Source: a virus (Duplodnaviria > Caudoviricetes). From it: a DNA stretch of 63,807 nucleotides. The notes beneath the pieces were generated by a model. That model was not told the DNA's origin and searched no databases. It worked only from the letters and a program-made list of their open reading frames with translations. Numbering within the stretch: the stretch's first letter is position 1; every line of letters starts with the position of its first letter. A program made the translations under genes and the position numbers. The stretch is taken from IMG/VR virus record IMGVR_UViG_3300050138_000202, positions 1-63,807 of that record; one strand, given 5' to 3'. Of this stretch, positions 1-63,807 are shown piece by piece.

Positions 1-72
1 TTGGTGTTACCGGCGTGAATGATGATTGCGCCCTTTGGAGCTGTGAATAGGTTGCCTCGAATGGTCGTGACG

Positions 73-1230
73 TTACCCACGCATCATCCTTTCCAGATCG
101 GACATTTCATAAGGATTGAATACAGCGTCTGGCGAACGAACGCGGTGTACGTTTTTAATATTGATACCAAGTTCCATGGCGATCCCTTCAACGAAAGAAT
201 CCTCATCGGGATGAGACACGATTTCGCCGTCTACGGTGTAGCGGTGCTCGTTTTCAACCAAATCCAGACAAGTGATTACGAGACTGCAGTCAGGGAGATA
301 CAGCCACGGCTCTTTGCTAATGCCGTATTTGAGAAGATCCAAGTCCAGCAGGGATTTCTTGAAGACTCCCTGATATGCATTCAAAACGTTGGTTTCTTTT
401 GGATTATTCTTAATATTGTGCGGAACGAACTCGTTGGTCATTGGTCCATTACCATGCCTGGTCTGGAAAGCCCTGGTGATCAAGAATGGGTGGAATTTAT
501 AAGTGCCAACCATTTCGCAGATGTTTCTGGTGCCTACATTTGATCGCGTTACGTGCGGAAAGAATCCGATGTTCTGATCTAGAAGCAGACCCTGAGATCC
601 CTCGAATATGAAATTTTTATAATCGGCGGTAGGCATCCACTTCACGAAGTGAAACGAGTGATACTGGCGCTCCATTATGAACGCGCAAGCTTCATAAAAA
701 CCTTCCATGTCTGGATCGAAATTTTTATAATAATCTTTCAGAAGCTTCATTTTTATACGAAAAATGGTGGGATGAAGAAGGTCGCCAACTTTTAACGAAT
801 ATCTGGCCTCCTCGCGCGCAAATGTAGCTCCAACACCAACGCCGCAGGTGCCGTGCTCCATTGCCTCAGAACTACGATTAGCGGCCTTCTCATAAGGCGT
901 CGTAATTGGGCAATTTTCGTCAACGTAAATTTTCGGAATGATTTTTTTAGCGAACAGGATGTTGTATTCGTTTACAAATCCAACAGGATCGAAAGAACAG
1001 AAGCGACTCCAATAAGTTGGAACTCCGTTAAGAGTGCCAGAACCAAAATTAGAAAATACATGTGATTTTCCTCCAGGTAGAGTGACCGTATGACCGGCCT
1101 GCTGGCCACCGCTATAGCGAATGACCAGTGGATCTTCAAGATTTTGACAAAGGGCATTCGTTGTGAGCCCTTTGCCTTCGTCTCCAAATCCGAGACCAAT
1201 TACTGCATGATAGTTATAATACTTCTTCAC
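73..1230 (-). CDS. Adenylosuccinate synthetase-like protein (divergent PurA family)
   Basis: Motifs GLGFGDEGKG, GGQQAGHT, FEGSQGLLLD, FPHVTRS, TRHGNGP. Start moved to GTG at 1230, overlapping the vWA stop. Lacks the TTGRxR aspartate loop and TKLD. Confidence 0.85.
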   Translation of the reverse strand: MKKYYNYHAVIGLGFGDEGKGLTTNALCQNLEDPLVIRYSGGQQAGHTVTLPGGKSHVFSNFGSGTLNGVPTYWSRFCSFDPVGFVNEYNILFAKKIIPKIYVDENCPITTPYEKAANRSSEAMEHGTCGVGVGATFAREEARYSLKVGDLLHPTIFRIKMKLLKDYYKNFDPDMEGFYEACAFIMERQYHSFHFVKWMPTADYKNFIFEGSQGLLLDQNIGFFPHVTRSNVGTRNICEMVGTYKFHPFLITRAFQTRHGNGPMTNEFVPHNIKNNPKETNVLNAYQGVFKKSLLDLDLLKYGISKEPWLYLPDCSLVITCLDLVENEHRYTVDGEIVSHPDEDSFVEGIAMELGINIKNVHRVRSPDAVFNPYEMSDLERMMRG

Positions 1231-2062
1231 TGGTTGTGCTTTCTGCCACACCAGTACTGGCCGTGGTCGTACCACTTGCCTTGTGCTTGAGTACGGTATC
1301 AGCGATTGCTTTGGCCACGTCTTCTGCACGATCAACAACGAGAAGGTTTTTGCCCATCAGTTGCTTCCATCCATCGATGGTCTGGTCGTCATTTCCACGG
1401 TGGTTTACATGGATATGATAAACGTCATACGTCTCGCGAGCCTTTTTCAGGAGCGACACAGCCGTATATTCTTCGTACTGTCCTTTTCCGCACAAATTTT
1501 TCAGCGTTTCTGCGGGATAGTCTTGAAGAGTGGGCTCGTCACCAATTGTGAACAAAAGTCCTTTGCGTCCACGTTTCTCGAAAGAGTCGGTTTTAGTGCG
1601 ATATCCAGCGAAAAAGTGCGCTAAACCATAGCTTTCGCCTTCGTTTCCACCGCCGCCGCCTTCGAGGAAAACGGTAGTGAGCCATTTTTCCAGCAATTCG
1701 TCGCCAGATTCAAATTGACCAACTTGTAGCGGAGCGCCATCGCACTCGTGATCGCCAACACCCAAGAAAAGAACTTGAGGGTCTTTTTCGCCGTTTTGGA
1801 TGACTTGATCCATGATGTGCGGCAAGCCCTTTTTCACGAGAAAGTTCGGAATAGAGCCCATTGAGCCAGTGAGGTCCAATGCGATAATTATCGGGAACGA
1901 ATTCGGATGTTCTGCGGAATCGCGCGACTCGCGAACCAATACATTGTATGGGCTCATGGCGTTATTGAGTGAACGCGACTTGAAAATCTCAGCGTTGCTC
2001 TTGCCAACAAGTTTCGTTGAACGCGCAACGCTATTGGTTACTGAATATGTCCCGCTGCCCAT
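1214..2062 (-). CDS. von Willebrand factor A (vWA) domain protein
   Basis: MIDAS-like IALDLTGSMG, GGGGGNEGESY and FTIGDE motifs; coupled to neighbours. Confidence 0.8.
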   Translation of the reverse strand: MGSGTYSVTNSVARSTKLVGKSNAEIFKSRSLNNAMSPYNVLVRESRDSAEHPNSFPIIIALDLTGSMGSIPNFLVKKGLPHIMDQVIQNGEKDPQVLFLGVGDHECDGAPLQVGQFESGDELLEKWLTTVFLEGGGGGNEGESYGLAHFFAGYRTKTDSFEKRGRKGLLFTIGDEPTLQDYPAETLKNLCGKGQYEEYTAVSLLKKARETYDVYHIHVNHRGNDDQTIDGWKQLMGKNLLVVDRAEDVAKAIADTVLKHKASGTTTASTGVAESTTSEEVL

Positions 2063-2421
2063 TAGAAAGCACCGCCGAACAGATACGCATAGCGCTTCTG
2101 TGCGATTTCAAGTTTGATTTCCAGGTTGCGGATTTTGAGGCCGAGTTCAATGTCTTTTGCGACATACTCTGCAGAGTTGAAATCTGACGCCAAAACTAGG
2201 CTGTCGGCGCTGGTCGGAGAAAGGTCAAGCAAGTTGCCTTGTTCCATCACGAAGCGTCGCAGTTGAACCTGCATGTCTTCGACTTGGCGCTTATACATAA
2301 GCTGCGTGTCGTCAGAAATGGTCGTTGCGCGATCTTCGCGAATTTTGGCGTTATTGCGCTTCAAGGAAGCGGCAAAAGCTCCAACTACTTTAGTGTCTGT
2401 GGTCGTTTCTGTGGATTTCAT
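2062..2421 (-). CDS. Hypothetical coiled-coil protein, first gene of vWA/PurA-like operon
   Basis: GAGGAG RBS before ATG at 2421; TAATG overlap with the vWA gene. Confidence 0.7.
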   Translation of the reverse strand: MKSTETTTDTKVVGAFAASLKRNNAKIREDRATTISDDTQLMYKRQVEDMQVQLRRFVMEQGNLLDLSPTSADSLVLASDFNSAEYVAKDIELGLKIRNLEIKLEIAQKRYAYLFGGAF

Positions 2422-2451
2422 TTGATCTCCTCGATCATGGGTTATTAGGAG

Positions 2452-2480
2452 ATCGTATATTAGAGGTAGGGGATTGTCAA
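2452..2480 (-). promoter_or_regulatory. sigma70-type promoter
   Basis: TTGACA-17 nt-TACGAT on the minus strand upstream of ATG 2421. Confidence 0.7.
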
Positions 2481-2566
2481 CAAAAATCTGCCACGTATGT
2501 CGGCTATGGTAGGCAAATACTGACGCCCAGAGTTGAAACATAGCGTCGCGCGAAAAACAAAAAAAA

Positions 2567-2637
2567 TGGCCCCTCCTACAGTTCGCTACTCTGTTCTACC
2601 ATCCATCACTGGCGGCGTGCGCTTACACTAAAGAGGG
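2567..2637 (-). ncRNA. tRNA-like RNA 1 (non-canonical cloverleaf, CCA end)
   Basis: 7-bp acceptor CCCTCTT/AGGAGGG, G discriminator, CCA then T-run; mini D-arm GTG-TAAG-CGC; T-arm ACAG-AGTAGCGAA-CTGT. Confidence 0.65.
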
Positions 2638-2644
2638 GCATAAA

Positions 2645-2746
2645 ACGGATAGACCAGTCGCTAATCTGGCTCGTTAGGTCGCGCTAACAGGTCTGCGGTG
2701 CCGCGCGCATTTGTATGGACACCAACCGCGTGCTCCAGAGATCCGT
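2645..2746 (-). ncRNA. Structured RNA related to the tRNA-like RNAs
   Basis: Closing stem ACGGAT/ATCCGT, internal hairpins, 3' arm CCAG-ATTAGCGA-CTGG resembling the AGTAGCGAA arm. Confidence 0.4.
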
Positions 2747-2839
2747 CTGGATATTCTCCAGCTGTACAACGAGATTTACTCGCAGATTAGTCTCACTACC
2801 GGCTTGAAGATCTCAGCTTCCACGCTTCTATCAAAAAAA

Positions 2840-2910
2840 TGGTCCCAATGGCAGTTCGCTACTCTGCTCACCCAGCTTTGTGGCCAAGTGCGCGCTTACG
2901 CTACAAAGGG
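2840..2910 (-). ncRNA. tRNA-like RNA 2 (non-canonical cloverleaf, CCA end)
   Basis: Acceptor CCCTTTG/CATTGGG (two mismatches), A, CCA, T-run; D-arm GCG-TAAG-CGC; 8-bp anticodon-like arm; T-arm GCAG-AGTAGCGAA-CTGC. Confidence 0.65.
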
Positions 2911-2912
2911 AC

Positions 2913-2986
2913 TGGTCCCGAATGATGGAGTTAAACCACCGACCTCCAGCCCTAACGGCTGGCGCTCTACACTGAGCTAATTCGGG
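2913..2986 (-). tRNA. Atypical tRNA, apparent anticodon TTA (ochre-suppressor-like or pseudo)
   Basis: CCCGAAT TA GCTC AGTGTA GAGC G CCAGC CGTTAGG GCTGG AGGTC GGTGG TTTAACT CCATC ATTCGGG A CCA: full cloverleaf, but G33, no D-loop GG and a non-consensus T-loop. Confidence 0.75.
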
Positions 2987-3274
2987 TCAAAAAAACATCG
3001 GCCTAGTGGCGTAGCTAAGGTGCCCCTGTAGGTACTCTACGCAGTCTACCATCGACCTGGACGCCGACTTAAAATGAGGGATTGGGCGAACAATGTATAA
3101 AAAGCAATCCCTAAATAACGCCCCGTATAAATTCCCGACAATAAACAAAGACCCTGCAAGCAGGACATATTTTTTGGGAATGACAAAACAGGTTCGACTC
3201 TACTGGGTGGTTGAGTCAGCCATGTAGTTATGCCCTCTCGCCTCACTAGCTCCAGCACTATGACAGGATTGCTA

Positions 3275-3847
3275 CTACAGCAACCCAACGGACTGAAGCA
3301 AATTAACATATTCAGTACTCAAAACGATTTTAGCACCAAGATTTTTCTGTGACAAATTGTCTTCGACTTCTTCTAGGTGTTTTCTAAGCTGTAATTCTTT
3401 TGATTTGAACGATTTAACGTCATCTTCTGTTGTTACCGGAAGTGCGAAAGTAACGGATGTTTCGCCATAACGCTCTGCGCCTTTTTCAAGTTGAAGCTTC
3501 TTAGATTGTGCCAAATCAGCAGCCTCTTTGTAATCCAGTACGTCAACTCCAGAATTTGATTTCTCAAGTTGGGCAGTTAGTTGTTCACGATAATTGATCA
3601 AATCATTTATGCCTACCGCACTGTTGGCGACAGCAATACTTTTGCGAATATAAAAACGAATCAGAATCAGAGATTCTTGGGCATCAACGTCCGCTAGATA
3701 TTTTCGTCGGGCTGCGGCAAGCGCATTATGACGCTCAGTTTCATCGGCCATTGCGCGAACTTTAACGGTAGGAGAAGGAGACATAGCGTTAACATATGCC
3801 AGAATTTTTGCTTCTAATTTTCGTGCCTTGCGTAAATTCAATTCCAT
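3275..3847 (-). CDS. Hypothetical helical protein upstream of the RNA cluster
   Basis: 190-aa ORF, GAGGAG RBS, own promoter. Confidence 0.75.
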   Translation of the reverse strand: MELNLRKARKLEAKILAYVNAMSPSPTVKVRAMADETERHNALAAARRKYLADVDAQESLILIRFYIRKSIAVANSAVGINDLINYREQLTAQLEKSNSGVDVLDYKEAADLAQSKKLQLEKGAERYGETSVTFALPVTTEDDVKSFKSKELQLRKHLEEVEDNLSQKNLGAKIVLSTEYVNLLQSVGLL

Positions 3848-3874
3848 AATAATCTCCTCAATCTCTGTACTCCT

Positions 3875-3902
3875 GTTATATCATGTAGAAAGGCATAGTC
3901 AA
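3875..3902 (-). promoter_or_regulatory. sigma70-type promoter (extended -10)
   Basis: TTGACT-16 nt-TATAAC with TG extension upstream of ATG 3847. Confidence 0.55.
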
Positions 3903-4357
3903 TATTTATTTTTCTTTTTCATGTTCTTTTCTGCAAGCAAATATTGCAGATTCCAAGGAACATGTAGACCAGACACGTTTTTACCATTTATGGGCACAAT
4001 GTGATCTACATGATATCCATCAGGGCGATTTTCATAAATAGCATCTACGGCCTTCTTTTGATCGTTAGTCAACCAATGAGGCGTAGCCTGTTTAAGGCGC
4101 TGATCGTATCGCCTACTTCTGGCCCTAGCTTTGCCAGGATTGTTAATGCGCCACTTTCTGTCGCTTATCCTTCTTTTTTCTTTCTTTTCCTTGTCGGAAA
4201 GCTTAAGTCTAGGTTTACGATTTTTAAGTAATTGATTTTTGCGCTTCTTTTTAGAGCAGTCTTTGCAACAAGACTGTTTTCCATCTTTTGAGGTCTTTCT
4301 TGTATAAAAATCATCTGTACTTTTTACAAGACGGCAATCTGAACACTGTTTTAGCAT
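3899..4357 (-). CDS. HNH homing endonuclease
   Basis: N-terminal CxxC...CKDC zinc finger; YHVDHIVPINGKNVSGLHVPWNLQ HNH motif. Confidence 0.9.
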   Translation of the reverse strand: MLKQCSDCRLVKSTDDFYTRKTSKDGKQSCCKDCSKKKRKNQLLKNRKPRLKLSDKEKKEKRRISDRKWRINNPGKARARSRRYDQRLKQATPHWLTNDQKKAVDAIYENRPDGYHVDHIVPINGKNVSGLHVPWNLQYLLAEKNMKKKNKY

Positions 4358-4438
4358 AAAAGCAAAAGCCCTTACTCTCGATTTACGGCTGTTACTCCCT
4401 TTCGGGCACCGCCGAGTACAGAGGTTTGGGCTATGCTA

Positions 4439-4660
4439 TCAGTTTAAAGGCCCAGATTCCTGGGCTTCTTTGGATTCAAGCAGCGCTTCAACTTCGTCCA
4501 GATGAGACGAAATTTCTGCAATCACTTTCTGCAAGTTAGCGGATTCTCTAGCGAGATCCGCAATATTTAGCGTCATTTCTATATGACGATCTTCTAACTG
4601 TGCTTTGGTTAAGGTGGAAACATCCACGCCGATGTGGTCGCACATTTGACACATATACAC
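4439..4660 (-). CDS. Hypothetical small coiled-coil protein
   Basis: AGGAG RBS, GTG start. Confidence 0.6.
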   Translation of the reverse strand: MYMCQMCDHIGVDVSTLTKAQLEDRHIEMTLNIADLARESANLQKVIAEISSHLDEVEALLESKEAQESGPLN

Positions 4661-4751
4661 TTCTCCTGGTTGGAGTTAATAATGTGTCAAGATAAAACAG
4701 CGACCTTGACTTGTTTAAACTATATCACGAACGATTTGAGGAATACAAGAA

Positions 4752-6311
4752 CTATTTTTTATTTTTTTCGGATTTTGACGTAAGACTTTTCAACATTTTT
4801 TCTTGATTGAAAGATTTCTGCAAAAGCATAGTCTGACCAATAACTTGGATCTCGCCTCTACTGAGTGTTGGCATACGAGATTTCATCCACGTCTCAAATT
4901 GCTCGCGCTTATTCCAAGCCATATATTCTGTCTCTGCGCGTTGGAGCATTTCGGACTTTTGGACCTTGGTGCCCTTGAGCGGTTTTTCAGGATGGCCAAG
5001 CATAGCTCCGCCGATTTTAGCGGCGTTGGGCTTGTAGGTGCCAGCGTCAATTTGACTTTGTAATTGCTTCACTTTGGCGTCTTTTGGAGCCAATTTAGGA
5101 TTCGAGGCGTCTTTACGCAAATCTTCGCTTTTGCCTACACTAATATGTGGGGCTAAAACCTGAACGCGCGAGTCTTTTGATCTGAGGGGTTTATTGATTC
5201 TCGATGCGCCAGGATCATTGCCCGACTGTGGGTCAACGCCAGACATACCGGCTTTTTTGAGATTTTTATCAAGCTCTTCTTTACCCAAAGCAGCGCCACC
5301 AGTCAAATTAGCGGGACCTGCGAGACCTGAGCCCGCAGTCATGGCCTTGCTCATTCTTGGATCGTAAAGCTTACTCGTAGCGGGAGTATGCACTCCAGCT
5401 ATAGCACCTTGGGGTTTCGGCGCTGCACTAGTTGGCGGTTTAACCACAGAAAGTGCGGGTTTCGCGGCGGGCGTCTTCGTTGGTGCAGGAGAGGGACTTG
5501 AAATTTTTGGAAGCTTGTTGCCACGGTCGTCTTTGACCGTTACGCCAGTTCCAGTTCTGTGTTGTGTAGCTTTTTTCATTTCTTCAGATGCCAAGAGACC
5601 TCCGGCAGAGGTAGGACCGACGCCGCTAAGTGCAGATGATGCCAGACCGGCACTCTGCCCACCGCCCATGTCTTTCTGGAACGGTTTAATCCCAAGCTTA
5701 GCGGCGTGCTTATTTGGGTCCTCTTTCTTCAATAAGTCCCATAACTTAGACTTGCTGTCTATATTGAGGACTTCGATTTCAACGGTTTCGGTCTTGAAAA
5801 GCTCATCAATCGCACTTTTCTTTGCGGTCGGCGTGGCCACAGAGACCATTTCAGCGACAGCAGCCTTATTACAAGGCAGGATTGTGATTGTAATTTTTCT
5901 AGCGATGGAGCGCGTGACCGTAATTCCCTCTTTGGAGATTTTGGAGCCTTCCACGGAAAAATTCATCATGTTGCGTTCGTTCTGGCGATCTGCGTCGTAG
6001 CGGAACTTTCCGGCCACTTCCCGCGCGGAGTCGGTGTAGTCATCGGTCAATTCGCCCATAACATATAGAAAGGGCACCTTGCATTTGTTCCAAAATTTGA
6101 GCTGGTGGTCGTCTTCGCAGTCGGCGTCCGAGAAAATCTTCCGTGCTTTCAATATCTTACCGACAACCTGAGACGGTTGGTCAGCCTTGTGCTCCCAGTT
6201 GAAAACGCCATCTTTGTCGAGGCTCGAAATGTCGAGACCGGCAATCGAAACGATTTCCCCAGAAGTATCAATATTTTCGGAAGCTCCAATGCCATGAATG
6301 TACGTGCTCAT
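4752..6311 (-). CDS. Prohead (capsid maturation) protease with long low-complexity C-terminal extension
   Basis: IHGIGASENIDTSGE, FNWEH (His) and FSVEG (Ser) motifs of HK97/Twort-type proteases; divergent from the capsid operon. Confidence 0.75.
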   Translation of the reverse strand: MSTYIHGIGASENIDTSGEIVSIAGLDISSLDKDGVFNWEHKADQPSQVVGKILKARKIFSDADCEDDHQLKFWNKCKVPFLYVMGELTDDYTDSAREVAGKFRYDADRQNERNMMNFSVEGSKISKEGITVTRSIARKITITILPCNKAAVAEMVSVATPTAKKSAIDELFKTETVEIEVLNIDSKSKLWDLLKKEDPNKHAAKLGIKPFQKDMGGGQSAGLASSALSGVGPTSAGGLLASEEMKKATQHRTGTGVTVKDDRGNKLPKISSPSPAPTKTPAAKPALSVVKPPTSAAPKPQGAIAGVHTPATSKLYDPRMSKAMTAGSGLAGPANLTGGAALGKEELDKNLKKAGMSGVDPQSGNDPGASRINKPLRSKDSRVQVLAPHISVGKSEDLRKDASNPKLAPKDAKVKQLQSQIDAGTYKPNAAKIGGAMLGHPEKPLKGTKVQKSEMLQRAETEYMAWNKREQFETWMKSRMPTLSRGEIQVIGQTMLLQKSFNQEKMLKSLTSKSEKNKK

Positions 6312-6333
6312 CTACTCTCCATATATCACGGTA

Positions 6334-6339
6334 AAGATT
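6334..6339 (-). promoter_or_regulatory. Putative late promoter AATCTT (protease)
   Basis: Same hexamer precedes most structural transcription units. Confidence 0.55.
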
Positions 6340-6455
6340 GCCCCATGTTGAATTTTGGCAAGTAAATCGATCTATTTACTCGCCATTGTAAAAAGGTTTT
6401 GGCAGCTTTTACACGATAAGTTGTTGATTTTACAAATATATTTTCAGAGCGTTAT

Positions 6456-6461
6456 AATCTT
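6456..6461 (+). promoter_or_regulatory. Putative late promoter AATCTT (capsid operon)
   Basis: Recurs at 10420, 12313, 18569, 25103, 25852, 29995, 30593, 31058, 38218 and 52295. Confidence 0.55.
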
Positions 6462-6529
6462 CCTGAAGTTACACGTACTTACACCTGACACTAAAAGCAG
6501 GTTGTGTAAAACGAAAAATAGGAGAAAAT

Positions 6530-7009
6530 ATGTATTCAAACGCAAAAGCAATTCGCCTGGTTCAAGACATTGTCGACCTTCTGAACGCTCGCCTGAAAGG
6601 CCAAACCGCCGCTCACGCACTTAACACCATTTCCCAAGGTTTCACCGTTGACGCTAATGGCGCATCGTGGCCCTATGCATTAATTTCAAATGCTACTGAT
6701 GGAACTGCCGCAGACGCACCCGTCGTATACATCCAAGTTTCCAACGTTGACATGGTTTCGAAAGACATTTTCGGCAACCAAACGTATGCTTACGCACCCC
6801 ACATTTTACAACTTGGCTATGATCCTGCTGCAACCAATGCAGTAGCTCTCGCTGACCTTTTGACCTGCGAATTCGAATCCATTAAATCTGGTGTTCGTTT
6901 GCAAGTTAAAACCGTTACGGCTCACGCACAAGTTAACGCAGCAAACGTAAACGCAGCAGCACCTGCAGCTGATTTGGATCAATTATACTGGCCTACTAAG
7001 CTCGTCTAA
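6530..7009 (+). CDS. Putative virion/head protein
   Basis: AGGAG RBS, codon style like the capsid gene, first gene of the capsid operon. Confidence 0.65.
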   Translation: MYSNAKAIRLVQDIVDLLNARLKGQTAAHALNTISQGFTVDANGASWPYALISNATDGTAADAPVVYIQVSNVDMVSKDIFGNQTYAYAPHILQLGYDPAATNAVALADLLTCEFESIKSGVRLQVKTVTAHAQVNAANVNAAAPAADLDQLYWPTKLV

Positions 7010-7041
7010 TTCCAAACAATTCAGACACTTAGGAGAACATT

Positions 7042-8217
7042 ATGCAGTTTACAGGAAATTTAGCAGATTTGATCGCCACAGTCGAGAAGGAATTCTCTGC
7101 TGAAATGGCTAAGTCAGAAAATGCCAGTTCCGCTGCATCTTTGAAAAAGGCTGAGGACGAAAAGAAGGACAAAAAACCTTCCGACTCGAAACCTGCCGAA
7201 GGCAAAGATAAAGCTCCTGCCGCAGAAGCTAAACCATCAGAAGAAGGCGCTCCCGAAGCACCTGCAGCTGAAGGCGATGCTCCCGCTCCCGCAATGGAAG
7301 GCGCTCCTGCACCCGCAGCTGCAGCACCTCCTGGCGCAGATCCAGCAATGGCAGCAGGTCAAGGCTCTGGTTACGACGAAGAAGATATGGAACACATGCG
7401 TCAAATGTACGCATCTATGTCACAAGAAGAGTTGATGGCTCACCACGACGCAATTCGTGACGCGCTTGACGCTTGTTCCGCAGCACCAGCCCCTGGTGCA
7501 GCAGCTCCCGCTCCTGGCGCACCTGCACCTGGCGCACCCGCTCCTGGACAAGATCCAATGATGGGTAAATCGGAAGGCAATAAAAAGGGACATTCTGAGC
7601 TTTCGCAAGAAAATCCAGAATTGAATTCGAAGCCAAAAGCCGGTGGACAGGATATGAACAACGATCCTAAAAACGGTGGTATCGAAGCCGCTCCTCCTGG
7701 CAATCCAGTCGGCGCGCGGTCAGAAGCAAGTAAAGATTCAAAAAATCTTCACGACGCAATGACCAAAACTGAACGTGAACGAAGAAATGGCGGGAAGATC
7801 GAAGCTTCTCCTGTTCGTAACTCTCCTGGAGCAAAATCTCCAGCTAGTAAAGCAGAAGGAAATCAAATGGAAAAATCTGAAAACATCGGAAACGATCTTC
7901 AAAAATCGCTCGAAGCATCAGAGGCTAAAAACGCCGAACTGAAAAAGAGCCTAGATACCGTACAAGAATTCTTGACCAAATTGGTCACGAAAGTCTCTGC
8001 CCCAAAAGGCAAAGCAGTAACTGAAATCGCATCACTCGCTAAAAACGAAGACGGCGGAACCTCAGTTGACACAAACTCTATGTCGAAGTCTGAGATTACT
8101 CAGCGCCTTCTGCAGAAAAGTTCAGACCCACGCACATCTGCACAAGACAGAGCGGCTATCAACGCCTACTACCTGTCAAATGCGAATGTTAACACTATTA
8201 GCCACCTGCTAAAATAA
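7042..8217 (+). CDS. Putative capsid scaffolding protein
   Basis: Directly upstream of MCP; Pro/Ala low complexity plus coiled coil; many hydrophobic-x-K-S/A-E motifs. Confidence 0.7.
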   Translation: MQFTGNLADLIATVEKEFSAEMAKSENASSAASLKKAEDEKKDKKPSDSKPAEGKDKAPAAEAKPSEEGAPEAPAAEGDAPAPAMEGAPAPAAAAPPGADPAMAAGQGSGYDEEDMEHMRQMYASMSQEELMAHHDAIRDALDACSAAPAPGAAAPAPGAPAPGAPAPGQDPMMGKSEGNKKGHSELSQENPELNSKPKAGGQDMNNDPKNGGIEAAPPGNPVGARSEASKDSKNLHDAMTKTERERRNGGKIEASPVRNSPGAKSPASKAEGNQMEKSENIGNDLQKSLEASEAKNAELKKSLDTVQEFLTKLVTKVSAPKGKAVTEIASLAKNEDGGTSVDTNSMSKSEITQRLLQKSSDPRTSAQDRAAINAYYLSNANVNTISHLLK

Positions 8218-8240
8218 GCAGTTTTTAAAGGAGATATCCC

Positions 8241-9641
8241 ATGGTTGAACAACTACAAGGATTAATGAAAGCCCTGGAAGCAGGTAGCTACCTAGCTGCA
8301 CCAGATCGTCTTGCACAAGGCGCAGCCCTCATGATTGAGGATCTGTCACCCGTTATGCAGAATGTGACCTATGACGACAGTCACATTAAACTTCAAAAGA
8401 TGTTGCCGTCGAAAGACGTCAAATCTCAACTTCACCAGTTTAACCGTCAGTTAGACTATGGTATCTTCGGTGGGTCAGCCCAGTTCGAAGGTGGCGTCGG
8501 TGAAGAAGACACCAGCACTTACGTGCGTGCAGTTGTGCCTATGGCATACTACAGCACCACTCGTAGAGTGACTGTTGCAGCAAACATGATCGGAGCATTC
8601 GACGGCCAAAAAGCTGAAGACCGCGCCGCTGCAGATGCTGCAATGAAACTCGCTGGTGATATCGAATTCGACTCTTTCCGTGGTCAATCTGACTTCTCGG
8701 ATTCGGGTGTTTTCGATGGTAACCCCGCAGTAGTTGCCAAGGTTCCGAACATGATTGGTGTTGACCAACAAGTTCGTCAATCTGACGCTCAGTCTAACAC
8801 CCAGGACTTGATGTTCGCAGAATTTGGTTCCGACCAAACTGTCGTTCTGTCAGTCGGCGGTACTCTGACTCAGTCGATTATCGAAGATAGCTCTGTTCGT
8901 TCCGCAATGAACATGGGCGCAGCAGATCGTTTGATCCTTGATCCGATCAGCTTATCAGCTTATAACAAAATCGCTCACGCAAAAGAGCGGATTATGTTGG
9001 CAGGTTCTGCTCAAGAAGCAACTGGCGCGCACTTGCGCACTCAGTGGACTTCGAGCGCAATTGTTAGTTTGGAAGCTTCACGTTTCCTTTCTGGCAAAAC
9101 CCGCCCAGCACGCGCTCGCGCAGGTTCGCCTGGCGCTCCTGGAGCCCTGACCGTCGCAGACGCAGGTGCAGCAGGATCTCTGTTAGCCGCAGGTACTTAT
9201 TGGTACTATGTGACTTCAGTTTCGATGCGCGGTGAATCGTATCCCTCAGCAGCATCTTCTGTCGCAGTGGCAGCAGCTGGTGACAAAGTCACCGTTGGAT
9301 GGACCGCAGTTTCTGGAGCACAGTACTACAACGTTTATCGTTCTGGTGCAGGTGGTTCGGCTAGCTCTGCCAAGTTCGTCGGCAAAATCGCACAAGGTTC
9401 TGGCAACCCACAGTTTATTGACTTGGGCAATCGCCAACCTGGCTCTATCACTGGCTTCCTTATCCAAGGAAACACGATGGGCTTCGCACAACTCGCTCCT
9501 TACAGCAAGTTGAAACTCGCAGTCAACGACCTCAGTTTGCCGGAAGCTCACTTCCGCTTCCTGTCGCTTGCTCTCTATCAACCACGCAAAAACGTGCTCT
9601 TGGAGAACATCACTGGTCAATTGATTCCCGGTGGCGGATAG
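8241..9641 (+). CDS. Major capsid protein (Twort/SPO1-like, with beta-sandwich insertion)
   Basis: 466 aa; N-terminal LMKALEAG..GAALMIEDL pattern; YYVTSV..GES..YNVYRS insertion; C-terminal LALYQPRKNVLLENI; followed by a terminator. Confidence 0.9.
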   Translation: MVEQLQGLMKALEAGSYLAAPDRLAQGAALMIEDLSPVMQNVTYDDSHIKLQKMLPSKDVKSQLHQFNRQLDYGIFGGSAQFEGGVGEEDTSTYVRAVVPMAYYSTTRRVTVAANMIGAFDGQKAEDRAAADAAMKLAGDIEFDSFRGQSDFSDSGVFDGNPAVVAKVPNMIGVDQQVRQSDAQSNTQDLMFAEFGSDQTVVLSVGGTLTQSIIEDSSVRSAMNMGAADRLILDPISLSAYNKIAHAKERIMLAGSAQEATGAHLRTQWTSSAIVSLEASRFLSGKTRPARARAGSPGAPGALTVADAGAAGSLLAAGTYWYYVTSVSMRGESYPSAASSVAVAAAGDKVTVGWTAVSGAQYYNVYRSGAGGSASSAKFVGKIAQGSGNPQFIDLGNRQPGSITGFLIQGNTMGFAQLAPYSKLKLAVNDLSLPEAHFRFLSLALYQPRKNVLLENITGQLIPGGG

Positions 9642-9672
9642 TAATTAGCCTCTAAATATTAGTAATTTTTAC

Positions 9673-9703
9673 AACCTCTGAGGTTTTCTTCAGAGGTTTT
9701 TTT
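9673..9703 (+). terminator. Rho-independent terminator
   Basis: AACCTCTGA/TCAGAGGTT stem plus T-run after MCP. Confidence 0.85.
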
Positions 9704-9725
9704 ATGTCACATGATATAATGGTAC

Positions 9726-10421
9726 ATGAGCAAAATAAAAATTGACTTATTGTCGGATACACACAATCGTCACGCGCGCTGCAAATGCGACGGCGGTGAT
9801 ATTTTAATCCATGCAGGTGATATGACTGGCCACGGTGATGCTCACGAAATCACGAGCTTTTTACAATGGTTCGCCGAGCAAAAATACAAACACCACATAT
9901 TGATCGCTGGAAATCATGATTTTGGCTTTGAAAAAAGTCCAGATACGTTTGCCGCAGCATGCAAGGCACTCAAAATTACCCTTTTGAATGACTCTGGCGT
10001 GACCGTAGAAGGTGTCAAAATCTGGGGTTCACCCGTTCAGCCATGGTTCCATGATTGGGCGTTTAATCGTCAACGCGGTGCTGATATTAAAAAGCACTGG
10101 GACCTCATTCCAGAAGACACCGAAATCCTCGTTACACATGGTCCTCCAGCCGGTATTTTGGATATGACGACTTTTCCCGATGGAACCCCAAACATCCCAG
10201 TTGGCTGCCAAGACTTGGTAGATAAACTAGCGAAAACACAGGTAAAACTGCATGTTTTTGGACATATTCACGAAGCTCGTGGAGTGCTATATTCTGGTCC
10301 TCGCACCTATGTAAATGCCGCATTTCTGGATCGCATGTATTGTCCGCAAGCTAAAAGGCCCATTAGGGCCACTAGGGAAGTCGTCCAGGACGGCAGTATC
10401 GTATATCTTGCAGAAGAGTAA
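9726..10421 (+). CDS. Calcineurin-like metallophosphoesterase (MPPED-like)
   Basis: SDTH, HAGD, AGNHD, THGPP and FGHIHE motifs; TGATATAAT 5 nt upstream (leaderless). Confidence 0.92.
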   Translation: MSKIKIDLLSDTHNRHARCKCDGGDILIHAGDMTGHGDAHEITSFLQWFAEQKYKHHILIAGNHDFGFEKSPDTFAAACKALKITLLNDSGVTVEGVKIWGSPVQPWFHDWAFNRQRGADIKKHWDLIPEDTEILVTHGPPAGILDMTTFPDGTPNIPVGCQDLVDKLAKTQVKLHVFGHIHEARGVLYSGPRTYVNAAFLDRMYCPQAKRPIRATREVVQDGSIVYLAEE

Positions 10422-10473
10422 TCTTAATGGTCGGAAGCAACATAAATCCGACGTTCTCTCTAAGGAGTTTTAA

Positions 10474-11442
10474 ATGGCCCTAACTACTAACACAATCATT
10501 GATATCGTAGATATGCTGACCGACAAGAAGGCTGGCAACGAATTTGCCGCCGCCGTCGTTAATGGCTCCGTACTGTCGTCCGACACTATGAAGCGATTGG
10601 TTATTGCAATGGCCGACGCGCAAGTGGCCAAGAATATCCAGGCAGCTATTTTGTGCCAACGCACTCTTAGTAGCCATGACATAGCGGTCATGGTTGATGC
10701 ATTTGCAAGTAAACCATATGCTATGGAAGTTGTAAACGCTATAAACTCTTATTGTGCCATTAACTCTCACCATGGTCCAGCGCTTGTTCCTTTGCTCACT
10801 GCTGGAAACTTCAGAATTTTGGCAGAAGCAGGAATCAGCAACGCGTCTAGCGCCACGGTTACCGGCAATATTGCAGTAAGTCCAATCGCTCACACGGCGA
10901 TCACTGGATTCACGTATACACCAAACCTAGGTGGAGCACATGGTAGCGCAACTGAAGTTAGTGGGAATGTGGATTCTCCAGACAACGCGGCTCCTACACC
11001 AGCCAATTTAACTCAAGCCGTTCTTGATATGCAAGCAGCCTACACTTTTGCTCAAGGTTTAGTTGTTCCTGCTCCAGTCGTTGGTTTAGGCGGAGGTACT
11101 CTGAACGGACAAGTTCTAGTTCCTGGTATTTACAAATGGTCCACAGCCGTGGATATCACGGGCGATATCACTATCAATGGTGGAGTTGCAGATTCGATAG
11201 TTCTTCAGATCGCAGGCACTCTCGATTTAGAGGTAGGTAAGCACGTTATTTTAACTGGTGGAATTTTACCACAGAATGTTACTTGGGCCGTTGCTGGTGC
11301 AGTAACCCTCAAAACAAGTTCAATCTTCAGAGGCGTTATACTTGGCCAAACAGCAATTTCAACTCAAGCTACTACCACGGTTCATGGCGCTCTATATGCA
11401 CAAACCGCAGTTGCTTTAATTAGCGGCAATACTGGCGCATAA
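10474..11442 (+). CDS. Ice-binding-like (DUF3494) domain protein with N-terminal helical domain
   Basis: TAGNFRILA..GNIAVSP..ITGF, LTQAVLDMQAAY, LVPGIYKW, NVTWAVAG and GALYAQTAV match the IBP-1 beta-solenoid. Confidence 0.88.
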   Translation: MALTTNTIIDIVDMLTDKKAGNEFAAAVVNGSVLSSDTMKRLVIAMADAQVAKNIQAAILCQRTLSSHDIAVMVDAFASKPYAMEVVNAINSYCAINSHHGPALVPLLTAGNFRILAEAGISNASSATVTGNIAVSPIAHTAITGFTYTPNLGGAHGSATEVSGNVDSPDNAAPTPANLTQAVLDMQAAYTFAQGLVVPAPVVGLGGGTLNGQVLVPGIYKWSTAVDITGDITINGGVADSIVLQIAGTLDLEVGKHVILTGGILPQNVTWAVAGAVTLKTSSIFRGVILGQTAISTQATTTVHGALYAQTAVALISGNTGA

Positions 11443-11468
11443 TTTAATTATTACAATCTAGATTTTTA

Positions 11469-11500
11469 AAGGCTCTGATCTCTCAGGGCCTTTTCTTTTT
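11469..11500 (+). terminator. Rho-independent terminator between convergent genes
   Basis: AAGGCTCTGA/TCAGGGCCTT stem plus T-run. Confidence 0.75.
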
Positions 11501-11772
11501 CATCCGTAAGGAAACTTACGTTTGATCGTATTTTCAAGCTCATTCACGCGATTGTGAAGGCCTTCCTTCAAAGCTGTGAGCACGGTCTCAAGCTTCTCCT
11601 CAAGAGCGGCAACTTTTCCCTTCAATTCAGTAACTTCTGAACTTGCGGCTGCGCCTACTGCTGCGGCTGCTCCATCCGTTGCTACTGCTGCTGCTTCCCA
11701 TCCTGCCGCTGCGGCTGTAGGGTCTGCTGGCGTCGATGCTACCGGCGCTGATTCTGTCTGTGGACTTCCCAT
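11500..11772 (-). CDS. Hypothetical Ala-rich coiled-coil protein
   Basis: AGGAG RBS, 90 aa. Confidence 0.65.
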   Translation of the reverse strand: MGSPQTESAPVASTPADPTAAAAGWEAAAVATDGAAAAVGAAASSEVTELKGKVAALEEKLETVLTALKEGLHNRVNELENTIKRKFPYG

Positions 11773-11828
11773 TTTTATCTCCTATTAAGGTGTTAGTGAA
11801 TGCAGAATACAACTGATCCAAAATTGGG

Positions 11829-12239
11829 TCAAGTTGTTTTTGGTTTCTTTTCCCATTTGGCGATTAATGCAGCGGCGGCACCAGGCTTAGGGCGATCATC
11901 GACTAGATTTCCCGTCTCCAAAGCGTCAACGATAATGCCAATAGAGGCCAGCGCGTGTCCTAAATGCGGTTTTTGGCTATCTGAAGCCAATTCTTCTCCA
12001 TCCAAAAACGCTTGCAGGTGCCTCATCGCGGCAGATATGTAAATTGTACAAATGACCTTGTTTTCGCGCCAATTGTATGGGCCATATTTCTTAGCGCCGT
12101 CTTCCATTGCCAGGGCTTGGTAGATGATACTGGCAGCCGGAACTAGGTGTAAATTCACCTTCTTGGCCCCCAATAGGTCCTTCGGATTAATTCCAAGGGG
12201 CGCAGGGGCTTGATTTGACTGACCATTTTCTTGTGACAT
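11829..12239 (-). CDS. dATP/dGTP diphosphohydrolase N-terminal domain protein (DUF5664-like)
   Basis: NPKD..GAKK, GAKKYGPYNWR, AAMRHL, DSQKPHLGHA and DDRP motifs. Confidence 0.85.
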   Translation of the reverse strand: MSQENGQSNQAPAPLGINPKDLLGAKKVNLHLVPAASIIYQALAMEDGAKKYGPYNWRENKVICTIYISAAMRHLQAFLDGEELASDSQKPHLGHALASIGIIVDALETGNLVDDRPKPGAAAALIAKWEKKPKTT

Positions 12240-12355
12240 TGATTCTCCAGTTTTGGTATAAAATACCAGTATTTACCGACTTTTGGTCGATTCTTTAGGG
12301 CAAATGCCCAGCAATCTTTAACCTGAATATATCGTAGATTGGAGTATGTGTCAAT

Positions 12356-12802
12356 ATGAGATTATCCTGTGACTTTATCGTAAATTATGCAAGCGTCAAC
12401 CAGTTTGCCTTTCAAGACCAATGGAAAATCCGTGCTGGAGATCCAGTTACCCTTTATTTTCAGCTGATTGACCTAGATCAACCTGCTGCAGGGTGTAATT
12501 GCTCGAACTCGTCTAATAGTGGTTCTGGGCTACGCTACATTGCCGGTATTGGCCTGGACGAGCCTGCAGTACCACTCATCATAGTAAGTTTTCCTTCCAT
12601 TGACAACTCAAAAGTGTTACAATTGATTGCAACCCAGGTCAGCCCTCTCGACGCCTCTATTTGGCAAATCACCCTTGTTCCAACCCAAGTACCTGGAAGT
12701 GGAAACGTCTTGTTTCAAATCAATGAAGGAACCTCTACTCGCACATTCAGAAAAATGAATGGTATGTCTGTAGAGTTACCTGGCTCCGATGGATCGTGTT
12801 AG
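12356..12802 (+). CDS. Putative virion protein
   Basis: Beta-rich 148 aa after an AATCTT motif, first gene of the neck cluster. Confidence 0.6.
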   Translation: MRLSCDFIVNYASVNQFAFQDQWKIRAGDPVTLYFQLIDLDQPAAGCNCSNSSNSGSGLRYIAGIGLDEPAVPLIIVSFPSIDNSKVLQLIATQVSPLDASIWQITLVPTQVPGSGNVLFQINEGTSTRTFRKMNGMSVELPGSDGSC

Positions 12803-12804
12803 AT

Positions 12805-13446
12805 ATGAAATGGACAGTAGAGGCTATTATAACAGAATCTAAAAAATATGACAGCGTATCTGAATGGAGAAAAAACTCCAATTCAAGCATGGTGCTTGCT
12901 TGTAAGCTTGGCATATATGGCGATCTTTCTAAAGAAATGAAAAGATGTCAAAAATGGACAAAAGATGCCGTCATTGAAGAGGCGAGAAAATATTCCACAA
13001 AAAGCGAGTGGAAAAAGAAATCTTCTGGATCTTACTATGCGGCCAATATTAATAGCTATATAGACGAATGCGCCACACACATGAAAAAAGCTGGGCGTTC
13101 TTCCGTAGCAGAATTGGAAATTTTAGCATATGTAAAAAAACACCATCCTGATGCCAAGAAGGCTAGATTTGGAAAGCGACTAAAAGGAAATTCCGGTAAT
13201 GGTCTTGAATTGGACGTATTTATCCAAAACCTAAATAAGGGTATAGAGTTCAACGGCGAGTATTGGCACGGAAAGGGATTTAAGCCAAAATCTTGGGCCA
13301 TAACCCCCAAAGAGTACTCGGCCTACAAAAAGAAGTTTTTTAATAATCTTGGAATAAATTTCATAGAAATAGAAGAAAAAGACTGGTTGGATAACAAGTC
13401 AGAATGTTTATTAAAAATTGATTCCTTCCTAAGTGGTGGTCTATAA
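12805..13446 (+). CDS. Putative homing endonuclease (PD-(D/E)XK type with N-terminal WT..EAKKY repeats)
   Basis: ELDVFI..GIEFNGEYWH motif; two repeats; AT-rich. Confidence 0.8.
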   Translation: MKWTVEAIITESKKYDSVSEWRKNSNSSMVLACKLGIYGDLSKEMKRCQKWTKDAVIEEARKYSTKSEWKKKSSGSYYAANINSYIDECATHMKKAGRSSVAELEILAYVKKHHPDAKKARFGKRLKGNSGNGLELDVFIQNLNKGIEFNGEYWHGKGFKPKSWAITPKEYSAYKKKFFNNLGINFIEIEEKDWLDNKSECLLKIDSFLSGGL

Positions 13447-14279
13447 TGGATTTTAGTAAAACAGGCTCTAAGGTAGACGGCACCTCCGTATATCCAGTAC
13501 ACGCCTCACAGGTTTCAGACCTGCTGTCACGATGCGAGCCCATGCTCGATCAAGAGAAATTTAGACGCATGTTTTTGAAAGGCATTCGTTTGCACTTTCC
13601 AAACGGCGATCAATATACTCCAGAAGACCTTACTGAAAAACTGAATTGGGCGATGAATGAAACCGAACTTCTTCTTAAGCTCACGATCACACGCGAAGCG
13701 TTCCAACACAAGGTTCCATTTGATTACGCGCTCTACAAAGCCTATATTCATGTGCGCGCAGAAAAGGGTCCGATCATAAGTCTTGAACAGCTTGCAATTG
13801 TGAGCGCCGACAACAACAATATTTTCACAATACCGCCAACGTGGATCGAAACCACAAATTTTGCTAAGCGTCTTATCAACGTCGTTCCACTTTTGGCAGC
13901 CTATGGTGTCAACCAAGTTTCTGGTGCAGTAGGTAACGCAGGTATCGCATTTTTAACAGTCATGGACGGTCTAAACTGGGTGCCAGCATATTGGCAGATC
14001 CAGTATACTGCCGGTCTTTCGACCGCAGAAGGTCAAGTTCCAGTTCCCGTCAATGAACTCATTGGCTGTGTTGCAGCTATCTCAATTTTGAGTGAAATTC
14101 AAGCAACTTATCGATACAACTCACAATCACAATCGCAAGATGGAATTTCTCAGAGCAGTACTGGTCCTGGACCTCGTCAATTTCAATTGCGTATTGAGGA
14201 TCTGGAGAAAAAACGTGACAGGCTTGTAAGCAAGCTAAGCGCTATTTTCTCAAACAGATTCCTGATCGACAACATCTAA
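13446..14279 (+). CDS. Head-tail adaptor/neck protein
   Basis: IQYTAG and SQSQDGISQS motifs typical of large-myovirus neck proteins; position. Confidence 0.65.
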   Translation: MDFSKTGSKVDGTSVYPVHASQVSDLLSRCEPMLDQEKFRRMFLKGIRLHFPNGDQYTPEDLTEKLNWAMNETELLLKLTITREAFQHKVPFDYALYKAYIHVRAEKGPIISLEQLAIVSADNNNIFTIPPTWIETTNFAKRLINVVPLLAAYGVNQVSGAVGNAGIAFLTVMDGLNWVPAYWQIQYTAGLSTAEGQVPVPVNELIGCVAAISILSEIQATYRYNSQSQSQDGISQSSTGPGPRQFQLRIEDLEKKRDRLVSKLSAIFSNRFLIDNI

Positions 14280-14288
14280 GAGGCACAT

Positions 14289-14792
14289 ATGGGAATCGAC
14301 AAAGGAATATTGTCGGCTCTGGCCGACCATCAGAAAAAGGTGCGCGGTCCTCATTTTATGTTTTCTGTGGAGCGACCACTTCATCCACAAAACGATGAAG
14401 TAAAAATGGGTCACGATCAGATTCTGAACAGCCTATTCAATGCTGGTTACGATGCCCATGAGATTCGTAGTCAGTTCGGCAAAGCTCAGAAGGGTATTAT
14501 TATTTATCAAATCACACCGGAAGTCGCAGAAGAGCTTCACCAATTGGTGGCGAAACTCGGCCAAGGACACTCCATTTACTCTACTGGATTGGCTCATGAA
14601 ATGAGATTTCACCACGGCTCTTATGCTGGCCGTTCGCATTATGGAGAAGGTACGTCGTACTGGAATTCTCCTCCTGGCGACGCTTATCATACTTTGCCTG
14701 GTGCCGCCGCACATTTTAGTCATAATTTTGACTATAAGTCGGTTCACATGGCTAAACAACTAGGTAATCGGGGTCCGCGTGGGCAGCGATAA
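14289..14792 (+). CDS. Hypothetical protein (morphogenesis module)
   Basis: GAGG RBS; co-directional. Confidence 0.65.
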   Translation: MGIDKGILSALADHQKKVRGPHFMFSVERPLHPQNDEVKMGHDQILNSLFNAGYDAHEIRSQFGKAQKGIIIYQITPEVAEELHQLVAKLGQGHSIYSTGLAHEMRFHHGSYAGRSHYGEGTSYWNSPPGDAYHTLPGAAAHFSHNFDYKSVHMAKQLGNRGPRGQR

Positions 14793-16149
14793 GGGAGTTG
14801 GAGTACATCAGAGCTATAAAGACGAAGCGGCCAAGGGTTGTGACGTGCTTTTTCATGTGAGTATAAAAGGTAGACATACGCTAGTGGACGATATTCCGCT
14901 GCACATGTCGATCAAAATATTCAAGAGCCTTGATGAATTTGATTTGGACGAACTGAAGGCTTATGTGAAGGAACACGATATTTCTTCACCTGATCCGCAG
15001 TGCATGATCTTTAAACCGATCATCTTCAAGTCGGAATATACTGGTCTAGAATACTACATGCTCAAGATCGAGGGTCTGCCTCCCAAATACAAGGCCCTGT
15101 ACGACAAGTACGACAAGGTGGGCAACGTATATAAGCAATTCATGACTCACGTCACCATTGACAAAGAAATATACGACGACATCAAAGAAAACGGAATCAC
15201 GGCTGATGACATCGAATTCAGCCATTTGGTTCTGGAAAAGGGTGCTGGAAATACATATCATGATTTCGGAAAGTCCGAAGGGTTCGGAAAATCGGATTAT
15301 GGTCCAAAACACATGGGTCTTTATAGTCACGCAGATAATGCGAAACGTAAAGAGGGCAGAACGGGCGAAGTTGCTCACGTTGGACCAAATAAGGCTGTGC
15401 AACATGCGGGGCCTACCAGAAATGACCAGGCGGCAGCGGCAGCTAAAGATGCGCATCAAAAGAGTCGAAAAAACCCAGTAAAGGTTTTTAATCGAAATCA
15501 GATTCGCTATTTGAATCAAAAGGCAGCTAAACATGGAAGTCTTGGCGTTCCTATAAGATCCAAGCTGGCAGCTTCTGAGGATGCTCAATTAGAAAAGGGC
15601 ATCAAACACGTTGCTGCAGCAGTTGGTACAGCCGCCGCATTGATGTCTAGCCCAATGAGAGAAGCTCCTGCAAGTGCAGCTACACCGCCGCACATAGCTG
15701 TTCACCAGCAAGCGCCAACTTACAATAGCGGTAAAATGCTTCGTACAATTGCTAGCGTAGAGACCAATAATGGTCAAAATGTGAAGCACAAGCCTGTCGG
15801 CGGCATACATGGTGGCGAGACAGCTTTCGGAAAGTATGGACTTATGCCCAATACGATTCGCGAAACCATTGGAATGAATCGCGACCTAAAGACGAAGCAT
15901 GGTAAGGCGACGAATTTAAAAGGCGACGATATGCGCAGGTACATGGAAGATAATCCTGGACTTGAGGATGCCGTCGCACAAAGGCATTTGGCAAGGCTCG
16001 AACACCATTTTGGTCAAGATCCTTCGAAGATTGGGTATAGTTGGCTTGAGGGTATTCGTGGAACATACAAGGCAATGAAAGAAAAAAAAGACATAGAAAA
16101 TCATTGGCATGTGACCAAGATAAGGGCGGCGTATGGAAAAGAGAAGTAA
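14779..16149 (+). CDS. Fusion protein: 2H-phosphoesterase-like N-terminus and lysozyme/lytic-transglycosylase-like C-terminus
   Basis: H42-M-S44 and H124-V-T126 motifs; C-terminal IASVETNNG...AFGKYGLMP; linker FGKSEGFGKSD. Confidence 0.6.
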   Translation: MGSDKGVGVHQSYKDEAAKGCDVLFHVSIKGRHTLVDDIPLHMSIKIFKSLDEFDLDELKAYVKEHDISSPDPQCMIFKPIIFKSEYTGLEYYMLKIEGLPPKYKALYDKYDKVGNVYKQFMTHVTIDKEIYDDIKENGITADDIEFSHLVLEKGAGNTYHDFGKSEGFGKSDYGPKHMGLYSHADNAKRKEGRTGEVAHVGPNKAVQHAGPTRNDQAAAAAKDAHQKSRKNPVKVFNRNQIRYLNQKAAKHGSLGVPIRSKLAASEDAQLEKGIKHVAAAVGTAAALMSSPMREAPASAATPPHIAVHQQAPTYNSGKMLRTIASVETNNGQNVKHKPVGGIHGGETAFGKYGLMPNTIRETIGMNRDLKTKHGKATNLKGDDMRRYMEDNPGLEDAVAQRHLARLEHHFGQDPSKIGYSWLEGIRGTYKAMKEKKDIENHWHVTKIRAAYGKEK

Positions 16150-16751
16150 TGGGTTGTGTTTATAAAATAACAAATACTGTGAATGGAAAGCTTTACATAG
16201 GGCTAACCACTTCCACCATTGAAAATAGATGGAAGAAACATGTCAAGGACGCCCTAGTATCGAATAGGCCCCATGCAATTCATAATGCGATTAGAAAATA
16301 TGGTGTACAAGCATTTATTATAGAGTCCTTGATTGAAACAGACAATTTGATCACTCTGAACGAAGTTGAAAAGAAAATGATAGAATGCAACAACTCAATG
16401 TATCCTAGTGGGTATAATTTACATAGTGGCGGAAATGCCCATGCAGTTTCCGAAAGAACCAGATTGCTGATGAGTGCTGTTCAGCGTGGCAAAAAGCAAT
16501 CCGACGAAACTAAAGCCAAAAGGTCAGCCAAACTTTCTGGTCGTGTGCAACCATTGCATTTGGTAGAAAAAAGAGCCAAATCTAGATCGCGCACTGTAAT
16601 AGAATTGGGTAGTGGTAGGATTTTTGAGTCGGTAAACTCTGCGGCTCAGTATTTAGGAATAAAAGCCAGAGGTATAAGTAAAAATTTACATGGACAATCC
16701 AATCATTATTTTGGATTTCGGTTCGAATTTATGGAGAGTATATGCAAATAA
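16149..16751 (+). CDS. GIY-YIG homing endonuclease (NUMOD3/NUMOD1)
   Basis: CVYKITNTVNGKLYIG, GYNL, SDETKAKRS; TAATG coupling. Confidence 0.9.
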   Translation: MGCVYKITNTVNGKLYIGLTTSTIENRWKKHVKDALVSNRPHAIHNAIRKYGVQAFIIESLIETDNLITLNEVEKKMIECNNSMYPSGYNLHSGGNAHAVSERTRLLMSAVQRGKKQSDETKAKRSAKLSGRVQPLHLVEKRAKSRSRTVIELGSGRIFESVNSAAQYLGIKARGISKNLHGQSNHYFGFRFEFMESICK

Positions 16752-17245
16752 CACCAAATGAAGTGGATACGGTAGAGGACGCAGGAATGATCGATGGATC
16801 GCCAGTGAAACTGATACGCACAAAAGGAGGCTTTTGGATTGCGACGGGCAAGCCGCGCGGCAAATTTCGAGAAGAGGCTATTGCGGCTGGAAGTCATCCC
16901 GCTATTGTACGATATCAGCTTGAAAAGCAATATCCTACGTTTCAGCCCGTGATGCAAAAGAGCGAAAATATGGCCGATATGGCGAAGGTTGAAAAACACT
17001 CTCACTATCTGTCTGACTCTCTACGCAAATCTGGACACGATATTTTTTCGATTCAGACTCCTGGCAAAATCGAGTTCCAGATCACTAAACAGAACGTAAC
17101 CCTACACTCCGTTGAGAGCCAACTTAGAGACGGCGCAATGGTTTTCGGTAAATTAGAAATCGGCAAAGAATTCACACGGGCACTTGCTGGCGCAACCGCC
17201 GAGAAGGCTGTTCAGTGTGGAGCGAAAATCCGAATCGGGAAATAA
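16742..17245 (+). CDS. Hypothetical protein (possible internal head protein)
   Basis: GGAG RBS; MQKSE motif. Confidence 0.65.
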   Translation: MQITPNEVDTVEDAGMIDGSPVKLIRTKGGFWIATGKPRGKFREEAIAAGSHPAIVRYQLEKQYPTFQPVMQKSENMADMAKVEKHSHYLSDSLRKSGHDIFSIQTPGKIEFQITKQNVTLHSVESQLRDGAMVFGKLEIGKEFTRALAGATAEKAVQCGAKIRIGK

Positions 17246-17246
17246 T

Positions 17247-17612
17247 ATGTGCGTAAAAATGATCATCGACAATCTTCCATACGCCTACGACCCACAGGGA
17301 AATTTCTTGGAACAAGCCAAAAGATGCTCTGAGGTTATTGTTGAGTATTTGCCAAACGATGAGCAAATCAAGCATTTTTTACAAGAAGTGCAAAAGTGTG
17401 CAAAAAACGGCACGAATCTGAACTTCGCCGTCAAGGTCAATTACGGCCACTATCTTTCAGGCTTCAAAACCAAAAAAGAGATCAAGCGCGCCTTAAGTGA
17501 TATATCCCTTAACGAAGTAGTGAAGTTGATGGCCCTAAGTCAACACGGCGCAGAAAAGACGCTAGAAGAACTATCTTTGATGTGCTTAAACCGAGAAGTG
17601 AATGGAAAATAA
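17247..17612 (+). CDS. Hypothetical protein
   Basis: ATG right after the upstream stop. Confidence 0.6.
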   Translation: MCVKMIIDNLPYAYDPQGNFLEQAKRCSEVIVEYLPNDEQIKHFLQEVQKCAKNGTNLNFAVKVNYGHYLSGFKTKKEIKRALSDISLNEVVKLMALSQHGAEKTLEELSLMCLNREVNGK

Positions 17613-18570
17613 TTTCAAGAAAAGAGGCAATTTAAACCGAGGTAGTCAAGAATCGATTATCATCGGGGAAGGCTCCCCATACGTTCAGGAAAGTTTTGAC
17701 CTGGATCGATTGGAGAACTTCGTCAAAGGTCTTGGTGTGCAATATTTACACTACAAGTCCATGCCTAGCCCCATTGGAAAAAAAGACCGTGGAGACTATC
17801 GTCGAAGTGACGGTGTCGACACAATCACGTCAAATGGCATGCTCTATATTCTTGCTGGCAAATTCACGGCCACTATGACTGACAATTCGCGCGAGCGCAT
17901 GCGCGGTGGAGCGGGTACCCTCGATCCTTCCGAAAGCAAACTTGTAATGCCACGATTTTACGATACTGCGGAAGGCGAAGATCCTTGCAAAACTGGTCCC
18001 CGAATTTATTTACTCCCCGGTGATCGCATTTATGTTGCCAGTCCCAAAGTTGACGATTTGGTTGCCAATACGCACGAAATCGACTACGTGGTCGACGCAC
18101 CAAATGAGGCCATGTTTCCGATAGTTAGAATGGAATACGTCACTGACAGTCAGAATATCAGCTATACGGATGGAGTTGATTTTCAATTGACCTCAGATGG
18201 AAAAATTCAGTGGATAGATGGCGGAAGAAATCCTGGCATTGATCCAGATACTGGAAAGGGTAGAATTTACGCAGTAAGGTACCTATACAAAGCTTATTGG
18301 TATATAACGCAGCTTCCCAAAGAAGTAAGAATTACAGGGTCAGTTGACGAAAGCGGCGATCCCACACCTACGCGCGCCGCTTATCACGCTATTGCGCAGC
18401 GCGAGTACATTTACCATAATCAAAATAAGGGTAGCAAGACCAATCAATTGAAGCCCAAAGATCCCAAACGGACTGTTCAAGGTCCAGCCGAGCCCCAAAA
18501 CCCTTCTAAGTACTCAGTTCCAGTCGACATATCCGCAATTGGCGAAGGCCAAGACGAAGACGACCAGTAA
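17602..18570 (+). CDS. Head closure/neck protein
   Basis: Position; YTDGVDFQLT..GKIQW..YAVRY beta module seen in large-myovirus neck proteins. Confidence 0.6.
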   Translation: MENNFKKRGNLNRGSQESIIIGEGSPYVQESFDLDRLENFVKGLGVQYLHYKSMPSPIGKKDRGDYRRSDGVDTITSNGMLYILAGKFTATMTDNSRERMRGGAGTLDPSESKLVMPRFYDTAEGEDPCKTGPRIYLLPGDRIYVASPKVDDLVANTHEIDYVVDAPNEAMFPIVRMEYVTDSQNISYTDGVDFQLTSDGKIQWIDGGRNPGIDPDTGKGRIYAVRYLYKAYWYITQLPKEVRITGSVDESGDPTPTRAAYHAIAQREYIYHNQNKGSKTNQLKPKDPKRTVQGPAEPQNPSKYSVPVDISAIGEGQDEDDQ

Positions 18571-18607
18571 TCTTAGAATGGTATAACCCAAAGGAAAATA
18601 GGTATTT

Positions 18608-19123
18608 ATGGCAACACCAGTAATCAAAAGTAGACAAGTAGCAGGCGACAAATCGCGCGATCCATCAGCTATTGAATTGCTTGAATATAACGAGCAATCT
18701 GGCTCTAGAAAAAGTATCGAAGTCGGTCGAGCACTGCTCCCACTTGGTGACGGCGCTAGCGGTTTTACAACTAATGCTGTAACTCCACGAATCCTTCCTA
18801 GTGCTGGACGAAATCTTGCAATTTATAATAACGCAGCCACAGTAGGCGCAGTCACGGTTGGCGACAACACGATGACGGCTCAGGCCGCAGGCGCAGTTCA
18901 AACTTCTGGAACTAATCATTTTGTTGGCGTTCCGTGTCCCCCTAATGCTTGGACGTATCTTGCTGCCGCACAGTGGAACTGGGTTGCCGCAAATGCCGCC
19001 ACACTGCTTGTATTTTTGATTGACGACGACACATATATTATCGCTCAACCGCCTGCAGTAATCGCTGTTCAGGGAATCACTACCGCACCAAGCGGCGCAC
19101 CTGTTAACGAACCTAACACGTAA
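18608..19123 (+). CDS. Putative virion protein
   Basis: After an AATCTT motif; Ala/Thr beta-rich. Confidence 0.6.
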   Translation: MATPVIKSRQVAGDKSRDPSAIELLEYNEQSGSRKSIEVGRALLPLGDGASGFTTNAVTPRILPSAGRNLAIYNNAATVGAVTVGDNTMTAQAAGAVQTSGTNHFVGVPCPPNAWTYLAAAQWNWVAANAATLLVFLIDDDTYIIAQPPAVIAVQGITTAPSGAPVNEPNT

Positions 19124-19135
19124 TAGGAGCACGAA

Positions 19136-20074
19136 GTGTCTTCTAGTGCTGATTCATTTTTAAAGAAAGCCCTTGGGCCTGACTTTTTCCAGTCACTGGA
19201 AAAGTTTGAGCTATTGGGAGCCTCTGATCACGAAGAGATCAAGACGGCTTTACAGATTGTGCCGCGCACACTCATGAGCTTTCTTATCAGCAATTTACAG
19301 CCCATGATGGTTGGCGAATCCAAAGAAGTCGAGCTTCCAATAAAACATGGCAAGCATCCGGTTCTCAAAGTTAGCAAACACGATAAAGACGTGTACAGTG
19401 GCGACATAGAAGACGACACTGAAAAATACACCAACAAAAAGGCTGCTGAGTTCAAGTATCGGTCTATACCTGGAATTGGTCTCGTCATTATGAAAGCTTT
19501 TGAGCTTTATAACGTGGACGATCTAGACAAGAAGCCAGAGCACAGCGTTCCAGAAACTACAATCGCGATGGTCCAAAAGATGATCGACGAACGACTTGCA
19601 CTGCACGATCTCATCGGCAAGGTAGTCGATAAAAAAATTACACAAAGAGATGCAATTCAGTCGTTGGTTTTAGCTAAACTGAGTGGCAATATGTCCCATA
19701 GAGAATCTAAGCCCACTAAAAACGAGACGAATATAAAAGTCAATGTTGATGTCTCCCCCGAGATCAAGGTTGAGCAAAAGGTGAAAATAAAGAAAAAGTC
19801 TCCTCTTAAGGACTTCCTAGAAGAAAGGAAGAAAAAACTTAAGAAAAATGAATTCAAAATAGAATTAATGAAAGGCGAACAAGTTCATTGTCCAGACTGT
19901 GGTCAAAGAGTATTTGATGGAGATATATTTGGAGCCTGTATTTGCTATGGCGATTGTGGAAAAGTTTTTCTTAAAAAAACAGAAGATGGCTTTAAAATAC
20001 GCTTTTCTAAAAATTGGGATATGGACAATATCGAAATGTTATTGGAAATTTTGAGAAAAAACAGAAATGGCTAA
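19136..20074 (+). CDS. Hypothetical protein with C-terminal Zn ribbon
   Basis: AGGAG RBS, GTG start; CPDC...CIC. Confidence 0.65.
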   Translation: MSSSADSFLKKALGPDFFQSLEKFELLGASDHEEIKTALQIVPRTLMSFLISNLQPMMVGESKEVELPIKHGKHPVLKVSKHDKDVYSGDIEDDTEKYTNKKAAEFKYRSIPGIGLVIMKAFELYNVDDLDKKPEHSVPETTIAMVQKMIDERLALHDLIGKVVDKKITQRDAIQSLVLAKLSGNMSHRESKPTKNETNIKVNVDVSPEIKVEQKVKIKKKSPLKDFLEERKKKLKKNEFKIELMKGEQVHCPDCGQRVFDGDIFGACICYGDCGKVFLKKTEDGFKIRFSKNWDMDNIEMLLEILRKNRNG

Positions 20075-20867
20075 AAAAATTGATATATTTGAAATTCAAA
20101 GAAGAATTAAAGAGGCGCACGGTGACGTGGTGCAAATAGACGCTTCTACCTATAAAGGCACGCATGAAAAGGCCAGATTTATTGATGCTGATTTCGGAGA
20201 ATGGTGGGCTATTCCAAAAAACGTTTACGCTCTTAAAAATGGTCATCCCAAAAAAAGAGCAAAAAAAATCAGCAAATCAAAAACTTTAAGTATTGACAAA
20301 ATTAAAGAAAAACTATTCCAAATCTCTGGAGATCTTGTAACTATTGATGAGTCAACATGGATAAATACTACAACAAAATGTAGATTCATCGATAAAGAAC
20401 ATGGAGAATGGTTTACCAATCCATTCCATGTTCTATACGGTGGTTGTAGGCATCCAAATGGATCTCAAAAAAGAAAAGAAGAAACTACATTAAAACACTA
20501 TGGTGTAAAACATCCTTCTCAAGACAAAGAAGTTGCTTTGAAGGCTAGTCGTTCATCGAAAAACTCCTATATTAAGAAACATTGGCAAACGGGCGAAACT
20601 TTAGTTTGTACTGGCTCATGGGAAGCAAGGACAGTAGATAAGCTTAATAATGATATGATCAGATTTGAATGGCAGCCAAAAGTATTTGATATGCCAGACG
20701 GAAAAACATATAGACCAGATTTTTATTTAACTGAAGATGACAGATGGATCGAAATTAAAGGAAGATTTAGAATTATAGATAAGCAAAAATGGGATTGGTT
20801 TCAATCTATAATGCCTAATTCTGAACTTTGGAACAAAGAAGTGCTAAAAAATAAAGGTATTTTATAA
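20067..20867 (+). CDS. Putative homing endonuclease (repeats plus PD-(D/E)XK)
   Basis: Two ID..Y/W....K.RFID..GEW repeats; YRPDF..WIEIKG; AT-rich. Confidence 0.8.
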   Translation: MAKKIDIFEIQRRIKEAHGDVVQIDASTYKGTHEKARFIDADFGEWWAIPKNVYALKNGHPKKRAKKISKSKTLSIDKIKEKLFQISGDLVTIDESTWINTTTKCRFIDKEHGEWFTNPFHVLYGGCRHPNGSQKRKEETTLKHYGVKHPSQDKEVALKASRSSKNSYIKKHWQTGETLVCTGSWEARTVDKLNNDMIRFEWQPKVFDMPDGKTYRPDFYLTEDDRWIEIKGRFRIIDKQKWDWFQSIMPNSELWNKEVLKNKGIL

Positions 20868-22792
20868 TGGATAGTCAAAACATAGTCTACATGGCATACG
20901 ACGGCGACAATGCTGGCAGACTATGTGGACGCGCAATTTTAGCAGACGATCCAAATGCTCTACATGAGATTTCAGATAGGATTGCTCTTGGCCATGAAAT
21001 CGTAAGGCGATGGGTTGAAGCTCACGGCGGAAATTTTATTTCTGGCGGTGGAGACGAAGGCGTTTTCAGTATTCCTGCAGATGCCATTGCTAACGTTGAA
21101 GAGCTTCGCGCAGACTATCATTTTGCTACGAATTTGACTGCTACGGTTGGAGTTGGAAAAACTCTATCTGAGGCTGGCAAAGCAATGTTGGTTGGTAAAT
21201 TTAGGGGCAAAGACACTGTTGTTCAGTACGAAAACGCTCTTGAGACTGAAATTCAACAAGCCCAGGAACGCACTCATCAAGGGACGGCTTCTGCAGAAGA
21301 AAAAAAGATTAGCGAAGCCTATTTGGAAACGGAAGGAAATGGTATGAATAAAAACGAACACGATTGCCCATATTGCAAACCCCAAGCGGGCGCGCAAGCG
21401 AGTGATCCCAACCACTGCAAGTACTGTCACGACGTCCAACAAGACGACGCATGCCCTTATTGTGCTCCAGCCGCTGATGAAAGCGGAACTCACGATTGCC
21501 CATATTGCCAAAATCCTCAAGCTGGCGACGACTGCCCTTATTGCGCAAGTGGATCTCACGACGCCACGGTTGCTGGACACCCAAGTGATTGCAAGTATTG
21601 CGCACAACAAGATCAAAGTCAATCTGTTCCAGACGCAAATGGCGGAACCGATCAACAAGTCACTCCTACGGCTGGCCCCACGGTAAATAATCCTACGACT
21701 ACTGATAGTGAGAACTACGCGGGTCAAGATTTAAACGATCCAGATCTGCCTAAGCCAGAAGCTATTCAGCACAATCCCGATGGTCTTGGTGTGACTATTG
21801 ATTCGCCAACCAATGAGAATGTAAAGTTGGATGCCGAAGGTCAGGGCGGAAACAATATCATCACTCAAGAAGGCACTCCTGGAGTTGATCCTGGAAGCGA
21901 ACAGACAGTAGAGCAAATCGCTCAAGAGATTGACTCTATTCCCGTTTATGCTCAAGCCAATGATCCTGCTGTAGAAGCAATTGACGCTTCTAACATGGCG
22001 GTCGGCACTGGCGTTGAAGGCAACGTTAGCCGTCCAGAAAACTACGCTGATGAAAACGCTCCCAAAGATTTAGGTCTTGGCGAAGACGAGCAGGCACCCG
22101 ATGTTACTCAGTTGATGCAAGAAGGGTTGGATAACCATTCCCAGAACATCAATCGTGAAAAAGTGATCGGCCTGGTTTCTGAAGCTCTACAAGGATTCAA
22201 GGCCTGCAAGCCTATTATAGAAAAGTCAAAACTGCAGGCTCCTCAATTGTATGAGTCGTCTATTGCCATGTTACGCGCAATGATCGAAATGTGCAAAATG
22301 CTTGGCTTGGATCAAGAAGCTCAAACCGGCGACGGCAGCGATCCTCTTGGAAACGGCGCTGAAAGTAATGGTGTCGATGGCGGAACTCCCGCTGGTGGCG
22401 CGGTCAGCGGTGCAGGTGCGGGCGAATTAGAATCTGCTCCACAGCAACAAGACCCAACTTCTGGTATTCCGAACTATGCTCCAAAGGACTCTTCGAGTTC
22501 TAATGGCGGACCCGCTGAAAAAAAGTCTGAAGGGGCAGTAGGCCAATCGATTGGCAAATTGCCCACTAAAGCAACAACAGAGCACGTCGCGCGGACTCCC
22601 CAGCTGCCCAACGCAATTAACGAAAAGGGACAAAAGAAAGTTATTGACCCAGTTACCGGAAAGGTGCGCTGGATTGACATGAAAGAAGGAAAAGTCCAAA
22701 GCCCAACTGGCGTACCTGTAAAACCAGGCACCGTAGAAGCTGAAGGACAAGAACAACCGGAACGACCAGATGGCCCTAAAGTTCGAAATTAA
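20867..22792 (+). CDS. mCpol (minimal Cas10-palm/GGDEF-like nucleotide cyclase) domain fused to CxYC repeats and acidic disordered region
   Basis: YMAYDGDNAG, GGGDE and TVGVGKTLSEA..A..GKFRGKD in residues 1-120; six C(P/K)YC repeats. Confidence 0.75.
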   Translation: MDSQNIVYMAYDGDNAGRLCGRAILADDPNALHEISDRIALGHEIVRRWVEAHGGNFISGGGDEGVFSIPADAIANVEELRADYHFATNLTATVGVGKTLSEAGKAMLVGKFRGKDTVVQYENALETEIQQAQERTHQGTASAEEKKISEAYLETEGNGMNKNEHDCPYCKPQAGAQASDPNHCKYCHDVQQDDACPYCAPAADESGTHDCPYCQNPQAGDDCPYCASGSHDATVAGHPSDCKYCAQQDQSQSVPDANGGTDQQVTPTAGPTVNNPTTTDSENYAGQDLNDPDLPKPEAIQHNPDGLGVTIDSPTNENVKLDAEGQGGNNIITQEGTPGVDPGSEQTVEQIAQEIDSIPVYAQANDPAVEAIDASNMAVGTGVEGNVSRPENYADENAPKDLGLGEDEQAPDVTQLMQEGLDNHSQNINREKVIGLVSEALQGFKACKPIIEKSKLQAPQLYESSIAMLRAMIEMCKMLGLDQEAQTGDGSDPLGNGAESNGVDGGTPAGGAVSGAGAGELESAPQQQDPTSGIPNYAPKDSSSSNGGPAEKKSEGAVGQSIGKLPTKATTEHVARTPQLPNAINEKGQKKVIDPVTGKVRWIDMKEGKVQSPTGVPVKPGTVEAEGQEQPERPDGPKVRN

Positions 22793-23528
22793 CGCTGACG
22801 AAGTTCTGTCAGCGTTTACTCAGTTTAAAGAGCAAGCTAAAAAGGCAATGGAAGAATCGTTTCAAAAAATGGTTTTCGACACCTATGCTGACGTCGTTAA
22901 ACAGGCCTCGTCACTTTCTTCTGCAACAAATCAAGTCTATATGGCTGCGCTCAAACAGCCTATGGAAATTACTTCGAATGTTTGGGTAATCGCTCTAGAC
23001 GCCAAAGCGCTTTGGATCGAAGAGGGGATTGAGGCCAACAAAGACATGAAGCCTGGCTTATTAAAGGGTGCGGACTATAAGGTCATTCCTTTCAAATACG
23101 ACAAAAAGCCAAGTGCCAGCACGCCGATGACCCAAGCTCTAATGGCAGAAATCAATCAGAAACTGCGAAAGCACGATCTGTCGCTTTCAAAAATTGAGAG
23201 GGATTCGAAAGGCAGCCCCAAACAGGGCATGCTTCACGAGTTCGACATGAGTGGCAAGGGTAGACACGTATCGTGGATCAAAAGAAAGTCTGATGAAACG
23301 CATCCTTTGACTAGGCTGCGAATTTATCAAGGACCAGATGCGTCTGGAAAAATTAAACGAGAAGCTATGGTGTTCAGAACCGTTACTAGCGGACCTGCCA
23401 GTGCTGGCAAATTTATTCATCCAGGATATGAAGCAAAGCATTTTATGGATAAGGCGATGGATAAGGCTATTAGAGAATGGGAAGACCTCAGATTGCCTGA
23501 AATTTTTGCAAAGTGGGGTAACAAGTAA
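22770..23528 (+). CDS. Tail completion/neck protein (HK97 gp10-like)
   Basis: ALWIEEG..DMKP, FRTV and HPGYEAKHFMDKA motifs. Confidence 0.65.
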   Translation: MALKFEINADEVLSAFTQFKEQAKKAMEESFQKMVFDTYADVVKQASSLSSATNQVYMAALKQPMEITSNVWVIALDAKALWIEEGIEANKDMKPGLLKGADYKVIPFKYDKKPSASTPMTQALMAEINQKLRKHDLSLSKIERDSKGSPKQGMLHEFDMSGKGRHVSWIKRKSDETHPLTRLRIYQGPDASGKIKREAMVFRTVTSGPASAGKFIHPGYEAKHFMDKAMDKAIREWEDLRLPEIFAKWGNK

Positions 23529-24091
23529 TGAAAAAATGCACCACATGTAAAATATTCAAAGAAAACTCACTCTTTTCAGTAGATGGCAGCAGGCACGACA
23601 GGCTTTGCGCCTCTTGTAAGGAATGCTGTTCTATTCGAAGAAAAAATCATTACCTACTGAATACTGAAAAAACCTTGGAAAACAACAAGAAGTGGAAAGA
23701 AGATCACAAAATAGAATACCGAACATCTGAGGCGAAAAGAGAAAAGGAAAGAATTAAAAGTGACCTTAATTTTAAAATTAAAAAAATGTTGAGGTCGAGA
23801 CTTTCTGGGGCCATAAAAGAAGGTGCAAAATCGGGCTCTGCAGTGACCAATTTAGGATGTTCAATAGATTTCTTTAAATTATACACAGAAGAGCAATTTA
23901 AACAAGGAATGACGTGGGAAAACCGTGGAAACGGAAAAGACTCGTGGCAGCTTGATCATATTGTTCCTCTTTATAAATTTGATCTCACAGATCCCACTCA
24001 ATTGGCCAAGGCTTGTCATTATACTAATTTACAACCTCTATGGCATAAAGACCATATGGTGAAAACCAGATTTGATCTAAGGAGTGCGTAA
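23528..24091 (+). CDS. HNH homing endonuclease
   Basis: Zn finger; GMTWENRG, WQLDHIVP, HYTNLQPLW. Confidence 0.88.
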   Translation: MKKCTTCKIFKENSLFSVDGSRHDRLCASCKECCSIRRKNHYLLNTEKTLENNKKWKEDHKIEYRTSEAKREKERIKSDLNFKIKKMLRSRLSGAIKEGAKSGSAVTNLGCSIDFFKLYTEEQFKQGMTWENRGNGKDSWQLDHIVPLYKFDLTDPTQLAKACHYTNLQPLWHKDHMVKTRFDLRSA

Positions 24092-24093
24092 TT

Positions 24094-25110
24094 ATGGGAA
24101 TATTCCAGGGAGACGTGATCATTAAGGCTATGGTTGATCTTGGCATCGAAGAGATGAAGAAGAACCCATGGCTATTGGACCATGCATTCGAAAGTTTGCT
24201 TGCTACCAAATATATTGCCGACAAATATGGTCGCAAGCAGATTGATGCGGCCAAAGAATGGCTGGCTAACGTAAAAATCGACGTATATCTACGTCCGCGC
24301 GAAGATAAAGATCAGCTGCCTATGGTTACGATCTTCCCTTTGCCATCCAACGAAAAACCAGAAATGAAGACTATGGGCGATATGTCGACCATACGAAAAA
24401 TTCTGATGCCAAACGAGATAGGCAAGCCGATCCCCTATATTGTCAAGCCGTTCACTCCACTCGCGTATGACGCAAGCACGGGTCTTTTGGCATTGCCTCT
24501 AGCTACAATCGGAATTGAAACCGTGGTTGCTGGTCAAGTTTTAGTTAATCCAACTGATGGTACCGGATACATCATTCAGGGTGTCATCTCGATTAATGCG
24601 ACAACGGTCGCAATTCAAATTCAACCAGGCACTCCCATTCCAAATTCGACTCAGCTTGGCGTCGTTCCAGAATACCAATACTATGAAGCGCGCGTCGAGC
24701 ACACATTCAATCAAGAGACCTATTCCATTGGTTGTTACGCGCACGGCGATGTGCAGAATTTGATATTTTTACACACTATTGTTTATTATGCCATTATGCG
24801 TTACAGACAGACTCTTCTTGAGGGTAGTGGATTTGCAGAAAGTGTTGTAAATAGTGGAGAAGTTACCGAAGATCCAAATTTTACAGGGGCGGGCGGCGAA
24901 GAAGCGTATGTGCGTTTTATTACACTGACTGGCCAAGTAGAACAAAGCTGGATTAAGGCTCCGCAGCGCTTCATTGAGAGCGTCGTAGTGGCCGACCATA
25001 CTGCTGGATTGACTGGTGGAATAAAAATTTTGACGAATGAGCCGACCCCTTCTGTGATCAATCCTCAAAACGAGAGTTGGTTCACCGTTGAAGACGGCGA
25101 CGAATCTTAA
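24094..25110 (+). CDS. Putative tail terminator/completion protein
   Basis: Position upstream of the sheath; size and composition. Confidence 0.5.
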   Translation: MGIFQGDVIIKAMVDLGIEEMKKNPWLLDHAFESLLATKYIADKYGRKQIDAAKEWLANVKIDVYLRPREDKDQLPMVTIFPLPSNEKPEMKTMGDMSTIRKILMPNEIGKPIPYIVKPFTPLAYDASTGLLALPLATIGIETVVAGQVLVNPTDGTGYIIQGVISINATTVAIQIQPGTPIPNSTQLGVVPEYQYYEARVEHTFNQETYSIGCYAHGDVQNLIFLHTIVYYAIMRYRQTLLEGSGFAESVVNSGEVTEDPNFTGAGGEEAYVRFITLTGQVEQSWIKAPQRFIESVVVADHTAGLTGGIKILTNEPTPSVINPQNESWFTVEDGDES

Positions 25111-25114
25111 GCCT

Positions 25115-25561
25115 ATGAAAACTTGTAAAAAAGGACTTCATCAATACGAGGGTAAGCAGTGTAAAGAATGCCAAAAAGTCGCCAATGCTTCTTGGTATAG
25201 GATTAATGGTGAAAAATCCAAGGCTTACAGCTCTGCCAGGAGAAGGTCTGATCCCTCCTATATATTGGGATGGGTAGAATCTAATAGGGCTAAGGTGAAC
25301 GCTTACAGTGCTATGCGTAAGGCCGCAAATAGACAGCGTACTCCAAAATGGCTTACGGAATCTGATCTGATAGAAATTAATTGGGCATATGAGATCGCCA
25401 GACAAAAGACGCTAGAAACTGGCGTCATATATGAGGTAGATCACATAATTCCCCTTCAGGGCAAAAACGTATCTGGACTGCATATTCCTCAAAATTTACA
25501 GGTAATTACCCGTACAAAGAATCGTCAAAAAACTAATAATTTCGACGATATAAAGAGCTAG
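25115..25561 (+). CDS. HNH homing endonuclease
   Basis: YEVDHIIPLQGKNVSGLHIPQNLQ; same family as 3899-4357. Confidence 0.9.
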   Translation: MKTCKKGLHQYEGKQCKECQKVANASWYRINGEKSKAYSSARRRSDPSYILGWVESNRAKVNAYSAMRKAANRQRTPKWLTESDLIEINWAYEIARQKTLETGVIYEVDHIIPLQGKNVSGLHIPQNLQVITRTKNRQKTNNFDDIKS

Positions 25562-25562
25562 C

Positions 25563-25850
25563 ATGCCATACAAGAGCGATCAGCAAAGAAAATGGGCTCA
25601 TACAGCCACTGGTAAAAAGGCATTAGGCGGTGAAGCCGCAGTCCACGAATGGGACGAAGCGACCAAAGGCAAGAAATTGCCCAAGTACGCTAAGAAAGAA
25701 AAGATAGTGACTAATTTTTACAAAACCGAACTCCAAAAGTTTGGGGGTATGGGCCAACTCAGTTTAAATGAGGTCGCTCCAAAGCACCCAACCCTGCAGA
25801 AGTTCAAGGCTTTTCTAGATGCTACAAAGCTAAAGAAATGTGGTCCGTAG
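25563..25850 (+). CDS. Hypothetical phage protein
   Basis: MPYKSDQQRKW..EWDEATKGKKLP pattern. Confidence 0.65.
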   Translation: MPYKSDQQRKWAHTATGKKALGGEAAVHEWDEATKGKKLPKYAKKEKIVTNFYKTELQKFGGMGQLSLNEVAPKHPTLQKFKAFLDATKLKKCGP

Positions 25851-25883
25851 CAATCTTTGTAGAGTAATAAGAGGTTTAAAGGC

Positions 25884-26909
25884 ATGGCCAACGATAATAT
25901 GAATTCTCCTAAAGACGCGGCAATGGCTATCTTAGCTAAGGCTCAGAAATTACTTGATAATAAGTCCTCGGCTGCCATTGAAGATATCAAGGTAGAGGAC
26001 ATGAAAAAGTCCGCTCAGTATACCTCTGGTCTTCACACGGTTGCTTATTATGGTCTGGATAAACATTCTGCGCAGCAAGCTGCACTGGCTGTTTTGGCTA
26101 AATCTCAAGATTTGCTATCTGCGACCGTTTCCGCTAAAACTGATGGATTTCAAAAATCCGCAGAAGCTGAATCTGGAATGCACAAGGTTGAATATTACAG
26201 CCAGCCGTTTGAAAAAGCTGAAACTGGTCACGAGAAAGGTATCCATACTCAAAGTGACCCTTCTCAGAAAAGTCGAGTGATGATGGGAACTAGCAAGGCT
26301 GGTTCACAAATGCCGCTATCGCGCGACCCTAAAACTCGCGCTGAAGATGTTCATGACGCAAAAAAGGTTCATCAAAAAGTTCGTAGCGAAATGGATCACG
26401 ATGTTCCTCACAGGCCCTTAGCCAATATGAAGTCTGAGATGCTTTGTTCGGAACACGCTCTTGGTAAAACCGAAGGCGTACAAATCGTAAAGGCTGAAAG
26501 CTGCACGAAATGTATGGGCAAGTCTGAATGGTCTGATTTATATGAAGACCTGGCCAAGATGGAAAAGTCAGAAAAAGAAGACGAAAACGAGATTGGCACT
26601 AAATTTGTAAAGTCTGATACTGAAAACAAAAAGGCCCCAAGCAATGACTTGAAGCCAAAGATCGAAGAAAAGCCAATTGAGCGCGACAATCAAGACTTCG
26701 AGACGAAGCCTGGACACGCTCCTGAAAACGATCATCGAGAAGCAACAACTTTACCCCAACCCGCACAGAATCCAGCGGCACAAGGACAGGGCAGCAATCC
26801 TCCAGCAGGAACTAAGCCCGTAAATGGTAAAGGGATTCACAAATTGTCATTTTTTATGGGTCATAGACACCACAAGAATGCTGCCAAGAAATTTAATCCA
26901 GCTGGGTAA
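25884..26909 (+). CDS. Putative processed internal head protein
   Basis: About 11 hydrophobic-x-K-(S/A/T) motifs; internal repeats AA(M/L)A(I/V)LAK and SG(L/M)H.V.YY. Confidence 0.6.
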   Translation: MANDNMNSPKDAAMAILAKAQKLLDNKSSAAIEDIKVEDMKKSAQYTSGLHTVAYYGLDKHSAQQAALAVLAKSQDLLSATVSAKTDGFQKSAEAESGMHKVEYYSQPFEKAETGHEKGIHTQSDPSQKSRVMMGTSKAGSQMPLSRDPKTRAEDVHDAKKVHQKVRSEMDHDVPHRPLANMKSEMLCSEHALGKTEGVQIVKAESCTKCMGKSEWSDLYEDLAKMEKSEKEDENEIGTKFVKSDTENKKAPSNDLKPKIEEKPIERDNQDFETKPGHAPENDHREATTLPQPAQNPAAQGQGSNPPAGTKPVNGKGIHKLSFFMGHRHHKNAAKKFNPAG

Positions 26910-26913
26910 CCAA

Positions 26914-27198
26914 ATGGCTAAGAAAGAAAAGGTTGAACAAATGGAAAAGAAACAAGAGATGATAGCAGAAGCAGCAAAAGCCTTCCGCGCATCGCTTTAT
27001 AAGCCAGAAGTTCGCGTTTTAACTGAAAAGGAAAAACGAGAACAGTTCAGAATTTTCTGGGCTCAAAGTAAACGTAAATACGGCAAGACCAAAAGCATTG
27101 AAGATATTATATGGTTACATCTAAAATCTTCAAAAATGGACGAACCAGAACAGTTTGAGGCTGGCGTCGCCCACTTCGGACTCAAAAAGATTAAGTAA
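26914..27198 (+). CDS. Small protein preceding the tail sheath
   Basis: Position. Confidence 0.6.
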   Translation: MAKKEKVEQMEKKQEMIAEAAKAFRASLYKPEVRVLTEKEKREQFRIFWAQSKRKYGKTKSIEDIIWLHLKSSKMDEPEQFEAGVAHFGLKKIK

Positions 27199-27215
27199 GT
27201 AGGAGAATTTAAAAA

Positions 27216-29996
27216 ATGGCACAACGTTTAGTAACATCATTCGTCAACACCGTAATTCCAAGCGCACCAGTGAACACGACTGTTACAAGTCAACCTGTTG
27301 GTTTGGGTGCATCCGGTATCGTAGTAATCATGGGTGAAGCTGATGCAGGACCTAGCTATGAAACGACTGTTTTATCAGCCAATTCGTTTACCCCTGATCA
27401 AATGTCAAAAGTTGTTCAGAAATATGGCAGCGGTCAGATTGTAGACGCCTTCGCGGCACTTTCTGCGCCTTCGAATGATCCCGATATTACCGGAACTGCG
27501 AATCTGATCTACATCGTTAAAACGAATAGTGGAAGTAAGGCTTCTGCAATCGTCCCAGGATACGGCACTTTAACGTCTCTGAACAATGGTACGGCTGGAA
27601 ATCTTTTCAGCTACACCGTTACTTCTACCGCTCCTGAAGTTCCCCCACAAGTTACTGGAACTACTGTTCCTGCTTTCGGCTCTCTTCTCAATGGCGACAC
27701 TTTCTCTATTCGCTTGAATGGTGGAGCAGCTAGTGTTATTACGCTAAGTTCCGCTAGTGGCGGAGCGTCTCCTTCTGCAGCACAAACTGCGGCTTCTGCA
27801 GAATATACTACTTTACAGGGCATGGCCAATTCTGGTACTTCTGGCGGTCTCATCAATTCTGAACTTGGTGGTCAAAGCTTGGGTCCTGGCGTATACAAAG
27901 CTACTTCTGGCACGGCTGGATCATTTACGTTGAATGGAACCCTTACTCTTACGGGTACCGCAACAGACGTATTCGTTTTTCAGACGACTGCATCCACCAT
28001 TATTACGGGTGGAACTAGTACTCCTACTATCATTCTTGCTGGCGGAGCATTAGCTAAAAACGTTTACTGGTTGGCTGGTTCTTCTGCCACCCTAAATAGT
28101 TCCTTCGTTGGAACATTCCAAGGTAACGTTATCGCTCAAGCAAGTATTACTAATACGCTTGGTGGAACGGTTAACGGTTCACTCATTGCTCTTACTGGTG
28201 CGGTAACCCTTAGCGCACCAACTGTTGTCAATGCTCAGAATGCTCCTCTACTTGGGGTTGCTGGAGCTTTTGGTCTCTTGGGAGCATCTGCTGTAACTGG
28301 TAGCGCTGCTGCTGGTACCATTGTTAACGGCGACGTGGGATCTTCTCCAACAAATACTATTACCAACTTTCCTCCAGGCATAGTCAATACTGGAGTTCAT
28401 TCGACACTTGCTGAACTGATCATAGAGCTTAATTCCCTTCTACCTGCAGGCATTACGGCTTCGGCGGGAGTGGCTCCAAACACCCTCAAGCTAACGATGG
28501 CTCCCAGTGCTTTTCCATACGCATCTGGTTCTGGTCTGTCTTTCGAGTTGATCGATTCTACTCCTGGCGATCTAGCTGCGCTCGGTCTAACCGCTGGCTT
28601 GTCTACTTCTAGCGAAGAACCAGCAGTTGAAGTTCAGATTGTTAATTCTACGACTGGCATCAATGAGATCCTCGGCGTTTCTCCGAACGTGGCAATGACT
28701 GTCGGATATGCCGGTGTGACTGGAACTCTGACTATCAACGGTACTACTCTTACGACTAGCGTTGCTCCTAGTAGCGCTAACCTTTCGATTGTACTTTCTC
28801 AGTATACGACCATTGGTCAGTTAGCTGCTTTCATTAATGCTCAGCCTGGGTATTCTGCGACCGCTAGTCCTTCGGCCCTTCAGCTTCCAACTTCGGCACT
28901 GGATCAAGTGACGGCTATAGGGATTGCTTCGACAACCGGAACTCAACCTGGACGTATTAAAGACTCCCTTTACGAATTCCAACAACAGATGAATAGCTCG
29001 ACCGCTCTAGGTTTCACGGCCACTGCGGTTGCTGGTCTTCCGGCTCCAGGGTCTTTGACTTACTTGGCTGGTGGAACACGCGGCGCAACGTCTGCTGCAG
29101 ATATCGTAAATGCTATCGCACAAATGGCAGGAATACAATGTAATATCATTGTTCCCCTGTTCTCTCAGGATGCAACCGAAGATATTCTTCTTGGATTGAC
29201 TGACCCAACTTCGGCTTACACGATTGCTGCAATCAACGCAGCGACCAAAAATCACTGTATTGAGTACAGCACTCCAAAGCTCGCAAGAAATCGTATCTGT
29301 ATCCTGTCTTTCTGGGACAATACGCAAAACACTTATGCAAACGCGAAAGCCGCCGCACAAGGTCTCGCAAGCTATCGCTGTTCACTGACTTGTCAGTGTC
29401 CAACTCAGGTCAACTCTGTGGGTGTCATCACCACTTTCATGCCTTGGTACAACGCAGTTGTAGCTGCTGGTATGCAAGCCGGTGGATTCTACAAGTCGAT
29501 TTGCAACAAGCTTGCAAACGTTATCAGTTTCAAAGATCCTGCTGGATATGATTCTGGAAGTCCTGGCGACGTCGAAGACGCATTGCTCGCAGGTCTTTTG
29601 GTTATGGAAAAATCTAGTGCAGGCGAATCGTGGGTTAGTGACCAAACTACCTACGGCTTTGACACCAATTTCGTCTATAACAGCATTCAGGCCGTCTACG
29701 CTTCTGACCTTATCTCTCTCGATATGGGCGCAAGCTTCAAGGCAGCCTTTGTTGGTAAATCACTCGCTGATATCAGCGCAGCAACTGGTTTGAGCTATCT
29801 GGCTCAGAAAATGGCTGGCTATATGCGAATTAAACTGATCGCCACAAGCGACGATGCACCTGCAGGATACAAAAACGCCTCGGTTCAAATCCTGGCACCT
29901 GTTATGTACGTCAACGTGGAGATCAAACTGGCAACGGCTATCTACTTCGTGCCTATCAGCATCAATATCTCGCAGATCCAACAGTCTGCGGGCTAA
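27216..29996 (+). CDS. Contractile tail sheath protein with inserted ice-binding (DUF3494) domain
   Basis: N-terminal VIMGEADAGP, C-terminal sheath domain (VSDQTTY, YNSIQ, IYFVPISINI); DUF3494 motifs at about 27770-28403. Confidence 0.88.
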   Translation: MAQRLVTSFVNTVIPSAPVNTTVTSQPVGLGASGIVVIMGEADAGPSYETTVLSANSFTPDQMSKVVQKYGSGQIVDAFAALSAPSNDPDITGTANLIYIVKTNSGSKASAIVPGYGTLTSLNNGTAGNLFSYTVTSTAPEVPPQVTGTTVPAFGSLLNGDTFSIRLNGGAASVITLSSASGGASPSAAQTAASAEYTTLQGMANSGTSGGLINSELGGQSLGPGVYKATSGTAGSFTLNGTLTLTGTATDVFVFQTTASTIITGGTSTPTIILAGGALAKNVYWLAGSSATLNSSFVGTFQGNVIAQASITNTLGGTVNGSLIALTGAVTLSAPTVVNAQNAPLLGVAGAFGLLGASAVTGSAAAGTIVNGDVGSSPTNTITNFPPGIVNTGVHSTLAELIIELNSLLPAGITASAGVAPNTLKLTMAPSAFPYASGSGLSFELIDSTPGDLAALGLTAGLSTSSEEPAVEVQIVNSTTGINEILGVSPNVAMTVGYAGVTGTLTINGTTLTTSVAPSSANLSIVLSQYTTIGQLAAFINAQPGYSATASPSALQLPTSALDQVTAIGIASTTGTQPGRIKDSLYEFQQQMNSSTALGFTATAVAGLPAPGSLTYLAGGTRGATSAADIVNAIAQMAGIQCNIIVPLFSQDATEDILLGLTDPTSAYTIAAINAATKNHCIEYSTPKLARNRICILSFWDNTQNTYANAKAAAQGLASYRCSLTCQCPTQVNSVGVITTFMPWYNAVVAAGMQAGGFYKSICNKLANVISFKDPAGYDSGSPGDVEDALLAGLLVMEKSSAGESWVSDQTTYGFDTNFVYNSIQAVYASDLISLDMGASFKAAFVGKSLADISAATGLSYLAQKMAGYMRIKLIATSDDAPAGYKNASVQILAPVMYVNVEIKLATAIYFVPISINISQIQQSAG

Positions 29997-30019
29997 TCTT
30001 TAGTCTATAGGAGTTTTAC

Positions 30020-30499
30020 ATGTCATATACCATTACAGGCGCTCGGGCGCTAGTTTACGTAAATAACCGTCTCGTGGGCATCTTTGAAAGCTGTACCGTG
30101 TCTAACACGACCAGCACAGAAGCTATCCATTTGCTTGGTCGCTTTACTCCCGCTGAAATCGCAATCACCGCACAAGAAGCTGTAAATATTACATGTGCTG
30201 GTTTTAGGGTCGCAGGAAACGGTGTCAACATCCTTCCAGCAGTTCCTAAAGTTCAAGATTTGCTGAATTTTCAACCTTTTACCATCACGGTCGTTGATCG
30301 GCAATCGCCTGCAAACGCTCCTATTGTTCTGGAAACAATTTTAGGTTGTGTTCCAACTTCGAACAATACGAATTATAACGCAAAGGCATCCAGCCGCGTA
30401 AACGTCAGCTACATGGGAATTATCAGTTCCAATGAAAGCGGTACACAATCAGAGAGCGGCGTAGTGCCGGATCTCGCGCCACCTTCGGCAAGCTCGTAA
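30020..30499 (+). CDS. Tail tube protein
   Basis: Follows sheath; TITGARA..VG, IHLLGRFTPAEI, ITVVDRQ. Confidence 0.85.
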   Translation: MSYTITGARALVYVNNRLVGIFESCTVSNTTSTEAIHLLGRFTPAEIAITAQEAVNITCAGFRVAGNGVNILPAVPKVQDLLNFQPFTITVVDRQSPANAPIVLETILGCVPTSNNTNYNAKASSRVNVSYMGIISSNESGTQSESGVVPDLAPPSASS

Positions 30500-30530
30500 T
30501 TTCTACAATCCTTAGAAGTGTAAACTTTAC

Positions 30531-30560
30531 AAGGCCCATGTTTTCATGGGCTTTTTTATT
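30531..30560 (+). terminator. Rho-independent terminator
   Basis: GCCCATG/CATGGGC stem plus T-run. Confidence 0.85.
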
Positions 30561-30604
30561 TTCTTAGGTGTGATTGCCAGATTCAGAGCACTAATCTTAG
30601 TATC

Positions 30605-31012
30605 ATGATTAAAGATCCTTTTGTAAGAAAATGGCATGATTTGAAATATTTATATGGAATCGAGGCGGCAGATTATTTTAAAGCTCATCCAGCCTGTCAG
30701 CATTGTCCTGAGAAGCGAATTGCGGCCCTAACAGTACATCACACCAAGGGCAGGCAGGTAAACGAGTTCGAGACCTTATGCTTCAATTGCCATATGATTC
30801 ACCATGCAAAGCACAAGACATTCACCTATGAAGATCACTTGAAATTTGTCGATAAGAAACAAGACAGATTAAATGAAACTCAAGAGATGTATGATCGAAT
30901 GGTCAAAAGATATTCTGAACTTAAAAGTTTGCGACGTACCGCGAAAGAGTTCGGAGTCAGTACTGGACCAATTCGACGTGCTCTAGCCAGAATGCGCCTA
31001 CCTGTCCAGTAG
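30605..31012 (+). CDS. HNH endonuclease with C-terminal HTH
   Basis: CQHC..LTVHH..TLCFNCHMIHH; SLRRTAKEFGVS. Confidence 0.8.
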   Translation: MIKDPFVRKWHDLKYLYGIEAADYFKAHPACQHCPEKRIAALTVHHTKGRQVNEFETLCFNCHMIHHAKHKTFTYEDHLKFVDKKQDRLNETQEMYDRMVKRYSELKSLRRTAKEFGVSTGPIRRALARMRLPVQ

Positions 31013-31124
31013 GAGATCGTCGGTGCGAATACGACCAGCACCGCCACCTATTGCGCCAATCTTAACCCTGTGTCCACAGCTAATCAACGATGTAGCTTTT
31101 TCAAGGACCAATAGGACTTAAACG

Positions 31125-34100
31125 ATGGCAAACACTAAAATTTCTCAATTACCAGTTGCCACCGGCACCAGCGGTCCAGACCTATATACGCTCGTTCAGG
31201 GCGGAGTGAATAAGAGCATCTCTCTCTCGGTACTGGCAGCCGCCATAGGCGTTGGCAGCGGCATTACGCAACTGACTGGCGATATCGCTGCCGGTCCTGG
31301 CTCTGGCTCCCAAGTCGCATCTTTAGTTGCCACGTCGAATAGCACACTCGTTACTCTATCCGCGCTCGCTCTTCCTTGGGCACAGCTGTCTGGCACCGTA
31401 CCTACTTTTAATCAAAATACGACCGGAAACGCTGCAACCGCAACTTTCGCAACTTCTGCTAGCACCGCAGCAACCGCTACACATGCCGTCACTGCTGGCA
31501 CGGCTAGCACAGCTCTAGTTGCTATAAATATGCCATACAGCGGTCTTACGGGCACCGTTCCTACTTGGAATCAGAATACGACTGGAACTGCAGCAAACAT
31601 TACTGCGACTTCAAACTCGACGCTAACTACGCTGTCAAGTTTGTCACTTCCATATTCTCAGCTGACGGGAACAGTTCCCACTTGGAACCAAAATACCACT
31701 GGGAATGCTGCGACCGCAACCACTGCTGTAAATATTACTGCAACTACAAATAGTACGTTGATCACGCTGTCGGCATTAGCACTTCCATATTCACAATTGA
31801 CTGGTACGGTCCCAACCTGGAACCAAAATACAACTGGCACCGCTGCTAATATTACAGCAAGCTCTAACGCTACGCTGACGACATTGTCAAGTTTGTCACT
31901 TCCTTATTCACAAATCACTGGTGCTCCAGCTTCTGGGGTTTCATCTGTCAACTCGTTGACTGGCGCTCTGAATATCGTTGCAGGTGCAGGTATTTCTGTA
32001 ACTCCTTCTGGAACAAATATTACAATCGCAATGACGGGTAGTAGTGGTATCAACCAATTAACTGGCGACGTTACAGCCGGTCCTGGTACTGGTTCCCAAG
32101 TTGCAACCTTAGTCGCAACATCTAATAGTACACTCGTTACTCTATCGAGTTTAGCGCTTCCTTATTCTCAGTTGACAGGAACAGTACCTACTTGGAACCA
32201 AAATACTACCGGCACTGCAGCGAATATCACTGCAAGTTCAAATAGTACCCTTGTTACCCTGTCTAGTTTAGCTTTGCCTTATTCGCAATTGACTGGTACT
32301 GTTCCGACGTGGAACCAAAATACAACTGGCACCGCTGCTAATATTACAGCAAGCTCTAACGCTACGCTGACGACATTGTCATTATTGAGTCTGCCATATT
32401 CTCAGCTATCTGGTACGGTCCCAACCTGGAACCAAAACACAACCGGAACAGCGGCCAATATTACGGACGCTTCGAATTCAACTCTGATCACATTATCAAG
32501 TTTGTCGCTTCCGTATTCACAAATCACAGGTGTTCCCGCTAACGTTTCGTCCCTGAATTCACTTGTTGGTGCTTTGACCTTGGTTGCTGGATCTGGAATA
32601 TCGATCATTCCTTCTGGCTCAAATATTACCATCACTGCGACTGGCGGTGGCGGTGGCATCAATCAATTAACTGGCGATGTAACTGCTGGACCTGGAAGTG
32701 GAAGTCAGGTTGCAAGCTTAGTCGCTACATCCAACAGCACGCTTGTTACGCTATCTGTATTGGCGCTTCCATATTCGCAATTAATCGGAACAGTACCTAC
32801 TTGGAACCAAAATACGACTGGTAACGCTGCCACGGTTACAACCAATGCTAATTTAACAGGTCCCGTTACAAGCGTAGGAAACGCAACCGCTATCGCTAAT
32901 GGCGCTATCTCTAACGCCATGTTGGCAAACAGCGCGGTCGCCAACCTCTCTGGAACAAATACTGGCGACGTCACCCTAACTGCTGTTGGTGCGACTCCTA
33001 ATGCCAACGGCGCTAGTCTATCTGGTCAAGTACTGACTCTACAGCCAGCAAACGCATCATTCCCTGGCGTACTTACCGCTGCTGACTGGAATACGTTTAA
33101 CAATAAGCTCGACGCTTCTCGTGGCAATTACATAACCAATCCAGACGCTGAAGTAAATACGGCTGGATGGAACCTGTATAATAATCAGGGTAATCCTGCA
33201 CAAGCTTTTGTTGTAGCAAATGATATCACCTATACGGCTGTCGCAGCTGGCAGTGCCGGAAACGGCATCAATATTGACTATATTTTCCATCCTACTCAGA
33301 GCTATCTTACTCCTCTCGTTACGGTCGTGTCGTCAACGCACGTCACCGTTGCTTGGTATAACGGTCCTACGATTGCGAACAATCCTACAGCGACACAGCT
33401 TAAGGCTGCGTGGGACGCTGTTCCTGGGGCGGTCGCTCTAGCCACGGCAGCTATTACTGGCGTTGCAGGAAATCTACAATACATCACCGGCTCACACATC
33501 ACGGCACTTGGCGGAGACGCCTCTCCTGTTGATGGAACTGGCGGAGCTGTCACTGGTGTTACATTTACCAGAAGTCTGATCAATCCACTAGTCGGAATTG
33601 CATCTTTTGATCTTGGTAAAGACGGAGTATCTCGCCAAGGCGAGGGCGTAAGTACAGATTTCATGATCAACAGTCTCGACAAGGGTCAAACACTTCAGGT
33701 GAGTTTTGCCTATAGTGGATCGTCTGGAATGGTGCTTGGTGCAAATTCTGATGTTCAGGTGTTCGTGTACGATATTACGAATGCAGTTTTGATCCCCGTA
33801 ACTCCACTTCGAACTATTGCAGGTCCTGTCAGCACGGCCAAGACATTCACTGGTCAGTTTAAGGCTTCTGCGACCAGCGTAAATTACCGACTCATTCTCC
33901 ACATTGCGACTGCAAACACTACTGCGTGGGATCTACAATTAGATAATTTTGTTCTCAACAGCGTTCTAAGTGCAGTGGCAGCTACGCAAGTTCCATCACT
34001 TGTTCTTTTAGCCAATCCTGTCAGCGGCGCTGTAACAGATCACATGGTCGTAATGTGGACAGATGGAGCGCAGCAATGGGTTCCGGCCACCATCACTGGT

Positions 34101-35837
34101 GCCGCTGGTTCAATTTCTGGCGATCCAGGCGTTATGTTGGGATTTGCCACAAACATCGTGGGACTGACTGCCGATATTTATATTCGCGGCTACATGAGTG
34201 GATTTAGTTTTGGTCCATTTGTCGGCTACGAACAATACATAGACAATACCGCTGGTCAAATTTCTCCCTTACCTTCGCCATTCAATGACACATACGTTGG
34301 AGTTGGTAAATCTATCAGTTCAACCGAACTCAATATTGATTTCTACAAACATGTCGACGCAGTTGGCGTCAAAGGTGGATTGCTTTCACATAGCGCAGTG
34401 AATGACGGTACAGGAGATCAGGTTCTTGCTGTAGGCGGTAATGGTAACGTTCTAGTAGCAAACTCTGCTGCAGCTTTAGGCATCAATTGGGCACCAGCTG
34501 TTGTCGCTGGTACAGGTTTGACCTATACCACTGCTACTCGCGCTCTTGCCTTATCAAACTTAGCTGGTGATGTTACTGGTGCTCCTCAAGCAAACACAAT
34601 TGCTGCCGCTACGGTGACTGGTAAATTAATTACAGGGTTTGTTTCTGGTGCTGGCGTTGTCGCAGCAACTGACACGATTCTTCAAGCAATCAACAAACTA
34701 AATGGAAACATCGCGCTTAAACAATCAAGCACTCTAACAAGTGGCCATATTTTGGTTGGAAACGTATCAAACGTAGCTACAGACGTTGCTATGACTGGCG
34801 ATATCACCATTACAAATGCGGGCGTAACCGCTATTGGTGCCAACAAGGTCACCAACGCCCTACTTGCTCAGATGCCTGCCAATACCTTCAAGGGTAATAA
34901 CACAGGATCAACCGCAAACGCTCTCGATTTGACTGCCAGCCAACTTTCTGCTGCGTTGAATTCTAGTATCGTAAATAGTTCTGCGGTGAGCGGAGCAACT
35001 GTCACTGACGCCCTCAACACCCTAAATCAGTCTGTCCAGGAAGTTCTTTTAAGCGCCATAAATAATGGATCTGCCGTTACAGCAAACACGACGATTGCGA
35101 CTTGGACTACGGTAAACGTGGATACGTTGTCGGGTTTCGTCGCCTCAACTGGTATTTACACTGTTGCTGTTGCTGGAGATTATCTAGTAGATTTCTCAGC
35201 CGCCACTACCATCGGCACGCCTTTAGCACAGGTTTACAAAAACGGAGTGTTGGTTCAAACTGGAATCGGCTCTGGAGTTAGAACAACTGTCAATACCGTA
35301 ATTACTGGATGTATCGTAGGCGACACCATCACTGTCGCCCTAGACACGTCTTTGACTTTGACGTCGACAAATACAGACACGATCTTGAATATCAGTAAGA
35401 TTTCGGGATATGCTAGTCAGACGATTAATGCTCGTTATCATTCTTGCGCGACCACGATCACTAGTGTTTTGGCAACCGTTACATATACGGTCACTGATTT
35501 CGCGACTAATCCAGCAGCATATTCAGCTGGAGTATATACGATTGCAAGTGCTGGCAAGTATTTAATCAAGGCAAGCTTGAGCTTGACCGCTGCGGCTGCA
35601 GTCGCAGGTAATAACTACGACATCATTATCCGTAAAAATGGCGTAGAAATAGCCAGAAACAAATATGTCGTCGGTGCTGCAACACAAAAACCCAATACGG
35701 TTGTGGTTGATGACTTGGTCTCTTGCGCAATAGGCGACACAATAGACATTCAAGCTTCAGCAGCAGGAACTACGCCAAGTATCAGTAACGGTACGACTAG
35801 TTTGAATTTTTTCTACGTCATGAAAATGAGTAATTAA
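31125..35837 (+). CDS. Giant tail fibre/adhesin-like virion protein
   Basis: 1570 aa Thr/Ala/Gly/Ser-rich; MANTKISQLP N-terminus; tandem repeats; C-terminal C1q-like beta domains (GIYTVAVAGDY, GVYTIASAGKY). Confidence 0.8.
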   Translation: MANTKISQLPVATGTSGPDLYTLVQGGVNKSISLSVLAAAIGVGSGITQLTGDIAAGPGSGSQVASLVATSNSTLVTLSALALPWAQLSGTVPTFNQNTTGNAATATFATSASTAATATHAVTAGTASTALVAINMPYSGLTGTVPTWNQNTTGTAANITATSNSTLTTLSSLSLPYSQLTGTVPTWNQNTTGNAATATTAVNITATTNSTLITLSALALPYSQLTGTVPTWNQNTTGTAANITASSNATLTTLSSLSLPYSQITGAPASGVSSVNSLTGALNIVAGAGISVTPSGTNITIAMTGSSGINQLTGDVTAGPGTGSQVATLVATSNSTLVTLSSLALPYSQLTGTVPTWNQNTTGTAANITASSNSTLVTLSSLALPYSQLTGTVPTWNQNTTGTAANITASSNATLTTLSLLSLPYSQLSGTVPTWNQNTTGTAANITDASNSTLITLSSLSLPYSQITGVPANVSSLNSLVGALTLVAGSGISIIPSGSNITITATGGGGGINQLTGDVTAGPGSGSQVASLVATSNSTLVTLSVLALPYSQLIGTVPTWNQNTTGNAATVTTNANLTGPVTSVGNATAIANGAISNAMLANSAVANLSGTNTGDVTLTAVGATPNANGASLSGQVLTLQPANASFPGVLTAADWNTFNNKLDASRGNYITNPDAEVNTAGWNLYNNQGNPAQAFVVANDITYTAVAAGSAGNGINIDYIFHPTQSYLTPLVTVVSSTHVTVAWYNGPTIANNPTATQLKAAWDAVPGAVALATAAITGVAGNLQYITGSHITALGGDASPVDGTGGAVTGVTFTRSLINPLVGIASFDLGKDGVSRQGEGVSTDFMINSLDKGQTLQVSFAYSGSSGMVLGANSDVQVFVYDITNAVLIPVTPLRTIAGPVSTAKTFTGQFKASATSVNYRLILHIATANTTAWDLQLDNFVLNSVLSAVAATQVPSLVLLANPVSGAVTDHMVVMWTDGAQQWVPATITGAAGSISGDPGVMLGFATNIVGLTADIYIRGYMSGFSFGPFVGYEQYIDNTAGQISPLPSPFNDTYVGVGKSISSTELNIDFYKHVDAVGVKGGLLSHSAVNDGTGDQVLAVGGNGNVLVANSAAALGINWAPAVVAGTGLTYTTATRALALSNLAGDVTGAPQANTIAAATVTGKLITGFVSGAGVVAATDTILQAINKLNGNIALKQSSTLTSGHILVGNVSNVATDVAMTGDITITNAGVTAIGANKVTNALLAQMPANTFKGNNTGSTANALDLTASQLSAALNSSIVNSSAVSGATVTDALNTLNQSVQEVLLSAINNGSAVTANTTIATWTTVNVDTLSGFVASTGIYTVAVAGDYLVDFSAATTIGTPLAQVYKNGVLVQTGIGSGVRTTVNTVITGCIVGDTITVALDTSLTLTSTNTDTILNISKISGYASQTINARYHSCATTITSVLATVTYTVTDFATNPAAYSAGVYTIASAGKYLIKASLSLTAAAAVAGNNYDIIIRKNGVEIARNKYVVGAATQKPNTVVVDDLVSCAIGDTIDIQASAAGTTPSISNGTTSLNFFYVMKMSN
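31240..32830 (+). repeat. Coding tandem repeats in the fibre gene
   Basis: 8 copies of VPT(W/F)NQNTTG units and 3 copies of QLTGD..AGPG.GSQVA; exact 72-nt duplicate at 31818-31889 and 32310-32381. Confidence 0.9.
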
Positions 35838-35847
35838 GGGAGAGGCG

Positions 35848-36069
35848 ATGCTAAAAGAACAGGTAATCAGCAATACGTGGGAATGTGACTCCTGTCACAT
35901 TCAGTCTACGGCGCAAAACAATCCATTTTACAATATTGTCGTTAGTTTACCTAGTGGTCCTAACACCAATCCTTGCTCAATGGATCTGTGCCAAACTTGT
36001 GTCAAGCTAATTACGCTTGAGCCCGTAGCGGATTTGATCACAAGTTTAGCTCTATTTCCTAGCGAATAG
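35848..36069 (+). CDS. Small Cys-containing hypothetical protein
   Basis: GAGG RBS; CDSC and DLCQTC. Confidence 0.6.
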   Translation: MLKEQVISNTWECDSCHIQSTAQNNPFYNIVVSLPSGPNTNPCSMDLCQTCVKLITLEPVADLITSLALFPSE

Positions 36070-36070
36070 A

Positions 36071-36457
36071 CTAGACTTCTAGAATTGAATCTTTGAGCTT
36101 TCGAACTTCTTCAACAGAAATGTTGTCGACCTTTTCGATAATGTCGGAAAGCTTGATCTTTTCCATTTCAACTTCCATGGCCAGCAATTCGGAATATTCC
36201 TTGGCGAATGATGCTGCGTCTTCTTCAGATTTGAATAAAACGCTACGCTGCTCATCTTCTACGAAAGAGCCGTCTTCTTTAAGTTGACCGTATTTTTTCA
36301 AAGCGGCAATACGAGTGGCCTCGAATTTCTTCAATTCGACTTTGACGGCGCTATCGATACCATCAAGTTTATACGAGACTTTCATCGGAAGTCCTGCGTT
36401 GATTAACTTAGCTAGACCAGTATGGAATGCGGGTTCTAGCAATGCTTGTAGTTTCAT
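36071..36457 (-). CDS. Hypothetical phage protein (DUF1617-like)
   Basis: LPMKVSYKL, KYG, ELLAMEVE pattern; AGGAG RBS. Confidence 0.6.
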   Translation of the reverse strand: MKLQALLEPAFHTGLAKLINAGLPMKVSYKLDGIDSAVKVELKKFEATRIAALKKYGQLKEDGSFVEDEQRSVLFKSEEDAASFAKEYSELLAMEVEMEKIKLSDIIEKVDNISVEEVRKLKDSILEV

Positions 36458-36465
36458 TTTATCTC

Positions 36466-36879
36466 CTAGGTTCTAAATTGAACCAAATCGTTTAAGTAGT
36501 CTAAAAACTCTTCATAACTCATAGTGTGCTTGGCGTGATTACAAATTGAGCAACACGTTACCGTATTTTCAGCCGTATATCCAGCGCCATTATCTTTTCT
36601 GTCCAGCCCGTTTACTAAAATCCAGGCTCTTTCCACGTTTTCTTTCCTAATCACCAATTTGCCGTTAGCCTCGACAGGAGAGCCGTCTTTCTTCAGGTAT
36701 TTATTATACGGTCTAGGCTTTCTGCCACAATAATGGCAGGCGTCCTGTGTCATCACTCTAAACGTTTCAAAAGAAAGACCAAAGCTGTAATCTCTTGCTG
36801 CGGCTGATCTTCTATATATCAGGAAAAAACTTCTAAAACTAGCTTCTCCTGGTTCCCGAAAATGACTGGCGTACTTCAC
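36466..36879 (-). CDS. HNH-type endonuclease
   Basis: CHYCG..NGLDRKDN..GYTAENTVTCCSICNHAK; GTG start overlapping the upstream TAG. Confidence 0.8.
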   Translation of the reverse strand: MKYASHFREPGEASFRSFFLIYRRSAAARDYSFGLSFETFRVMTQDACHYCGRKPRPYNKYLKKDGSPVEANGKLVIRKENVERAWILVNGLDRKDNGAGYTAENTVTCCSICNHAKHTMSYEEFLDYLNDLVQFRT

Positions 36880-37271
36880 TAATGCGCTCTGGATAGCTGT
36901 GCGGCAGTCATGCCCAGCCCTACTGCGCTCAATATGCCAAGCCCAAACCAGATCCACTCGTTCTGCTTCTTAATCGAATCCATTTTTTGAACATTATCTT
37001 CAAGCTTCAAAGACGTATCCATCCAGTTCTGTGCGCGTGCATCGGACTTCGTGATAGCCAAATCCTTGAGAGTAATCGCCTGCTTGTAATCCTGAATCTG
37101 CTTGTCCTTGGTGGCGTTGTCCTGCACTGACTGTCCGACACAGACGTGGTCAGCTTTGGAATAGGTTACGGTCCCATCGGGATTGTGAACCAAATCCTTG
37201 AAGTTGCAGTCTGCAAGGCAAAGATTCGAAAACAAAGTAAATGCTGCTATAATAGAGATTAGCTTTTTCAT
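36879..37271 (-). CDS. Exported/membrane protein, possible spanin-like lysis accessory
   Basis: Signal peptide, coiled coil, C-terminal TM. Confidence 0.5.
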   Translation of the reverse strand: MKKLISIIAAFTLFSNLCLADCNFKDLVHNPDGTVTYSKADHVCVGQSVQDNATKDKQIQDYKQAITLKDLAITKSDARAQNWMDTSLKLEDNVQKMDSIKKQNEWIWFGLGILSAVGLGMTAAQLSRAH

Positions 37272-37567
37272 TTTGGGCATTCCGCTGGTTTGAAGTTTGG
37301 ATTACGAAGCTCGACAAACGCCACTGGACCCTCTTGTGTGTTGGCACTAGAGGTTGCTGACACTTCTGAATATCCACCTAAAATATCGTTTCTAACAACT
37401 TTCGCAATCACACCCTGTCTGGGAGCTGCGAAGCATTCCCCGACCTTGTATGGTGGCACATGCTCGTATACGAATCCAATCGCATTGGCGAGTGAAAACA
37501 GAACGCAAAGTACAATTGCAACTTTAAGGAAACCTTCAGTTCCCTTACTTTTTATCCCAGTCGTCAT
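37268..37567 (-). CDS. Membrane-anchored hypothetical protein
   Basis: Single N-terminal TM; ATGA coupling. Confidence 0.55.
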   Translation of the reverse strand: MTTGIKSKGTEGFLKVAIVLCVLFSLANAIGFVYEHVPPYKVGECFAAPRQGVIAKVVRNDILGGYSEVSATSSANTQEGPVAFVELRNPNFKPAECPK

Positions 37568-37883
37568 CGACCTTTCCTTGTTGCGCGGGTAGCGCATCTG
37601 CTTTTTTTACGAGCGCGTCAGCCTGCTGATTTGCGGCGTCTTCTTGTGCTTTCAGTTGTGTGTCGGTCTTCTGAGCCGCCTCTATATCCTTCTTGGATGC
37701 CGAAGCTAGAAGGCTCATGGCAATATCGCCGAATTTGGCTATCAGCAGTCCTGCGCCGACCAATATGAAAAGTATGCCGTATTTCGACCACATCTCTTTG
37801 ATTATTGAGGGGGTCGGCGTTGCTGCGGGTTGAGCCGCAGGTGCTGCGGGTGAGGCCGCTGGAGGGGTCTGTTCGTCTGCCAT
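37545..37883 (-). CDS. TM plus coiled-coil protein (i-spanin-like)
   Basis: TM segment followed by an Ala/Gln helix. Confidence 0.5.
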   Translation of the reverse strand: MADEQTPPAASPAAPAAQPAATPTPSIIKEMWSKYGILFILVGAGLLIAKFGDIAMSLLASASKKDIEAAQKTDTQLKAQEDAANQQADALVKKADALPAQQGKVDDDWDKK

Positions 37884-38161
37884 TACGGGTTATCCTGTGG
37901 TGGTGTATCTGGGGTTTTAGGTGCAACACCGGCCATATTAGACTTGTTGTCCCAGTAGTTTTTGGCCATAGCTGTAAAATGTTCAACTGAATTTCCGGCA
38001 AAAAAGGCTAGGGTAACATTTTTCGCTAAATCAACAAACCCTGGACCATCTATCAAATTAATGACCCTGAACACTATAGCTACCATTAGAATTAGGGAAA
38101 ATGCAATCATTTTCCTAAATCCCATAAGGATATCAAGTAGTTCTGCCAATCTTTGTCTCAT
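37883..38161 (-). CDS. Holin-like 2-TM protein
   Basis: GFRKMIAF.. two TMs, FFAGNSVEH. Confidence 0.55.
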   Translation of the reverse strand: MRQRLAELLDILMGFRKMIAFSLILMVAIVFRVINLIDGPGFVDLAKNVTLAFFAGNSVEHFTAMAKNYWDNKSNMAGVAPKTPDTPPQDNP

Positions 38162-38229
38162 TTTGGGACTCCTTAGTCTTCAGGGTGAGTATATCATGTA
38201 TGGGCACGAAGTCAAGCAATCTTTATTAC

Positions 38230-38613
38230 ATGGATATTACTCAAATTTCTGAACTTCAAGCTTATGGTGGCCTTGGTATTGCAATGGGCGTAGCCACGCT
38301 TGTTGTCACTCTTCAAAAGGTCGTAAAAAACTTCAAAAAGGACCGCGAAGAGCATGCGGCAAAGATCTTGCAAGAGGCCAAGGAAGAGGACAATCTCCTT
38401 AGAATTCGGCTAGAAGCCAAGATCACAGAAATTGACGCAAAAGTCAAGAACTTAGAGACCAGTGTCAACAAGGATATCAAACATCTGCAAGACGTTTATT
38501 CCGCCGAAATCAAAAGCCTGGGCGAAAAAATAGAAGTCTTGCGTGACGAGCTTCGCGACCAACATTCTCAGATGGTCGCTCTTTTGACCAAACTGGTCGA
38601 ATCTAAAGACTAA
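38230..38613 (+). CDS. TM plus coiled-coil protein (possible holin/antiholin)
   Basis: N-terminal TM; AATCTT 6 nt upstream. Confidence 0.55.
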   Translation: MDITQISELQAYGGLGIAMGVATLVVTLQKVVKNFKKDREEHAAKILQEAKEEDNLLRIRLEAKITEIDAKVKNLETSVNKDIKHLQDVYSAEIKSLGEKIEVLRDELRDQHSQMVALLTKLVESKD

Positions 38614-38966
38614 TGGGCCAAGTAAGTCCTTATTTGCGTAAAACAACAGATGGCCATTCACATTGGTGTCCAGCCTGTAAAGAAATGCACAAGCTTCCCA
38701 ATACTTGGACTTTCAACGGCGACCTGAATAAACCCACATATTCCCCAAGTTTCAAACATTCCGGCGTACAGACCGTAAACGATGAAAACGGAAAATGGAC
38801 CGGCGAGTGGAAGCTCGACGCTAACGGAAAGGGCATACCTTTCATTTGTCATTATATCTTAACAAATGGCATCCTGAACTTCTGCGGCGACTGCACCCAT
38901 TCAATGTCTGGCCAGTCTGTCCCGCTACCCGAATTACCACTCTACTATCAAGACTCTAAAAATTAA
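38613..38966 (+). CDS. DUF6527-like Zn-binding protein
   Basis: CPAC..H, WTFNGD..KPTYSPS, CH.....G...FCGDCTH. Confidence 0.75.
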   Translation: MGQVSPYLRKTTDGHSHWCPACKEMHKLPNTWTFNGDLNKPTYSPSFKHSGVQTVNDENGKWTGEWKLDANGKGIPFICHYILTNGILNFCGDCTHSMSGQSVPLPELPLYYQDSKN

Positions 38967-39253
38967 TTAGTCGAACAGCTGCAAGCAGTTACAGACGGAT
39001 GATTTGGATAAGGCCAATTTGTCGACCCATACCCGTTGATGAAGGCGTACTCCCACGCAACGCATTCGGCTTCGGCAGTATTCTGATCACTATTACTGAA
39101 CGAACCAGCGTGAGTGCTGTATCCGTAGCCAGAGTTTGCACATGACACGTTACCGTTGCAATTATACTGCATATTGCAGGTAGTCACGGGATCTTTCTTA
39201 GCGCATCCCGCCAAAAATCCCGCCAAAATGGCGCAATACAATAAATTTCTCAT
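38963..39253 (-). CDS. Cys-rich lipoprotein
   Basis: Lipobox LAGC. Confidence 0.7.
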   Translation of the reverse strand: MRNLLYCAILAGFLAGCAKKDPVTTCNMQYNCNGNVSCANSGYGYSTHAGSFSNSDQNTAEAECVAWEYAFINGYGSTNWPYPNHPSVTACSCSTN

Positions 39254-39531
39254 ACGTCAAATCCTGCTTCCTGTGCTTCTTTCTTTGAGAGCACTGTTCC
39301 ACCACGCTCACCAGTAAGCGCTGTGCGTTTAAATGTAATAGTACGATATGCGACGAACGTGCCTTCCGGCTTAACGGTCTTATAAACTGCACGAGTTTCA
39401 GGATCTTGCGCATATTTGTCGTAACCCAAAGCCAGCATCGATTGCTCAAGTTCTTCACGGATAGTCTCCGCCAAATCCTTCTGGGCCTCGTATTCTTTGG
39501 CTAATTTAATGAAGTTTTCTTCCTTTGTCAT
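39250..39531 (-). CDS. Hypothetical phage protein
   Basis: AGGAG RBS; ATGA coupling. Confidence 0.65.
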   Translation of the reverse strand: MTKEENFIKLAKEYEAQKDLAETIREELEQSMLALGYDKYAQDPETRAVYKTVKPEGTFVAYRTITFKRTALTGERGGTVLSKKEAQEAGFDV

Positions 39532-40454
39532 TTTTTATCTCTCCTGTGTCCTTTATATTTCATATGTTTACACACCAAATCTATCAATCCACGACTGTGG
39601 GCTAAAGAATACGCTGAGCTATTGCCCTTTGCGAAATCACTTTTTGTTTCGTATTTTTTTGCTTCCAGAGCTATTGCTTCCGCAGTCCATTTGAGTATTG
39701 GTCTGCCCTTTATTGGCATATGGTAGCATACATCTTCAAAAATACAAAGCTCTTTTGCAGCAGCGTAAGCGCCACGAGCATTCTTGTAAAAATCGCCTCT
39801 TTTTGTATATTTGGGAGCCTCTTTACGAATTTTGTCCTCTGTCCATATTTTTCTGTCGCCGCCTAATTCTCCGCCCCTTCTGATGTTTAATACAGTCCAT
39901 CCATTATCTTTGTATTCTGCGATCATTCCGATTTCAGCCTTGGCGGCCTCTTCAGGAGAATACCAAATATTAAAACGGACGAATTTTTGATTTAGATTTT
40001 TCTTTGATATCAATATTTTATTGGTGTTCATATGCTGTTTATAACGCAATTCGTAATTCCAGGTAACGCCCACATAAACAGACTTATCCGAATACTCAAA
40101 CGCATACAGCGCTCTTTGCATAACATTCGATTTTGGAACCATGTGTTCGCTTACTTTATCCACAATGCCACGATAAAGGGCAATCCAGTATGATTTTGGC
40201 GAGCCATTTTTCCAATCAACCTTATGATCGTATTTTGCTGTTTCCTTCATTATCATCTCTTCGGTCCATTGAATATTTTTCCTCTTGAGTCCTGCCTCTT
40301 TGTAAATTTTCTTTGTCCATCCCTTCTTATAAATGATATTCCTAACAAAACTGGATCTAAAATCTTCTACAAACTCATATTTTTTAGCTTCCGATAGACA
40401 TCTATCATAAGTCCAATATCCTATTGGCTTCCTATTTTTCATCGAAATGCTCAA
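39528..40454 (-). CDS. GIY-YIG-like homing endonuclease with WT.E....EA.KY repeats
   Basis: ALYAFEY..SVYVGVT..R..QH; four repeats. Confidence 0.8.
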   Translation of the reverse strand: MSISMKNRKPIGYWTYDRCLSEAKKYEFVEDFRSSFVRNIIYKKGWTKKIYKEAGLKRKNIQWTEEMIMKETAKYDHKVDWKNGSPKSYWIALYRGIVDKVSEHMVPKSNVMQRALYAFEYSDKSVYVGVTWNYELRYKQHMNTNKILISKKNLNQKFVRFNIWYSPEEAAKAEIGMIAEYKDNGWTVLNIRRGGELGGDRKIWTEDKIRKEAPKYTKRGDFYKNARGAYAAAKELCIFEDVCYHMPIKGRPILKWTAEAIALEAKKYETKSDFAKGNSSAYSLAHSRGLIDLVCKHMKYKGHRRDKK

Positions 40455-40732
40455 TGTACAGTCTCCCTTTTGATCCTGAACGTAAAAACGAAACTTTTAT
40501 AAATTCCAAATTCAGCAGCGTTATGCCCTTCATTAAAACGCTTCTCCATTTCGTCAACTGCAATTTCCAATTCCTTGAAAGGAAAGCCAAGTTTGACAAC
40601 GGCATAAGTGCATATTTTTTTCAAATCACCCTTAAAGACTCCACTTGGACCATGCAATTCCCAATGTGAGCCAAGATTCAATAACTGATATCCTTTTGAA
40701 GGGGCTCGTTCTAATGTGTGAAACATTTTCAC
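40451..40732 (-). CDS. Hypothetical protein
   Basis: GAGGA RBS. Confidence 0.6.
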   Translation of the reverse strand: MKMFHTLERAPSKGYQLLNLGSHWELHGPSGVFKGDLKKICTYAVVKLGFPFKELEIAVDEMEKRFNEGHNAAEFGIYKSFVFTFRIKRETVH

Positions 40733-40927
40733 TCCTCAACCAAGATGTTAAACCAAGTGAGTAAGAATTGCAAGGAAATATTTATTTTCATTTCTTTAAA
40801 AATATTCGGTTCTCAAAGTGTCTTTAGATGATATAGAGTAGTGTCAGGTCAAGTCTTGGCGGAACGCCATAGTGACTTAATCAGTCTTTAATTTTATACA
40901 CAGCTTAGCAAAACTTTTGAAGGCAAA

Positions 40928-41431
40928 ATGGAAAAAGAAACCGAATTACGAGAAGTTATCAGAGATGACATTCAGATCGTTGGCTCCGTGGCTACATGGA
41001 CTATGCGTCTTGACGGGAACGTGTCGGGAACTTTCACTGGCACATTCCAGTTCCGTTGCTTCCTGACTCCACTCCAACGCATCGCTGCAGGCCGCGAACA
41101 ACGCGCTCTCCTAGGCGAATCACGCACATTCGTTGAAACTCCCGACTATGAGCACGAGGCCTATCTCGCATATATATTGACGCAACTCAAATATCGCATT
41201 ATCTCAGCCCCTCCTTTCTGGACAACCGCTGGTATAAACAAGAGCCATGAGGGCGATATCCCTGATGAAAACGTATTAGAGAAAGTCATCGACGCCGCGA
41301 CCGACGCGGAACTCATCTACAAACAACGCTTGCGAAAACTCAAAGAAGAAGCAATTGTCAGGGCCAATCTTGGTGCTAAAGCCGTGGAAGAACAGCTTAA
41401 AAAAGAAGATCCATCAGAGGCTATGGAGTGA
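40928..41431 (+). CDS. Putative tail assembly chaperone
   Basis: GTFQFR..I....R...LG, IISAPPFW pattern resembling myovirus chaperones. Confidence 0.5.
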   Translation: MEKETELREVIRDDIQIVGSVATWTMRLDGNVSGTFTGTFQFRCFLTPLQRIAAGREQRALLGESRTFVETPDYEHEAYLAYILTQLKYRIISAPPFWTTAGINKSHEGDIPDENVLEKVIDAATDAELIYKQRLRKLKEEAIVRANLGAKAVEEQLKKEDPSEAME

Positions 41432-41901
41432 TCTCTCTTGACGACATCATAGACTACTGCAAGGCCGAAGCTATCTCGGGTAAATTTTATCCTACAGAGG
41501 TTTCTAACTGGCGTTGGTTTTGTCGTGAGTACTCAAAGACGTTTCACACTCCACTGCTTACCGTTATGAGTATGGACCCAGAACATGTAATCCTTACAGT
41601 GTTCGAAGATGGATATGATTCGCGCAGACTTCGCAAAGCAGAAGACGTTGAGTTCATAGTTACCGAATTGCGCAGACTTGAAGATCCAGACTACGATGCA
41701 AATCAAGAAAAAGTAATGAACGACTGGTCAGCAGGCATCGAACAGTGGGAAGAAAATCGTGTTGCCAAGGGCGCACCAATTCCACACAAGAACGATCCGA
41801 AACCCATACCGCCAAAGCCGCTTCCAAAAGAAGGCGGCATCAACTTGGATTACATGTCCCGAGAAGAAGAAGGCGATCCCGAAAACGGTTTTGACGAGTA
41901 G
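41428..41901 (+). CDS. Putative second tail chaperone
   Basis: GTGA-coupled; WRWFCREYSKTF; acidic tail. Confidence 0.45.
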   Translation: MISLDDIIDYCKAEAISGKFYPTEVSNWRWFCREYSKTFHTPLLTVMSMDPEHVILTVFEDGYDSRRLRKAEDVEFIVTELRRLEDPDYDANQEKVMNDWSAGIEQWEENRVAKGAPIPHKNDPKPIPPKPLPKEGGINLDYMSREEEGDPENGFDE

Positions 41902-41903
41902 AT

Positions 41904-42221
41904 ATGGCTAAATTCACCATGAGAGAAAGGATCGAACGCTCTTGGATTCGTACCCACAATTACTTAGAAGCCTATCTATCAAATCATCCATGCGTGAAGT
42001 GTGGCGAGACAGATCCGATTCTGTTGGACTTCGACCATATCGATCCTCATACAAAAACTAGAAATATTTCGGAGTACAGACATGGCACCTGGAGCATAAA
42101 GTCTCTGGAAAAAGAAATAGCTAAATGCCAAATACTTTGTGCGAATTGTCATCGAAGAAAAACTCGCACGGAGACCAGACATTTAGTAACCCGCGTGCAT
42201 AAGCTAGAGAGATCCCCATAA
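41904..42221 (+). CDS. HNH endonuclease
   Basis: CVKCG..LDFDHIDP..EIAKCQILCANCHR. Confidence 0.88.
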   Translation: MAKFTMRERIERSWIRTHNYLEAYLSNHPCVKCGETDPILLDFDHIDPHTKTRNISEYRHGTWSIKSLEKEIAKCQILCANCHRRKTRTETRHLVTRVHKLERSP

Positions 42222-42287
42222 ATGGGTTACTTTAGCAAGAGTCACACACAAATGGGTTACCCTATTTTAGGATGATATCTGCCTAAT

Positions 42288-42446
42288 TTAGGCAAGTTTC
42301 GCAATGCGAGCTTCAGTCTTTCTCAAATCAATTTCCAATACAACTCGAAGCTCCTTGTTGAGTTCCTTATTGCTCAGGCGTTGCTTTAGGCCTTCAGCAT
42401 AAACCTTGAGTTTTGCGGCTTTATCACTTGGTACTGGGGCTGCCAT
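42288..42446 (-). CDS. Small hypothetical protein (52 aa, below ORF-track cutoff)
   Basis: MAAPVPSDKAAKL...; AAGGA RBS. Confidence 0.5.
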   Translation of the reverse strand: MAAPVPSDKAAKLKVYAEGLKQRLSNKELNKELRVVLEIDLRKTEARIAKLA

Positions 42447-42606
42447 TTTTATCCTTCACTTTCTTTAATTGTAGTTTTAGTTTCCAGTTTTGTTTTTCTA
42501 ATTCTTCTATAAGTTCTTGTTTTTGCGTTACGGTTTCGCGCAGATTAGATTCGTCAAGCTCCTCTTGTTTGCAGCGAGCACAGGAGTTGTTATTACAGCA
42601 CGCCAC
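42424..42606 (-). CDS. Small coiled-coil protein
   Basis: AGGAG RBS, GTG start. Confidence 0.5.
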   Translation of the reverse strand: MACCNNNSCARCKQEELDESNLRETVTQKQELIEELEKQNWKLKLQLKKVKDKNGSPSTK

Positions 42607-43381
42607 GATCTTCTCCTAGTGTCGGCGTTCGTGTTCCTAAAAAAGCTCTGTCTTGCGAAAATATTGGCGGCTCAGCAGATATCCAACGATTTCTCTTGGT
42701 CATCCCGCTATTGCCGGTCTCTGGATTATATGCGGGAGCGTCGTACTGCTCTCTGATAATGACGCGTCCACGCTTGAATCCAACCGGATAGTCGTTCCAG
42801 TTCTGGCCCTTCTGCCACATCAACTCCTGCAGCTGCGAAGTATCCTTGCCGTCCAACTCTTTTTGCTTATAGAGCTTCTGCGCACCCATCTGAATGCTAT
42901 TGCGAGTCGCGTCCTGCTGTCTCCACAGGAAGTAGTTGAACACTTCATTGCGGTCAGGAATGGTCCATACTCGCGAATCAAAGTACGCGATCTTATCCAT
43001 GTTAGCCAAGATCTCTTCGTCAAGGTACATGCCATTGTTAAAGTGCGCTGTCGCAATCGAGGCACTCACAGAAACGATTTTCTGAATGTTGCCCTTAAAC
43101 CAAGCGTCTGTGTGTATGTTGTCGAAGTCAGTCATCAAGATGCTGATCTCATCAGACTGCACGTAGGCGTACCTAACGTGCTGCAGGCGCTCACAAAGGG
43201 CGATTGCAGTCTGATCCATGATGCGCATAAGACGCAGGTCATACGGACGCGCGAAGCCTTTGGTATATGTGTGGAAGGCCTTACCGTCCAATCGAATCAC
43301 GGTATAGGTGCGCGGAGGTAGACTGGTGCGAGTTATGTTCTCGTACCGCTTCATTCGTTCGCCAAGTTCGTCATTTTTCAT
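42593..43381 (-). CDS. thg1: tRNA(His) guanylyltransferase Thg1-like 3'-5' polymerase
   Basis: RMKRYE, IRLDGKAFH, YVQSDEIS, FDSR, WRQQDATRNS, FKRG. Confidence 0.95.
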   Translation of the reverse strand: MKNDELGERMKRYENITRTSLPPRTYTVIRLDGKAFHTYTKGFARPYDLRLMRIMDQTAIALCERLQHVRYAYVQSDEISILMTDFDNIHTDAWFKGNIQKIVSVSASIATAHFNNGMYLDEEILANMDKIAYFDSRVWTIPDRNEVFNYFLWRQQDATRNSIQMGAQKLYKQKELDGKDTSQLQELMWQKGQNWNDYPVGFKRGRVIIREQYDAPAYNPETGNSGMTKRNRWISAEPPIFSQDRAFLGTRTPTLGEDRGVL

Positions 43382-43608
43382 ACTGCTCCCGATCTAGGTA
43401 CGTCTGGATCGTCGTCACCTTGGCCAGCCCACTTCCTCTTTTTCAGTTCTGTCATCAACTCACCGATGCGCCAGAGACTGAAGCACTCCACTATCACCTT
43501 ATAGATCATCCTGCGCGTAGTGTGATCTGGAGGATTGTATGAGAACTCAACCTCGCGCAATAGGCGCACGGCCTCCTGAAGTTTTTCTAGGCGCTCGTTG
43601 TCTGTCAT
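43378..43608 (-). CDS. Hypothetical protein
   Basis: GGAGG RBS; coupling. Confidence 0.6.
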   Translation of the reverse strand: MTDNERLEKLQEAVRLLREVEFSYNPPDHTTRRMIYKVIVECFSLWRIGELMTELKKRKWAGQGDDDPDVPRSGAV

Positions 43609-43847
43609 TGTTCCTCCACCAAGCACGCAGACAATTCATCTGCGCGGACCACGGTTTTTATGAAGCCAGTCTTTTTCAAAGCGCATGCGATCAAGCGCTT
43701 TTGACACGATCTTTGCATATCCATACTTCTCTGCAGCATTATTTTATGATGTGCCAAGATCGTGTCTTCGAAACCATACTGTCCGCCCATTCCCATCGAG
43801 CCAACTTGGCACGCCATGATGATTACTTTAAGGATTTCGAGTGTCAT
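43605..43847 (-). CDS. Hypothetical protein
   Basis: GGAGG RBS; coupling. Confidence 0.55.
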   Translation of the reverse strand: MTLEILKVIIMACQVGSMGMGGQYGFEDTILAHHKIMLQRSMDMQRSCQKRLIACALKKTGFIKTVVRADELSACLVEEQ

Positions 43848-44332
43848 AAATCGCCTCCAAATTCTTTGTTTAAAAACCGCAGCTTAGACTGAATGCGATC
43901 ATGCAGGTATTGGCACCAAATAGCGTGCTTCTGTTCCTTGGGCATCTCCGCAGACAGTTGTGGGTTTACGTACCCAGCGAAAAGAAAGTCGATCCAGACC
44001 ATAGGCAGGTTCTCGCGCTCGATCATGCTGGGAATATCTAGGTCAGGACTGATGATGAACAGAGCGTCCGCATTGAGCGCCCTCTTCATCCAAGACTCAT
44101 CGGTCTCTGCATGTCCGGCGCGAGTCACGATCTGGTAGCCACGAGCCTCGATCTTCTTGGCCAAGGCTGCCCCTATACTTTCGTCAATCGCGACTTTGAT
44201 TTTGACTTTACTCTTTGTCGCAAGTGGCATGAACTTGGGTGGGGACCTAAGCTCCTCTTCGTCATATTGGCGCACAGACTCATTCTTGCCTATGCTGTAT
44301 CTAGTGAAGAAATTTATAATGGCCGTGATCAT
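43844..44332 (-). CDS. PIN-like (DUF5615/Mut7-C) domain protein
   Basis: AIDESIG...GYQIV...TDESW..A....FIISPDLD pattern. Confidence 0.6.
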   Translation of the reverse strand: MITAIINFFTRYSIGKNESVRQYDEEELRSPPKFMPLATKSKVKIKVAIDESIGAALAKKIEARGYQIVTRAGHAETDESWMKRALNADALFIISPDLDIPSMIERENLPMVWIDFLFAGYVNPQLSAEMPKEQKHAIWCQYLHDRIQSKLRFLNKEFGGDL

Positions 44333-45336
44333 TTGTTTTCCTCGAATCTTGCTCCGATGCCCAACGACTTTTCTTCAGCCTGTGGCATTCTGAACAGGGT
44401 GCGTAGGCGCAGGATCTCGTCTCCCATCACCTTCTTCTCACGATACACCGCATTAACCAATGCAGTCAAGTGGTCAATGGAGAAGCCAGCACTGTTATCG
44501 ACTATGTAATCGATATCCCTGTGATTTTTCAGTATCGCTTTGAGATAAGCCGCACGCGCCGCAGCGCCAGGATAGCCGATCTTGATTACGTGACTGAAAC
44601 GACCAGGGCGATTGTAAATGCGCGGGTCCAAACGCTCTGGATAGTTCGTGGTCGCAATAAACAGTACGTTGTCAATGGACTGCGCGCTGTCGAGCATGGC
44701 GAGGTAGTGAGCCTCACCGTAGTTTGCAATCAGAGAATCAAAATCCTCAAGAATAACAATGCTCTTGCGATCTTTTTCAATCGCGGAGAAGTCACTCAAA
44801 AAGCTCATCACATTGGCTGGGTGATTCGATGCATAGAATACCGTGCCGCCTCTCTCAATTAGTTTGTTCGAGACCAGCTTGACAGTGCAAGTCTTGCCAG
44901 TGCCCGGAGGTCCGTAGATCATGATGCCAGCTTTGTAAGCAGCGCCGCCAATAACGAACTCGTTGCCTTCCTTGTAGTCCTTCTCTGAGGCCCAGAAGTT
45001 CTCGATCACTTGAATTACTTGCTCGGATCTCATTTCAGGAAGCTCCATCAGCAATCCACTTGGCTTAGGGGCTGGTACCACGTATGTGCAGCGAGGATCG
45101 GAAGTAATGTCGTAGCATCCAGACGGAAGCCGCCCAACGGTTGATGCCGTAGCGGTGTACCCACGACCGTATATCGCGTACTGGCACACTTCATCAGGCT
45201 CTGCAACCTCGTCAGGATTCTTGGTCTTGACGGGAGCCGCAGCTTTGCCAGCCTTGAGAGTTGCCGCAGGCTTCTCTTCTTTGAACTTCTCGTTCGCTTC
45301 AACCCAGTCTTTTGCATCGTCAATTTCGTCGCTCAT
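44329..45336 (-). CDS. AAA+ ATPase
   Basis: Walker A GPPGTGKT, Walker B VILEDFD, TTNYPERLD..RPGRF. Confidence 0.92.
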   Translation of the reverse strand: MSDEIDDAKDWVEANEKFKEEKPAATLKAGKAAAPVKTKNPDEVAEPDEVCQYAIYGRGYTATASTVGRLPSGCYDITSDPRCTYVVPAPKPSGLLMELPEMRSEQVIQVIENFWASEKDYKEGNEFVIGGAAYKAGIMIYGPPGTGKTCTVKLVSNKLIERGGTVFYASNHPANVMSFLSDFSAIEKDRKSIVILEDFDSLIANYGEAHYLAMLDSAQSIDNVLFIATTNYPERLDPRIYNRPGRFSHVIKIGYPGAAARAAYLKAILKNHRDIDYIVDNSAGFSIDHLTALVNAVYREKKVMGDEILRLRTLFRMPQAEEKSLGIGARFEENK

Positions 45337-45767
45337 ACTTTCTCCGTGAATTTGTTGGCTGCTTTAATTGCGCTACTCGAAACATGAACTAAACTTCTAT
45401 CAGAAATGATGTGGAATATCGGCATTTTGAGACCCAAGTCTTGATACCAGTATGTGAGGATTTGCTCTTCGCAGAAATCTTTTTCGTTGCGCATGCCGCG
45501 AATGATTGCGAAGCTCGGGCGCTCCAGATCGTCTGCGAATCCAATAACGTAATTGCCGATTGCCTTAACAATCGACATCTCGGGACGATATAGGTACTCG
45601 GCGCGAGGATGGTTTGGATTAGACTTCTGCGGACCAGCGTCGTCTTTGCCAAAGGAACTCATTTGCAAAATAACGATTTTGTCAAACAGCATCAATGCTT
45701 TATTTAAAACATCCTGGTGCCCATCGTGCCATGGATTAAAAGAACCTGGGTAAAAAGCGATTTTCAT
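45333..45767 (-). CDS. coaD: Phosphopantetheine adenylyltransferase-like
   Basis: YPGSFNPWHDGH, IIRGMRNEKDF, VSSSAIK. Confidence 0.82.
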   Translation of the reverse strand: MKIAFYPGSFNPWHDGHQDVLNKALMLFDKIVILQMSSFGKDDAGPQKSNPNHPRAEYLYRPEMSIVKAIGNYVIGFADDLERPSFAIIRGMRNEKDFCEEQILTYWYQDLGLKMPIFHIISDRSLVHVSSSAIKAANKFTEKV

Positions 45768-46012
45768 TTTGCCTTCCTGGGTTTGCGTTTCTTCTTGGGC
45801 TCCGGCTCCCATTGTGTACGTGGGATTACGTGACCAACCGTCCTGCCCATGTAATCAGTATCTGTGCAATCCTGAAACCAAATGGGCGGCTGCATCTTGA
45901 TCTTTTCCTCGATTACCTTCATTACGGCTTCAGCGGTGCGAATCTCGATCTTGGAGCTTTCCCACGGCAGAAGTACTTCTAGAATTTCTTTTAATGCGTC
46001 TGAGCGTTTCAT
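45764..46012 (-). CDS. Hypothetical protein
   Basis: ATGA coupling on both sides. Confidence 0.6.
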   Translation of the reverse strand: MKRSDALKEILEVLLPWESSKIEIRTAEAVMKVIEEKIKMQPPIWFQDCTDTDYMGRTVGHVIPRTQWEPEPKKKRKPRKAK

Positions 46013-46611
46013 GTGTTCACCAAGATCAAATAGATCAGGAGGTAATGGGTTAAGTGATGGACCATCTGGTCAAGGCCCAACGACCACCAGAATAACACAT
46101 TGGATCGCATTTTTACAGCAAATGTTGCTTCGCAGTCTACGAGTCTATGCTGAAATTGCTTCATGCCTTCTGCGTTAGGCAATCTGTACGGTTCATTTGG
46201 GTCCATCATCATCTTAAGATGCTCTACGTCCCTGACATGATTGTGGTATTCGCCCTTACTTATGGCCTGAAAGCGACCAAGCAAATCTGGGCTAGCCTTG
46301 ATGCGATCCATAACAAAATGTATGGCGGCGTCCAACATTGAGAGACCTAGCGAGAACCAGCATATTTCGCCCATAGCGACGAGTGGCGCGTTGTGAAGAA
46401 TTCCTTGGTAGGTTTGGGTGTAGTGGTAAAGGGTGAATCCAAATGCGATCACAAACGTGAACGCGGCGTGTACGCCTACGTGCGCGAGCAACGGCATGAT
46501 CCACGCAGTGCCACCCTTGAACTTGCCAAGCATGTACTTACCCTGCAATGGGTAATCAGCCAGGAAGTGTTTGACTTGATAAATGATGAGCAGCAAAAAA
46601 ACAGTTTTCAT
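46009..46611 (-). CDS. DUF3307 membrane protein
   Basis: KHFLADYPLQ, HVGVH, HFVMDRIK, GLDQMVH. Confidence 0.85.
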   Translation of the reverse strand: MKTVFLLLIIYQVKHFLADYPLQGKYMLGKFKGGTAWIMPLLAHVGVHAAFTFVIAFGFTLYHYTQTYQGILHNAPLVAMGEICWFSLGLSMLDAAIHFVMDRIKASPDLLGRFQAISKGEYHNHVRDVEHLKMMMDPNEPYRLPNAEGMKQFQHRLVDCEATFAVKMRSNVLFWWSLGLDQMVHHLTHYLLIYLILVNT

Positions 46612-47036
46612 AAATAGTCTCCTGGCTGTGCATGCGGCAATTCTTGCATGTACTCGCTTAAGTGCAGCGAGAAGCACGGATCTCCGAATACGTAAGGGTA
46701 CATTATCGAAGCAGGGCAGCCATCGGCCAAGAGACCTCTGCTATGCAGGCGATTGAATATACAGTGCCCTAGCTCATGATCTATCAATTCGCACTGAGTG
46801 TTCGCATCGATGCTGGCCCAGTAGTCTGGATCAATCTCTATGTCTTTGTAGCCATCGCTGTACGTCTTGCATTCACCAACTGTTAAGCCAGACTGTGGAC
46901 GAAAGCCTATTGATACGCTCACGTTCATATTGAACTGTTGCCCAAACTTTTGGTAGCACGAATTGAATGCGGGATCTATGCCAATACTTGGCGCGCATCC
47001 AATTAGCATGAGCGGCAGGATCAACAGCAGTCTCAC
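46608..47036 (-). CDS. Lipoprotein zinc metallopeptidase
   Basis: Lipobox LIGC; HELGHCIFNRLH; SIM Met-turn. Confidence 0.8.
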   Translation of the reverse strand: MRLLLILPLMLIGCAPSIGIDPAFNSCYQKFGQQFNMNVSVSIGFRPQSGLTVGECKTYSDGYKDIEIDPDYWASIDANTQCELIDHELGHCIFNRLHSRGLLADGCPASIMYPYVFGDPCFSLHLSEYMQELPHAQPGDYL

Positions 47037-47211
47037 ACACCCTCCAAAATCATTTCAGCAATGCCACACAAGTGAACCAAAACTTCATCCCGTCCACCTT
47101 CGTGTCCGTTTTTCCATGCCAAGCAATAAGCCTCAGCGGCATGTGGATGCCCTTCGAGGCCCACTGCCTTGATTGCTTGGATTCTGAATAGCTCCCATGC
47201 AATTGCGTCCA

Positions 47212-47736
47212 TTAGTTACCTTTCTTTTCTGGAAAATTCAAATTTGCGAATTCTCCAAACAATTCTTTAGCCTTAGCGTCATATGCTTTGGCCGCATCAA
47301 TTTCAGAAGCAAATACTCCCAAATAATGTTGCTTTTTCTTGCCATTTATTGATCTTTGAACAAAGGCTCTCCAAGGCTTTTGTCTACCATCCTTAAAAAA
47401 TACGACACCTTTATATATCGATGAAGTTTTTCTTACTTGTTTGCGCTGATTGCGAGAATTTTCCATTGATGAGGCTATTCGTAGATTTTCCTTACGATTA
47501 TTTAATCCATCTCCGTCTCTATGGTCGCCCTTCGTTTTAGTATCAGCTATTCCCAAGATTATCCTATGCATTAGCACGCTTTTTCTGCCGCTTGGCGTAT
47601 AGGCAAATCTATGAGCATAAAATCCAGTAGCACTACGATCTTTTGGCAATGCGTGCCATTTCCACTGATTGAGGAATTCAAAATCTTCATCATCAACCGT
47701 GGCGAATTGTCCTCTTGTCAATGGAATGGTTTTCAA
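47212..47736 (-). CDS. HNH-AP2 homing endonuclease
   Basis: MHR..DHRDGDGLNNRKENLR; YKGV..AAKAYD..FGEFANLNF. Confidence 0.92.
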   Translation of the reverse strand: MKTIPLTRGQFATVDDEDFEFLNQWKWHALPKDRSATGFYAHRFAYTPSGRKSVLMHRIILGIADTKTKGDHRDGDGLNNRKENLRIASSMENSRNQRKQVRKTSSIYKGVVFFKDGRQKPWRAFVQRSINGKKKQHYLGVFASEIDAAKAYDAKAKELFGEFANLNFPEKKGN

Positions 47737-47907
47737 TTCAGACTCTCTTTGTTCGTTTGGTTTAAGGCTACTATCTCAAAAACGATTTCGCGCATATCGT
47801 CATAACTTTCACCTTCGCATACCAATAGGCCATTGGCAAGCACTTGGAACGTCACGATCTTATTTGGTATATCAACGTGGCCAACTATGTCCAGTTCGCC
47901 TCGCTGG

Positions 47908-48234
47908 TTACCCAACGATACGCTTAGCAGTTTCACTATCCAACTCCTTAATGGCGTCACCATCGTCACCATACTCTGACATATGGGCGACGATTAAGGC
48001 CAATGCCGTCAACTCTTTCCTGATAGGCTTGTCGTGTATGATGTGAAGCTTAACGAGGCGCTGACTCTCGGTCTTTCTCGCGGTAGCCAAGATCTTTTGT
48101 AATCGCCTATTGCTGTTAGCATCGACCAAAGTAATCTCAAGCGTACCATCGGCAATCAGGCTCGTCAGTTCGTAGAACGCCATGTTGATAGCGTCCTCTT
48201 TCTTTTCCACGTTGAGTTGATCAAATGCTTTCAT
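47908..48234 (-). CDS. Hypothetical protein
   Basis: GGAGG RBS. Confidence 0.6.
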   Translation of the reverse strand: MKAFDQLNVEKKEDAINMAFYELTSLIADGTLEITLVDANSNRRLQKILATARKTESQRLVKLHIIHDKPIRKELTALALIVAHMSEYGDDGDAIKELDSETAKRIVG

Positions 48235-48605
48235 GTTCCTCCAAGGAAATCAAGTTCGGCGTCGTCTTCGCCTCTAAATACGCAGGTTGAATCTTTGGTC
48301 ACTAAGGGCTTGATTCGTCCCCACAAAATGTAATCGTCGCCGATCTTTTCGCCCGTGAACTCTTTGATCACGTAGAATTCCTCTTCCTCTGTCAGTTCAT
48401 AGCGAAAGGCTTCAAACATTTCAGCAAGATCCGTGGAGTATTCAAACTCATCGGCCCAGCAATAGACCTTCTTTCCCGGTCCACGCTGCACACTACCAAG
48501 CGTATCGCGCTCTTCGCGCAGCTTCTTGAATACGTTCAGTAGTTTTAGACGTTTCGATTTTGGGATACGAACGCACAATTCTGTGGGATTGATGCAGTAC
48601 CCCAT
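48231..48605 (-). CDS. Hypothetical phage protein
   Basis: MGY start with GGAGG RBS; FTGEKIGD, FRGED. Confidence 0.65.
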   Translation of the reverse strand: MGYCINPTELCVRIPKSKRLKLLNVFKKLREERDTLGSVQRGPGKKVYCWADEFEYSTDLAEMFEAFRYELTEEEEFYVIKEFTGEKIGDDYILWGRIKPLVTKDSTCVFRGEDDAELDFLGGT

Positions 48606-48606
48606 A

Positions 48607-48900
48607 CTAGCCTCCGATTTGCGGTTTAGTAGCTTCGTACAACTCGACAAACTTTTGGTTGAGACGCGAAATCTCGTTCACGATAGATCGATAGCCATCT
48701 CCTGTGCCAGTAAACGTGCTCAGTTCGCCATGTAGTCTCTCTAGCTCATCACTAACTGCATCTGTCAAGACCTCAAAATCACTTCTGGGACCTTTTGGTG
48801 CAGGCTGCGGTGTTGGTAGCAGTCCCTCAGCAATTCGGTAGGCTACGATGCTGCCGACTATCAGGCCAATAACCACTACGACCGTTGTTGTGGGCTCCAT
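48607..48900 (-). CDS. Membrane-anchored hypothetical protein
   Basis: N-terminal TM. Confidence 0.6.
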   Translation of the reverse strand: MEPTTTVVVVIGLIVGSIVAYRIAEGLLPTPQPAPKGPRSDFEVLTDAVSDELERLHGELSTFTGTGDGYRSIVNEISRLNQKFVELYEATKPQIGG

Positions 48901-49100
48901 TACTTACCTGCCTGTTTGATCATTAGCTTCGTGCGGACCTTGGAACTATTGCGCTGCATCTTATGATCGAACGATAGCTTGGCATAAGCGGCCTGACGCG
49001 CCTCAGCCTCCGTGCGTTTGCGAAGTTGATTCGCAGCCTTTGCGCCGCTCTTGCGGTTGTTTAACTTCTTGCCCGTCTTGACCAATGAATCGATTGCCAT
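48900..49100 (-). CDS. Small basic protein
   Basis: Abuts both neighbours. Confidence 0.55.
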   Translation of the reverse strand: MAIDSLVKTGKKLNNRKSGAKAANQLRKRTEAEARQAAYAKLSFDHKMQRNSSKVRTKLMIKQAGK

Positions 49101-49478
49101 TTAAGCCGCCTTTAGTTCTGGTTGTACTGGAATACGTCGTATGTCCAGGTTATGTGGATCGAAAATTCGCTTTCCATCTAGAGCAATTGTCTCGTTCACT
49201 TCGTGCATCTCCAGGAGTATCAGACTATCTCTGATGTGAGAAATGTGCGACGATTCGTTGCACTGTTCTAAATCCTTGATAGCACTTAAACTTCCTACTT
49301 CGATTTTGGTTTCACTGCCATTATCGACGTCAAACGCGTGCATCCAAATGCTGAAGTACACGTAGCCGTCAGGACATGGAGCCCACGCGTTGCGCCAACT
49401 CCTGTGCTCTATCCTGAAACATCTCCTACCTTTGTAGGTCAGACTGAGAGAAAGCTTTTCAAGTTCTGCCATTGTCAT
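49101..49478 (-). CDS. Hypothetical phage protein
   Basis: EMHEVNE..DGKRIFDPH motif. Confidence 0.6.
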   Translation of the reverse strand: MTMAELEKLSLSLTYKGRRCFRIEHRSWRNAWAPCPDGYVYFSIWMHAFDVDNGSETKIEVGSLSAIKDLEQCNESSHISHIRDSLILLEMHEVNETIALDGKRIFDPHNLDIRRIPVQPELKAA

Positions 49479-49483
49479 AACGC

Positions 49484-49723
49484 CTACTTGGTTAAAAAGT
49501 CCACGAGCATCTGAGCTAGGTCCTTGTGGAAAAACATCGCCACGACGCCAATAACGAACGGAGAAGGCTCCACAACTAATACGATGATACCAAGAACGAT
49601 TGATGCGCTGAATGCAAGATACAGTCCGTAAACAGACGCAACCAATGCGAATACAATCCACGCTAAAATCATCAGGTATCCAACTACTCCAAGACTTACC
49701 AAAAGACCAAATAGCGCTTTCAT
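49484..49723 (-). CDS. Small membrane protein
   Basis: Hydrophobic; AAGGA RBS. Confidence 0.6.
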   Translation of the reverse strand: MKALFGLLVSLGVVGYLMILAWIVFALVASVYGLYLAFSASIVLGIIVLVVEPSPFVIGVVAMFFHKDLAQMLVDFLTK

Positions 49724-49736
49724 GTCCGTTCCTTTG

Positions 49737-50273
49737 TTAAATGGTTTTGTCTTCCGTTGCAATCAAACGCTTGGGGAAATTCTGTTTCACAAACTTCGCA
49801 AGTATCTTTCTCAAGCGCTTGTTTGCCAGTTTTGTTTTCGGAGTGCGAAAACGCTTTTGGGAAAACAGGCCTTCAAAGAGCATGCTGAGGGCAGATAGGT
49901 GCAGGCCCTGTTTAGATGCCAAGGTAGCGATCTTGAAAAGCTTTTCGGGATCACGCGTATTGGTTAATTTTAATCCGCGAGTATTACCTGCGAATTCATT
50001 AGCGAAGCTTTCCACGGTCGCATTCGTGACAATGGCTGCGGCGAAATCGCTCAAAGGTCCAACCTCTTCTTTTTTACCAAGAGCGCAATCCAGGATGCCA
50101 CCAACCGCACATACAGCGCATTTGCTGTTGTTGGTCAATTTCTTGTCGGCCTTTCTGAATGGCACTACGCCGCCAGTGATATCGTCACGCTTGATGTGGA
50201 ACCATTTATTACCACGAAGCGGCTCAGTGCGAATCGCTTGCAGCACCTGTTTGCGCGTTACATTTAGTCTCAT
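49737..50273 (-). CDS. Hypothetical protein
   Basis: AGGAG RBS; CAVCAVG. Confidence 0.65.
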   Translation of the reverse strand: MRLNVTRKQVLQAIRTEPLRGNKWFHIKRDDITGGVVPFRKADKKLTNNSKCAVCAVGGILDCALGKKEEVGPLSDFAAAIVTNATVESFANEFAGNTRGLKLTNTRDPEKLFKIATLASKQGLHLSALSMLFEGLFSQKRFRTPKTKLANKRLRKILAKFVKQNFPKRLIATEDKTI

Positions 50274-50605
50274 ACTTGCTCCTTTTTGTAAAGTTTATCA
50301 ATCACCAATTGCATTCTCTTACGTCCCACTGGATTCGAGGATACTATCTCGATCTTGCCAGGCAGAATACTCTCGCGTCCAGCCGCAACCTCTTCCTCTA
50401 AGAAGCACATTATATCGTATCCAGTCCACTCTTTGCCATTTGCATCAAATGAATTCAGATCATGGTCCAGTAATAGCAAGTCCCATGGTCCCATCTTAGA
50501 TAGTGCATCAAATCCTGCACGAGCATTACGTGCGATGAGATCGATTCGCCTCATTATGTTTGGCGCGTCTTCCATTCGTGTGTCGTCGATCAGTAGCACT
50601 CTCAT
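50270..50605 (-). CDS. Cyclic-phosphate-processing receiver (cREC-type) domain protein
   Basis: LIDDTR, LDHDL, TGYD, SSNPVG motifs. Confidence 0.8.
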   Translation of the reverse strand: MRVLLIDDTRMEDAPNIMRRIDLIARNARAGFDALSKMGPWDLLLLDHDLNSFDANGKEWTGYDIMCFLEEEVAAGRESILPGKIEIVSSNPVGRKRMQLVIDKLYKKEQV

Positions 50606-50944
50606 CGTGCCTCCTGACATATGGCTATTGCGATAAACATGCCACAGCTAACTTGAGGGAATAATTGGGTTATCACAATAGAACGGCGTCGAACTTTTAG
50701 ACTAAAAGAATAGTCCAAATCAGCATTATTCACTGATTCTGGACTATTAGAGTAGTGTGGCGAACTTTTGGGCGGTGTCATCGGCTTATACACCCTATGA
50801 TCTTGCCAAGCCTAGATTTGAGGAATTGGTATTTGTGGTAGCAGAAGGTAGAACAGAAAACTGGGCCGACAAGAGGCCCAGCGTAAACAGCTATTGAACA
50901 ATGGTAGCATCGTCTGGAATGAGGCACCTGGAGCGGCTTGTCCA

Positions 50945-51652
50945 TTAGTGATACAGATTAGCCGCAGGCAACGCTGCGCCGTCCATTTTGATAACGAGAG
51001 CAAACTGTCCCGCTCCACTTTGAGCATACAGAACGCTGAGAGTGTGGACGCCTGTGCGTAGGTTTTTAGTGCCTACAGCGGTCGTTATGCCGTGATTGCC
51101 ATCGTTGTTGGTCACTTGGGCACCATCGACCGTCAAGATCGCGCCATCGTCGCTTGCCACGCTAAAACCGTGGTAGCCATCCTCAGTCACCACCAATTGG
51201 CCTGAGCAGCTAATTCGGTAGTTATTACTGGTGAATAGGCTTTGAATCTGTGGATCGATAATGTTGTTAGGGCCTGAGTTGCTATTAGGTTGATTGAATC
51301 CGTTCACTCCCAAGAATGCAAACGATGTGCCAGTTAATACGATGCCGCATGCTGCGCTCAATGGATTGGCAGTGCAAGTCGCAGCTACATAGTTCGGGCT
51401 CGAAGTGGATAGGAATCCTCCAGAGCTAATCGCCTGCACTGAGCATGCCATTCCAGAGGACAATTCTGTTTGACCAAGGGTTTCGCGGTATGCGTTTTCT
51501 GAATCAACCAGTTGCTGCACTGTGGTTTCGGGAGTCACGGGAGCGGCAGGACCTTGCGGACCTTGCGGGCCAGTAGCACCTGTGTCGCCAATAGGCGCTG
51601 CGCAAGCGGTTAGCATACCGATGACCAGGATGGTCCATAATACATTCTTCAT
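50945..51652 (-). CDS. Lipoprotein with short collagen repeat and PA14 domain
   Basis: Lipobox LTAC; GATGPQGPQGP; SDDGA..NDGNHG. Confidence 0.8.
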   Translation of the reverse strand: MKNVLWTILVIGMLTACAAPIGDTGATGPQGPQGPAAPVTPETTVQQLVDSENAYRETLGQTELSSGMACSVQAISSGGFLSTSSPNYVAATCTANPLSAACGIVLTGTSFAFLGVNGFNQPNSNSGPNNIIDPQIQSLFTSNNYRISCSGQLVVTEDGYHGFSVASDDGAILTVDGAQVTNNDGNHGITTAVGTKNLRTGVHTLSVLYAQSGAGQFALVIKMDGAALPAANLYH

Positions 51653-51751
51653 TTTATCCTCCTAGGATAATAGTTAATCGACCTGATGAGATATTGCACT
51701 GTTCCAAAACCTTTATCAATAAAAATCGGCAGCTTTCTCGAATGTATACGC

Positions 51752-52276
51752 TTATTGTTTTGATACAAGCTTGCTCTTAAGTACGAGCCAAAGTCTTGCC
51801 ACACCACTCCGTATTCGAGCCCATCGACCGAGTACGGTTGTGCTATTGGATTGAGCATAATAATTTACCTCCACTTTATCAAATGCTTGAACCATCGCTT
51901 GCGTTGGCGTCATTGCCTTTGCGGTCTCAACTACTGGGCAAACGATGGTTGTATCGAGTTTGGGGTTTTCCTTATATTCCTGCATGATTGTTTTTGGCAT
52001 TTTTGCAGCCTTCTTTGCAGCAATGCATAGTGGGCATAGCTCAGCAGACTTCTTGCGATTCTTAAGCTTGCGCTCGAAGTTTCGATCACCATCGGGCCAT
52101 GTGCGCGCGACCTGAAATCCAATTCCAGCTTTTGTCACAGCGGCCATTAGCCTAGAGCCGGTTCCTTTCTTATGATGATTCAGTCTTTTAGGAAGACCTT
52201 CCATATTTTGGACAAACCCAATATAATGTTTGGCATGTCGGAATTTTTTATCAAAACAAAGCAAATACACTGGCAT
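51752..52276 (-). CDS. GIY-YIG-like nuclease
   Basis: VYLLCF..HYIG..RL..H..GTGSRL..ERKLK..CPLC. Confidence 0.7.
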   Translation of the reverse strand: MPVYLLCFDKKFRHAKHYIGFVQNMEGLPKRLNHHKKGTGSRLMAAVTKAGIGFQVARTWPDGDRNFERKLKNRKKSAELCPLCIAAKKAAKMPKTIMQEYKENPKLDTTIVCPVVETAKAMTPTQAMVQAFDKVEVNYYAQSNSTTVLGRWARIRSGVARLWLVLKSKLVSKQ

Positions 52277-52307
52277 AAATCCACCCTTCGTGGTAATCTT
52301 ACCTACT

Positions 52308-52898
52308 ATGATTCTATATAAAGTAACCAACAAAGTCAATGGTAAATCTTACATAGGGCAATCCACGCGTTCTATTGAGACGCGTTGGAAGCAGCATTGC
52401 AGAAAAACCAAATCCAGATATAAATGCACTCTTTTGTATTACGCTATTCAAAAATACGGTCCTGAAGCTTTTGAAATAAAATTGCTTGCCAGATGCAATT
52501 CTCTCAATGAGATGAATCACAGAGAAGAATATTATATAAAGCTTTTTAATACACTGTCCAAAAATGGATACAATTTGACGACTGGCGGCGAAAGTAGAAC
52601 GCCTTCCGCAGAAAGTAGGAGAAAAATGTCTAAGGCCGGTAGAGGAAGGAAGAAATCTGAAAAGCATAGAGCGAGTATATCTAAGGCCCTCAGTGGAAAG
52701 TCGAAGTCTGTTTCTCATAGATTAAACATCTCCAATTCTAGAAAAGACAAGAAGGCTATAATTTGCAATCAAACCGGCGTAATCTATGCTTCCATTGTGG
52801 AGGCAGCCAAAATTCTGAAACTCAATCGAGGTCATTTAAGCAATATGCTTTGCGGTAGAAACAAAACCTGCAGAGGCTTAACCTTTAGTTACGTTTAG
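52308..52898 (+). CDS. GIY-YIG homing endonuclease (NUMOD3)
   Basis: LYKVTNKVNGKSYIGQ, GYNL; inserted against the local strand behind AATCTT. Confidence 0.9.
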   Translation: MILYKVTNKVNGKSYIGQSTRSIETRWKQHCRKTKSRYKCTLLYYAIQKYGPEAFEIKLLARCNSLNEMNHREEYYIKLFNTLSKNGYNLTTGGESRTPSAESRRKMSKAGRGRKKSEKHRASISKALSGKSKSVSHRLNISNSRKDKKAIICNQTGVIYASIVEAAKILKLNRGHLSNMLCGRNKTCRGLTFSYV

Positions 52899-53170
52899 TC
52901 CTCTTCTTCGATTTCTAATTCATCTTCATCTTCATCGGGAGCGTTATCAAAATCCCATTTTTCTTCAAAGACAATTTCCTCTACGCGCTCGTCGAACTCG
53001 GATTGTTGGTCGTCGCTCAGTTCCTCTTCGTGATTAGTTTCCCAGCTACCAACCAAGGGTGGAGTTTCGCCATTGAAATCCTCTTCAACAAACTCTGTGA
53101 CCTTCAATACGGCTTCGATCACCGTACCATCGTCGAGTGTTATCTCAATATCTTTTTTACAACGCTTCAC
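52895..53170 (-). CDS. Highly acidic small protein
   Basis: About 36 of 91 residues are D/E; AGGAG RBS. Confidence 0.7.
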   Translation of the reverse strand: MKRCKKDIEITLDDGTVIEAVLKVTEFVEEDFNGETPPLVGSWETNHEEELSDDQQSEFDERVEEIVFEEKWDFDNAPDEDEDELEIEEED

Positions 53171-53327
53171 GTTAACTCCTTATGCCCAATAGCAGCAAGC
53201 TTGCGCTATTAGGCCCAGCATCGAAAGACCTAACAAAATGCGCTTAGTATTTGTGTCGCGCATCAAAGGGATTATTACAAAGCAATTCAATGCGCTCACG
53301 AATGCAAGCGCATCACCAAGTAAAACT

Positions 53328-53648
53328 TTATCCACCATGGCCAGCTTGCGGACCTTGAAGCATTGCCGCCACATACTTGGCTAATCCACCGGCTTTAATA
53401 ATGCCACGCAACGTCTCTGTCTGGCTAGACAGATCGGTCTCTGTCTCAACCATTGCTTGCATGAATGTTTGGCCCGTGATATCGCTCTTGTCGCGATTGT
53501 CGATTACGCGCACATCGCGTCCAGCAGTCACGAAGCCAACCAAGTCACGAAGAGTCACGTAGCATGACTCTTCGGTGTCGTACAGCTTGCGATTCTGGTA
53601 GCGCTTCACGATCTTCGTTCCATTAGCACTAACTTGAGTCGTGTCCAT
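53328..53648 (-). CDS. PhaR-type (PHA accumulation regulator) DNA-binding domain protein
   Basis: IVKRYQNRKLYDTEESCYVTL..V..G.DVRVIDN....DIT; GGAGG RBS. Confidence 0.88.
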   Translation of the reverse strand: MDTTQVSANGTKIVKRYQNRKLYDTEESCYVTLRDLVGFVTAGRDVRVIDNRDKSDITGQTFMQAMVETETDLSSQTETLRGIIKAGGLAKYVAAMLQGPQAGHGG

Positions 53649-53669
53649 TTTATCCTCCAAGGATAAGGT

Positions 53670-54434
53670 TTATTTCGAGCGTCGAGCAGTTTTCTTCTTT
53701 GCAATGAATGCACCATTCGGTCCACGTTTTGCGTGGTTGTTTTTATAGCGCAGAGTGCGCTGTCTTTTTTGTGCAGGTGTTAGCTTATGGGTGTCGAGGA
53801 AGAGTTTCAACGCAGCGCCTTTGATAGGAGCGCCAGTAGGTGCAGGCGTCATACCTTCGTCTTCGTCGTCCACAAACTTCTCGATCTTGGTGCCCTTTGC
53901 AGTGACCACAGTCTCTTGCAATGCGGCCTGTGCCTCTGACAGAACTTCAAATCGGCATACGCGCAGTTTGTTGCCAGCATATGCGTCTGGCACTGCGACC
54001 ACGTCCTTCGGATTCACTTTTACGATAACCATCTTAGGTCCGAAGCCCTTAGCCATCTCGTACCCACCAACGTGCAGGCCATGTGAGCAGCTTTTCGTGT
54101 GGTCGTCGTCAACCAATGAACGATCCATTTCACAAACTTGGCCAGGGCGATTGTCAAACTTTCCGCTGTGTGAATCTTTGAAGTCTTCACGCACACCACG
54201 ATAACCAATGAAGTGCCCGTCTTCGGTGATAGCCGCCTTTTGTGTCTCCAAGAATTTGAAGAGGAACTGGCGCGTGTGGAATGAGGGATTGGCCTGCAAA
54301 TTTGCCCAGAAGTTGAGCAATGATTTGAAGGGAATGTTTTGATTCTTGTATTCGATGATCCTCGAATTCAATTCTGGAGGCATTGCTTGGCCCTTGAGAG
54401 TCACAAACTGAATTCCTTTTACGTCGAAGTGCAT
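53670..54434 (-). CDS. rIIB: rIIB-like protein (conserved core)
   Basis: ITEDGHFIGYRGV, CSHGLHVG, VKVNPKDVVAVP, KLRVCRFEV. Confidence 0.85.
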   Translation of the reverse strand: MHFDVKGIQFVTLKGQAMPPELNSRIIEYKNQNIPFKSLLNFWANLQANPSFHTRQFLFKFLETQKAAITEDGHFIGYRGVREDFKDSHSGKFDNRPGQVCEMDRSLVDDDHTKSCSHGLHVGGYEMAKGFGPKMVIVKVNPKDVVAVPDAYAGNKLRVCRFEVLSEAQAALQETVVTAKGTKIEKFVDDEDEGMTPAPTGAPIKGAALKLFLDTHKLTPAQKRQRTLRYKNNHAKRGPNGAFIAKKKTARRSK

Positions 54435-54524
54435 CTCATTCCCCTTCTGCGCACTCAGCGCCTCACATACACAGATTAGCACAGTATCAACGCATTGCAA
54501 AATTAATTTACGCATTGTATCAAT

Positions 54525-54818
54525 TTACTTCGCTGCTTCGTATATGCCAATGATTTTGAGTTGGCCAACCCATTCGTTCGTATATGAGCCAATCAGTTTC
54601 TCGCGCACATCTAGCTCAGCCTTGTCAAGCCAAAACTGACTGTATTGCCAAGTAACTGGCTCAGCCATGCCTGGCACCAATGGAATAGCGCCCATGATTT
54701 GCACAAACGAATCAGGACCTACCTCGTACACTTTAACCATGCTGCCAGCATCTTGGTTTATTTTGAGGCGTCCCATAATGTCACGCACCGTGATTAGCAG
54801 TGTATTGATATCGCTCAT
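54525..54818 (-). CDS. Hypothetical protein
   Basis: GAGG RBS; coupling. Confidence 0.55.
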   Translation of the reverse strand: MSDINTLLITVRDIMGRLKINQDAGSMVKVYEVGPDSFVQIMGAIPLVPGMAEPVTWQYSQFWLDKAELDVREKLIGSYTNEWVGQLKIIGIYEAAK

Positions 54819-55345
54819 GATGCCTCATCTTTCTCTTTATCGAACGGACGCACAGCAGGACAGCATTTGCAATGAAATTCTGTGGTGCGAAACAAATCGA
54901 CACGTTTCCAATCGTGCGCGATACACAGAGAGCCGTGCGCATTCCGTCCAGTGTCGATTGCCAAGCTAAGCTTATCGCGATCAACTCCAGAGAACATCGC
55001 ACCGCTCTGCTCATGCAATAAATTTACCTGATTGCCGTCTCCATTGAATGATACAATTTTATAAACGTGTGTATTGTTGCCGGTGCTCTTAACAATGTCG
55101 CCAGCCTTAAGAGTATTGGCGCGAGTACCAACGGGAAAGAAGTTTTTATGCCAAGACGTGGGCGGTAGTGCGGTGCCTGGTGTGCGTACCATGATGAGAC
55201 CAGTCGTGGAGTTATTGTCCTGTGGATAGACACATAGCTCGCCTAAATTGCTCTCAATTAAAGTGTATGGATGATTCAAAATGAAACCAATGCTTGCAGC
55301 GGTTGCGTCCTGGACAGCGTAAATTAAAATGTCCCCAGCCTTCAT
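54815..55345 (-). CDS. Hypothetical protein (SH3/KOW-like repeats)
   Basis: KAGDI twice; GAGGAGG RBS. Confidence 0.55.
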   Translation of the reverse strand: MKAGDILIYAVQDATAASIGFILNHPYTLIESNLGELCVYPQDNNSTTGLIMVRTPGTALPPTSWHKNFFPVGTRANTLKAGDIVKSTGNNTHVYKIVSFNGDGNQVNLLHEQSGAMFSGVDRDKLSLAIDTGRNAHGSLCIAHDWKRVDLFRTTEFHCKCCPAVRPFDKEKDEAS

Positions 55346-55754
55346 TTTAAGCCTCCTCGTCGTATATCTTTGAGTCACCTGGCTCATAGTTTCCGCGCGC
55401 ATGTCTCAAGTCTGCAATACTCTTGCCACCCTGAATGCAATGCAAATAGGTGCCAGTTTTAGTTCTGTAGTGCGTCACATCAGTTGGTTCAAATTGAGCC
55501 ACTGGGGGTACCTGAAGGTATGCGTACACGAGTGTCGATACCGTACCAATTAGAGAAAATAACATCACGCACAAAATCACTTGATTATCGTAGTCCACCG
55601 TGTTCTCCCGTGTGAAAAATTGCGCTGCAATATCCTGGTGACGCTCCGTAATGTGCATAACAATCAGGATCTTGCGTATCCTCACTGTTGTAAGGATCAT
55701 TACTAATACTAGCACACCCAGTCAAAAATACAACGCATAAGATCAATAATCTCA

Positions 55755-56063
55755 TTACGATACCTTCTTTAATTTGGTTTTACCTGTCCCATATACGAAC
55801 GTATTGTTTATGGACTCTTTGCCCATTGGCACTTCGACAAAATAGGTTAAGCCATTCTCAAATTGAACCAATGCATCTTTGCCCTTGACCACAGCCATCT
55901 CACTCTCGAATTCGATTGTGAGAACGTATCTGTGCGTCTTGACTTTCTCGTCCCACTGGTGGGAGCAATCATGGCACGTTACTTGCAATAGGCCATTTTG
56001 AGACGGGCCTTCGTTTGCAACATTCGTGCTACCGCATTCTGGGCACTTATCCTTTTTCGCCAC
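55755..56063 (-). CDS. Zn-ribbon protein
   Basis: CPECGS..CHDC. Confidence 0.6.
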   Translation of the reverse strand: MAKKDKCPECGSTNVANEGPSQNGLLQVTCHDCSHQWDEKVKTHRYVLTIEFESEMAVVKGKDALVQFENGLTYFVEVPMGKESINNTFVYGTGKTKLKKVS

Positions 56064-56256
56064 GGCATTGCTCCAGTTCTTGCATGTTGGCCAGCATCTC
56101 ATTCGCCTCATCCATATCAGACTGTTCGTTATTGATCCAACGATTCAGTTTCTCAATATCCAAGCGCAACTCTTCGATTTGCATGGACCACCCATCAATG
56201 CGCTTGGCACACTTCTTGATTTTGTTCTGCACTAAGTCGTATGCCGCGTCACTCAT
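56047..56256 (-). CDS. Small coiled-coil protein
   Basis: Co-directional ORF. Confidence 0.5.
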   Translation of the reverse strand: MSDAAYDLVQNKIKKCAKRIDGWSMQIEELRLDIEKLNRWINNEQSDMDEANEMLANMQELEQCRGEKG

Positions 56257-56551
56257 TTGGGCACCGCAATGATTTTCTTAATATGATCCGACACATGCTC
56301 ATACTTGGTCCATGCTGACGTTAGCGCCTCAGCGCGCGAATTCACATGCACTTCGTATGCCACTGGCTGAGCATCGTAATAAATCACTACAACCACAAAT
56401 GTTTTCACAACTCACCACCAACCAAAGATGCGGCCAAAGATGGGCAAATAGATTAATGAACTGACCACCAGCGCAAATCGGTCTTTGCCTTCGTCTGCTG
56501 CGGCCACGAGTATCACATTGAGAACTGACAGGATAACGCAATAGGTAATCA

Positions 56552-57169
56552 TTAGCTTGCTCCCCAGCCAGCAACAAGTGTGCCAACTTTTCCGTGTTTC
56601 TTCAAACCCTTTTCACGCTCTGATTTAACTTGAGCATCACGCGCCTTTTCCGCCAATTTGATTTTCGCATTTAGTTTCGCAATCTTGCGCTGCAAACCCA
56701 GTGGGCGGAAATCACCCTCGCCGCATACTGGGCATTTGGTGCTACCTTGGCGCAAATTCTGCGTAGCGACCTTAGAGTGACAGCCTTCGCACGTTGCAAA
56801 CTTCGGCAACTTAACAGGAGCGCGGACCAAGGTTAGCATTTGCGTATTCAGCGCCGTAAGTTTGGCCGATAACTTTTCAACCTTGGCACTGTATTTGAAT
56901 GCGGTTTTATCCAAGAATTTGTAGCGCACAGCTACCACGAAGTCCCATTTCTGGGCAGTCTTCATGCAATATTCATGCGCAGCGTTGTAATCATCGAACA
57001 TCAAATTGGTATGATCTTTGACATCATGAACAGTTTGAAAATCGCCTGAATAGCCTTCTTGGTGCCCGTTATAGTCGCGATTTTCTTTGCGTAAATCGTT
57101 AAACTTCTCTTTGATTGCATGGAACGAAGGTGCTCCAGCCATCTCGAATTCGATATTGTGCGCGCCCAT
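56552..57169 (-). CDS. Hypothetical phage protein with Zn ribbon
   Basis: GYSGD, CEGC..CPVC; AAAGGGG RBS. Confidence 0.7.
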   Translation of the reverse strand: MGAHNIEFEMAGAPSFHAIKEKFNDLRKENRDYNGHQEGYSGDFQTVHDVKDHTNLMFDDYNAAHEYCMKTAQKWDFVVAVRYKFLDKTAFKYSAKVEKLSAKLTALNTQMLTLVRAPVKLPKFATCEGCHSKVATQNLRQGSTKCPVCGEGDFRPLGLQRKIAKLNAKIKLAEKARDAQVKSEREKGLKKHGKVGTLVAGWGAS

Positions 57170-57189
57170 AAATTACCCCTTTGTTTCGT

Positions 57190-57540
57190 TTAGTTGCTTA
57201 AAACCAATGTTCCGTTACTAATTGTGTAATTGTCCGTAACTGGTCCCAGATGTCCAGTACATGAATTGTACGTGCTGGTAAAAGTAACGGTTCCACTATT
57301 AGCGCCAGGATTGTGGTCTACCCACGTTCCCGCCTCAACGCAAGTCGTCGGCGATGTTTGACTAAGGGTGAATGTTCCTGAGCCATCAATCTGAGCAACA
57401 GCACCAACGAAGTCCCAAGTATTGATAAGCAGCGATTTGGGAGCAGGACTTGAATCATTAGAGCCGCCGCTAGAGCCACAGGCGGTCAATCCAAAACCAA
57501 TCAAAGACAAAATCATTAGACGTTTCGTATTATTTAGCAT
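57190..57540 (-). CDS. Lipoprotein (lipocalin-like beta)
   Basis: Lipobox LTAC-GSSGG. Confidence 0.7.
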   Translation of the reverse strand: MLNNTKRLMILSLIGFGLTACGSSGGSNDSSPAPKSLLINTWDFVGAVAQIDGSGTFTLSQTSPTTCVEAGTWVDHNPGANSGTVTFTSTYNSCTGHLGPVTDNYTISNGTLVLSN

Positions 57541-57797
57541 ATAATCCCCTTATTCCCCGCGTTTAGAAAGGGCGCAGTCCAGCGGGGGAACCAGACTGCG
57601 CCACAAATTGTCTGTTCTGTTGTTGATTCGCTTGCAGCGACCGACAGACACAAATAGGTAATGCACGCGATGTGCCAATCATAACTAATTGAATTCATTG
57701 TGGTATCGTAATGAGAAGCTGTCGAACTTATGAGCATTTTTATTGCGATAAACCAAATTTACAGCTATCACAATAACTTACCTATCTGAATAACTTG

Positions 57798-57827
57798 TTG
57801 ACATTTTTCATATGTTCGACGTATGAT
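57798..57827 (+). promoter_or_regulatory. sigma70-type promoter, leaderless
   Basis: TTGACA-18 nt-TATGAT, ATG 6 nt downstream. Confidence 0.6.
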
Positions 57828-57833
57828 AGTGAG

Positions 57834-58376
57834 ATGAAACGCTGCTATGTGTGCGAAGCGACTAAGCCACTCATTGAATTCTATAAAAACGTCTCAACAA
57901 AAGACGGTTTGCAATCCATGTGCAAAATATGTACCAAACGCACTCAACGTGCTACTCACATACTAGATCCATCGCGGCGCTCAGAAGGCAATAAAAAGCG
58001 CTATTATAAAAACCACGAATTAAGCAAACAGAGAGCCCGCAAGAAACATGCCAAGTTTCGTTCAGACAAACCAAATGAATTCGCAACGTATCAAGCTAAG
58101 CAAAAGCTTGCTGGATATGGTTTATCGCTAGAAGAATACGATAAAATGCTATTAGATCAAGGACATAAGTGCAAGCTATGTCCTATCATGCATATTAAAT
58201 CTAAAAGCCTATGCGTAGACCACAATCACGCGACTGGTTTGGTACGCGGTTTGCTGTGTAGATCATGCAACTCAATGCTTGGCCTTGCAAAAGATAGTCC
58301 AATCACATTGGCTAATGGTATCGCATACCTAGAAAACGATTCTCTAAAAAACACTTTTGTAAAAAAACAGTTTTAG
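57834..58376 (+). CDS. Endonuclease VII-type homing endonuclease
   Basis: YGLSLEEY..QGHKC..LCVDHNHATGLVRGLLCRSCNSMLG. Confidence 0.9.
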   Translation: MKRCYVCEATKPLIEFYKNVSTKDGLQSMCKICTKRTQRATHILDPSRRSEGNKKRYYKNHELSKQRARKKHAKFRSDKPNEFATYQAKQKLAGYGLSLEEYDKMLLDQGHKCKLCPIMHIKSKSLCVDHNHATGLVRGLLCRSCNSMLGLAKDSPITLANGIAYLENDSLKNTFVKKQF

Positions 58377-58435
58377 GACTACCCTATTAACCACTCCCCA
58401 TCGAACCCACTGGGTACCCCCTGCAAGTTTTATGC

Positions 58436-58762
58436 CTATTTGATTTCGTGTCTGAATTCTACTTCGTCGCACCATTCGTGCATTGCTTTAACGGGCTTGC
58501 CTACGAGCCTATAGACCATAGCGTCGTATAGCATGCGTAGCTCGCGCAGTGCCTTAAAATACTCGCTAGCGTCGTCACTGGTGAATATTAAGCGCTGCTG
58601 TAACCTATTATCGACATACAACTTCATGTCGTCAATACCACGCTTATCATTCCAGAATAGCGGAGATACGCAACCGATGTTTATCCACTTGTTTTCTTTG
58701 GTGTATATGCGAACTGTTGCGCCAGCTTGGTACATCTCTTTTTCAACGACAATCATAGGCAC
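58436..58762 (-). CDS. Hypothetical protein
   Basis: Co-directional; downstream of the sigma54 site at 58931. Confidence 0.55.
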   Translation of the reverse strand: MPMIVVEKEMYQAGATVRIYTKENKWINIGCVSPLFWNDKRGIDDMKLYVDNRLQQRLIFTSDDASEYFKALRELRMLYDAMVYRLVGKPVKAMHEWCDEVEFRHEIK

Positions 58763-59156
58763 CTCAACTCAATCATGCCAAAAATCCCCAATTCTGCAAG
58801 AAATCTCTAAATGATACGCCTCAAAATCGAACGTCTCAGAATGAGACAATCCCAAAATGAGATGGCATGAATATTGCATAGTCTCAATTTGAGAATCCCA
58901 ATATGAGACGTGGCCTGGAAATTGCAGAGTGCAATCCGCGTGCCAATCCCAAATTGAGACTGGCACCGATCTTGCATGCGCCTATATGTGGCACCGATCT
59001 TGCTTTGAGCGATTATGAGAATCTTTAATGATATCATATAGTTCCGAGCGCCTCTTATAACGCGTTTAAAACGATCAGTCTCTAATTGGTGCGTCTCAAA
59101 ATAGTCACATCCAATTTGCGAAATTAATGTGGCATGGCCTTTTGAATTCCTATTGA

Positions 59157-59506
59157 CCGCGCCACGCGACGCGCGCAAAATTTAGTGCCGACGATACGCG
59201 GCCACTCGAAGGCCAAATCCGGCCCAACGCCCCAAAATGAGACGCGTTATTCGCCCCGCCATTGCATTTTGCCGATCAGGTCCATGCATCGGGACCCGTT
59301 CAAATTCTCGTCGCGCCACGCGCGCCACGCGCGCTCAAGATGCCACGCCACGCGCCACAATTGATGCGCCACGCGGTGTCGCCACGCCACGCGATCTTTG
59401 CCCAGCCTCGCGGTCACGCGCCGCGCGAAATCCAGCCACGCGCCGCGCTGCGCGGTTTAAAGGCCTATTCACGCGCTGAACAATAGGGCCACGCGCCGCG
59501 CGTGGC
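59157..59506. repeat. GC-rich non-coding GCCACG(CG) repeat tract
   Basis: About a dozen GCCACG units; only low-complexity Arg/Ala ORFs. Confidence 0.75.
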
Positions 59507-59597
59507 AGTCTATGCAAAATCAGGGCCAACACAAAATCCAATGCAAGTTCTATGCCAAGTCTAAAAACGTATGCAAATCCCATGCCAAGCCTCCAGT

Positions 59598-59765
59598 TTA
59601 TGCAATTTTCGTGCCAACTAAAGAAATTGTCGTATAATAATGCGCCTTAAAATGATACGAGTCTTCAGCCTGCAATCGCTGTGCCACAACTCTATATTTC
59701 TCATTTTGAAACGTGATCTCTTGTCCCACACTGAGACGCCGCTTGCACCAAATATTGCGACTCAT
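59598..59765 (-). CDS. Small hypothetical protein
   Basis: GGAGG RBS. Confidence 0.55.
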   Translation of the reverse strand: MSRNIWCKRRLSVGQEITFQNEKYRVVAQRLQAEDSYHFKAHYYTTISLVGTKIA

Positions 59766-59786
59766 TTTGATACCTCCATGCAAAAG

Positions 59787-60014
59787 TTATGCCAACACTG
59801 CCTGTTTTTCGATTGACAGGTCTGTCTCATATTCATCCGTATAATAATCGAGCAGTTCAGAGTGTTTCGCTTTGAAACGTACCATTTTGACACCTTCATC
59901 GGCATATTCTTTTATGAGACGTTTCAAACCAATGCGTGCCAATTCGAGACTGGAATAGACCTCCAGCCAATCGCTCGATCCTGAGACATGTCTCAAAATG
60001 AATACGTGTTTCAT
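59787..60014 (-). CDS. Small hypothetical protein
   Basis: AAGGA RBS; sigma54 motif at 60034. Confidence 0.6.
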   Translation of the reverse strand: MKHVFILRHVSGSSDWLEVYSSLELARIGLKRLIKEYADEGVKMVRFKAKHSELLDYYTDEYETDLSIEKQAVLA

Positions 60015-60049
60015 ATTGATATCCTTTCGTTATGCAAGAGTTATGCCAA

Positions 60050-60178
60050 TCAATGTACCATTTCGAGACGCAATTCAAACTCAATACCATCGCGCCTCAA
60101 AATGAGACATACCGCCCAGACCTCGGCCTCTGTCTCGTAATCGAACGTCTTACCTTGATACACCACAATGTGTCTCAT
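60050..60178 (-). CDS. Small hypothetical protein (42 aa)
   Basis: AAAGGGG RBS; sigma54 motif at 60198. Confidence 0.5.
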   Translation of the reverse strand: MRHIVVYQGKTFDYETEAEVWAVCLILRRDGIEFELRLEMVH

Positions 60179-60204
60179 ATTGAAACCCCTTTGTTATGCA
60201 ATAT

Positions 60205-60876
60205 CTATGCCACTTTGTCCCATTTGGTATTCTCAAAATTCTTCGTCCCATGGTAGCACAGTCCCACTTTGAGACACGAACCCAGCGCGGCGACCATATC
60301 GTCGTCTGTCCCATTTTGATACCCTGCCGCCTCTAATTGATCCATTGTCTCAAAAACGCGCGCATGGAAATCTGTCTCAATTTGAATCAGTTTGTCTTGT
60401 TTGCCACCAAATGAGAATATGGCACGGAAATTGCTAGGCAATCGCGCTTTCTCATTTTGAAACATCTGGACCTGTTTCGTGTACGCATAGAACGAGACAC
60501 GTTTGTCCGCCTCAAAATGAGACATGATCTTAACCCATCGGTTTAGATATTCCATGGAGTAAAAGTCGCCCGCGTCATGAATTCTCACAACGAGACGTTT
60601 GGTTGATCTCTTATTGAGCCACTTTTCAATGTCTGCAATCATCATGCCAACGAATGTATCATTTTGAGTCAGTGCCAGTTTGGCTTCGTGGGCGCGCTTT
60701 ACATTCCCAAATTGATACGCGCCTTGCCGCGCATAACATCCCACAGCGCACAATCCCGCATTGGGACACGTTTTAATCCCACTTTGAGACATAAACGCTG
60801 GGATGGTCCAATTCACGTTGGTAATCCCATTTTGAGACGATTTCTTCATCTTGCTATTCTGCGTTAAAAGATCCAC
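60205..60876 (-). CDS. Gene product 88-like protein (radical-SAM-like Cys motif)
   Basis: TCPNAGLCAVGCYA, RIHDAGDF, YAYTK; GTG start after AAAGGGGG. Confidence 0.75.
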   Translation of the reverse strand: MDLLTQNSKMKKSSQNGITNVNWTIPAFMSQSGIKTCPNAGLCAVGCYARQGAYQFGNVKRAHEAKLALTQNDTFVGMMIADIEKWLNKRSTKRLVVRIHDAGDFYSMEYLNRWVKIMSHFEADKRVSFYAYTKQVQMFQNEKARLPSNFRAIFSFGGKQDKLIQIETDFHARVFETMDQLEAAGYQNGTDDDMVAALGSCLKVGLCYHGTKNFENTKWDKVA

Positions 60877-60921
60877 ACAATCCCCCTTTGATACGTTTAA
60901 ATTTGAGATCCAATGCAATTC

Positions 60922-61380
60922 TTATGCCACAACTCGCGTGTCTCGAATTGAGTCAGGTATCCGTACCTTTTTGAGACCGACCAAAGACCTTGCAAGAGTC
61001 AGGCCATCGGCCCAATCTGATGCGTCTCCATCTGAGGCGATATCAATTGCATCGCCCAAATAGTGTTTCAAAATGAGAAGACATGCCACCACGACCGTAT
61101 CATAAGGATACTGTCTCGTTTTGCAAAAATTGAATGCCTCATTTTGAGACATGTGCTCCCTAAACGACATGGGCTCACACGAACCGACTCGTTCTGAGCC
61201 ATTCACATTGAGACCACCATATGTCTTAGAATGAGCCGTGTATCCAGATAGACCACCATGTGTCTCAGAATAGTCACGTATCAATTTGGCACATTTTACA
61301 ATCGCGGTCTGATATTTCTTCTCATTTTGAGACGTTTGGCCGCGTTGGCCCTTAAAAGTCCAGTAGTGTGTATAACCCAT
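60922..61380 (-). CDS. Hypothetical phage protein
   Basis: MGYTHYW...FCKTRQYPYD; AAAGGGGG RBS. Confidence 0.75.
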   Translation of the reverse strand: MGYTHYWTFKGQRGQTSQNEKKYQTAIVKCAKLIRDYSETHGGLSGYTAHSKTYGGLNVNGSERVGSCEPMSFREHMSQNEAFNFCKTRQYPYDTVVVACLLILKHYLGDAIDIASDGDASDWADGLTLARSLVGLKKVRIPDSIRDTRVVA

Positions 61381-61601
61381 AAAATCCCCCTTTGAGACAC
61401 GTTATTGTGTCTCTATTTAATACTAACACGATACGTCAAAAAAACACAATAGCGATTCTCAATTTGGGACAAATGCCCTGAATATATCCATTATGAGACA
61501 GTACCAAAGAAAGACAACGAATATCTTTTGTCCCATTAGGAGACATTTCCACGAAACAGCTTGACTTCTCATTTTGGTACGCCTAATCCTATTTCGTCCC
61601 A

Positions 61602-61997
61602 TTATGCACCACGCTTGAACTGTCTCGTATTGAGACCAAATACCTTCGCCGAGCCATTTTGAGCCACCATATATGCCGCCTCAGATTGAAACACTGGTGT
61701 ATCAAACTGTTTCAGCACGAATGTCTCATAAAGATACGGGTTATATGTAACAATTTCACACGCATCAATCTGAGACTGATCGTGCGCCACATCTAATGCA
61801 ATTAGTGTGCCAACGACGCCAGCGTGTACGTTTTTGCGACGTTCCAATAAGACACGCTCCCTGCCTCGTTTTGAGACTTTATAGTCGCAGTCTCGTAATG
61901 AGACGAAGTTGGCATGCGCTATAACGCGTCCCGTTTTGAGACATTTAACGCTCCATACCTTCTTATGCAGGTTAAAGTAGACGAACACGCGTCCCAT
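61602..61997 (-). CDS. Hypothetical phage protein
   Basis: VYFNLHK..WSV, RKNVHA, VTYNPY. Confidence 0.75.
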   Translation of the reverse strand: MGRVFVYFNLHKKVWSVKCLKTGRVIAHANFVSLRDCDYKVSKRGRERVLLERRKNVHAGVVGTLIALDVAHDQSQIDACEIVTYNPYLYETFVLKQFDTPVFQSEAAYMVAQNGSAKVFGLNTRQFKRGA

Positions 61998-62161
61998 TAT
62001 GAGACCAATCGTTTCATTATAAGCCAAGTCGCGCGCAATGCCTCAAAATGAGATGGTTGGGCAGGCTGAGGAATTGTCGCATTTTGAGACTCTTTACCAC
62101 TCAAGCCACCTTGGATCAAAATGAGATAGTTTCCCGTTTTGGTACGTTTAGCGTTGACCAT
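61997..62161 (-). CDS. Small hypothetical protein
   Basis: AAGGGGG RBS; TAATG coupling. Confidence 0.55.
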   Translation of the reverse strand: MVNAKRTKTGNYLILIQGGLSGKESQNATIPQPAQPSHFEALRATWLIMKRLVS

Positions 62162-62238
62162 AAAATCCCCCCTTGAAAATGTTTCAATCTGAAACACTAG
62201 CCAGCGCCCCAAAAATGAGACGCTGGTATTGTCCCAAA

Positions 62239-62538
62239 TTAAGCCGCTACCGACTCTTTGCGTTCCACATTGAGACGCTTCGCGGTAGACACGTTAATTA
62301 GTCCCAATTCGTTACACTTAACGAATCCCACTTTGAGAAGAAGTGTCTCAGCATCGCACACACGGTTTGTCTCATATTGAGTCGTGGTGACGCTGAATTG
62401 GGCTGTCTCAAAATTACCCCCAGCCGCCTCAATACGAGACTTGATGGCTGCGCGTTCTTTTTCGAGACGCTTCATTTCTTGTCCCAAAGCGATAAACTGT
62501 GCCAAATCGGCGTCAGTAGGTTTGATAGCTTTTCCCAT
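62239..62538 (-). CDS. Hypothetical protein
   Basis: AGGAG RBS. Confidence 0.65.
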   Translation of the reverse strand: MGKAIKPTDADLAQFIALGQEMKRLEKERAAIKSRIEAAGGNFETAQFSVTTTQYETNRVCDAETLLLKVGFVKCNELGLINVSTAKRLNVERKESVAA

Positions 62539-62640
62539 TTTGATACTCCTGTGCCTCATTTTGAGGCAGTTTAGTGGACCATTTTGGCACACCACAAGAC
62601 CGTCCCACCATGAGACGGTCCTAGCTGTGTCAATTTAAGA

Positions 62641-62883
62641 CTATTTAGTGAAAACCCCAAAGTGTCTCACTTTGGTACGACGTACCGTTTTGATAATGTA
62701 TTGATCTAAGACAATGGACCATCTGGCTTGAATTGAGACAAGCTCACCAATCTCAAAACGAGACAGGTCCTGATAAGTCTGCAATTCGTGGCCATTGACC
62801 TCTATAGTGCCGCCTAAATCGGCTAAGCGATGTTTCGTTTTGATACGCCCTTTGGCGCTGTGGGTTTTATCTGGATTTATCAT
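62641..62883 (-). CDS. Hypothetical protein
   Basis: AGGGGG RBS. Confidence 0.55.
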   Translation of the reverse strand: MINPDKTHSAKGRIKTKHRLADLGGTIEVNGHELQTYQDLSRFEIGELVSIQARWSIVLDQYIIKTVRRTKVRHFGVFTK

Positions 62884-63807
62884 TATGAGACCCCCTAAAG
62901 ATCCTGTCTTAATTAACAGGACACAATAGACTAATGCATGGAATAGGCCAAAGAATCCTCAATGATTTCAATAGCCTCAGTATGAGAAGCTGTCGAACTA
63001 GTATACGTCTCATCACTGTGAGACATGCTAACCCTGCGAAACAGTTCTGAAAAAACGATTTTGTATAACTATTAGTCGATGCACTGGGCGTAGACACCTG
63101 GATGTACCATTATGAGGCTATGCAATCTTTACCATTGAATAGAGGTCTATTCCCCTAAGTCTTAACAGACCGGCATGAATAGACCGCGCCACGGGCCTTA
63201 TAACACGTTATAACATGCCACGCGCGCCTAAGTCCTAAGCTTAGTCAATTTAATAGGGCTAGACAAAATAGATCAGGACCATGACTCATTATGGGACAGT
63301 CGAAGAGTTTGTCTACCTGCAAAGGCTGTGCCAAGTCTCGTTATGAGAATAGCATGGTGACGGGATGCAATAGGTGCGCCAGTCTCAATTTAATACGGGA
63401 TAGGTGGGTTTTCCCCGCCTCACTTATGGTCTGTCCCACCTTGATACACCTGGCCACGCGCTGGGTTTTTGTGTTTCAAATTGAGATAATCTCTTATTGA
63501 GAATCCCTGAATGAGACTGAGTTGGCATGGCACGATAAATGCACCGCAATAAACGTCACAGCCTCACATTGAGACTAAGTTGGCATGGTCCAGAAATTGC
63601 ATAGCGTAGAGTGGCATGTCTCATATAGGGATGGCACGCTTTTTGAGGTCTGTCGAACTAACAGTGACTGAGTTTGAGACGCTATTCCCTATACACCTTA
63701 GTTCTCGCTATAAGCGCCGTGGTAAGGTGTGTGTCTAAAGTTTCGTCGCACCATAATGAGCCGCTATCTCGTTGTATTCAATAGGGAATGTCAATTTTAA
63801 GGCCCTT

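Follow-up and report, generated by a model that had tools for sequence, protein, structure and literature searches.

The early-gene region of a peat myophage is filled with a 17-bp dyad, YGTCTCA-WWW-TGAGACR, which we tentatively interpret as an expanded operator field for a candidate dimeric regulator that would coat or silence the immediate-early arm (probability roughly 0.4). The array lies at 58.8-63.8 kb of the window, the term used here for the whole stretch of DNA that was analysed, 63,807 nucleotides in length. The source phage is an Mx1-like myophage of ~170 kb, of which the window contig represents a 39%-complete genome fragment (CheckV). The contig end cuts the dyad array, which is probably truncated at this point. 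We infer protein binding, a regulatory role for the binder, the direction of regulation, and the encoding of the binder by either phage or host.

A sequence-only reading of the window had drawn attention to about 68 GAGAC/GTCTC pentamers, many of them paired as dyads. Exactly 68 are counted at 58,833-63,676, in comparison to 78 in the remaining 58.8 kb (6.6 per 5 kb), representing a 10-fold enrichment, and all seven of the dyads that were quoted are found at their coordinates. For the longer words TGAGAC/GTCTCA, with 51 in the array region and 20 elsewhere in the window, the enrichment is 28-fold. The pentamer count understates the feature, since the full motif is the 17-bp dyad. This is described by a symmetric 19-column matrix refined on the array region, in which G is found at -7, T at -6, C at -5, T at -4, C at -3, and A at -2, with the mirror image on the other side of an A/T centre. 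The centres of the half-sites are 9 bp apart, i.e. about one helical turn. When the matrix is run over the whole window, a scan that had been proposed with the original observation, 103 separate dyads scoring at least 9 bits are found at 58,810-63,755, one every 48.5 bp on average, compared to 20 in the other 58.7 kb, where 8.2±3.2 are expected from mononucleotide shuffles of the sequence outside the array. Both hexamers are perfect in only 1 of the 103 dyads, one is perfect in 39, and neither in 63. The earlier end point of 63,680 has to be moved, as the array runs on to the contig end. The start near 58.8 kb is abrupt only because a dyad-poor stretch at 57.2-58.8 kb, which may represent an insertion, separates the dense array from a thin tail (Table 1).

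Table 1. Features of the array region and its surroundings, in window coordinates
Feature	Position	Strand	Basis
Only strong isolated dyad beyond the array (20.6 bits), between divergent genes	38154..38170	.	
rIIB-like gene, just past the array tail	53670..54515	-	phrog_609, E 3.5e-49
Thin array tail, 14 dyads of at least 9 bits, centres 54,762-57,898	54753..57907	.	matrix scan
Dyad-poor stretch before the dense array	57190..58762	.	ORFs and matrix scan
Two small ORFs within the dyad-poor stretch (position given is that of the stretch)	57190..58762	-	ORF calls
Endonuclease VII-like gene within the dyad-poor stretch	57,795-58,376	+	phrog_2633, E 2e-34
Dense array, 103 dyads YGTCTCA-WWW-TGAGACR, reaching the contig end	58802..63763	.	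matrix scan, shuffle controls
Sigma54-type motif set TGGCAY-N5-TTGCW among the dyads, mostly on the - (gene) strand	58863..63601	.	
GCCACGCG repeat block, G+C-rich, interrupting the dyad array	59150..59510	.	
Four tandem sigma54-type motifs at 29-30 bp intervals, oriented towards the G+C-rich repeats	59513..59616	-	
Small early ORF, 75 aa, ATG within a dyad	59787..60014	-	ORF call
GP88-family gene (mycobacteriophage L5 gp88 family), dyads in CDS	60205..60918	-	PF17338, E 2.7e-41
Conserved 152-aa viral protein, fold family without assignment, 11 dyads	60922..61380	-	homologues
L5 gp82-family gene, dyads in CDS	61602..62027	-	PF25735, E 3e-35
Two small dyad-bearing ORFs, 62,239-62,595 and 62,641-62,883	62239..62883	-	ORF calls
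Stretch without an ORF of at least 80 aa, with dyads and sigma54-type motifs, to the contig end	62884..63807	.	

The dyads are written through coding sequence, as had been claimed, and at a density of 22.7 per kb within six ORFs and 22.4 per kb outside them. These ORFs contain 54 dyads, in comparison to 13.9±2.7 in synonymous-codon shuffles (maximum 24 in 500) and 0.5±0.7 in codon-order shuffles, such that the enrichment persists under the codon-preserving control suggested for it. Because the excess survives shuffling and the density is equal inside and outside the ORFs, the dyad signal acts at the level of the DNA. Conservation in relatives, another of the suggested checks, is also observed. 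Within a two-gene block shared with the relative G001 (68% nucleotide identity), the window has 24 dyads and G001 has 20, with 15 positions common to the two phages, and identity is 74.9% in dyad columns versus 64.9% elsewhere; in a three-way comparison of the block the respective values are 81.5% and 62.6%. The gene for the 152-aa protein has 8 dyads at the same alignment positions as its G001 orthologue, which holds 10. These alignments indicate purifying selection on the sites, with their positions partly conserved. The two halves of the dyad vary independently. In the window, 396 of 618 positions are complementary, compared to 404±6 with the halves re-dealt among sites, and in six arrays 2,175 of 3,234, compared to 2,192±15. 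Because the halves do not covary, the dyad is read as duplex, as a double-stranded, probably protein-binding site and not as a hairpin.

The same motif and type of array are found in G001 (109 dyads), G002 (87), and G003, where again the contig end cuts the array, and also in a second lineage with capsid proteins of 30-32% identity, represented by G031 (87), G033 (89), and G032 (64). The consensus was recovered again in five other arrays, the six being related by ancestry and not constituting six independent observations. In complete relatives the array spans 9-12 kb of the early-gene arm; in both G001 and G002 it begins at a coding-strand switch, fades after 9-12 kb, and is followed by rIIA/rIIB-like genes. 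The array is tied to one transcription arm. The 58.8-63.8 kb segment of the window is an early-gene region of the phage; its designation as an early-gene arm is supported by the rIIB-like gene that adjoins the array tail, the rII genes of T4 being early genes. A G001 homologue also exists for the ORF at 62,641-62,883. The capsid protein of the window displays weak N-terminal matches to SPO1-like capsid proteins, and the array-bearing phages look like virulent myophages.

The position of the site relative to a promoter is seen in a sparse relative, G022 (capsid protein 69% identical), in which 4 of the 13 dyads take up precisely the 17 bp between TTGMAA/TTCAAA and TAAGTT on the gene strand, which is the spacer of early promoters of the sigma70-like type. 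Each of these spacer dyads has a second dyad 37-39 bp upstream. This operator position is found only in G022; each dense array, with its 64-109 dyads, has just 0-3 within a sigma70-like spacer, and in the window 2 of 103 have sigma70-like flanks, which is the level expected by chance. Under the operator interpretation, a single dimeric protein of two-fold symmetry would recognize the dyads sequence-specifically in double-stranded DNA, where they would be its operators; this protein is probably a transcription regulator of the immediate-early genes of the phage. From a site in the classic operator position within a promoter, as in the sparse relative, the window's clade and the second lineage would have arrived at about 90-110 copies that are spread through coding and non-coding sequence alike over the promoter-proximal 7-12 kb of the early-gene arm. 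With its sites occupied, the array would form a coat over the entire arm, blocking both initiation and elongation, and would also serve as a sink for the binding protein. The combination of coating and sink would lead to a delayed, switch-like change in early transcription, for which shut-off is the favoured direction. A repressor needs sites only at promoters, and the about 55 sites within coding sequence are explained only by an appeal to coating or titration.

A different role was envisaged in the sequence-only reading, that of a super-enhancer. Here an enhancer-binding protein, encoded by the host or, in a wider version, by the phage, would use the dyads as upstream activating sites and fire the sigma54 promoters of the region. 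Some elements of this proposal stand, including the early region and its crowding with sigma54-type motifs. Scored against the consensus TGGCAC-N5-TTGCA, 31 of the 48 matches in the window with at most two mismatches fall within the last 8.4 kb; the 55-63.8 kb segment has 24 motifs with at most one mismatch (18 on the gene strand), and TGGCAYN5TTGCA is matched exactly 16 times in the window. Dyads and motifs cluster together in the window, G001, G002, and G003/L109, at roughly 4-5 dyads per motif, and are missing together from G004, G005, and Mx1. In the window's clade the dyad adjoins sigma54-type promoters and follows the same 17-bp plan as the NtrC site, TGCACC-N5-GGTGCA, with which it has the G of position -7, the C of -3, the A of -2, and the A/T centre in common. 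However, unlike NtrC-type enhancers, the arrays here also occur without sigma54 motifs. L110, L111, and L113, in another lineage, hold 92, 67, and 94 dyads with 2, 0, and 0 motifs, and TTGAC-rich words are found there instead of the sigma54-like promoters of the window's clade. Conversely, 5 motifs are accompanied by only 7 dyads across 15.4 kb in L112, 3 motifs by 15 dyads in L114, and G022, with its dyads in sigma70-like spacers, has 1 motif in 35 kb. The array is hence found with either promoter type, which fits a sigma-independent binder. Nor is there any upstream bias, as dyad centres are evenly spread from -150 to +100 around 49 sigma54-type motifs in three genomes, apart from the motif cores, which dyad centres avoid, with small peaks in the window ~25-35 bp upstream and ~25 bp downstream of the -12 C. 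In G002, 9 of the 10 motifs lie on the strand opposite to the called ORFs, and no activator gene was found, neither PF00158 (enhancer-binding protein) nor PF04552 (sigma54) domains being detected in the window and five complete relatives. The super-enhancer thus appears quite unlikely, and the GAGAC-type sites put forward in its favour for AcoR-like activators found no backing among the matches listed by a full-text literature search for the two hexamers. Less improbable than the super-enhancer, although still doubtful, is a decoy function, in which a host DNA-binding protein would be captured on early DNA and thereby withdrawn from the sites that it normally serves; the protein caught in this way might be a repressor, a nucleoid protein, or a defence factor that binds DNA. 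Selection seems to act on how many sites there are and how densely they lie, and not on their exact position, with 9 of the 24 window dyads in the compared block having no positional partner in G001, and most sites are imperfect. No phage-encoded binder is apparent among the genes examined, and an identical motif in lineages with such divergent capsid proteins would be expected if a conserved host protein reads it. Against a decoy, the G022 dyad is built into the phage's own promoters, a regulatory position, and a sponge would not require confinement to one transcription arm.

That the array anchors or positions the phage genome, as do F sopC or the EBNA1 repeats of EBV, is very unlikely. Many dyads are indeed gathered in a single block, their mean spacing in the window is near that of the 43-bp sopC repeat, and neighbouring sites tend toward opposite faces of the helix. 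However, the sites are not tandem repeats and are placed within genes, the phages look virulent, with no integrase or gene for plasmid maintenance noticed in passing, and no ParB_N domain (PF02195) scores above the cut-off in the window, G001, G002, G031, G033, or G022, the one sub-threshold match (15.9 bits) having two internal stops. Of the alternatives raised alongside the super-enhancer, the parS-like one finds no ParB_N partner above the cut-off in the window and five relatives, whereas a coating array comes close to the best reading. Very improbable indeed is a box cluster for a host or phage factor that serves as a replication origin, packaging site, or injection-stop signal, along the lines proposed for the DnaA boxes of the T5 iss region. 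The array borders a coding-strand switch in both G001 and G002, the contigs of the window and of G003 break off inside it, and in T5 the first-step-transfer region is described in 10.1101/866236 as full of repeats and palindromes with 8 DnaA boxes. Yet in G001, G002, and G031 the array is located in mid-contig and the contig ends do not correspond. Moreover, each phage has private non-coding tandem repeats in the array region that look more iteron-like, namely GCCACGCG in the window phage, with 9 exact copies at 59,161-59,499, and a different 13/24-bp repeat in G001. We know of no origin or pac site that comes near ~100 sites over 7-12 kb that run through genes. Finally, it is scarcely credible that the dyad acts in single-stranded form, as an RNA or ssDNA hairpin with a 6-bp stem and 3-nt loop that might be cleaved by a nuclease, terminate transcription, or work as an N4-type hairpin promoter. 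G-U-tolerant pairing does favour the sense over the antisense strand (53 versus 22 sites in the window, 44 versus 24 in G001, and 29 versus 13 in G002), and in L110 some dyads form the apex of longer hairpins that resemble terminators and have T runs after them. Against this, there is no covariation, with both-sided complementary departures numbering 9 compared to 13.5±3.1 expected in the window and 60 compared to 74±7.5 in six arrays. A full 6-pair stem is possible in only 22 of 103 sites even with G-U allowed, fully self-complementary sites number 21 against 39.6 expected (a count that the score threshold biases downwards), and there is no match to an Rfam family.

Among known systems, the stoperators of Cluster A mycobacteriophages, read by the L5 repressor gp71, are 13-bp asymmetric sites, oriented with transcription, that number about 25-35 per genome and are mostly intergenic. 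The resemblance lies in one protein, putative in our case, acting at dozens of sites beyond promoters such that a whole arm is silenced, and the window array contains two L5-family genes (gp82 and gp88). In contrast to stoperators, the dyads are symmetric, number about 100 in 5-12 kb, and are equally dense inside genes; as the class requires an asymmetric site in a single orientation, and the dyad displays only a mild strand difference at ±4, the assignment was rejected. Textbook promoter-spacer operators are mirrored in G022, where the dyad fills the -35/-10-like spacer of a repeated early-promoter cassette, whereas the window dyads are mostly intragenic. Phage phi29 p6 and SPO1 TF1 are abundant phage proteins that coat DNA at regular short intervals and repress early promoters, and the TF1 sites are concentrated in the early-promoter-rich region of SPO1, itself a large myophage. 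The array would likewise cover DNA at short intervals in an early region, although p6 and TF1 recognize DNA shape or base modification and not a 17-bp sequence. The F sopC and EBV family of repeats also harbor tens of dyads for a dimeric protein per block, at intervals of about 30-45 bp, but these are tandem, non-coding, and accompanied by a dedicated binder gene, unlike the gene-overlapping sites of the window. The T5 injection-stop region similarly has palindromes, repeats, and boxes for a protein clustered in the part of the genome that acts first, and it is proposed in 10.1101/866236 that this cluster captures a host DNA-binding protein. The T5 cluster is untranslated, with 8 boxes for a known host protein, and lies in a terminal repeat, whereas the ~100 sites of the window array lie inside genes and the window shows no terminal repeat.

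With regard to the binder, no recognisable DNA-binding domain is found among the array genes or among the genes common to the array-bearing genomes examined. For two candidates whose structures were predicted, no structural match reached significance (best Foldseek E-values 0.17 and 0.19), and one of them is also present in array-less phages. The strong isolated dyad of the window (Table 1) has no strong counterpart outside the arrays of G001 or G002. In the dense arrays, nearest-neighbour spacings have a local maximum at 36-39 bp, and neighbours display a weak helical phasing, with a power of 10.0 at 10.25 bp compared to a null 99th percentile of 7.8, falling to 5.4 when sites are chosen more strictly; all six arrays have a phase of 0.5-0.7 turn. 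Within the motif itself, position ±4 exhibits a mild strand asymmetry, where A to G is found on the sense strand at 38 sites versus 12.

The dense palindromic region described in the sequence-only reading is confirmed, and it is larger than first reported. The pentamers GAGAC and GTCTC together occur 68 times between 58.8 and 63.8 kb, compared with 78 times in the remaining 58.8 kb of the window, and the seven dyads originally cited as examples were all found where they had been placed. Alignment of the sites revealed a motif longer than the pentamers and hexamers noticed at first, and an unbiased symmetric matrix converged on the 17-bp dyad YGTCTCA-WWW-TGAGACR. At a threshold of at least 9 bits, the array contains 103 separate dyads and the rest of the window 20, of which 14 lie directly upstream of the array; shuffles of the window outside the array give 8.2±3.2. 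A perfect hexamer is present on at least one side in only 40 of the 103, so the original hand count had seen under half of the array.

The dyads are written through coding sequence. The sequence-only reading named loss of the enrichment against a codon-preserving shuffle as a result that would refute it, and the enrichment is not lost: six minus-strand ORFs of the array contain 54 dyads, compared with 13.9±2.7 (maximum 24 in 500 runs) after synonymous-codon permutation within these ORFs and 0.5±0.7 after permutation of codon order. Dyad density is 22.7 per kb inside the six ORFs and 22.4 per kb outside them, and sites occur in all three codon phases (23, 8 and 24). The ORFs are real genes, and include a GP88-family protein, an L5 gp82-family protein and a member of a family of at least 248 viral proteins. 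Taken with the shuffles, this family membership indicates that the dyad signal is imposed on the coding sequence at the level of the nucleic acid.

With a CheckV completeness of 39%, the window, an entire IMG/VR record of class linear, is a fragment. Structural genes, including those for the capsid and a sheath-like protein, lie on the plus strand in the left 36 kb, and from about 36 kb to the right end the ORFs are mostly small, on the minus strand and without known function. Among phages of the annotated collection, none is closer than Myxococcus phage Mx1 (169.6 kb), whose major capsid protein shares 50.5% identity with that of the window. A total of 57 related viral contigs were found; several are complete genomes of 155-177 kb whose capsid identity is 58-91%. 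The sequencing runs listed as containing this stretch are all of peat metagenome DNA, with no RNA run among them, and one of these runs may be its source.

The complete genomes closest to the window, G001 and G002 (capsid identity 90% and 91%), each harbor the array at a single location, with 109 and 87 dyads, respectively. In both, it starts at a change of ORF strand and thins after 9-12 kb, a layout which implies that the array of the window is almost certainly cut by the contig end. A third relative, G003 (91%), starts within its array, with 10 exact pattern matches in the first 2.8 kb, and its locus L109 has 84 dyads in 12 kb. Two independent contigs, at the right end of the window and the start of G003, break within the array; difficulties in assembling the repeats, or a physical feature at this place, may be the reason. 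Array-region DNA in this clade can be aligned only in patches of around 70% identity, yet the dyads are kept. A two-gene block of 68% identity has 24 dyads in the window and 20 in G001, with 15 at coincident positions, and its dyad columns are 74.9% identical compared with 64.9% elsewhere; in a three-genome block the values are 81.5% and 62.6%. Mx1, G004 (89%) and G005 (86%) have no array, nor any other hexamer that is comparably clustered. Among 26 further relatives, an exact-pattern scan gave no match in 23, one in G006, four in G022 and ten in G003. For the host regulon or for further arrays, exact-pattern searches are too insensitive, as two-dyad patterns give 0-4 matches even in genomes with about 100 sites. 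A nucleotide search of the array region against the phage collection, in near and distant modes, returned no match, and the gp82-like protein as sole query found no related viral contig.

Coordinates of the array, its counterparts in related genomes and neighboring features
Feature	Genome or locus	Position	Strand	Remark
PurZ-like gene	window	73-1338	-	phrog_1211 '2-aminooxy adenylosuccinate synthetase', E 9.8e-53
tRNA (ARAGORN)	window	2913-2986	-	anticodon tta, reader of stop codon TAA
1,570-aa ORF	window	31,125-35,837		probably tail or fibre protein
Internal direct repeats of this ORF	window	31,251-32,830		diverged; spacing 117-375 bp
Isolated strong dyad	window	38,162		
rIIB-like gene	window	53,670-54,515		
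Dyads directly upstream of array	window	54.8-57.9 kb		
Early genes with sigma54-type promoter motifs	window	55.4-63.6 kb		
Gene for 205-aa protein	window	56,552-57,169		
Dyad array	window	58,810-63,755		
Sigma54-type motifs facing repeat block	window	58,863-58,989	+	
Repeat block and four tandem sigma54-type motifs (minus strand) facing it	window	59,150-59,616	-	motifs 29-30 bp apart
Gap in dyad array	window	59,236-59,651		415 bp
Dyad array	G001	47.2-59.2 kb		
Early genes with sigma54-type promoter motifs	G001	48-63 kb		
Tandem 13-bp and 24-bp units	G001 (L072)	50,006-50,240		about 11 copies
Dyad array	G002	137.8-146.0 kb		
Early genes with sigma54-type promoter motifs	G002	137-146 kb		
Strong dyads	G022	36.2-44.3 kb		
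Dyads tipping longer hairpins	L110	6,300-11,140		e.g. 8,510-8,538; 10,492-10,518
Mini-array	L114	780-4,160		8-bit threshold

A second array-bearing lineage was found by a viral-contig search with the family of a conserved 152-aa array protein. Among 80 kept loci, three (L110, L111 and L113) have the dyad consensus of the window at 10-21 dyads per kb over 6-8 kb. They belong to the genomes G031 (118 kb, class complete, with terminal repeats), G032 and G033, whose capsid proteins are only 30-32% identical to that of the window, whereas their array genes are far more similar, at 63-65%; it follows that the array moves between lineages within an early-gene module. Just downstream of the array lie rIIA/rIIB-like genes, which the array-bearing genomes share in both lineages and which G004, G005 and Mx1 lack. 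The same distribution holds for RNR-like, ThyX, UDG-like, DUF932 and GP88 genes and for those of the 152-aa protein and a 205-aa protein. A 152-aa homologue is also found in a small phage, G034 (39.7 kb; locus L114), beside a mini-array of about 17 dyads that favor the half-site variant GTATCA, with one perfect TGTATCA-ATA-TGATACA; this locus also has two sigma54-type motifs among the dyads.

Strong dyads number only 13 in the sparse relative G022, a genome of 168.5 kb with a capsid identity of 69%. Four of these occupy precisely the 17-bp spacer that separates a -35-like hexamer (TTGCAT, TTGAAA, TTCAAA or TTGCAA) from TAAGTT, all on the gene strand and about 45 nt before a ribosome-binding site and ATG, and each has a partner dyad 37-39 bp upstream. 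The remaining dyads precede similar cassettes, each with a T run after it. The spacer is the classic position of an operator, and is the best clue to the role of the putative protein. In the dense arrays, this promoter-spacer arrangement is at chance level (0-3 of 64-109 dyads), and nearest-neighbor spacing has a local maximum at 36-39 bp. Together, sparse G022 and the dense arrays of the window, G001, G002 and G031-G033 offer a natural series in evolution, with ordinary operators at one end and a saturating array at the other.

The dyads could in principle be read as duplex sites or as hairpins. The halves of dyads that act as stems should covary, and the two halves do not. The window has 396 complementary positions out of 618, compared with 404±6 after halves are re-dealt among sites, and six arrays have 2,175 of 3,234, compared with 2,192±15; two-sided departures that remain complementary number 9 where 13.5 are expected and 60 where 74 are expected, respectively. 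The hairpin reading is consequently the less likely one. Fully self-complementary sites are also fewer than expected (21 compared with 39.6), a deficit given little weight because selection by total score lowers this count. Two perfect halves in one site are likewise rarer than independent halves predict (12 compared with 26 in six arrays, 1 compared with 4.1 in the window), which is partly an effect of the total-score choice of sites and could also reflect avoidance of perfect palindromes. On the gene-sense strand, G for A at +4 is commoner than the mirror C for T (38 and 12 in the window, 33 and 16 in G001, 18 and 11 in G002), and owing to this the sense strand carries more G-U-tolerant pairs; the mild asymmetry is regarded as a compositional effect of the coding strand and not as evidence of stems. 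An Rfam scan of 55-63.8 kb at E ≤1 matched no family. Some dyads of L110 tip longer G+C-rich hairpins followed by T runs, and it looks as if these are terminators built around pre-existing dyads.

Spacing was analyzed on 384 nearest-neighbor distances of at most 80 bp, pooled from the six arrays. Distances are periodic near 10.25 bp, with a power of 10.0 compared with 7.8 for the 99th percentile of the maximum of a jitter null, a modest effect that falls to 5.4 at a stricter site threshold and comes from arrays that are related and not independent samples. The phase is 0.5-0.7 turn in each of the six, and so neighboring dyads tend to lie on opposite faces of the helix.

The sequence-only reading cast the dyads as enhancer sites for sigma54 promoters, a proposal that is partly supported at best. 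The window was scanned with TGGCAC-N5-TTGCA, which we take to be the sigma54 promoter consensus, with GG and GC fixed and mismatches allowed elsewhere. At up to two mismatches, 31 of 48 matches fall in the last 8.4 kb; at up to one, this stretch has 24, with 18 on the gene strand. Exact TGGCAYN5TTGCA matches number 16 in the window, and several motifs lie about 20 nt before a start codon. The motifs thus crowd the array region, which bears out part of the premise of that reading, and they co-cluster with dyads in G001, G002 and L109. In G001, inspection by eye places them between genes, in cassettes that recur and continue with a leader and ribosome-binding site; an IHF-like word separates the -24 element from a dyad-like site. 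However, L110, L111 and L113 have full arrays with only 2, 0 and 0 such motifs, and after dyad masking are enriched in TTGAC-type words instead, whereas L112 has five motifs and hardly any dyads. Around 49 motifs, dyad centers are evenly spread from -150 to +100 with the core excluded, and in G002 the called ORFs and nine of ten motifs are on opposite strands. Neither the window nor five complete relatives encode a sigma54-activator domain or a sigma54 DNA-binding domain. Taken together, these five results indicate that the dyads are not tied to sigma54. In one clade, it nevertheless appears that early genes are driven by sigma54-type promoters although neither sigma54 nor an activator domain is encoded, which is itself unusual. 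The VpsR site described in PMC6158489 does not match the dyad.

Two elements take up the gap in the array of the window: a set of G+C-rich GCCACGCG repeats and a tandem of four sigma54-type motifs. The GCCACGCG block, of 350 bp, is faced by motifs on both strands and has no long ORF and no Rfam match; candidate roles for it are those of a non-coding RNA, of iterons in a cluster or of a trap for sigma54. Together with this block, tandem units of a different kind within the dyad region of G001 suggest a repeat cluster that is private to each phage and may be an origin.

Motif, symmetry, independence of the halves, conservation and confinement to a single early arm speak for an array of sites at which one putative dimeric protein binds the duplex. 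The G022 cassettes suggest that this binder regulates early promoters, and the occurrence of the array with either promoter type suggests that it acts independently of the sigma factor. A regional operator or coating array for such a protein is the likeliest of the readings. The dense array would be an expanded operator field that, when filled, would coat the immediate-early arm, block polymerase and buffer the free concentration of the protein, and we lean towards shut-off of the early arm as the form of regulation. Tentatively, with a probability of about 0.3, some 100 medium-affinity dimer sites forced through immediate-early coding sequence would constitute a sequence-programmed coat, acting as roadblock and titration sink to give a sharp-threshold shut-off of the whole early arm (or a host-factor drain), within a module that moves between unrelated lineages and works with sigma54 or sigma70 promoters. 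That the array is instead a sponge which captures a host protein is a less likely alternative, consistent with a dyad motif that is identical across lineages and with the finding of no phage binder among the genes examined; the promoter-embedded dyads of G022 fit it less well. A centromere, or an origin, packaging or injection-stop site, is a less likely reading.

Candidates for the putative binder were sought as genes present in G001 and G002 and absent from G004, G005 and Mx1, narrowed with G031. The survivors (RNR-like, RlaP-like, rIIA/rIIB-like, DUF932, PA14, trypsin-like, ThyX, UDG-like, an AAA_25 ATPase and family-less small ORFs) include no recognizable sequence-specific DNA binder. The 152-aa protein has a confident predicted fold (pLDDT 80.5) with no relative in the PDB (best E 0.17), and in the protein atlas falls in unnamed viral clusters only. 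The 205-aa protein is predicted to have a sheet domain and a long antiparallel coiled coil with a four-Cys knuckle tip (pLDDT 89.9); its best PDB match has E 0.19, and a match to the Rad50 zinc hook is not significant. It was dropped because its family also occurs in array-less contigs (L115, L117, L127 and G006) and is missing from G022. The isolated strong dyad of the window has no apparent counterpart in G001 or G002, and hence no autoregulated gene could be nominated. A query of the bacterial genome collection with the 152-aa family gave a single match, at 34% identity, on a 5-kb contig of a MAG labeled as a delta proteobacterium; this contig has 76% G+C and no dyads, and offers no evidence on the host.

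The nearest known systems are the stoperators of Cluster A mycobacteriophages among regulatory sites, phi29 p6 or SPO1 TF1 among nucleoprotein coats, and sopC and the EBV repeats among repeat families. To these can be added T5, in which a DnaA-box cluster is proposed to hold the phage DNA at the membrane (10.1101/866236). Unlike any of these, the present array combines sequence-specific dyads, around 20 sites per kb and full coding overlap, and no description of such an array was found among the listings of full-text literature searches. What makes it notable is its high density, the price paid in coding sequence and its presence in more than one phage lineage. Were the dyads read by a single protein, around 38% of a 5-12 kb gene block would be given to its binding, at visible cost to the encoded proteins, which would imply strong selection for regional, and not promoter-by-promoter, control in large environmental phages. 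A sequence-programmed coat would be the parallel, among phages, to the repeat families by which herpesvirus and papillomavirus genomes are tethered or switched. A single reader of the dyads would also provide a natural case of decoy-site or coating logic in a bacterial virus, a handle on the timing of host-takeover genes in uncultivated Mx1-like peat phages and, for synthetic biology, a compact orthogonal protein-operator pair with graded site strengths.

PurZ is a marker of phages that carry 2-aminoadenine in place of adenine. The PurZ-like gene of the window has no homologue in G001 or G002 by blastp; if the DNA of the window does carry 2-aminoadenine, each A of the dyad would be affected. 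The left part of the window also contains a tRNA gene and a long repetitive ORF, as listed in the table.

Follow-up and report, generated by a model that had tools for sequence, protein, structure and literature searches.

The window, by which we mean the whole 63,807-bp stretch of DNA analysed here, represents about 39% of the genome of a phage (61% is missing). The nearest cultured relative of this phage is Myxococcus phage Mx1, the two capsid proteins being 50% identical. Towards the right-hand end of the window lies a leftward cluster of small genes, bordered by a GC-rich, repeat-bearing, non-coding hub. The principal features are these:

59598-62883, minus strand: leftward cluster of about nine small genes, ORFs with Shine-Dalgarno (SD) sequences
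62641-62883, 62239-62538, 61997-62162 and 61602-61997 (L5 gp82 family), minus strand: upper part of the cluster
60922-61380, 60205-60876 (GP88 family), 60050-60178, 59787-60014 and 59598-59765, minus strand: lower part of the cluster
59150-59510: GC-rich (65% GC) non-coding core with eight direct copies of CGCCACGCGC

Two of the cluster genes have clear Pfam assignments, GP88 for 60205-60876 (E = 2.7e-41) and Phage_L5_gp82 for 61602-61997 (E = 3.1e-35), while most small proteins of the window match no family. A megablast search of 57000-63807 against cultured phages gave no match. The label 'early', where we use it below, derives solely from this gene content, that is, from small genes resembling L5 gp82 and gp88, and is to be taken as provisional.

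A sequence-only reading of this DNA had drawn attention to 17 copies of a sigma-54-like motif in the small-gene region. Are they there, and are they more than chance? We find 29 matches to TGGC-N7-TTGC in the window, exactly 17 of them within 58863-61006 (5 on the plus strand, 12 on the minus). In 100 dinucleotide shuffles the mean was 3.36 (sd 1.86, maximum 8) and none reached 29; scaled from that mean, about 0.1 matches would be expected in 2.1 kb. The stricter pattern TGGCAY-N5-TTGCA has 16 matches, versus 0 for its reversed control. Chance as the source of the motif is ruled out by these shuffles and reversed-pattern controls. The weight-matrix scan for sigma-54 sites that the same reading had proposed was run with a matrix built from the window's own sigma-54-like sites and a cut-off of 10 bits; it returned 46 matches, compared with 2-11 in 20 shuffles. 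All but three of them (43/46) lie at or beyond 46.9 kb, and 30 of these 43 are on the minus (coding) strand. The sites that matter for the argument are the following:

63524-63650, plus strand: three degenerate sigma-54-like sites found by the weight matrix, pointing rightward off the end of the record
63367-63381 and 63319-63333, minus strand: two exact sigma-54-like matches upstream of the cluster
60915-60929, minus strand: junction site whose -24 box is formed by codons V-A plus the TAA of gene 60922-61380
60198-60212, minus strand: junction site over the stop (K-V-A-TAG) of the GP88-family gene
60034-60048, minus strand: junction site immediately following the TGA stop of a 42-aa gene
59780-59794, minus strand: junction site over the stop (V-L-A-TAA) of gene 59787-60014
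59672, 60635, 60992 and 61798 (range 59672-61812), minus strand: intragenic copies in the sense orientation, exact matches
60420, plus strand: intragenic copy, antisense in the GP88-family gene
59602, 59573, 59543 and 59514 (59514-59616), minus strand: four tandem sites at 29-30 bp spacing, leftward into the hub
58863, 58911, 58961 and 58989 (58863-59003), plus strand: four rightward sites, convergent with the minus-strand array
58931-58945, minus strand: consensus site TGGCACG..TTGCA, 175 nt upstream of ATG 58756 of gene 58436-58756
46983-58437: weaker sites with one core mismatch along the leftward non-structural arm, 19 weight-matrix matches scoring 10 bits or more, 15 of them on the minus strand

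Eight of the 17 sites lie in the non-coding hub (58863-59003 and 59514-59587), five at gene ends or junctions and four inside genes. Within the leftward cluster 9 of 10 sites are on the coding strand. Re-reading upholds the TGGCACG copies claimed at 58931 (-), 59602 (-) and 60420 (+), though the copy at 63319 reads TGGCACA rather than TGGCACG. The 63.3-kb pair precedes the first ATG of the cluster (62883) by 484 and 436 nt, and in both members GAGAC abuts the -24 box. Together with the degenerate plus-strand trio, which scores 12.7 bits (63528), 18.4 bits (63586) and 12.1 bits (63632), it makes up a divergent region. Among the weaker sites, that at 56585 places its -12 C 19 nt before ATG 56552, and that at 55428 lies 69 nt before ATG 55345.

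How well would the junction copies serve as promoters of the gene that follows? Transcription from sigma-54 promoters starts some 11-13 nt downstream of the -12 GC. At 60915 the -12 C is 39 nt before the GTG at 60876, and the predicted 27-nt leader includes the SD. At 60198 the -12 C is 20 nt before the ATG at 60178, which predicts a leader of 8 nt with the SD upstream of the predicted +1. The distance is again 20 nt at 60034 (ATG at 60014) and only 15 nt at 59780 (ATG at 59765), where GGAGG falls between the -12 element and the predicted +1. Three of the four would thus be odd promoters for the next gene, since their predicted leaders are of 3-8 nt and lack an SD. The claim that some -24 boxes are built into stop codons is right at 59780 (..V L A TAA), 60198 (..K V A TAG) and 60915 (..V V A TAA), and the 59602 site is contained wholly within the last seven codons and TAA of gene 59598-59765. 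That there is roughly one site per small gene holds for four consecutive junctions (60915, 60198, 60034 and 59780) and fails elsewhere; genes 61602-62883 have no junction copy at all.

Bacterial sigma-54 promoters stay inactive unless fired by an ATP-driven activator, the enhancer-binding protein. In their -24/-12 elements GG and GC stand exactly 10 bp apart within TGGCA(C/T)-N5-TTGC(A/T), and the phage copies do likewise: -24 and -12 elements at fixed spacing, and TGGCAC-N5-TTGCW, are found in the window sites. Beyond 58 kb lie 21 sites, and these read T-TGGCA-(C in 10, T in 11)-R..TTGC-A (18/21)-T; the GG and GC cores and their spacing are invariant while the spacer bases vary. For comparison, in our hand count of the 29 intergenic Salmonella ChIP sites in the table of PMC3844500, 28 begin TGGCA, and position 6 is occupied by C 17 times and by T 11 times. 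Only 13 of those 29 tabulated sites fit the exact TGGC-N7-TTGC pattern (PMC3844500), so that the phage copies, which do fit it, rank as sites of strong consensus. Over its first 15 nt the 58863 site is identical to the one given under STM2809 in that table. The phage motif matches sigma-54 sites bound in vivo in Salmonella.

If sigma-54 reads these sites, what activates it? No PF00158 profile match, the form in which we sought the phage GAFTGA activator that the sequence-only reading had suggested looking for, occurs in the window, nor in any of the 10 other records searched, which include three array-bearing ones that are at least 90% complete (G007, G009 and G013). The AAA protein at 44329-45336, considered as a sigma-54 activator, was rejected, as it matches generic AAA (PF00004) and not PF00158. 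The sigma-54 DNA-binding domain (PF04552) was absent from the window, G006, G007, G008, G009 and G013; sigma-70 region 2 did not rise above cut-off in the window, G001, G006, G008 or Mx1; and Pfam analysis of ten further ORFs at 36-50 kb revealed no regulator. The enhancer, or upstream activator site, of a sigma-54 promoter usually lies 70-150 bp upstream. Candidates for such sites are the GTCYCA-WWW-TGAGAC palindromes, which are dense in the array region. At 4 of the 21 sites (0.33 expected, P = 3e-4) a GA[GT]AC half-site of these palindromes adjoins the -24 box. The same palindromes are present in the relative G001/L009, in which sigma-54-like sites are few.

The hub itself lies between two facing batteries. 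Inverted-repeat pairs (I1, I3, I4, I6 and I8) link the plus-strand array to the array at 59.5-59.6 kb, and the plus-strand sites are interleaved with the palindromes. From the plus-strand array it is more than 3.9 kb to the next plus-strand ORF that has an SD, and this lack of a co-oriented gene within 3.9 kb sits awkwardly with a promoter role for that battery. An iteron-type origin has several direct repeats beside an AT-rich stretch, with an initiator gene nearby. Here the eight CGCCACGCGC repeats of the 65% GC core adjoin a stretch of 40% GC (58990-59150), and no initiator gene was identified in the proteins examined. It is possible, from this layout, that 59150-59510 is a replication origin or a protein-binding hub. 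Folding of the minus strand of 59130-59505 gave no sign of a structured RNA (z = -0.47), and an Rfam scan of 57000-63807 at E<=1 found no match.

Is the motif peculiar to this phage? A tandem-pair pattern of it matched 116 viral contigs, versus 1 for the reversed pattern, and had 14 matches in 596 Gb of bacterial genomes. Those 14 are mostly MAG contigs, at least one of which (L140) looks like phage, its array having a terminase next to it, and we rejected them as a basis for inferring a host. Among 461 distinct viral sites, the positions left free by the pattern are biased as well (-27 T in 67%, -20 G or A in 93%, -10 T in 54%), and the spacing mode is 29 bp. The GC content of the array loci listed ranges from 0.32 to 0.61. 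Terminase-, portal- and M15-peptidase-like families are common to most array loci and absent from the part of the window compared (40-63.8 kb), and no gene family is common to all array loci within the flanks examined. In each of six other array loci mapped, picked because they had many sites, the array occupies a gap and points the same way as a cluster of small ORFs downstream of it. Three further loci (L030, L129 and L086) have dispersed sites that fall in or beside the gaps between ORFs and mostly share the orientation of these ORFs, and in a 147-kb record (G006) 33 of 36 sites fall within 3.1-16 kb. Blastn of one array (L096) and tblastn of the array-adjacent terminase-like protein against cultured phages gave no match, and the arrays are therefore tied to no cultured phage of known host. 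Among the papers available to our literature searches there were reports of single sigma-54-like phage promoters and none of such arrays.

Nor are the arrays a trait of the clade, for Mx1 has only 3 sites in 170 kb. The relative G001/L009, whose GP88 protein is 63% and capsid 32% identical, has only 7 sigma-54-like sites in 118 kb. It has a different conserved junction motif, AAGTTTTT-N~13-CCGATAAG, with 7 copies in the locus, and all four copies compared sit upstream of a ribosome-binding site and ATG. A relative that is about 92% similar, from another run, yields an alignment that begins just before the 60198 site. That site appears to be retained there, judging from where the alignment starts rather than from the site's internal letters, and the 42-aa gene between two copies appears to be lacking, as a single 30-letter loose end at 60195 suggests.

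We favour, with somewhat more belief than doubt, the reading that the motifs are sites for the host sigma-54 (RpoN) holoenzyme, and that their main role is to act as promoters for the leftward non-structural arm of a large relative of Mx1. A conserved host factor is indicated because the motif recurs, in tandem and upstream of small-gene clusters, in unrelated viral contigs; and since those contigs differ in GC and in genes, a host factor is the simplest common reader. Nor are sigma-70-like sites enriched in the same 6.8 kb (20 versus 13.8 ± 3.8). The sigma-54-dependent early programme first proposed is supported in part: the motif is real, is for the most part placed and oriented as a promoter would be and recurs in unrelated viral contigs. 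The three-tier scheme tied to it, with sigma-70 and AATCTT promoters as the other tiers, is unsupported, because sigma-70-like sites do not exceed background in this region and 57-63.8 kb contains just two copies of AATCTT (36 in the window, about 22 expected).

On the host sigma-54 reading, transcription would enter the small-gene cluster from the 63.3-kb pair and could re-initiate at the copies inside the four gene junctions. The four-site battery at 59.5-59.6 kb would then feed the next leftward genes through the repeat-rich hub, while the facing battery at 58.86-59.0 kb would read into the hub, perhaps activating an origin. The trigger would have to be supplied by the host's enhancer-binding proteins, which may act from solution, or by a phage factor that has escaped recognition. 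Many stacked sites would capture more holoenzyme and raise the chance of firing. What we observed is the motif's sequence match, enrichment, orientation and positions and its presence in other phages; binding of sigma-54, activity as promoters, the source of activation and a role as origin are inferred.

Could the reader instead be a product of the phage, an unrecognised sigma factor, RNA polymerase or DNA-binding protein, the likeness to sigma-54 being convergent or incidental? We think this unlikely. The missing 61% of the genome and the small proteins lacking a family match leave room for such a protein, close relatives use other motifs, as phage-specific systems would, and half-sites of the phage's own palindrome abut 4 of the 21 -24 boxes. 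Against it, one 16-nt consensus with fixed spacing is kept in contigs of very different GC and genes, no gene family is shared by all array loci in the flanks examined, and neither the sigma-70 region 2 domain nor the sigma-54 DNA-binding domain was detected in the records searched for each.

A further alternative, to which we give rather little credence, is that sigma-54 or its holoenzyme does bind and the sites act mainly as a sink, a roadblock or a pre-loading platform rather than as productive promoters. As a sink, the thousands of copies present after replication would deplete host stress or defence operons of sigma-54 by titration; as a roadblock, closed complexes sitting inert at the gene junctions would tune the level of read-through. 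A closed sigma-54 complex has a footprint of about 28-30 bp, close to the tandem spacing of 28-30 bp here and to the 29-bp mode of the viral sites; against the promoter reading, footprints of the usual size imply that open complexes could not fill all such sites simultaneously. The plus-strand array that faces no gene, the exclusion of the SD from transcripts of junction copies, the negative PF00158 search in the window and the other records, and the many intragenic Salmonella sites of unclear role described in PMC3844500 all fit this view. However, the arrays of the six other viral loci sit where early promoters would, co-oriented with small genes; the co-orientation of 9 of 10 cluster sites would be superfluous in a pure decoy; and sigma-70-like promoters are not enriched, so that something else must drive these genes. 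We regard it as very improbable that the copies arose chiefly through duplication of junction cassettes or as recombination repeats and have no regulatory role of their own: the 59780 and 60034 copies do share TTGGCATAACTNTTGCATAAC beyond the core, and the apparent absence of the 42-aa gene in the 92% relative is what recombination between copies predicts, but spacers vary while GG/GC cores and spacing stay constant, the same core recurs in non-coding arrays and unrelated phages, and the sites have a strong strand bias.

More speculatively, and in our view doubtful, tandem sigma-54 batteries may be a widespread, undescribed phage device, in which pre-loaded closed complexes about 29 bp apart either fire early genes without a canonical enhancer-binding protein or drain sigma-54. 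Firing would call for a new kind of trigger, phage- or host-derived, which in the window phage might be a protein at the palindromes abutting the -24 box; draining would take sigma-54 from host stress and defence operons.

The need for an ATP-driven activator makes sigma-54 promoters an unexpected choice for genes that a phage needs at once. Since similar arrays occur in many uncultivated phages, some phages may run their early genes by a host sigma-54 route. If the arrays are promoters, then in these phages the onset of infection would hinge on the condition of the host's sigma-54 regulators, or else the phages would carry an undiscovered way of firing sigma-54 polymerase. If they are sinks, they would be a DNA-based means of disarming a host sigma factor.

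How do the arrays compare with known systems? They differ from bacterial sigma-54 promoters in being carried by a phage, in their density (17 in 2.1 kb, with tandem batteries at 28-30 bp), in having neither a cognate activator gene nor a recognised enhancer that we could find in the phage region, and in that several copies lie in stop codons, so near the next start that the SD would be excluded. The left-end early promoters A1-A3 of T7 are of the sigma-70 type, stand over 100 bp from one another and fire without an activator. They are several strong promoters for the host polymerase stacked upstream of the early genes, a type of layout to which the six other viral loci conform; the T7 set differs in sigma type and in its wider spacing. 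The PeSL elements of T4-type phages are promoter-containing mobile cassettes with sigma-70 early promoters and stem-loops. There, as here, repeated junction sequences flank small genes, and a small gene may be present or absent between two copies; stem-loops, however, are not evident at the window's junction copies. Intragenic sigma-54 binding sites have reportedly been the subject of a study in E. coli. Such sites in Salmonella (PMC3844500) and E. coli resemble ours in lying within genes or at their ends, in either orientation and with uncertain function, but number about one per 70 kb chromosome-wide, whereas the phage sites are clustered and mostly of strong consensus. In Pseudomonas phage YuA, as described in PMC10914365, a sigma-54-like region is tied to one promoter (P015) with a mapped start site, which offers a precedent for the reading we favour. 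Both phages would thus use a host sigma-54-type promoter, here predicted from sequence; YuA has the one promoter described there, and the window, from a phage unrelated as far as tested, has dozens, tandem arrays among them.

How many sigma-54-like sites does the window hold, and how are they placed? The -24/-12 type motif TGGC-N7-TTGC occurs 29 times, against 3.36 ± 1.86 (maximum 8) in shuffled sequence, and the strict form TGGCAY-N5-TTGCA 16 times, against none for its reversed control. An exact motif search returned the 17 sites that the sequence-only reading had counted in 58863–61006, and at 59780, 60198 and 60915 the -24 box does overlap a stop codon. Two more sites are stop-linked: that at 59602 lies wholly inside the last seven codons of its gene, and that at 60034 directly follows a TGA. 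The copy at 63319, previously read as TGGCACG, is TGGCACA. The description 'one per small gene' fits four consecutive junctions and fails elsewhere, eight of the 17 sites lying in a non-coding hub and four of the 17 inside genes. The proposed weight-matrix scan, run over the window, also bore out the enrichment: a matrix trained on the window's own 21 sites, and circular for those 21 though not for the remaining hits, gave 46 matches of at least 10 bits, versus 2–11 in 20 shuffles. As 43 of the 46 fall beyond 46.9 kb, 30 of these 43 on the minus strand, weaker copies run along the entire leftward arm. Overall, the observation of a sigma-54-like array is confirmed and its interpretation partly supported.

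The window is an entire IMG/VR virus record, linear (63,807 bp; estimated completeness ~39%) and from sequencing runs labelled peat metagenome. Across 99% of its length, the major head protein (8241–9641) shares 50.5% identity with its counterpart in Myxococcus phage Mx1, a contractile-tailed phage of 170 kb, a likeness that marks the window as a piece of a large Mx1-related phage. Structural genes occupy the plus strand as far as ~36 kb, and the minus strand carries most of the genes to the right of ~42 kb. The array region carries small minus-strand genes, two with Pfam families.

Features of the array region
63.5–63.65 kb, plus: three degenerate sites (weight matrix), directed off the record end
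63.3 kb, minus: two sites upstream of the cluster, 436–484 nt before its first gene
62883–59598, minus: small-gene cluster, with junction copies at 60915, 60198, 60034 and 59780
61602–62027, minus: L5 gp82-family gene (Pfam)
60205–60876/60918, minus: GP88-family gene (Pfam)
59616–59514, minus: four tandem copies spaced 29–30 bp
59150–59510: non-coding core, 65% GC, with eight direct CGCCACGCGC copies (59160–59496)
58863–59003, plus: four copies pointing into the non-coding core
Minus: single consensus copy, 175 nt upstream of the gene at 58436–58756

The minus pair at 63.3 kb and the degenerate plus sites beyond it form a divergent region. Nine of the ten cluster sites are co-oriented with the genes. 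Sigma-70-like sites stand at background (20 versus 13.8 ± 3.8 in the 6.8 kb scanned). The non-coding core gave neither an Rfam match nor an RNA-fold signal. Assembly of the source run breaks at 59160–59496 into two 115-nt variants with seven differences, which suggests heterogeneity of the CGCCACGCGC repeat.

What might the junction copies do? At 59780, 60034 and 60198 the -12 C lies only 15–20 nt before the ATG, so that initiation 12 nt past it is predicted to give leaders of 3–8 nt, with the Shine-Dalgarno sequence untranscribed; the copy at 60915 alone has a normal predicted leader (27 nt). The short-leader copies may serve genes further downstream, or may be non-promoter binding sites or marks of cassette borders. 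In a ~92% similar relative (run X5), one loose end of 30 letters at 60195 apparently joins the GP88-family gene's last bases, together with one copy of the motif, directly to the start of a 75-aa gene; the 42-aa gene and one motif copy (window 60050–60212) would then be missing. Such a difference suggests that a cassette was gained or lost between repeated junctions.

How closely do the copies resemble bacterial sites? The consensus of the 21 sites beyond 58 kb is T-TGGCA-(C/T)-R-N4-TTGC-A-T. Among the 29 enriched intergenic sites printed for a Salmonella sigma-54 ChIP study (PMC3844500), our hand count found a TGGCA start in 28, a sixth base of C in 17 and of T in 11, and an exact TGGC-N7-TTGC in only 13. 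By this comparison the phage copies lie at the strong end of the distribution of real sigma-54 sites.

The arrangement recurs. Two strict sites 28–32 bp apart were found in 116 viral stretches, against one for the reversed pattern, and in 14 stretches, at least one of them phage-like, in 596 Gb of bacterial genomes. The viral loci hold 461 distinct sites, in which positions left free by the pattern fit sigma-54 preferences (-27 T, -20 purine, -10 T); spacing has its mode at 29 bp (91 pairs, with 40 at 28), partly biased by the pattern's own range. For the loci listed, GC content spans 0.32–0.61. Fifteen array loci carry a GP88-family gene. When gene families were clustered, with 14 loci found through the GP88 protein included, the most widely shared were terminase-like (68), portal-like (44) and M15 peptidase-like (40). 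In all six array loci mapped, picked for their many sites, the array sits in a gap between a large-ORF module (420-aa and 690-aa proteins) and a cluster of 60–100-aa ORFs, co-oriented with the latter; four of the module proteins belong to terminase- and portal-like families. This layout resembles that of a stacked early-promoter region. In G006, a 147-kb viral record, 33 of 36 sites fall within 13 kb (3100–16000) in both orientations; at 15.5–16.0 kb, where only short ORFs are called, five minus sites and four plus sites form diverging arrays. In loci with genes for terminase- and portal-like proteins, a short inverted repeat, ATGTAG..CTACAT, recurs inside the arrays between site blocks (L096, 2150–2680; L093, 2600–2950; L072, 12650–12894) and may bind a regulator or act as an enhancer. 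No account of dense or tandem sigma-54 arrays in phages turned up in a limited literature search.

Which protein reads the motif? Because a 16-nt consensus and its spacing stay constant across unrelated gene content, the reader would most simply be a conserved host protein, for which sigma-54 is the obvious candidate. Host sigma-54 sites with promoter function, favoured by placement and orientation, are in our judgement somewhat the better bet. Two other readings keep some weight in view of the packing at 28–30 bp, the plus array that faces no gene, the short predicted leaders and the lack of an activator gene. That the phage encodes its own reader is rather unlikely, given that same constancy of the motif; neither the window nor five array-bearing records contain PF04552, the sigma-54 DNA-binding domain, and no sigma-70 region 2 domain scored above cut-off in the window, G001, G006, G008 or Mx1. 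Less probable still is a sigma-54 sink or pre-loading platform, against which the same placement and orientation weigh. As for the phage-encoded activator envisaged earlier, the sigma-54 activator domain PF00158 is absent from the window and ten other records. Here fragments prove little and near-complete records carry weight; three of the negative records bear arrays and have a completeness of 90% or more.

A second motif, the imperfect palindrome GTCYCA-WWW-TGAGAC(R), is denser than the sigma-54-like sites in the same region (58800–63700) and also occurs inside genes. TGA[GT]AC in palindrome context has 67 matches after 57 kb, and the last 6 kb hold 51 TGAGAC/GTCTCA hexamers, versus ~20 in the first 58 kb. 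By eye, the TG of the start codon belongs to the right half-site at about six of ten gene starts. GA[GT]AC half-sites adjoin the -24 box at four of 21 sites, versus 0.33 expected (P = 3e-4), which hints at a second protein acting directly beside the sigma-54-like site.

Several relatives have site counts at chance level: Mx1 has three in 170 kb, G002 to G005 three to eight each, and G001, a complete 118-kb record (GP88 protein 63% and capsid 32% identical to the window's), seven. Its locus L009 (4000–9500) is similarly dense in the palindrome (64 hexamers within 12.6 kb) and lacks the sigma-54-like sites, so the palindrome is independent of promoter type. L009 instead carries another conserved element, AAGTTTTT-N~13-CCGATAAG (n = 7), upstream of the ribosome-binding site and ATG in the four copies compared; in related phages the two elements thus fill equivalent positions at gene junctions. 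In L069, a locus of G008 (GP88 protein, best segment 69% identical), seven tandem co-oriented sites lie just downstream of the small-gene cluster and lead into non-coding sequence, an arrangement also seen in the window. Directly upstream of them (9140–9235) the 11-bp unit ACATTGTAAGA is repeated in tandem about eight times.

Other features of the window were noted in passing. ARAGORN predicts a suppressor tRNA (2913–2986, minus; anticodon TTA) that would read TAA, and TAA is the upstream gene's stop at several sigma-54-like junction sites. A 641-aa protein (20867–22792, plus) has a minimal CRISPR polymerase (mCpol)/Cas10-palm-like domain (E = 1.5e-10), and Mx1 has an annotated 'nucleotide cyclase' close to its capsid gene. 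Two structural-arm proteins carry ice-binding-like domains (PF11999; 10474–11442 and 27216–29996, plus; E = 8e-52 and 1e-28). Minus-strand matches include adenylosuccinate synthetase-like (73–1338), tRNA-His guanylyltransferase-like (42593–43381; phrog_4717, E = 1.4e-84) and RIIB-like (53670–54515; phrog_609, E = 3.5e-49) genes.
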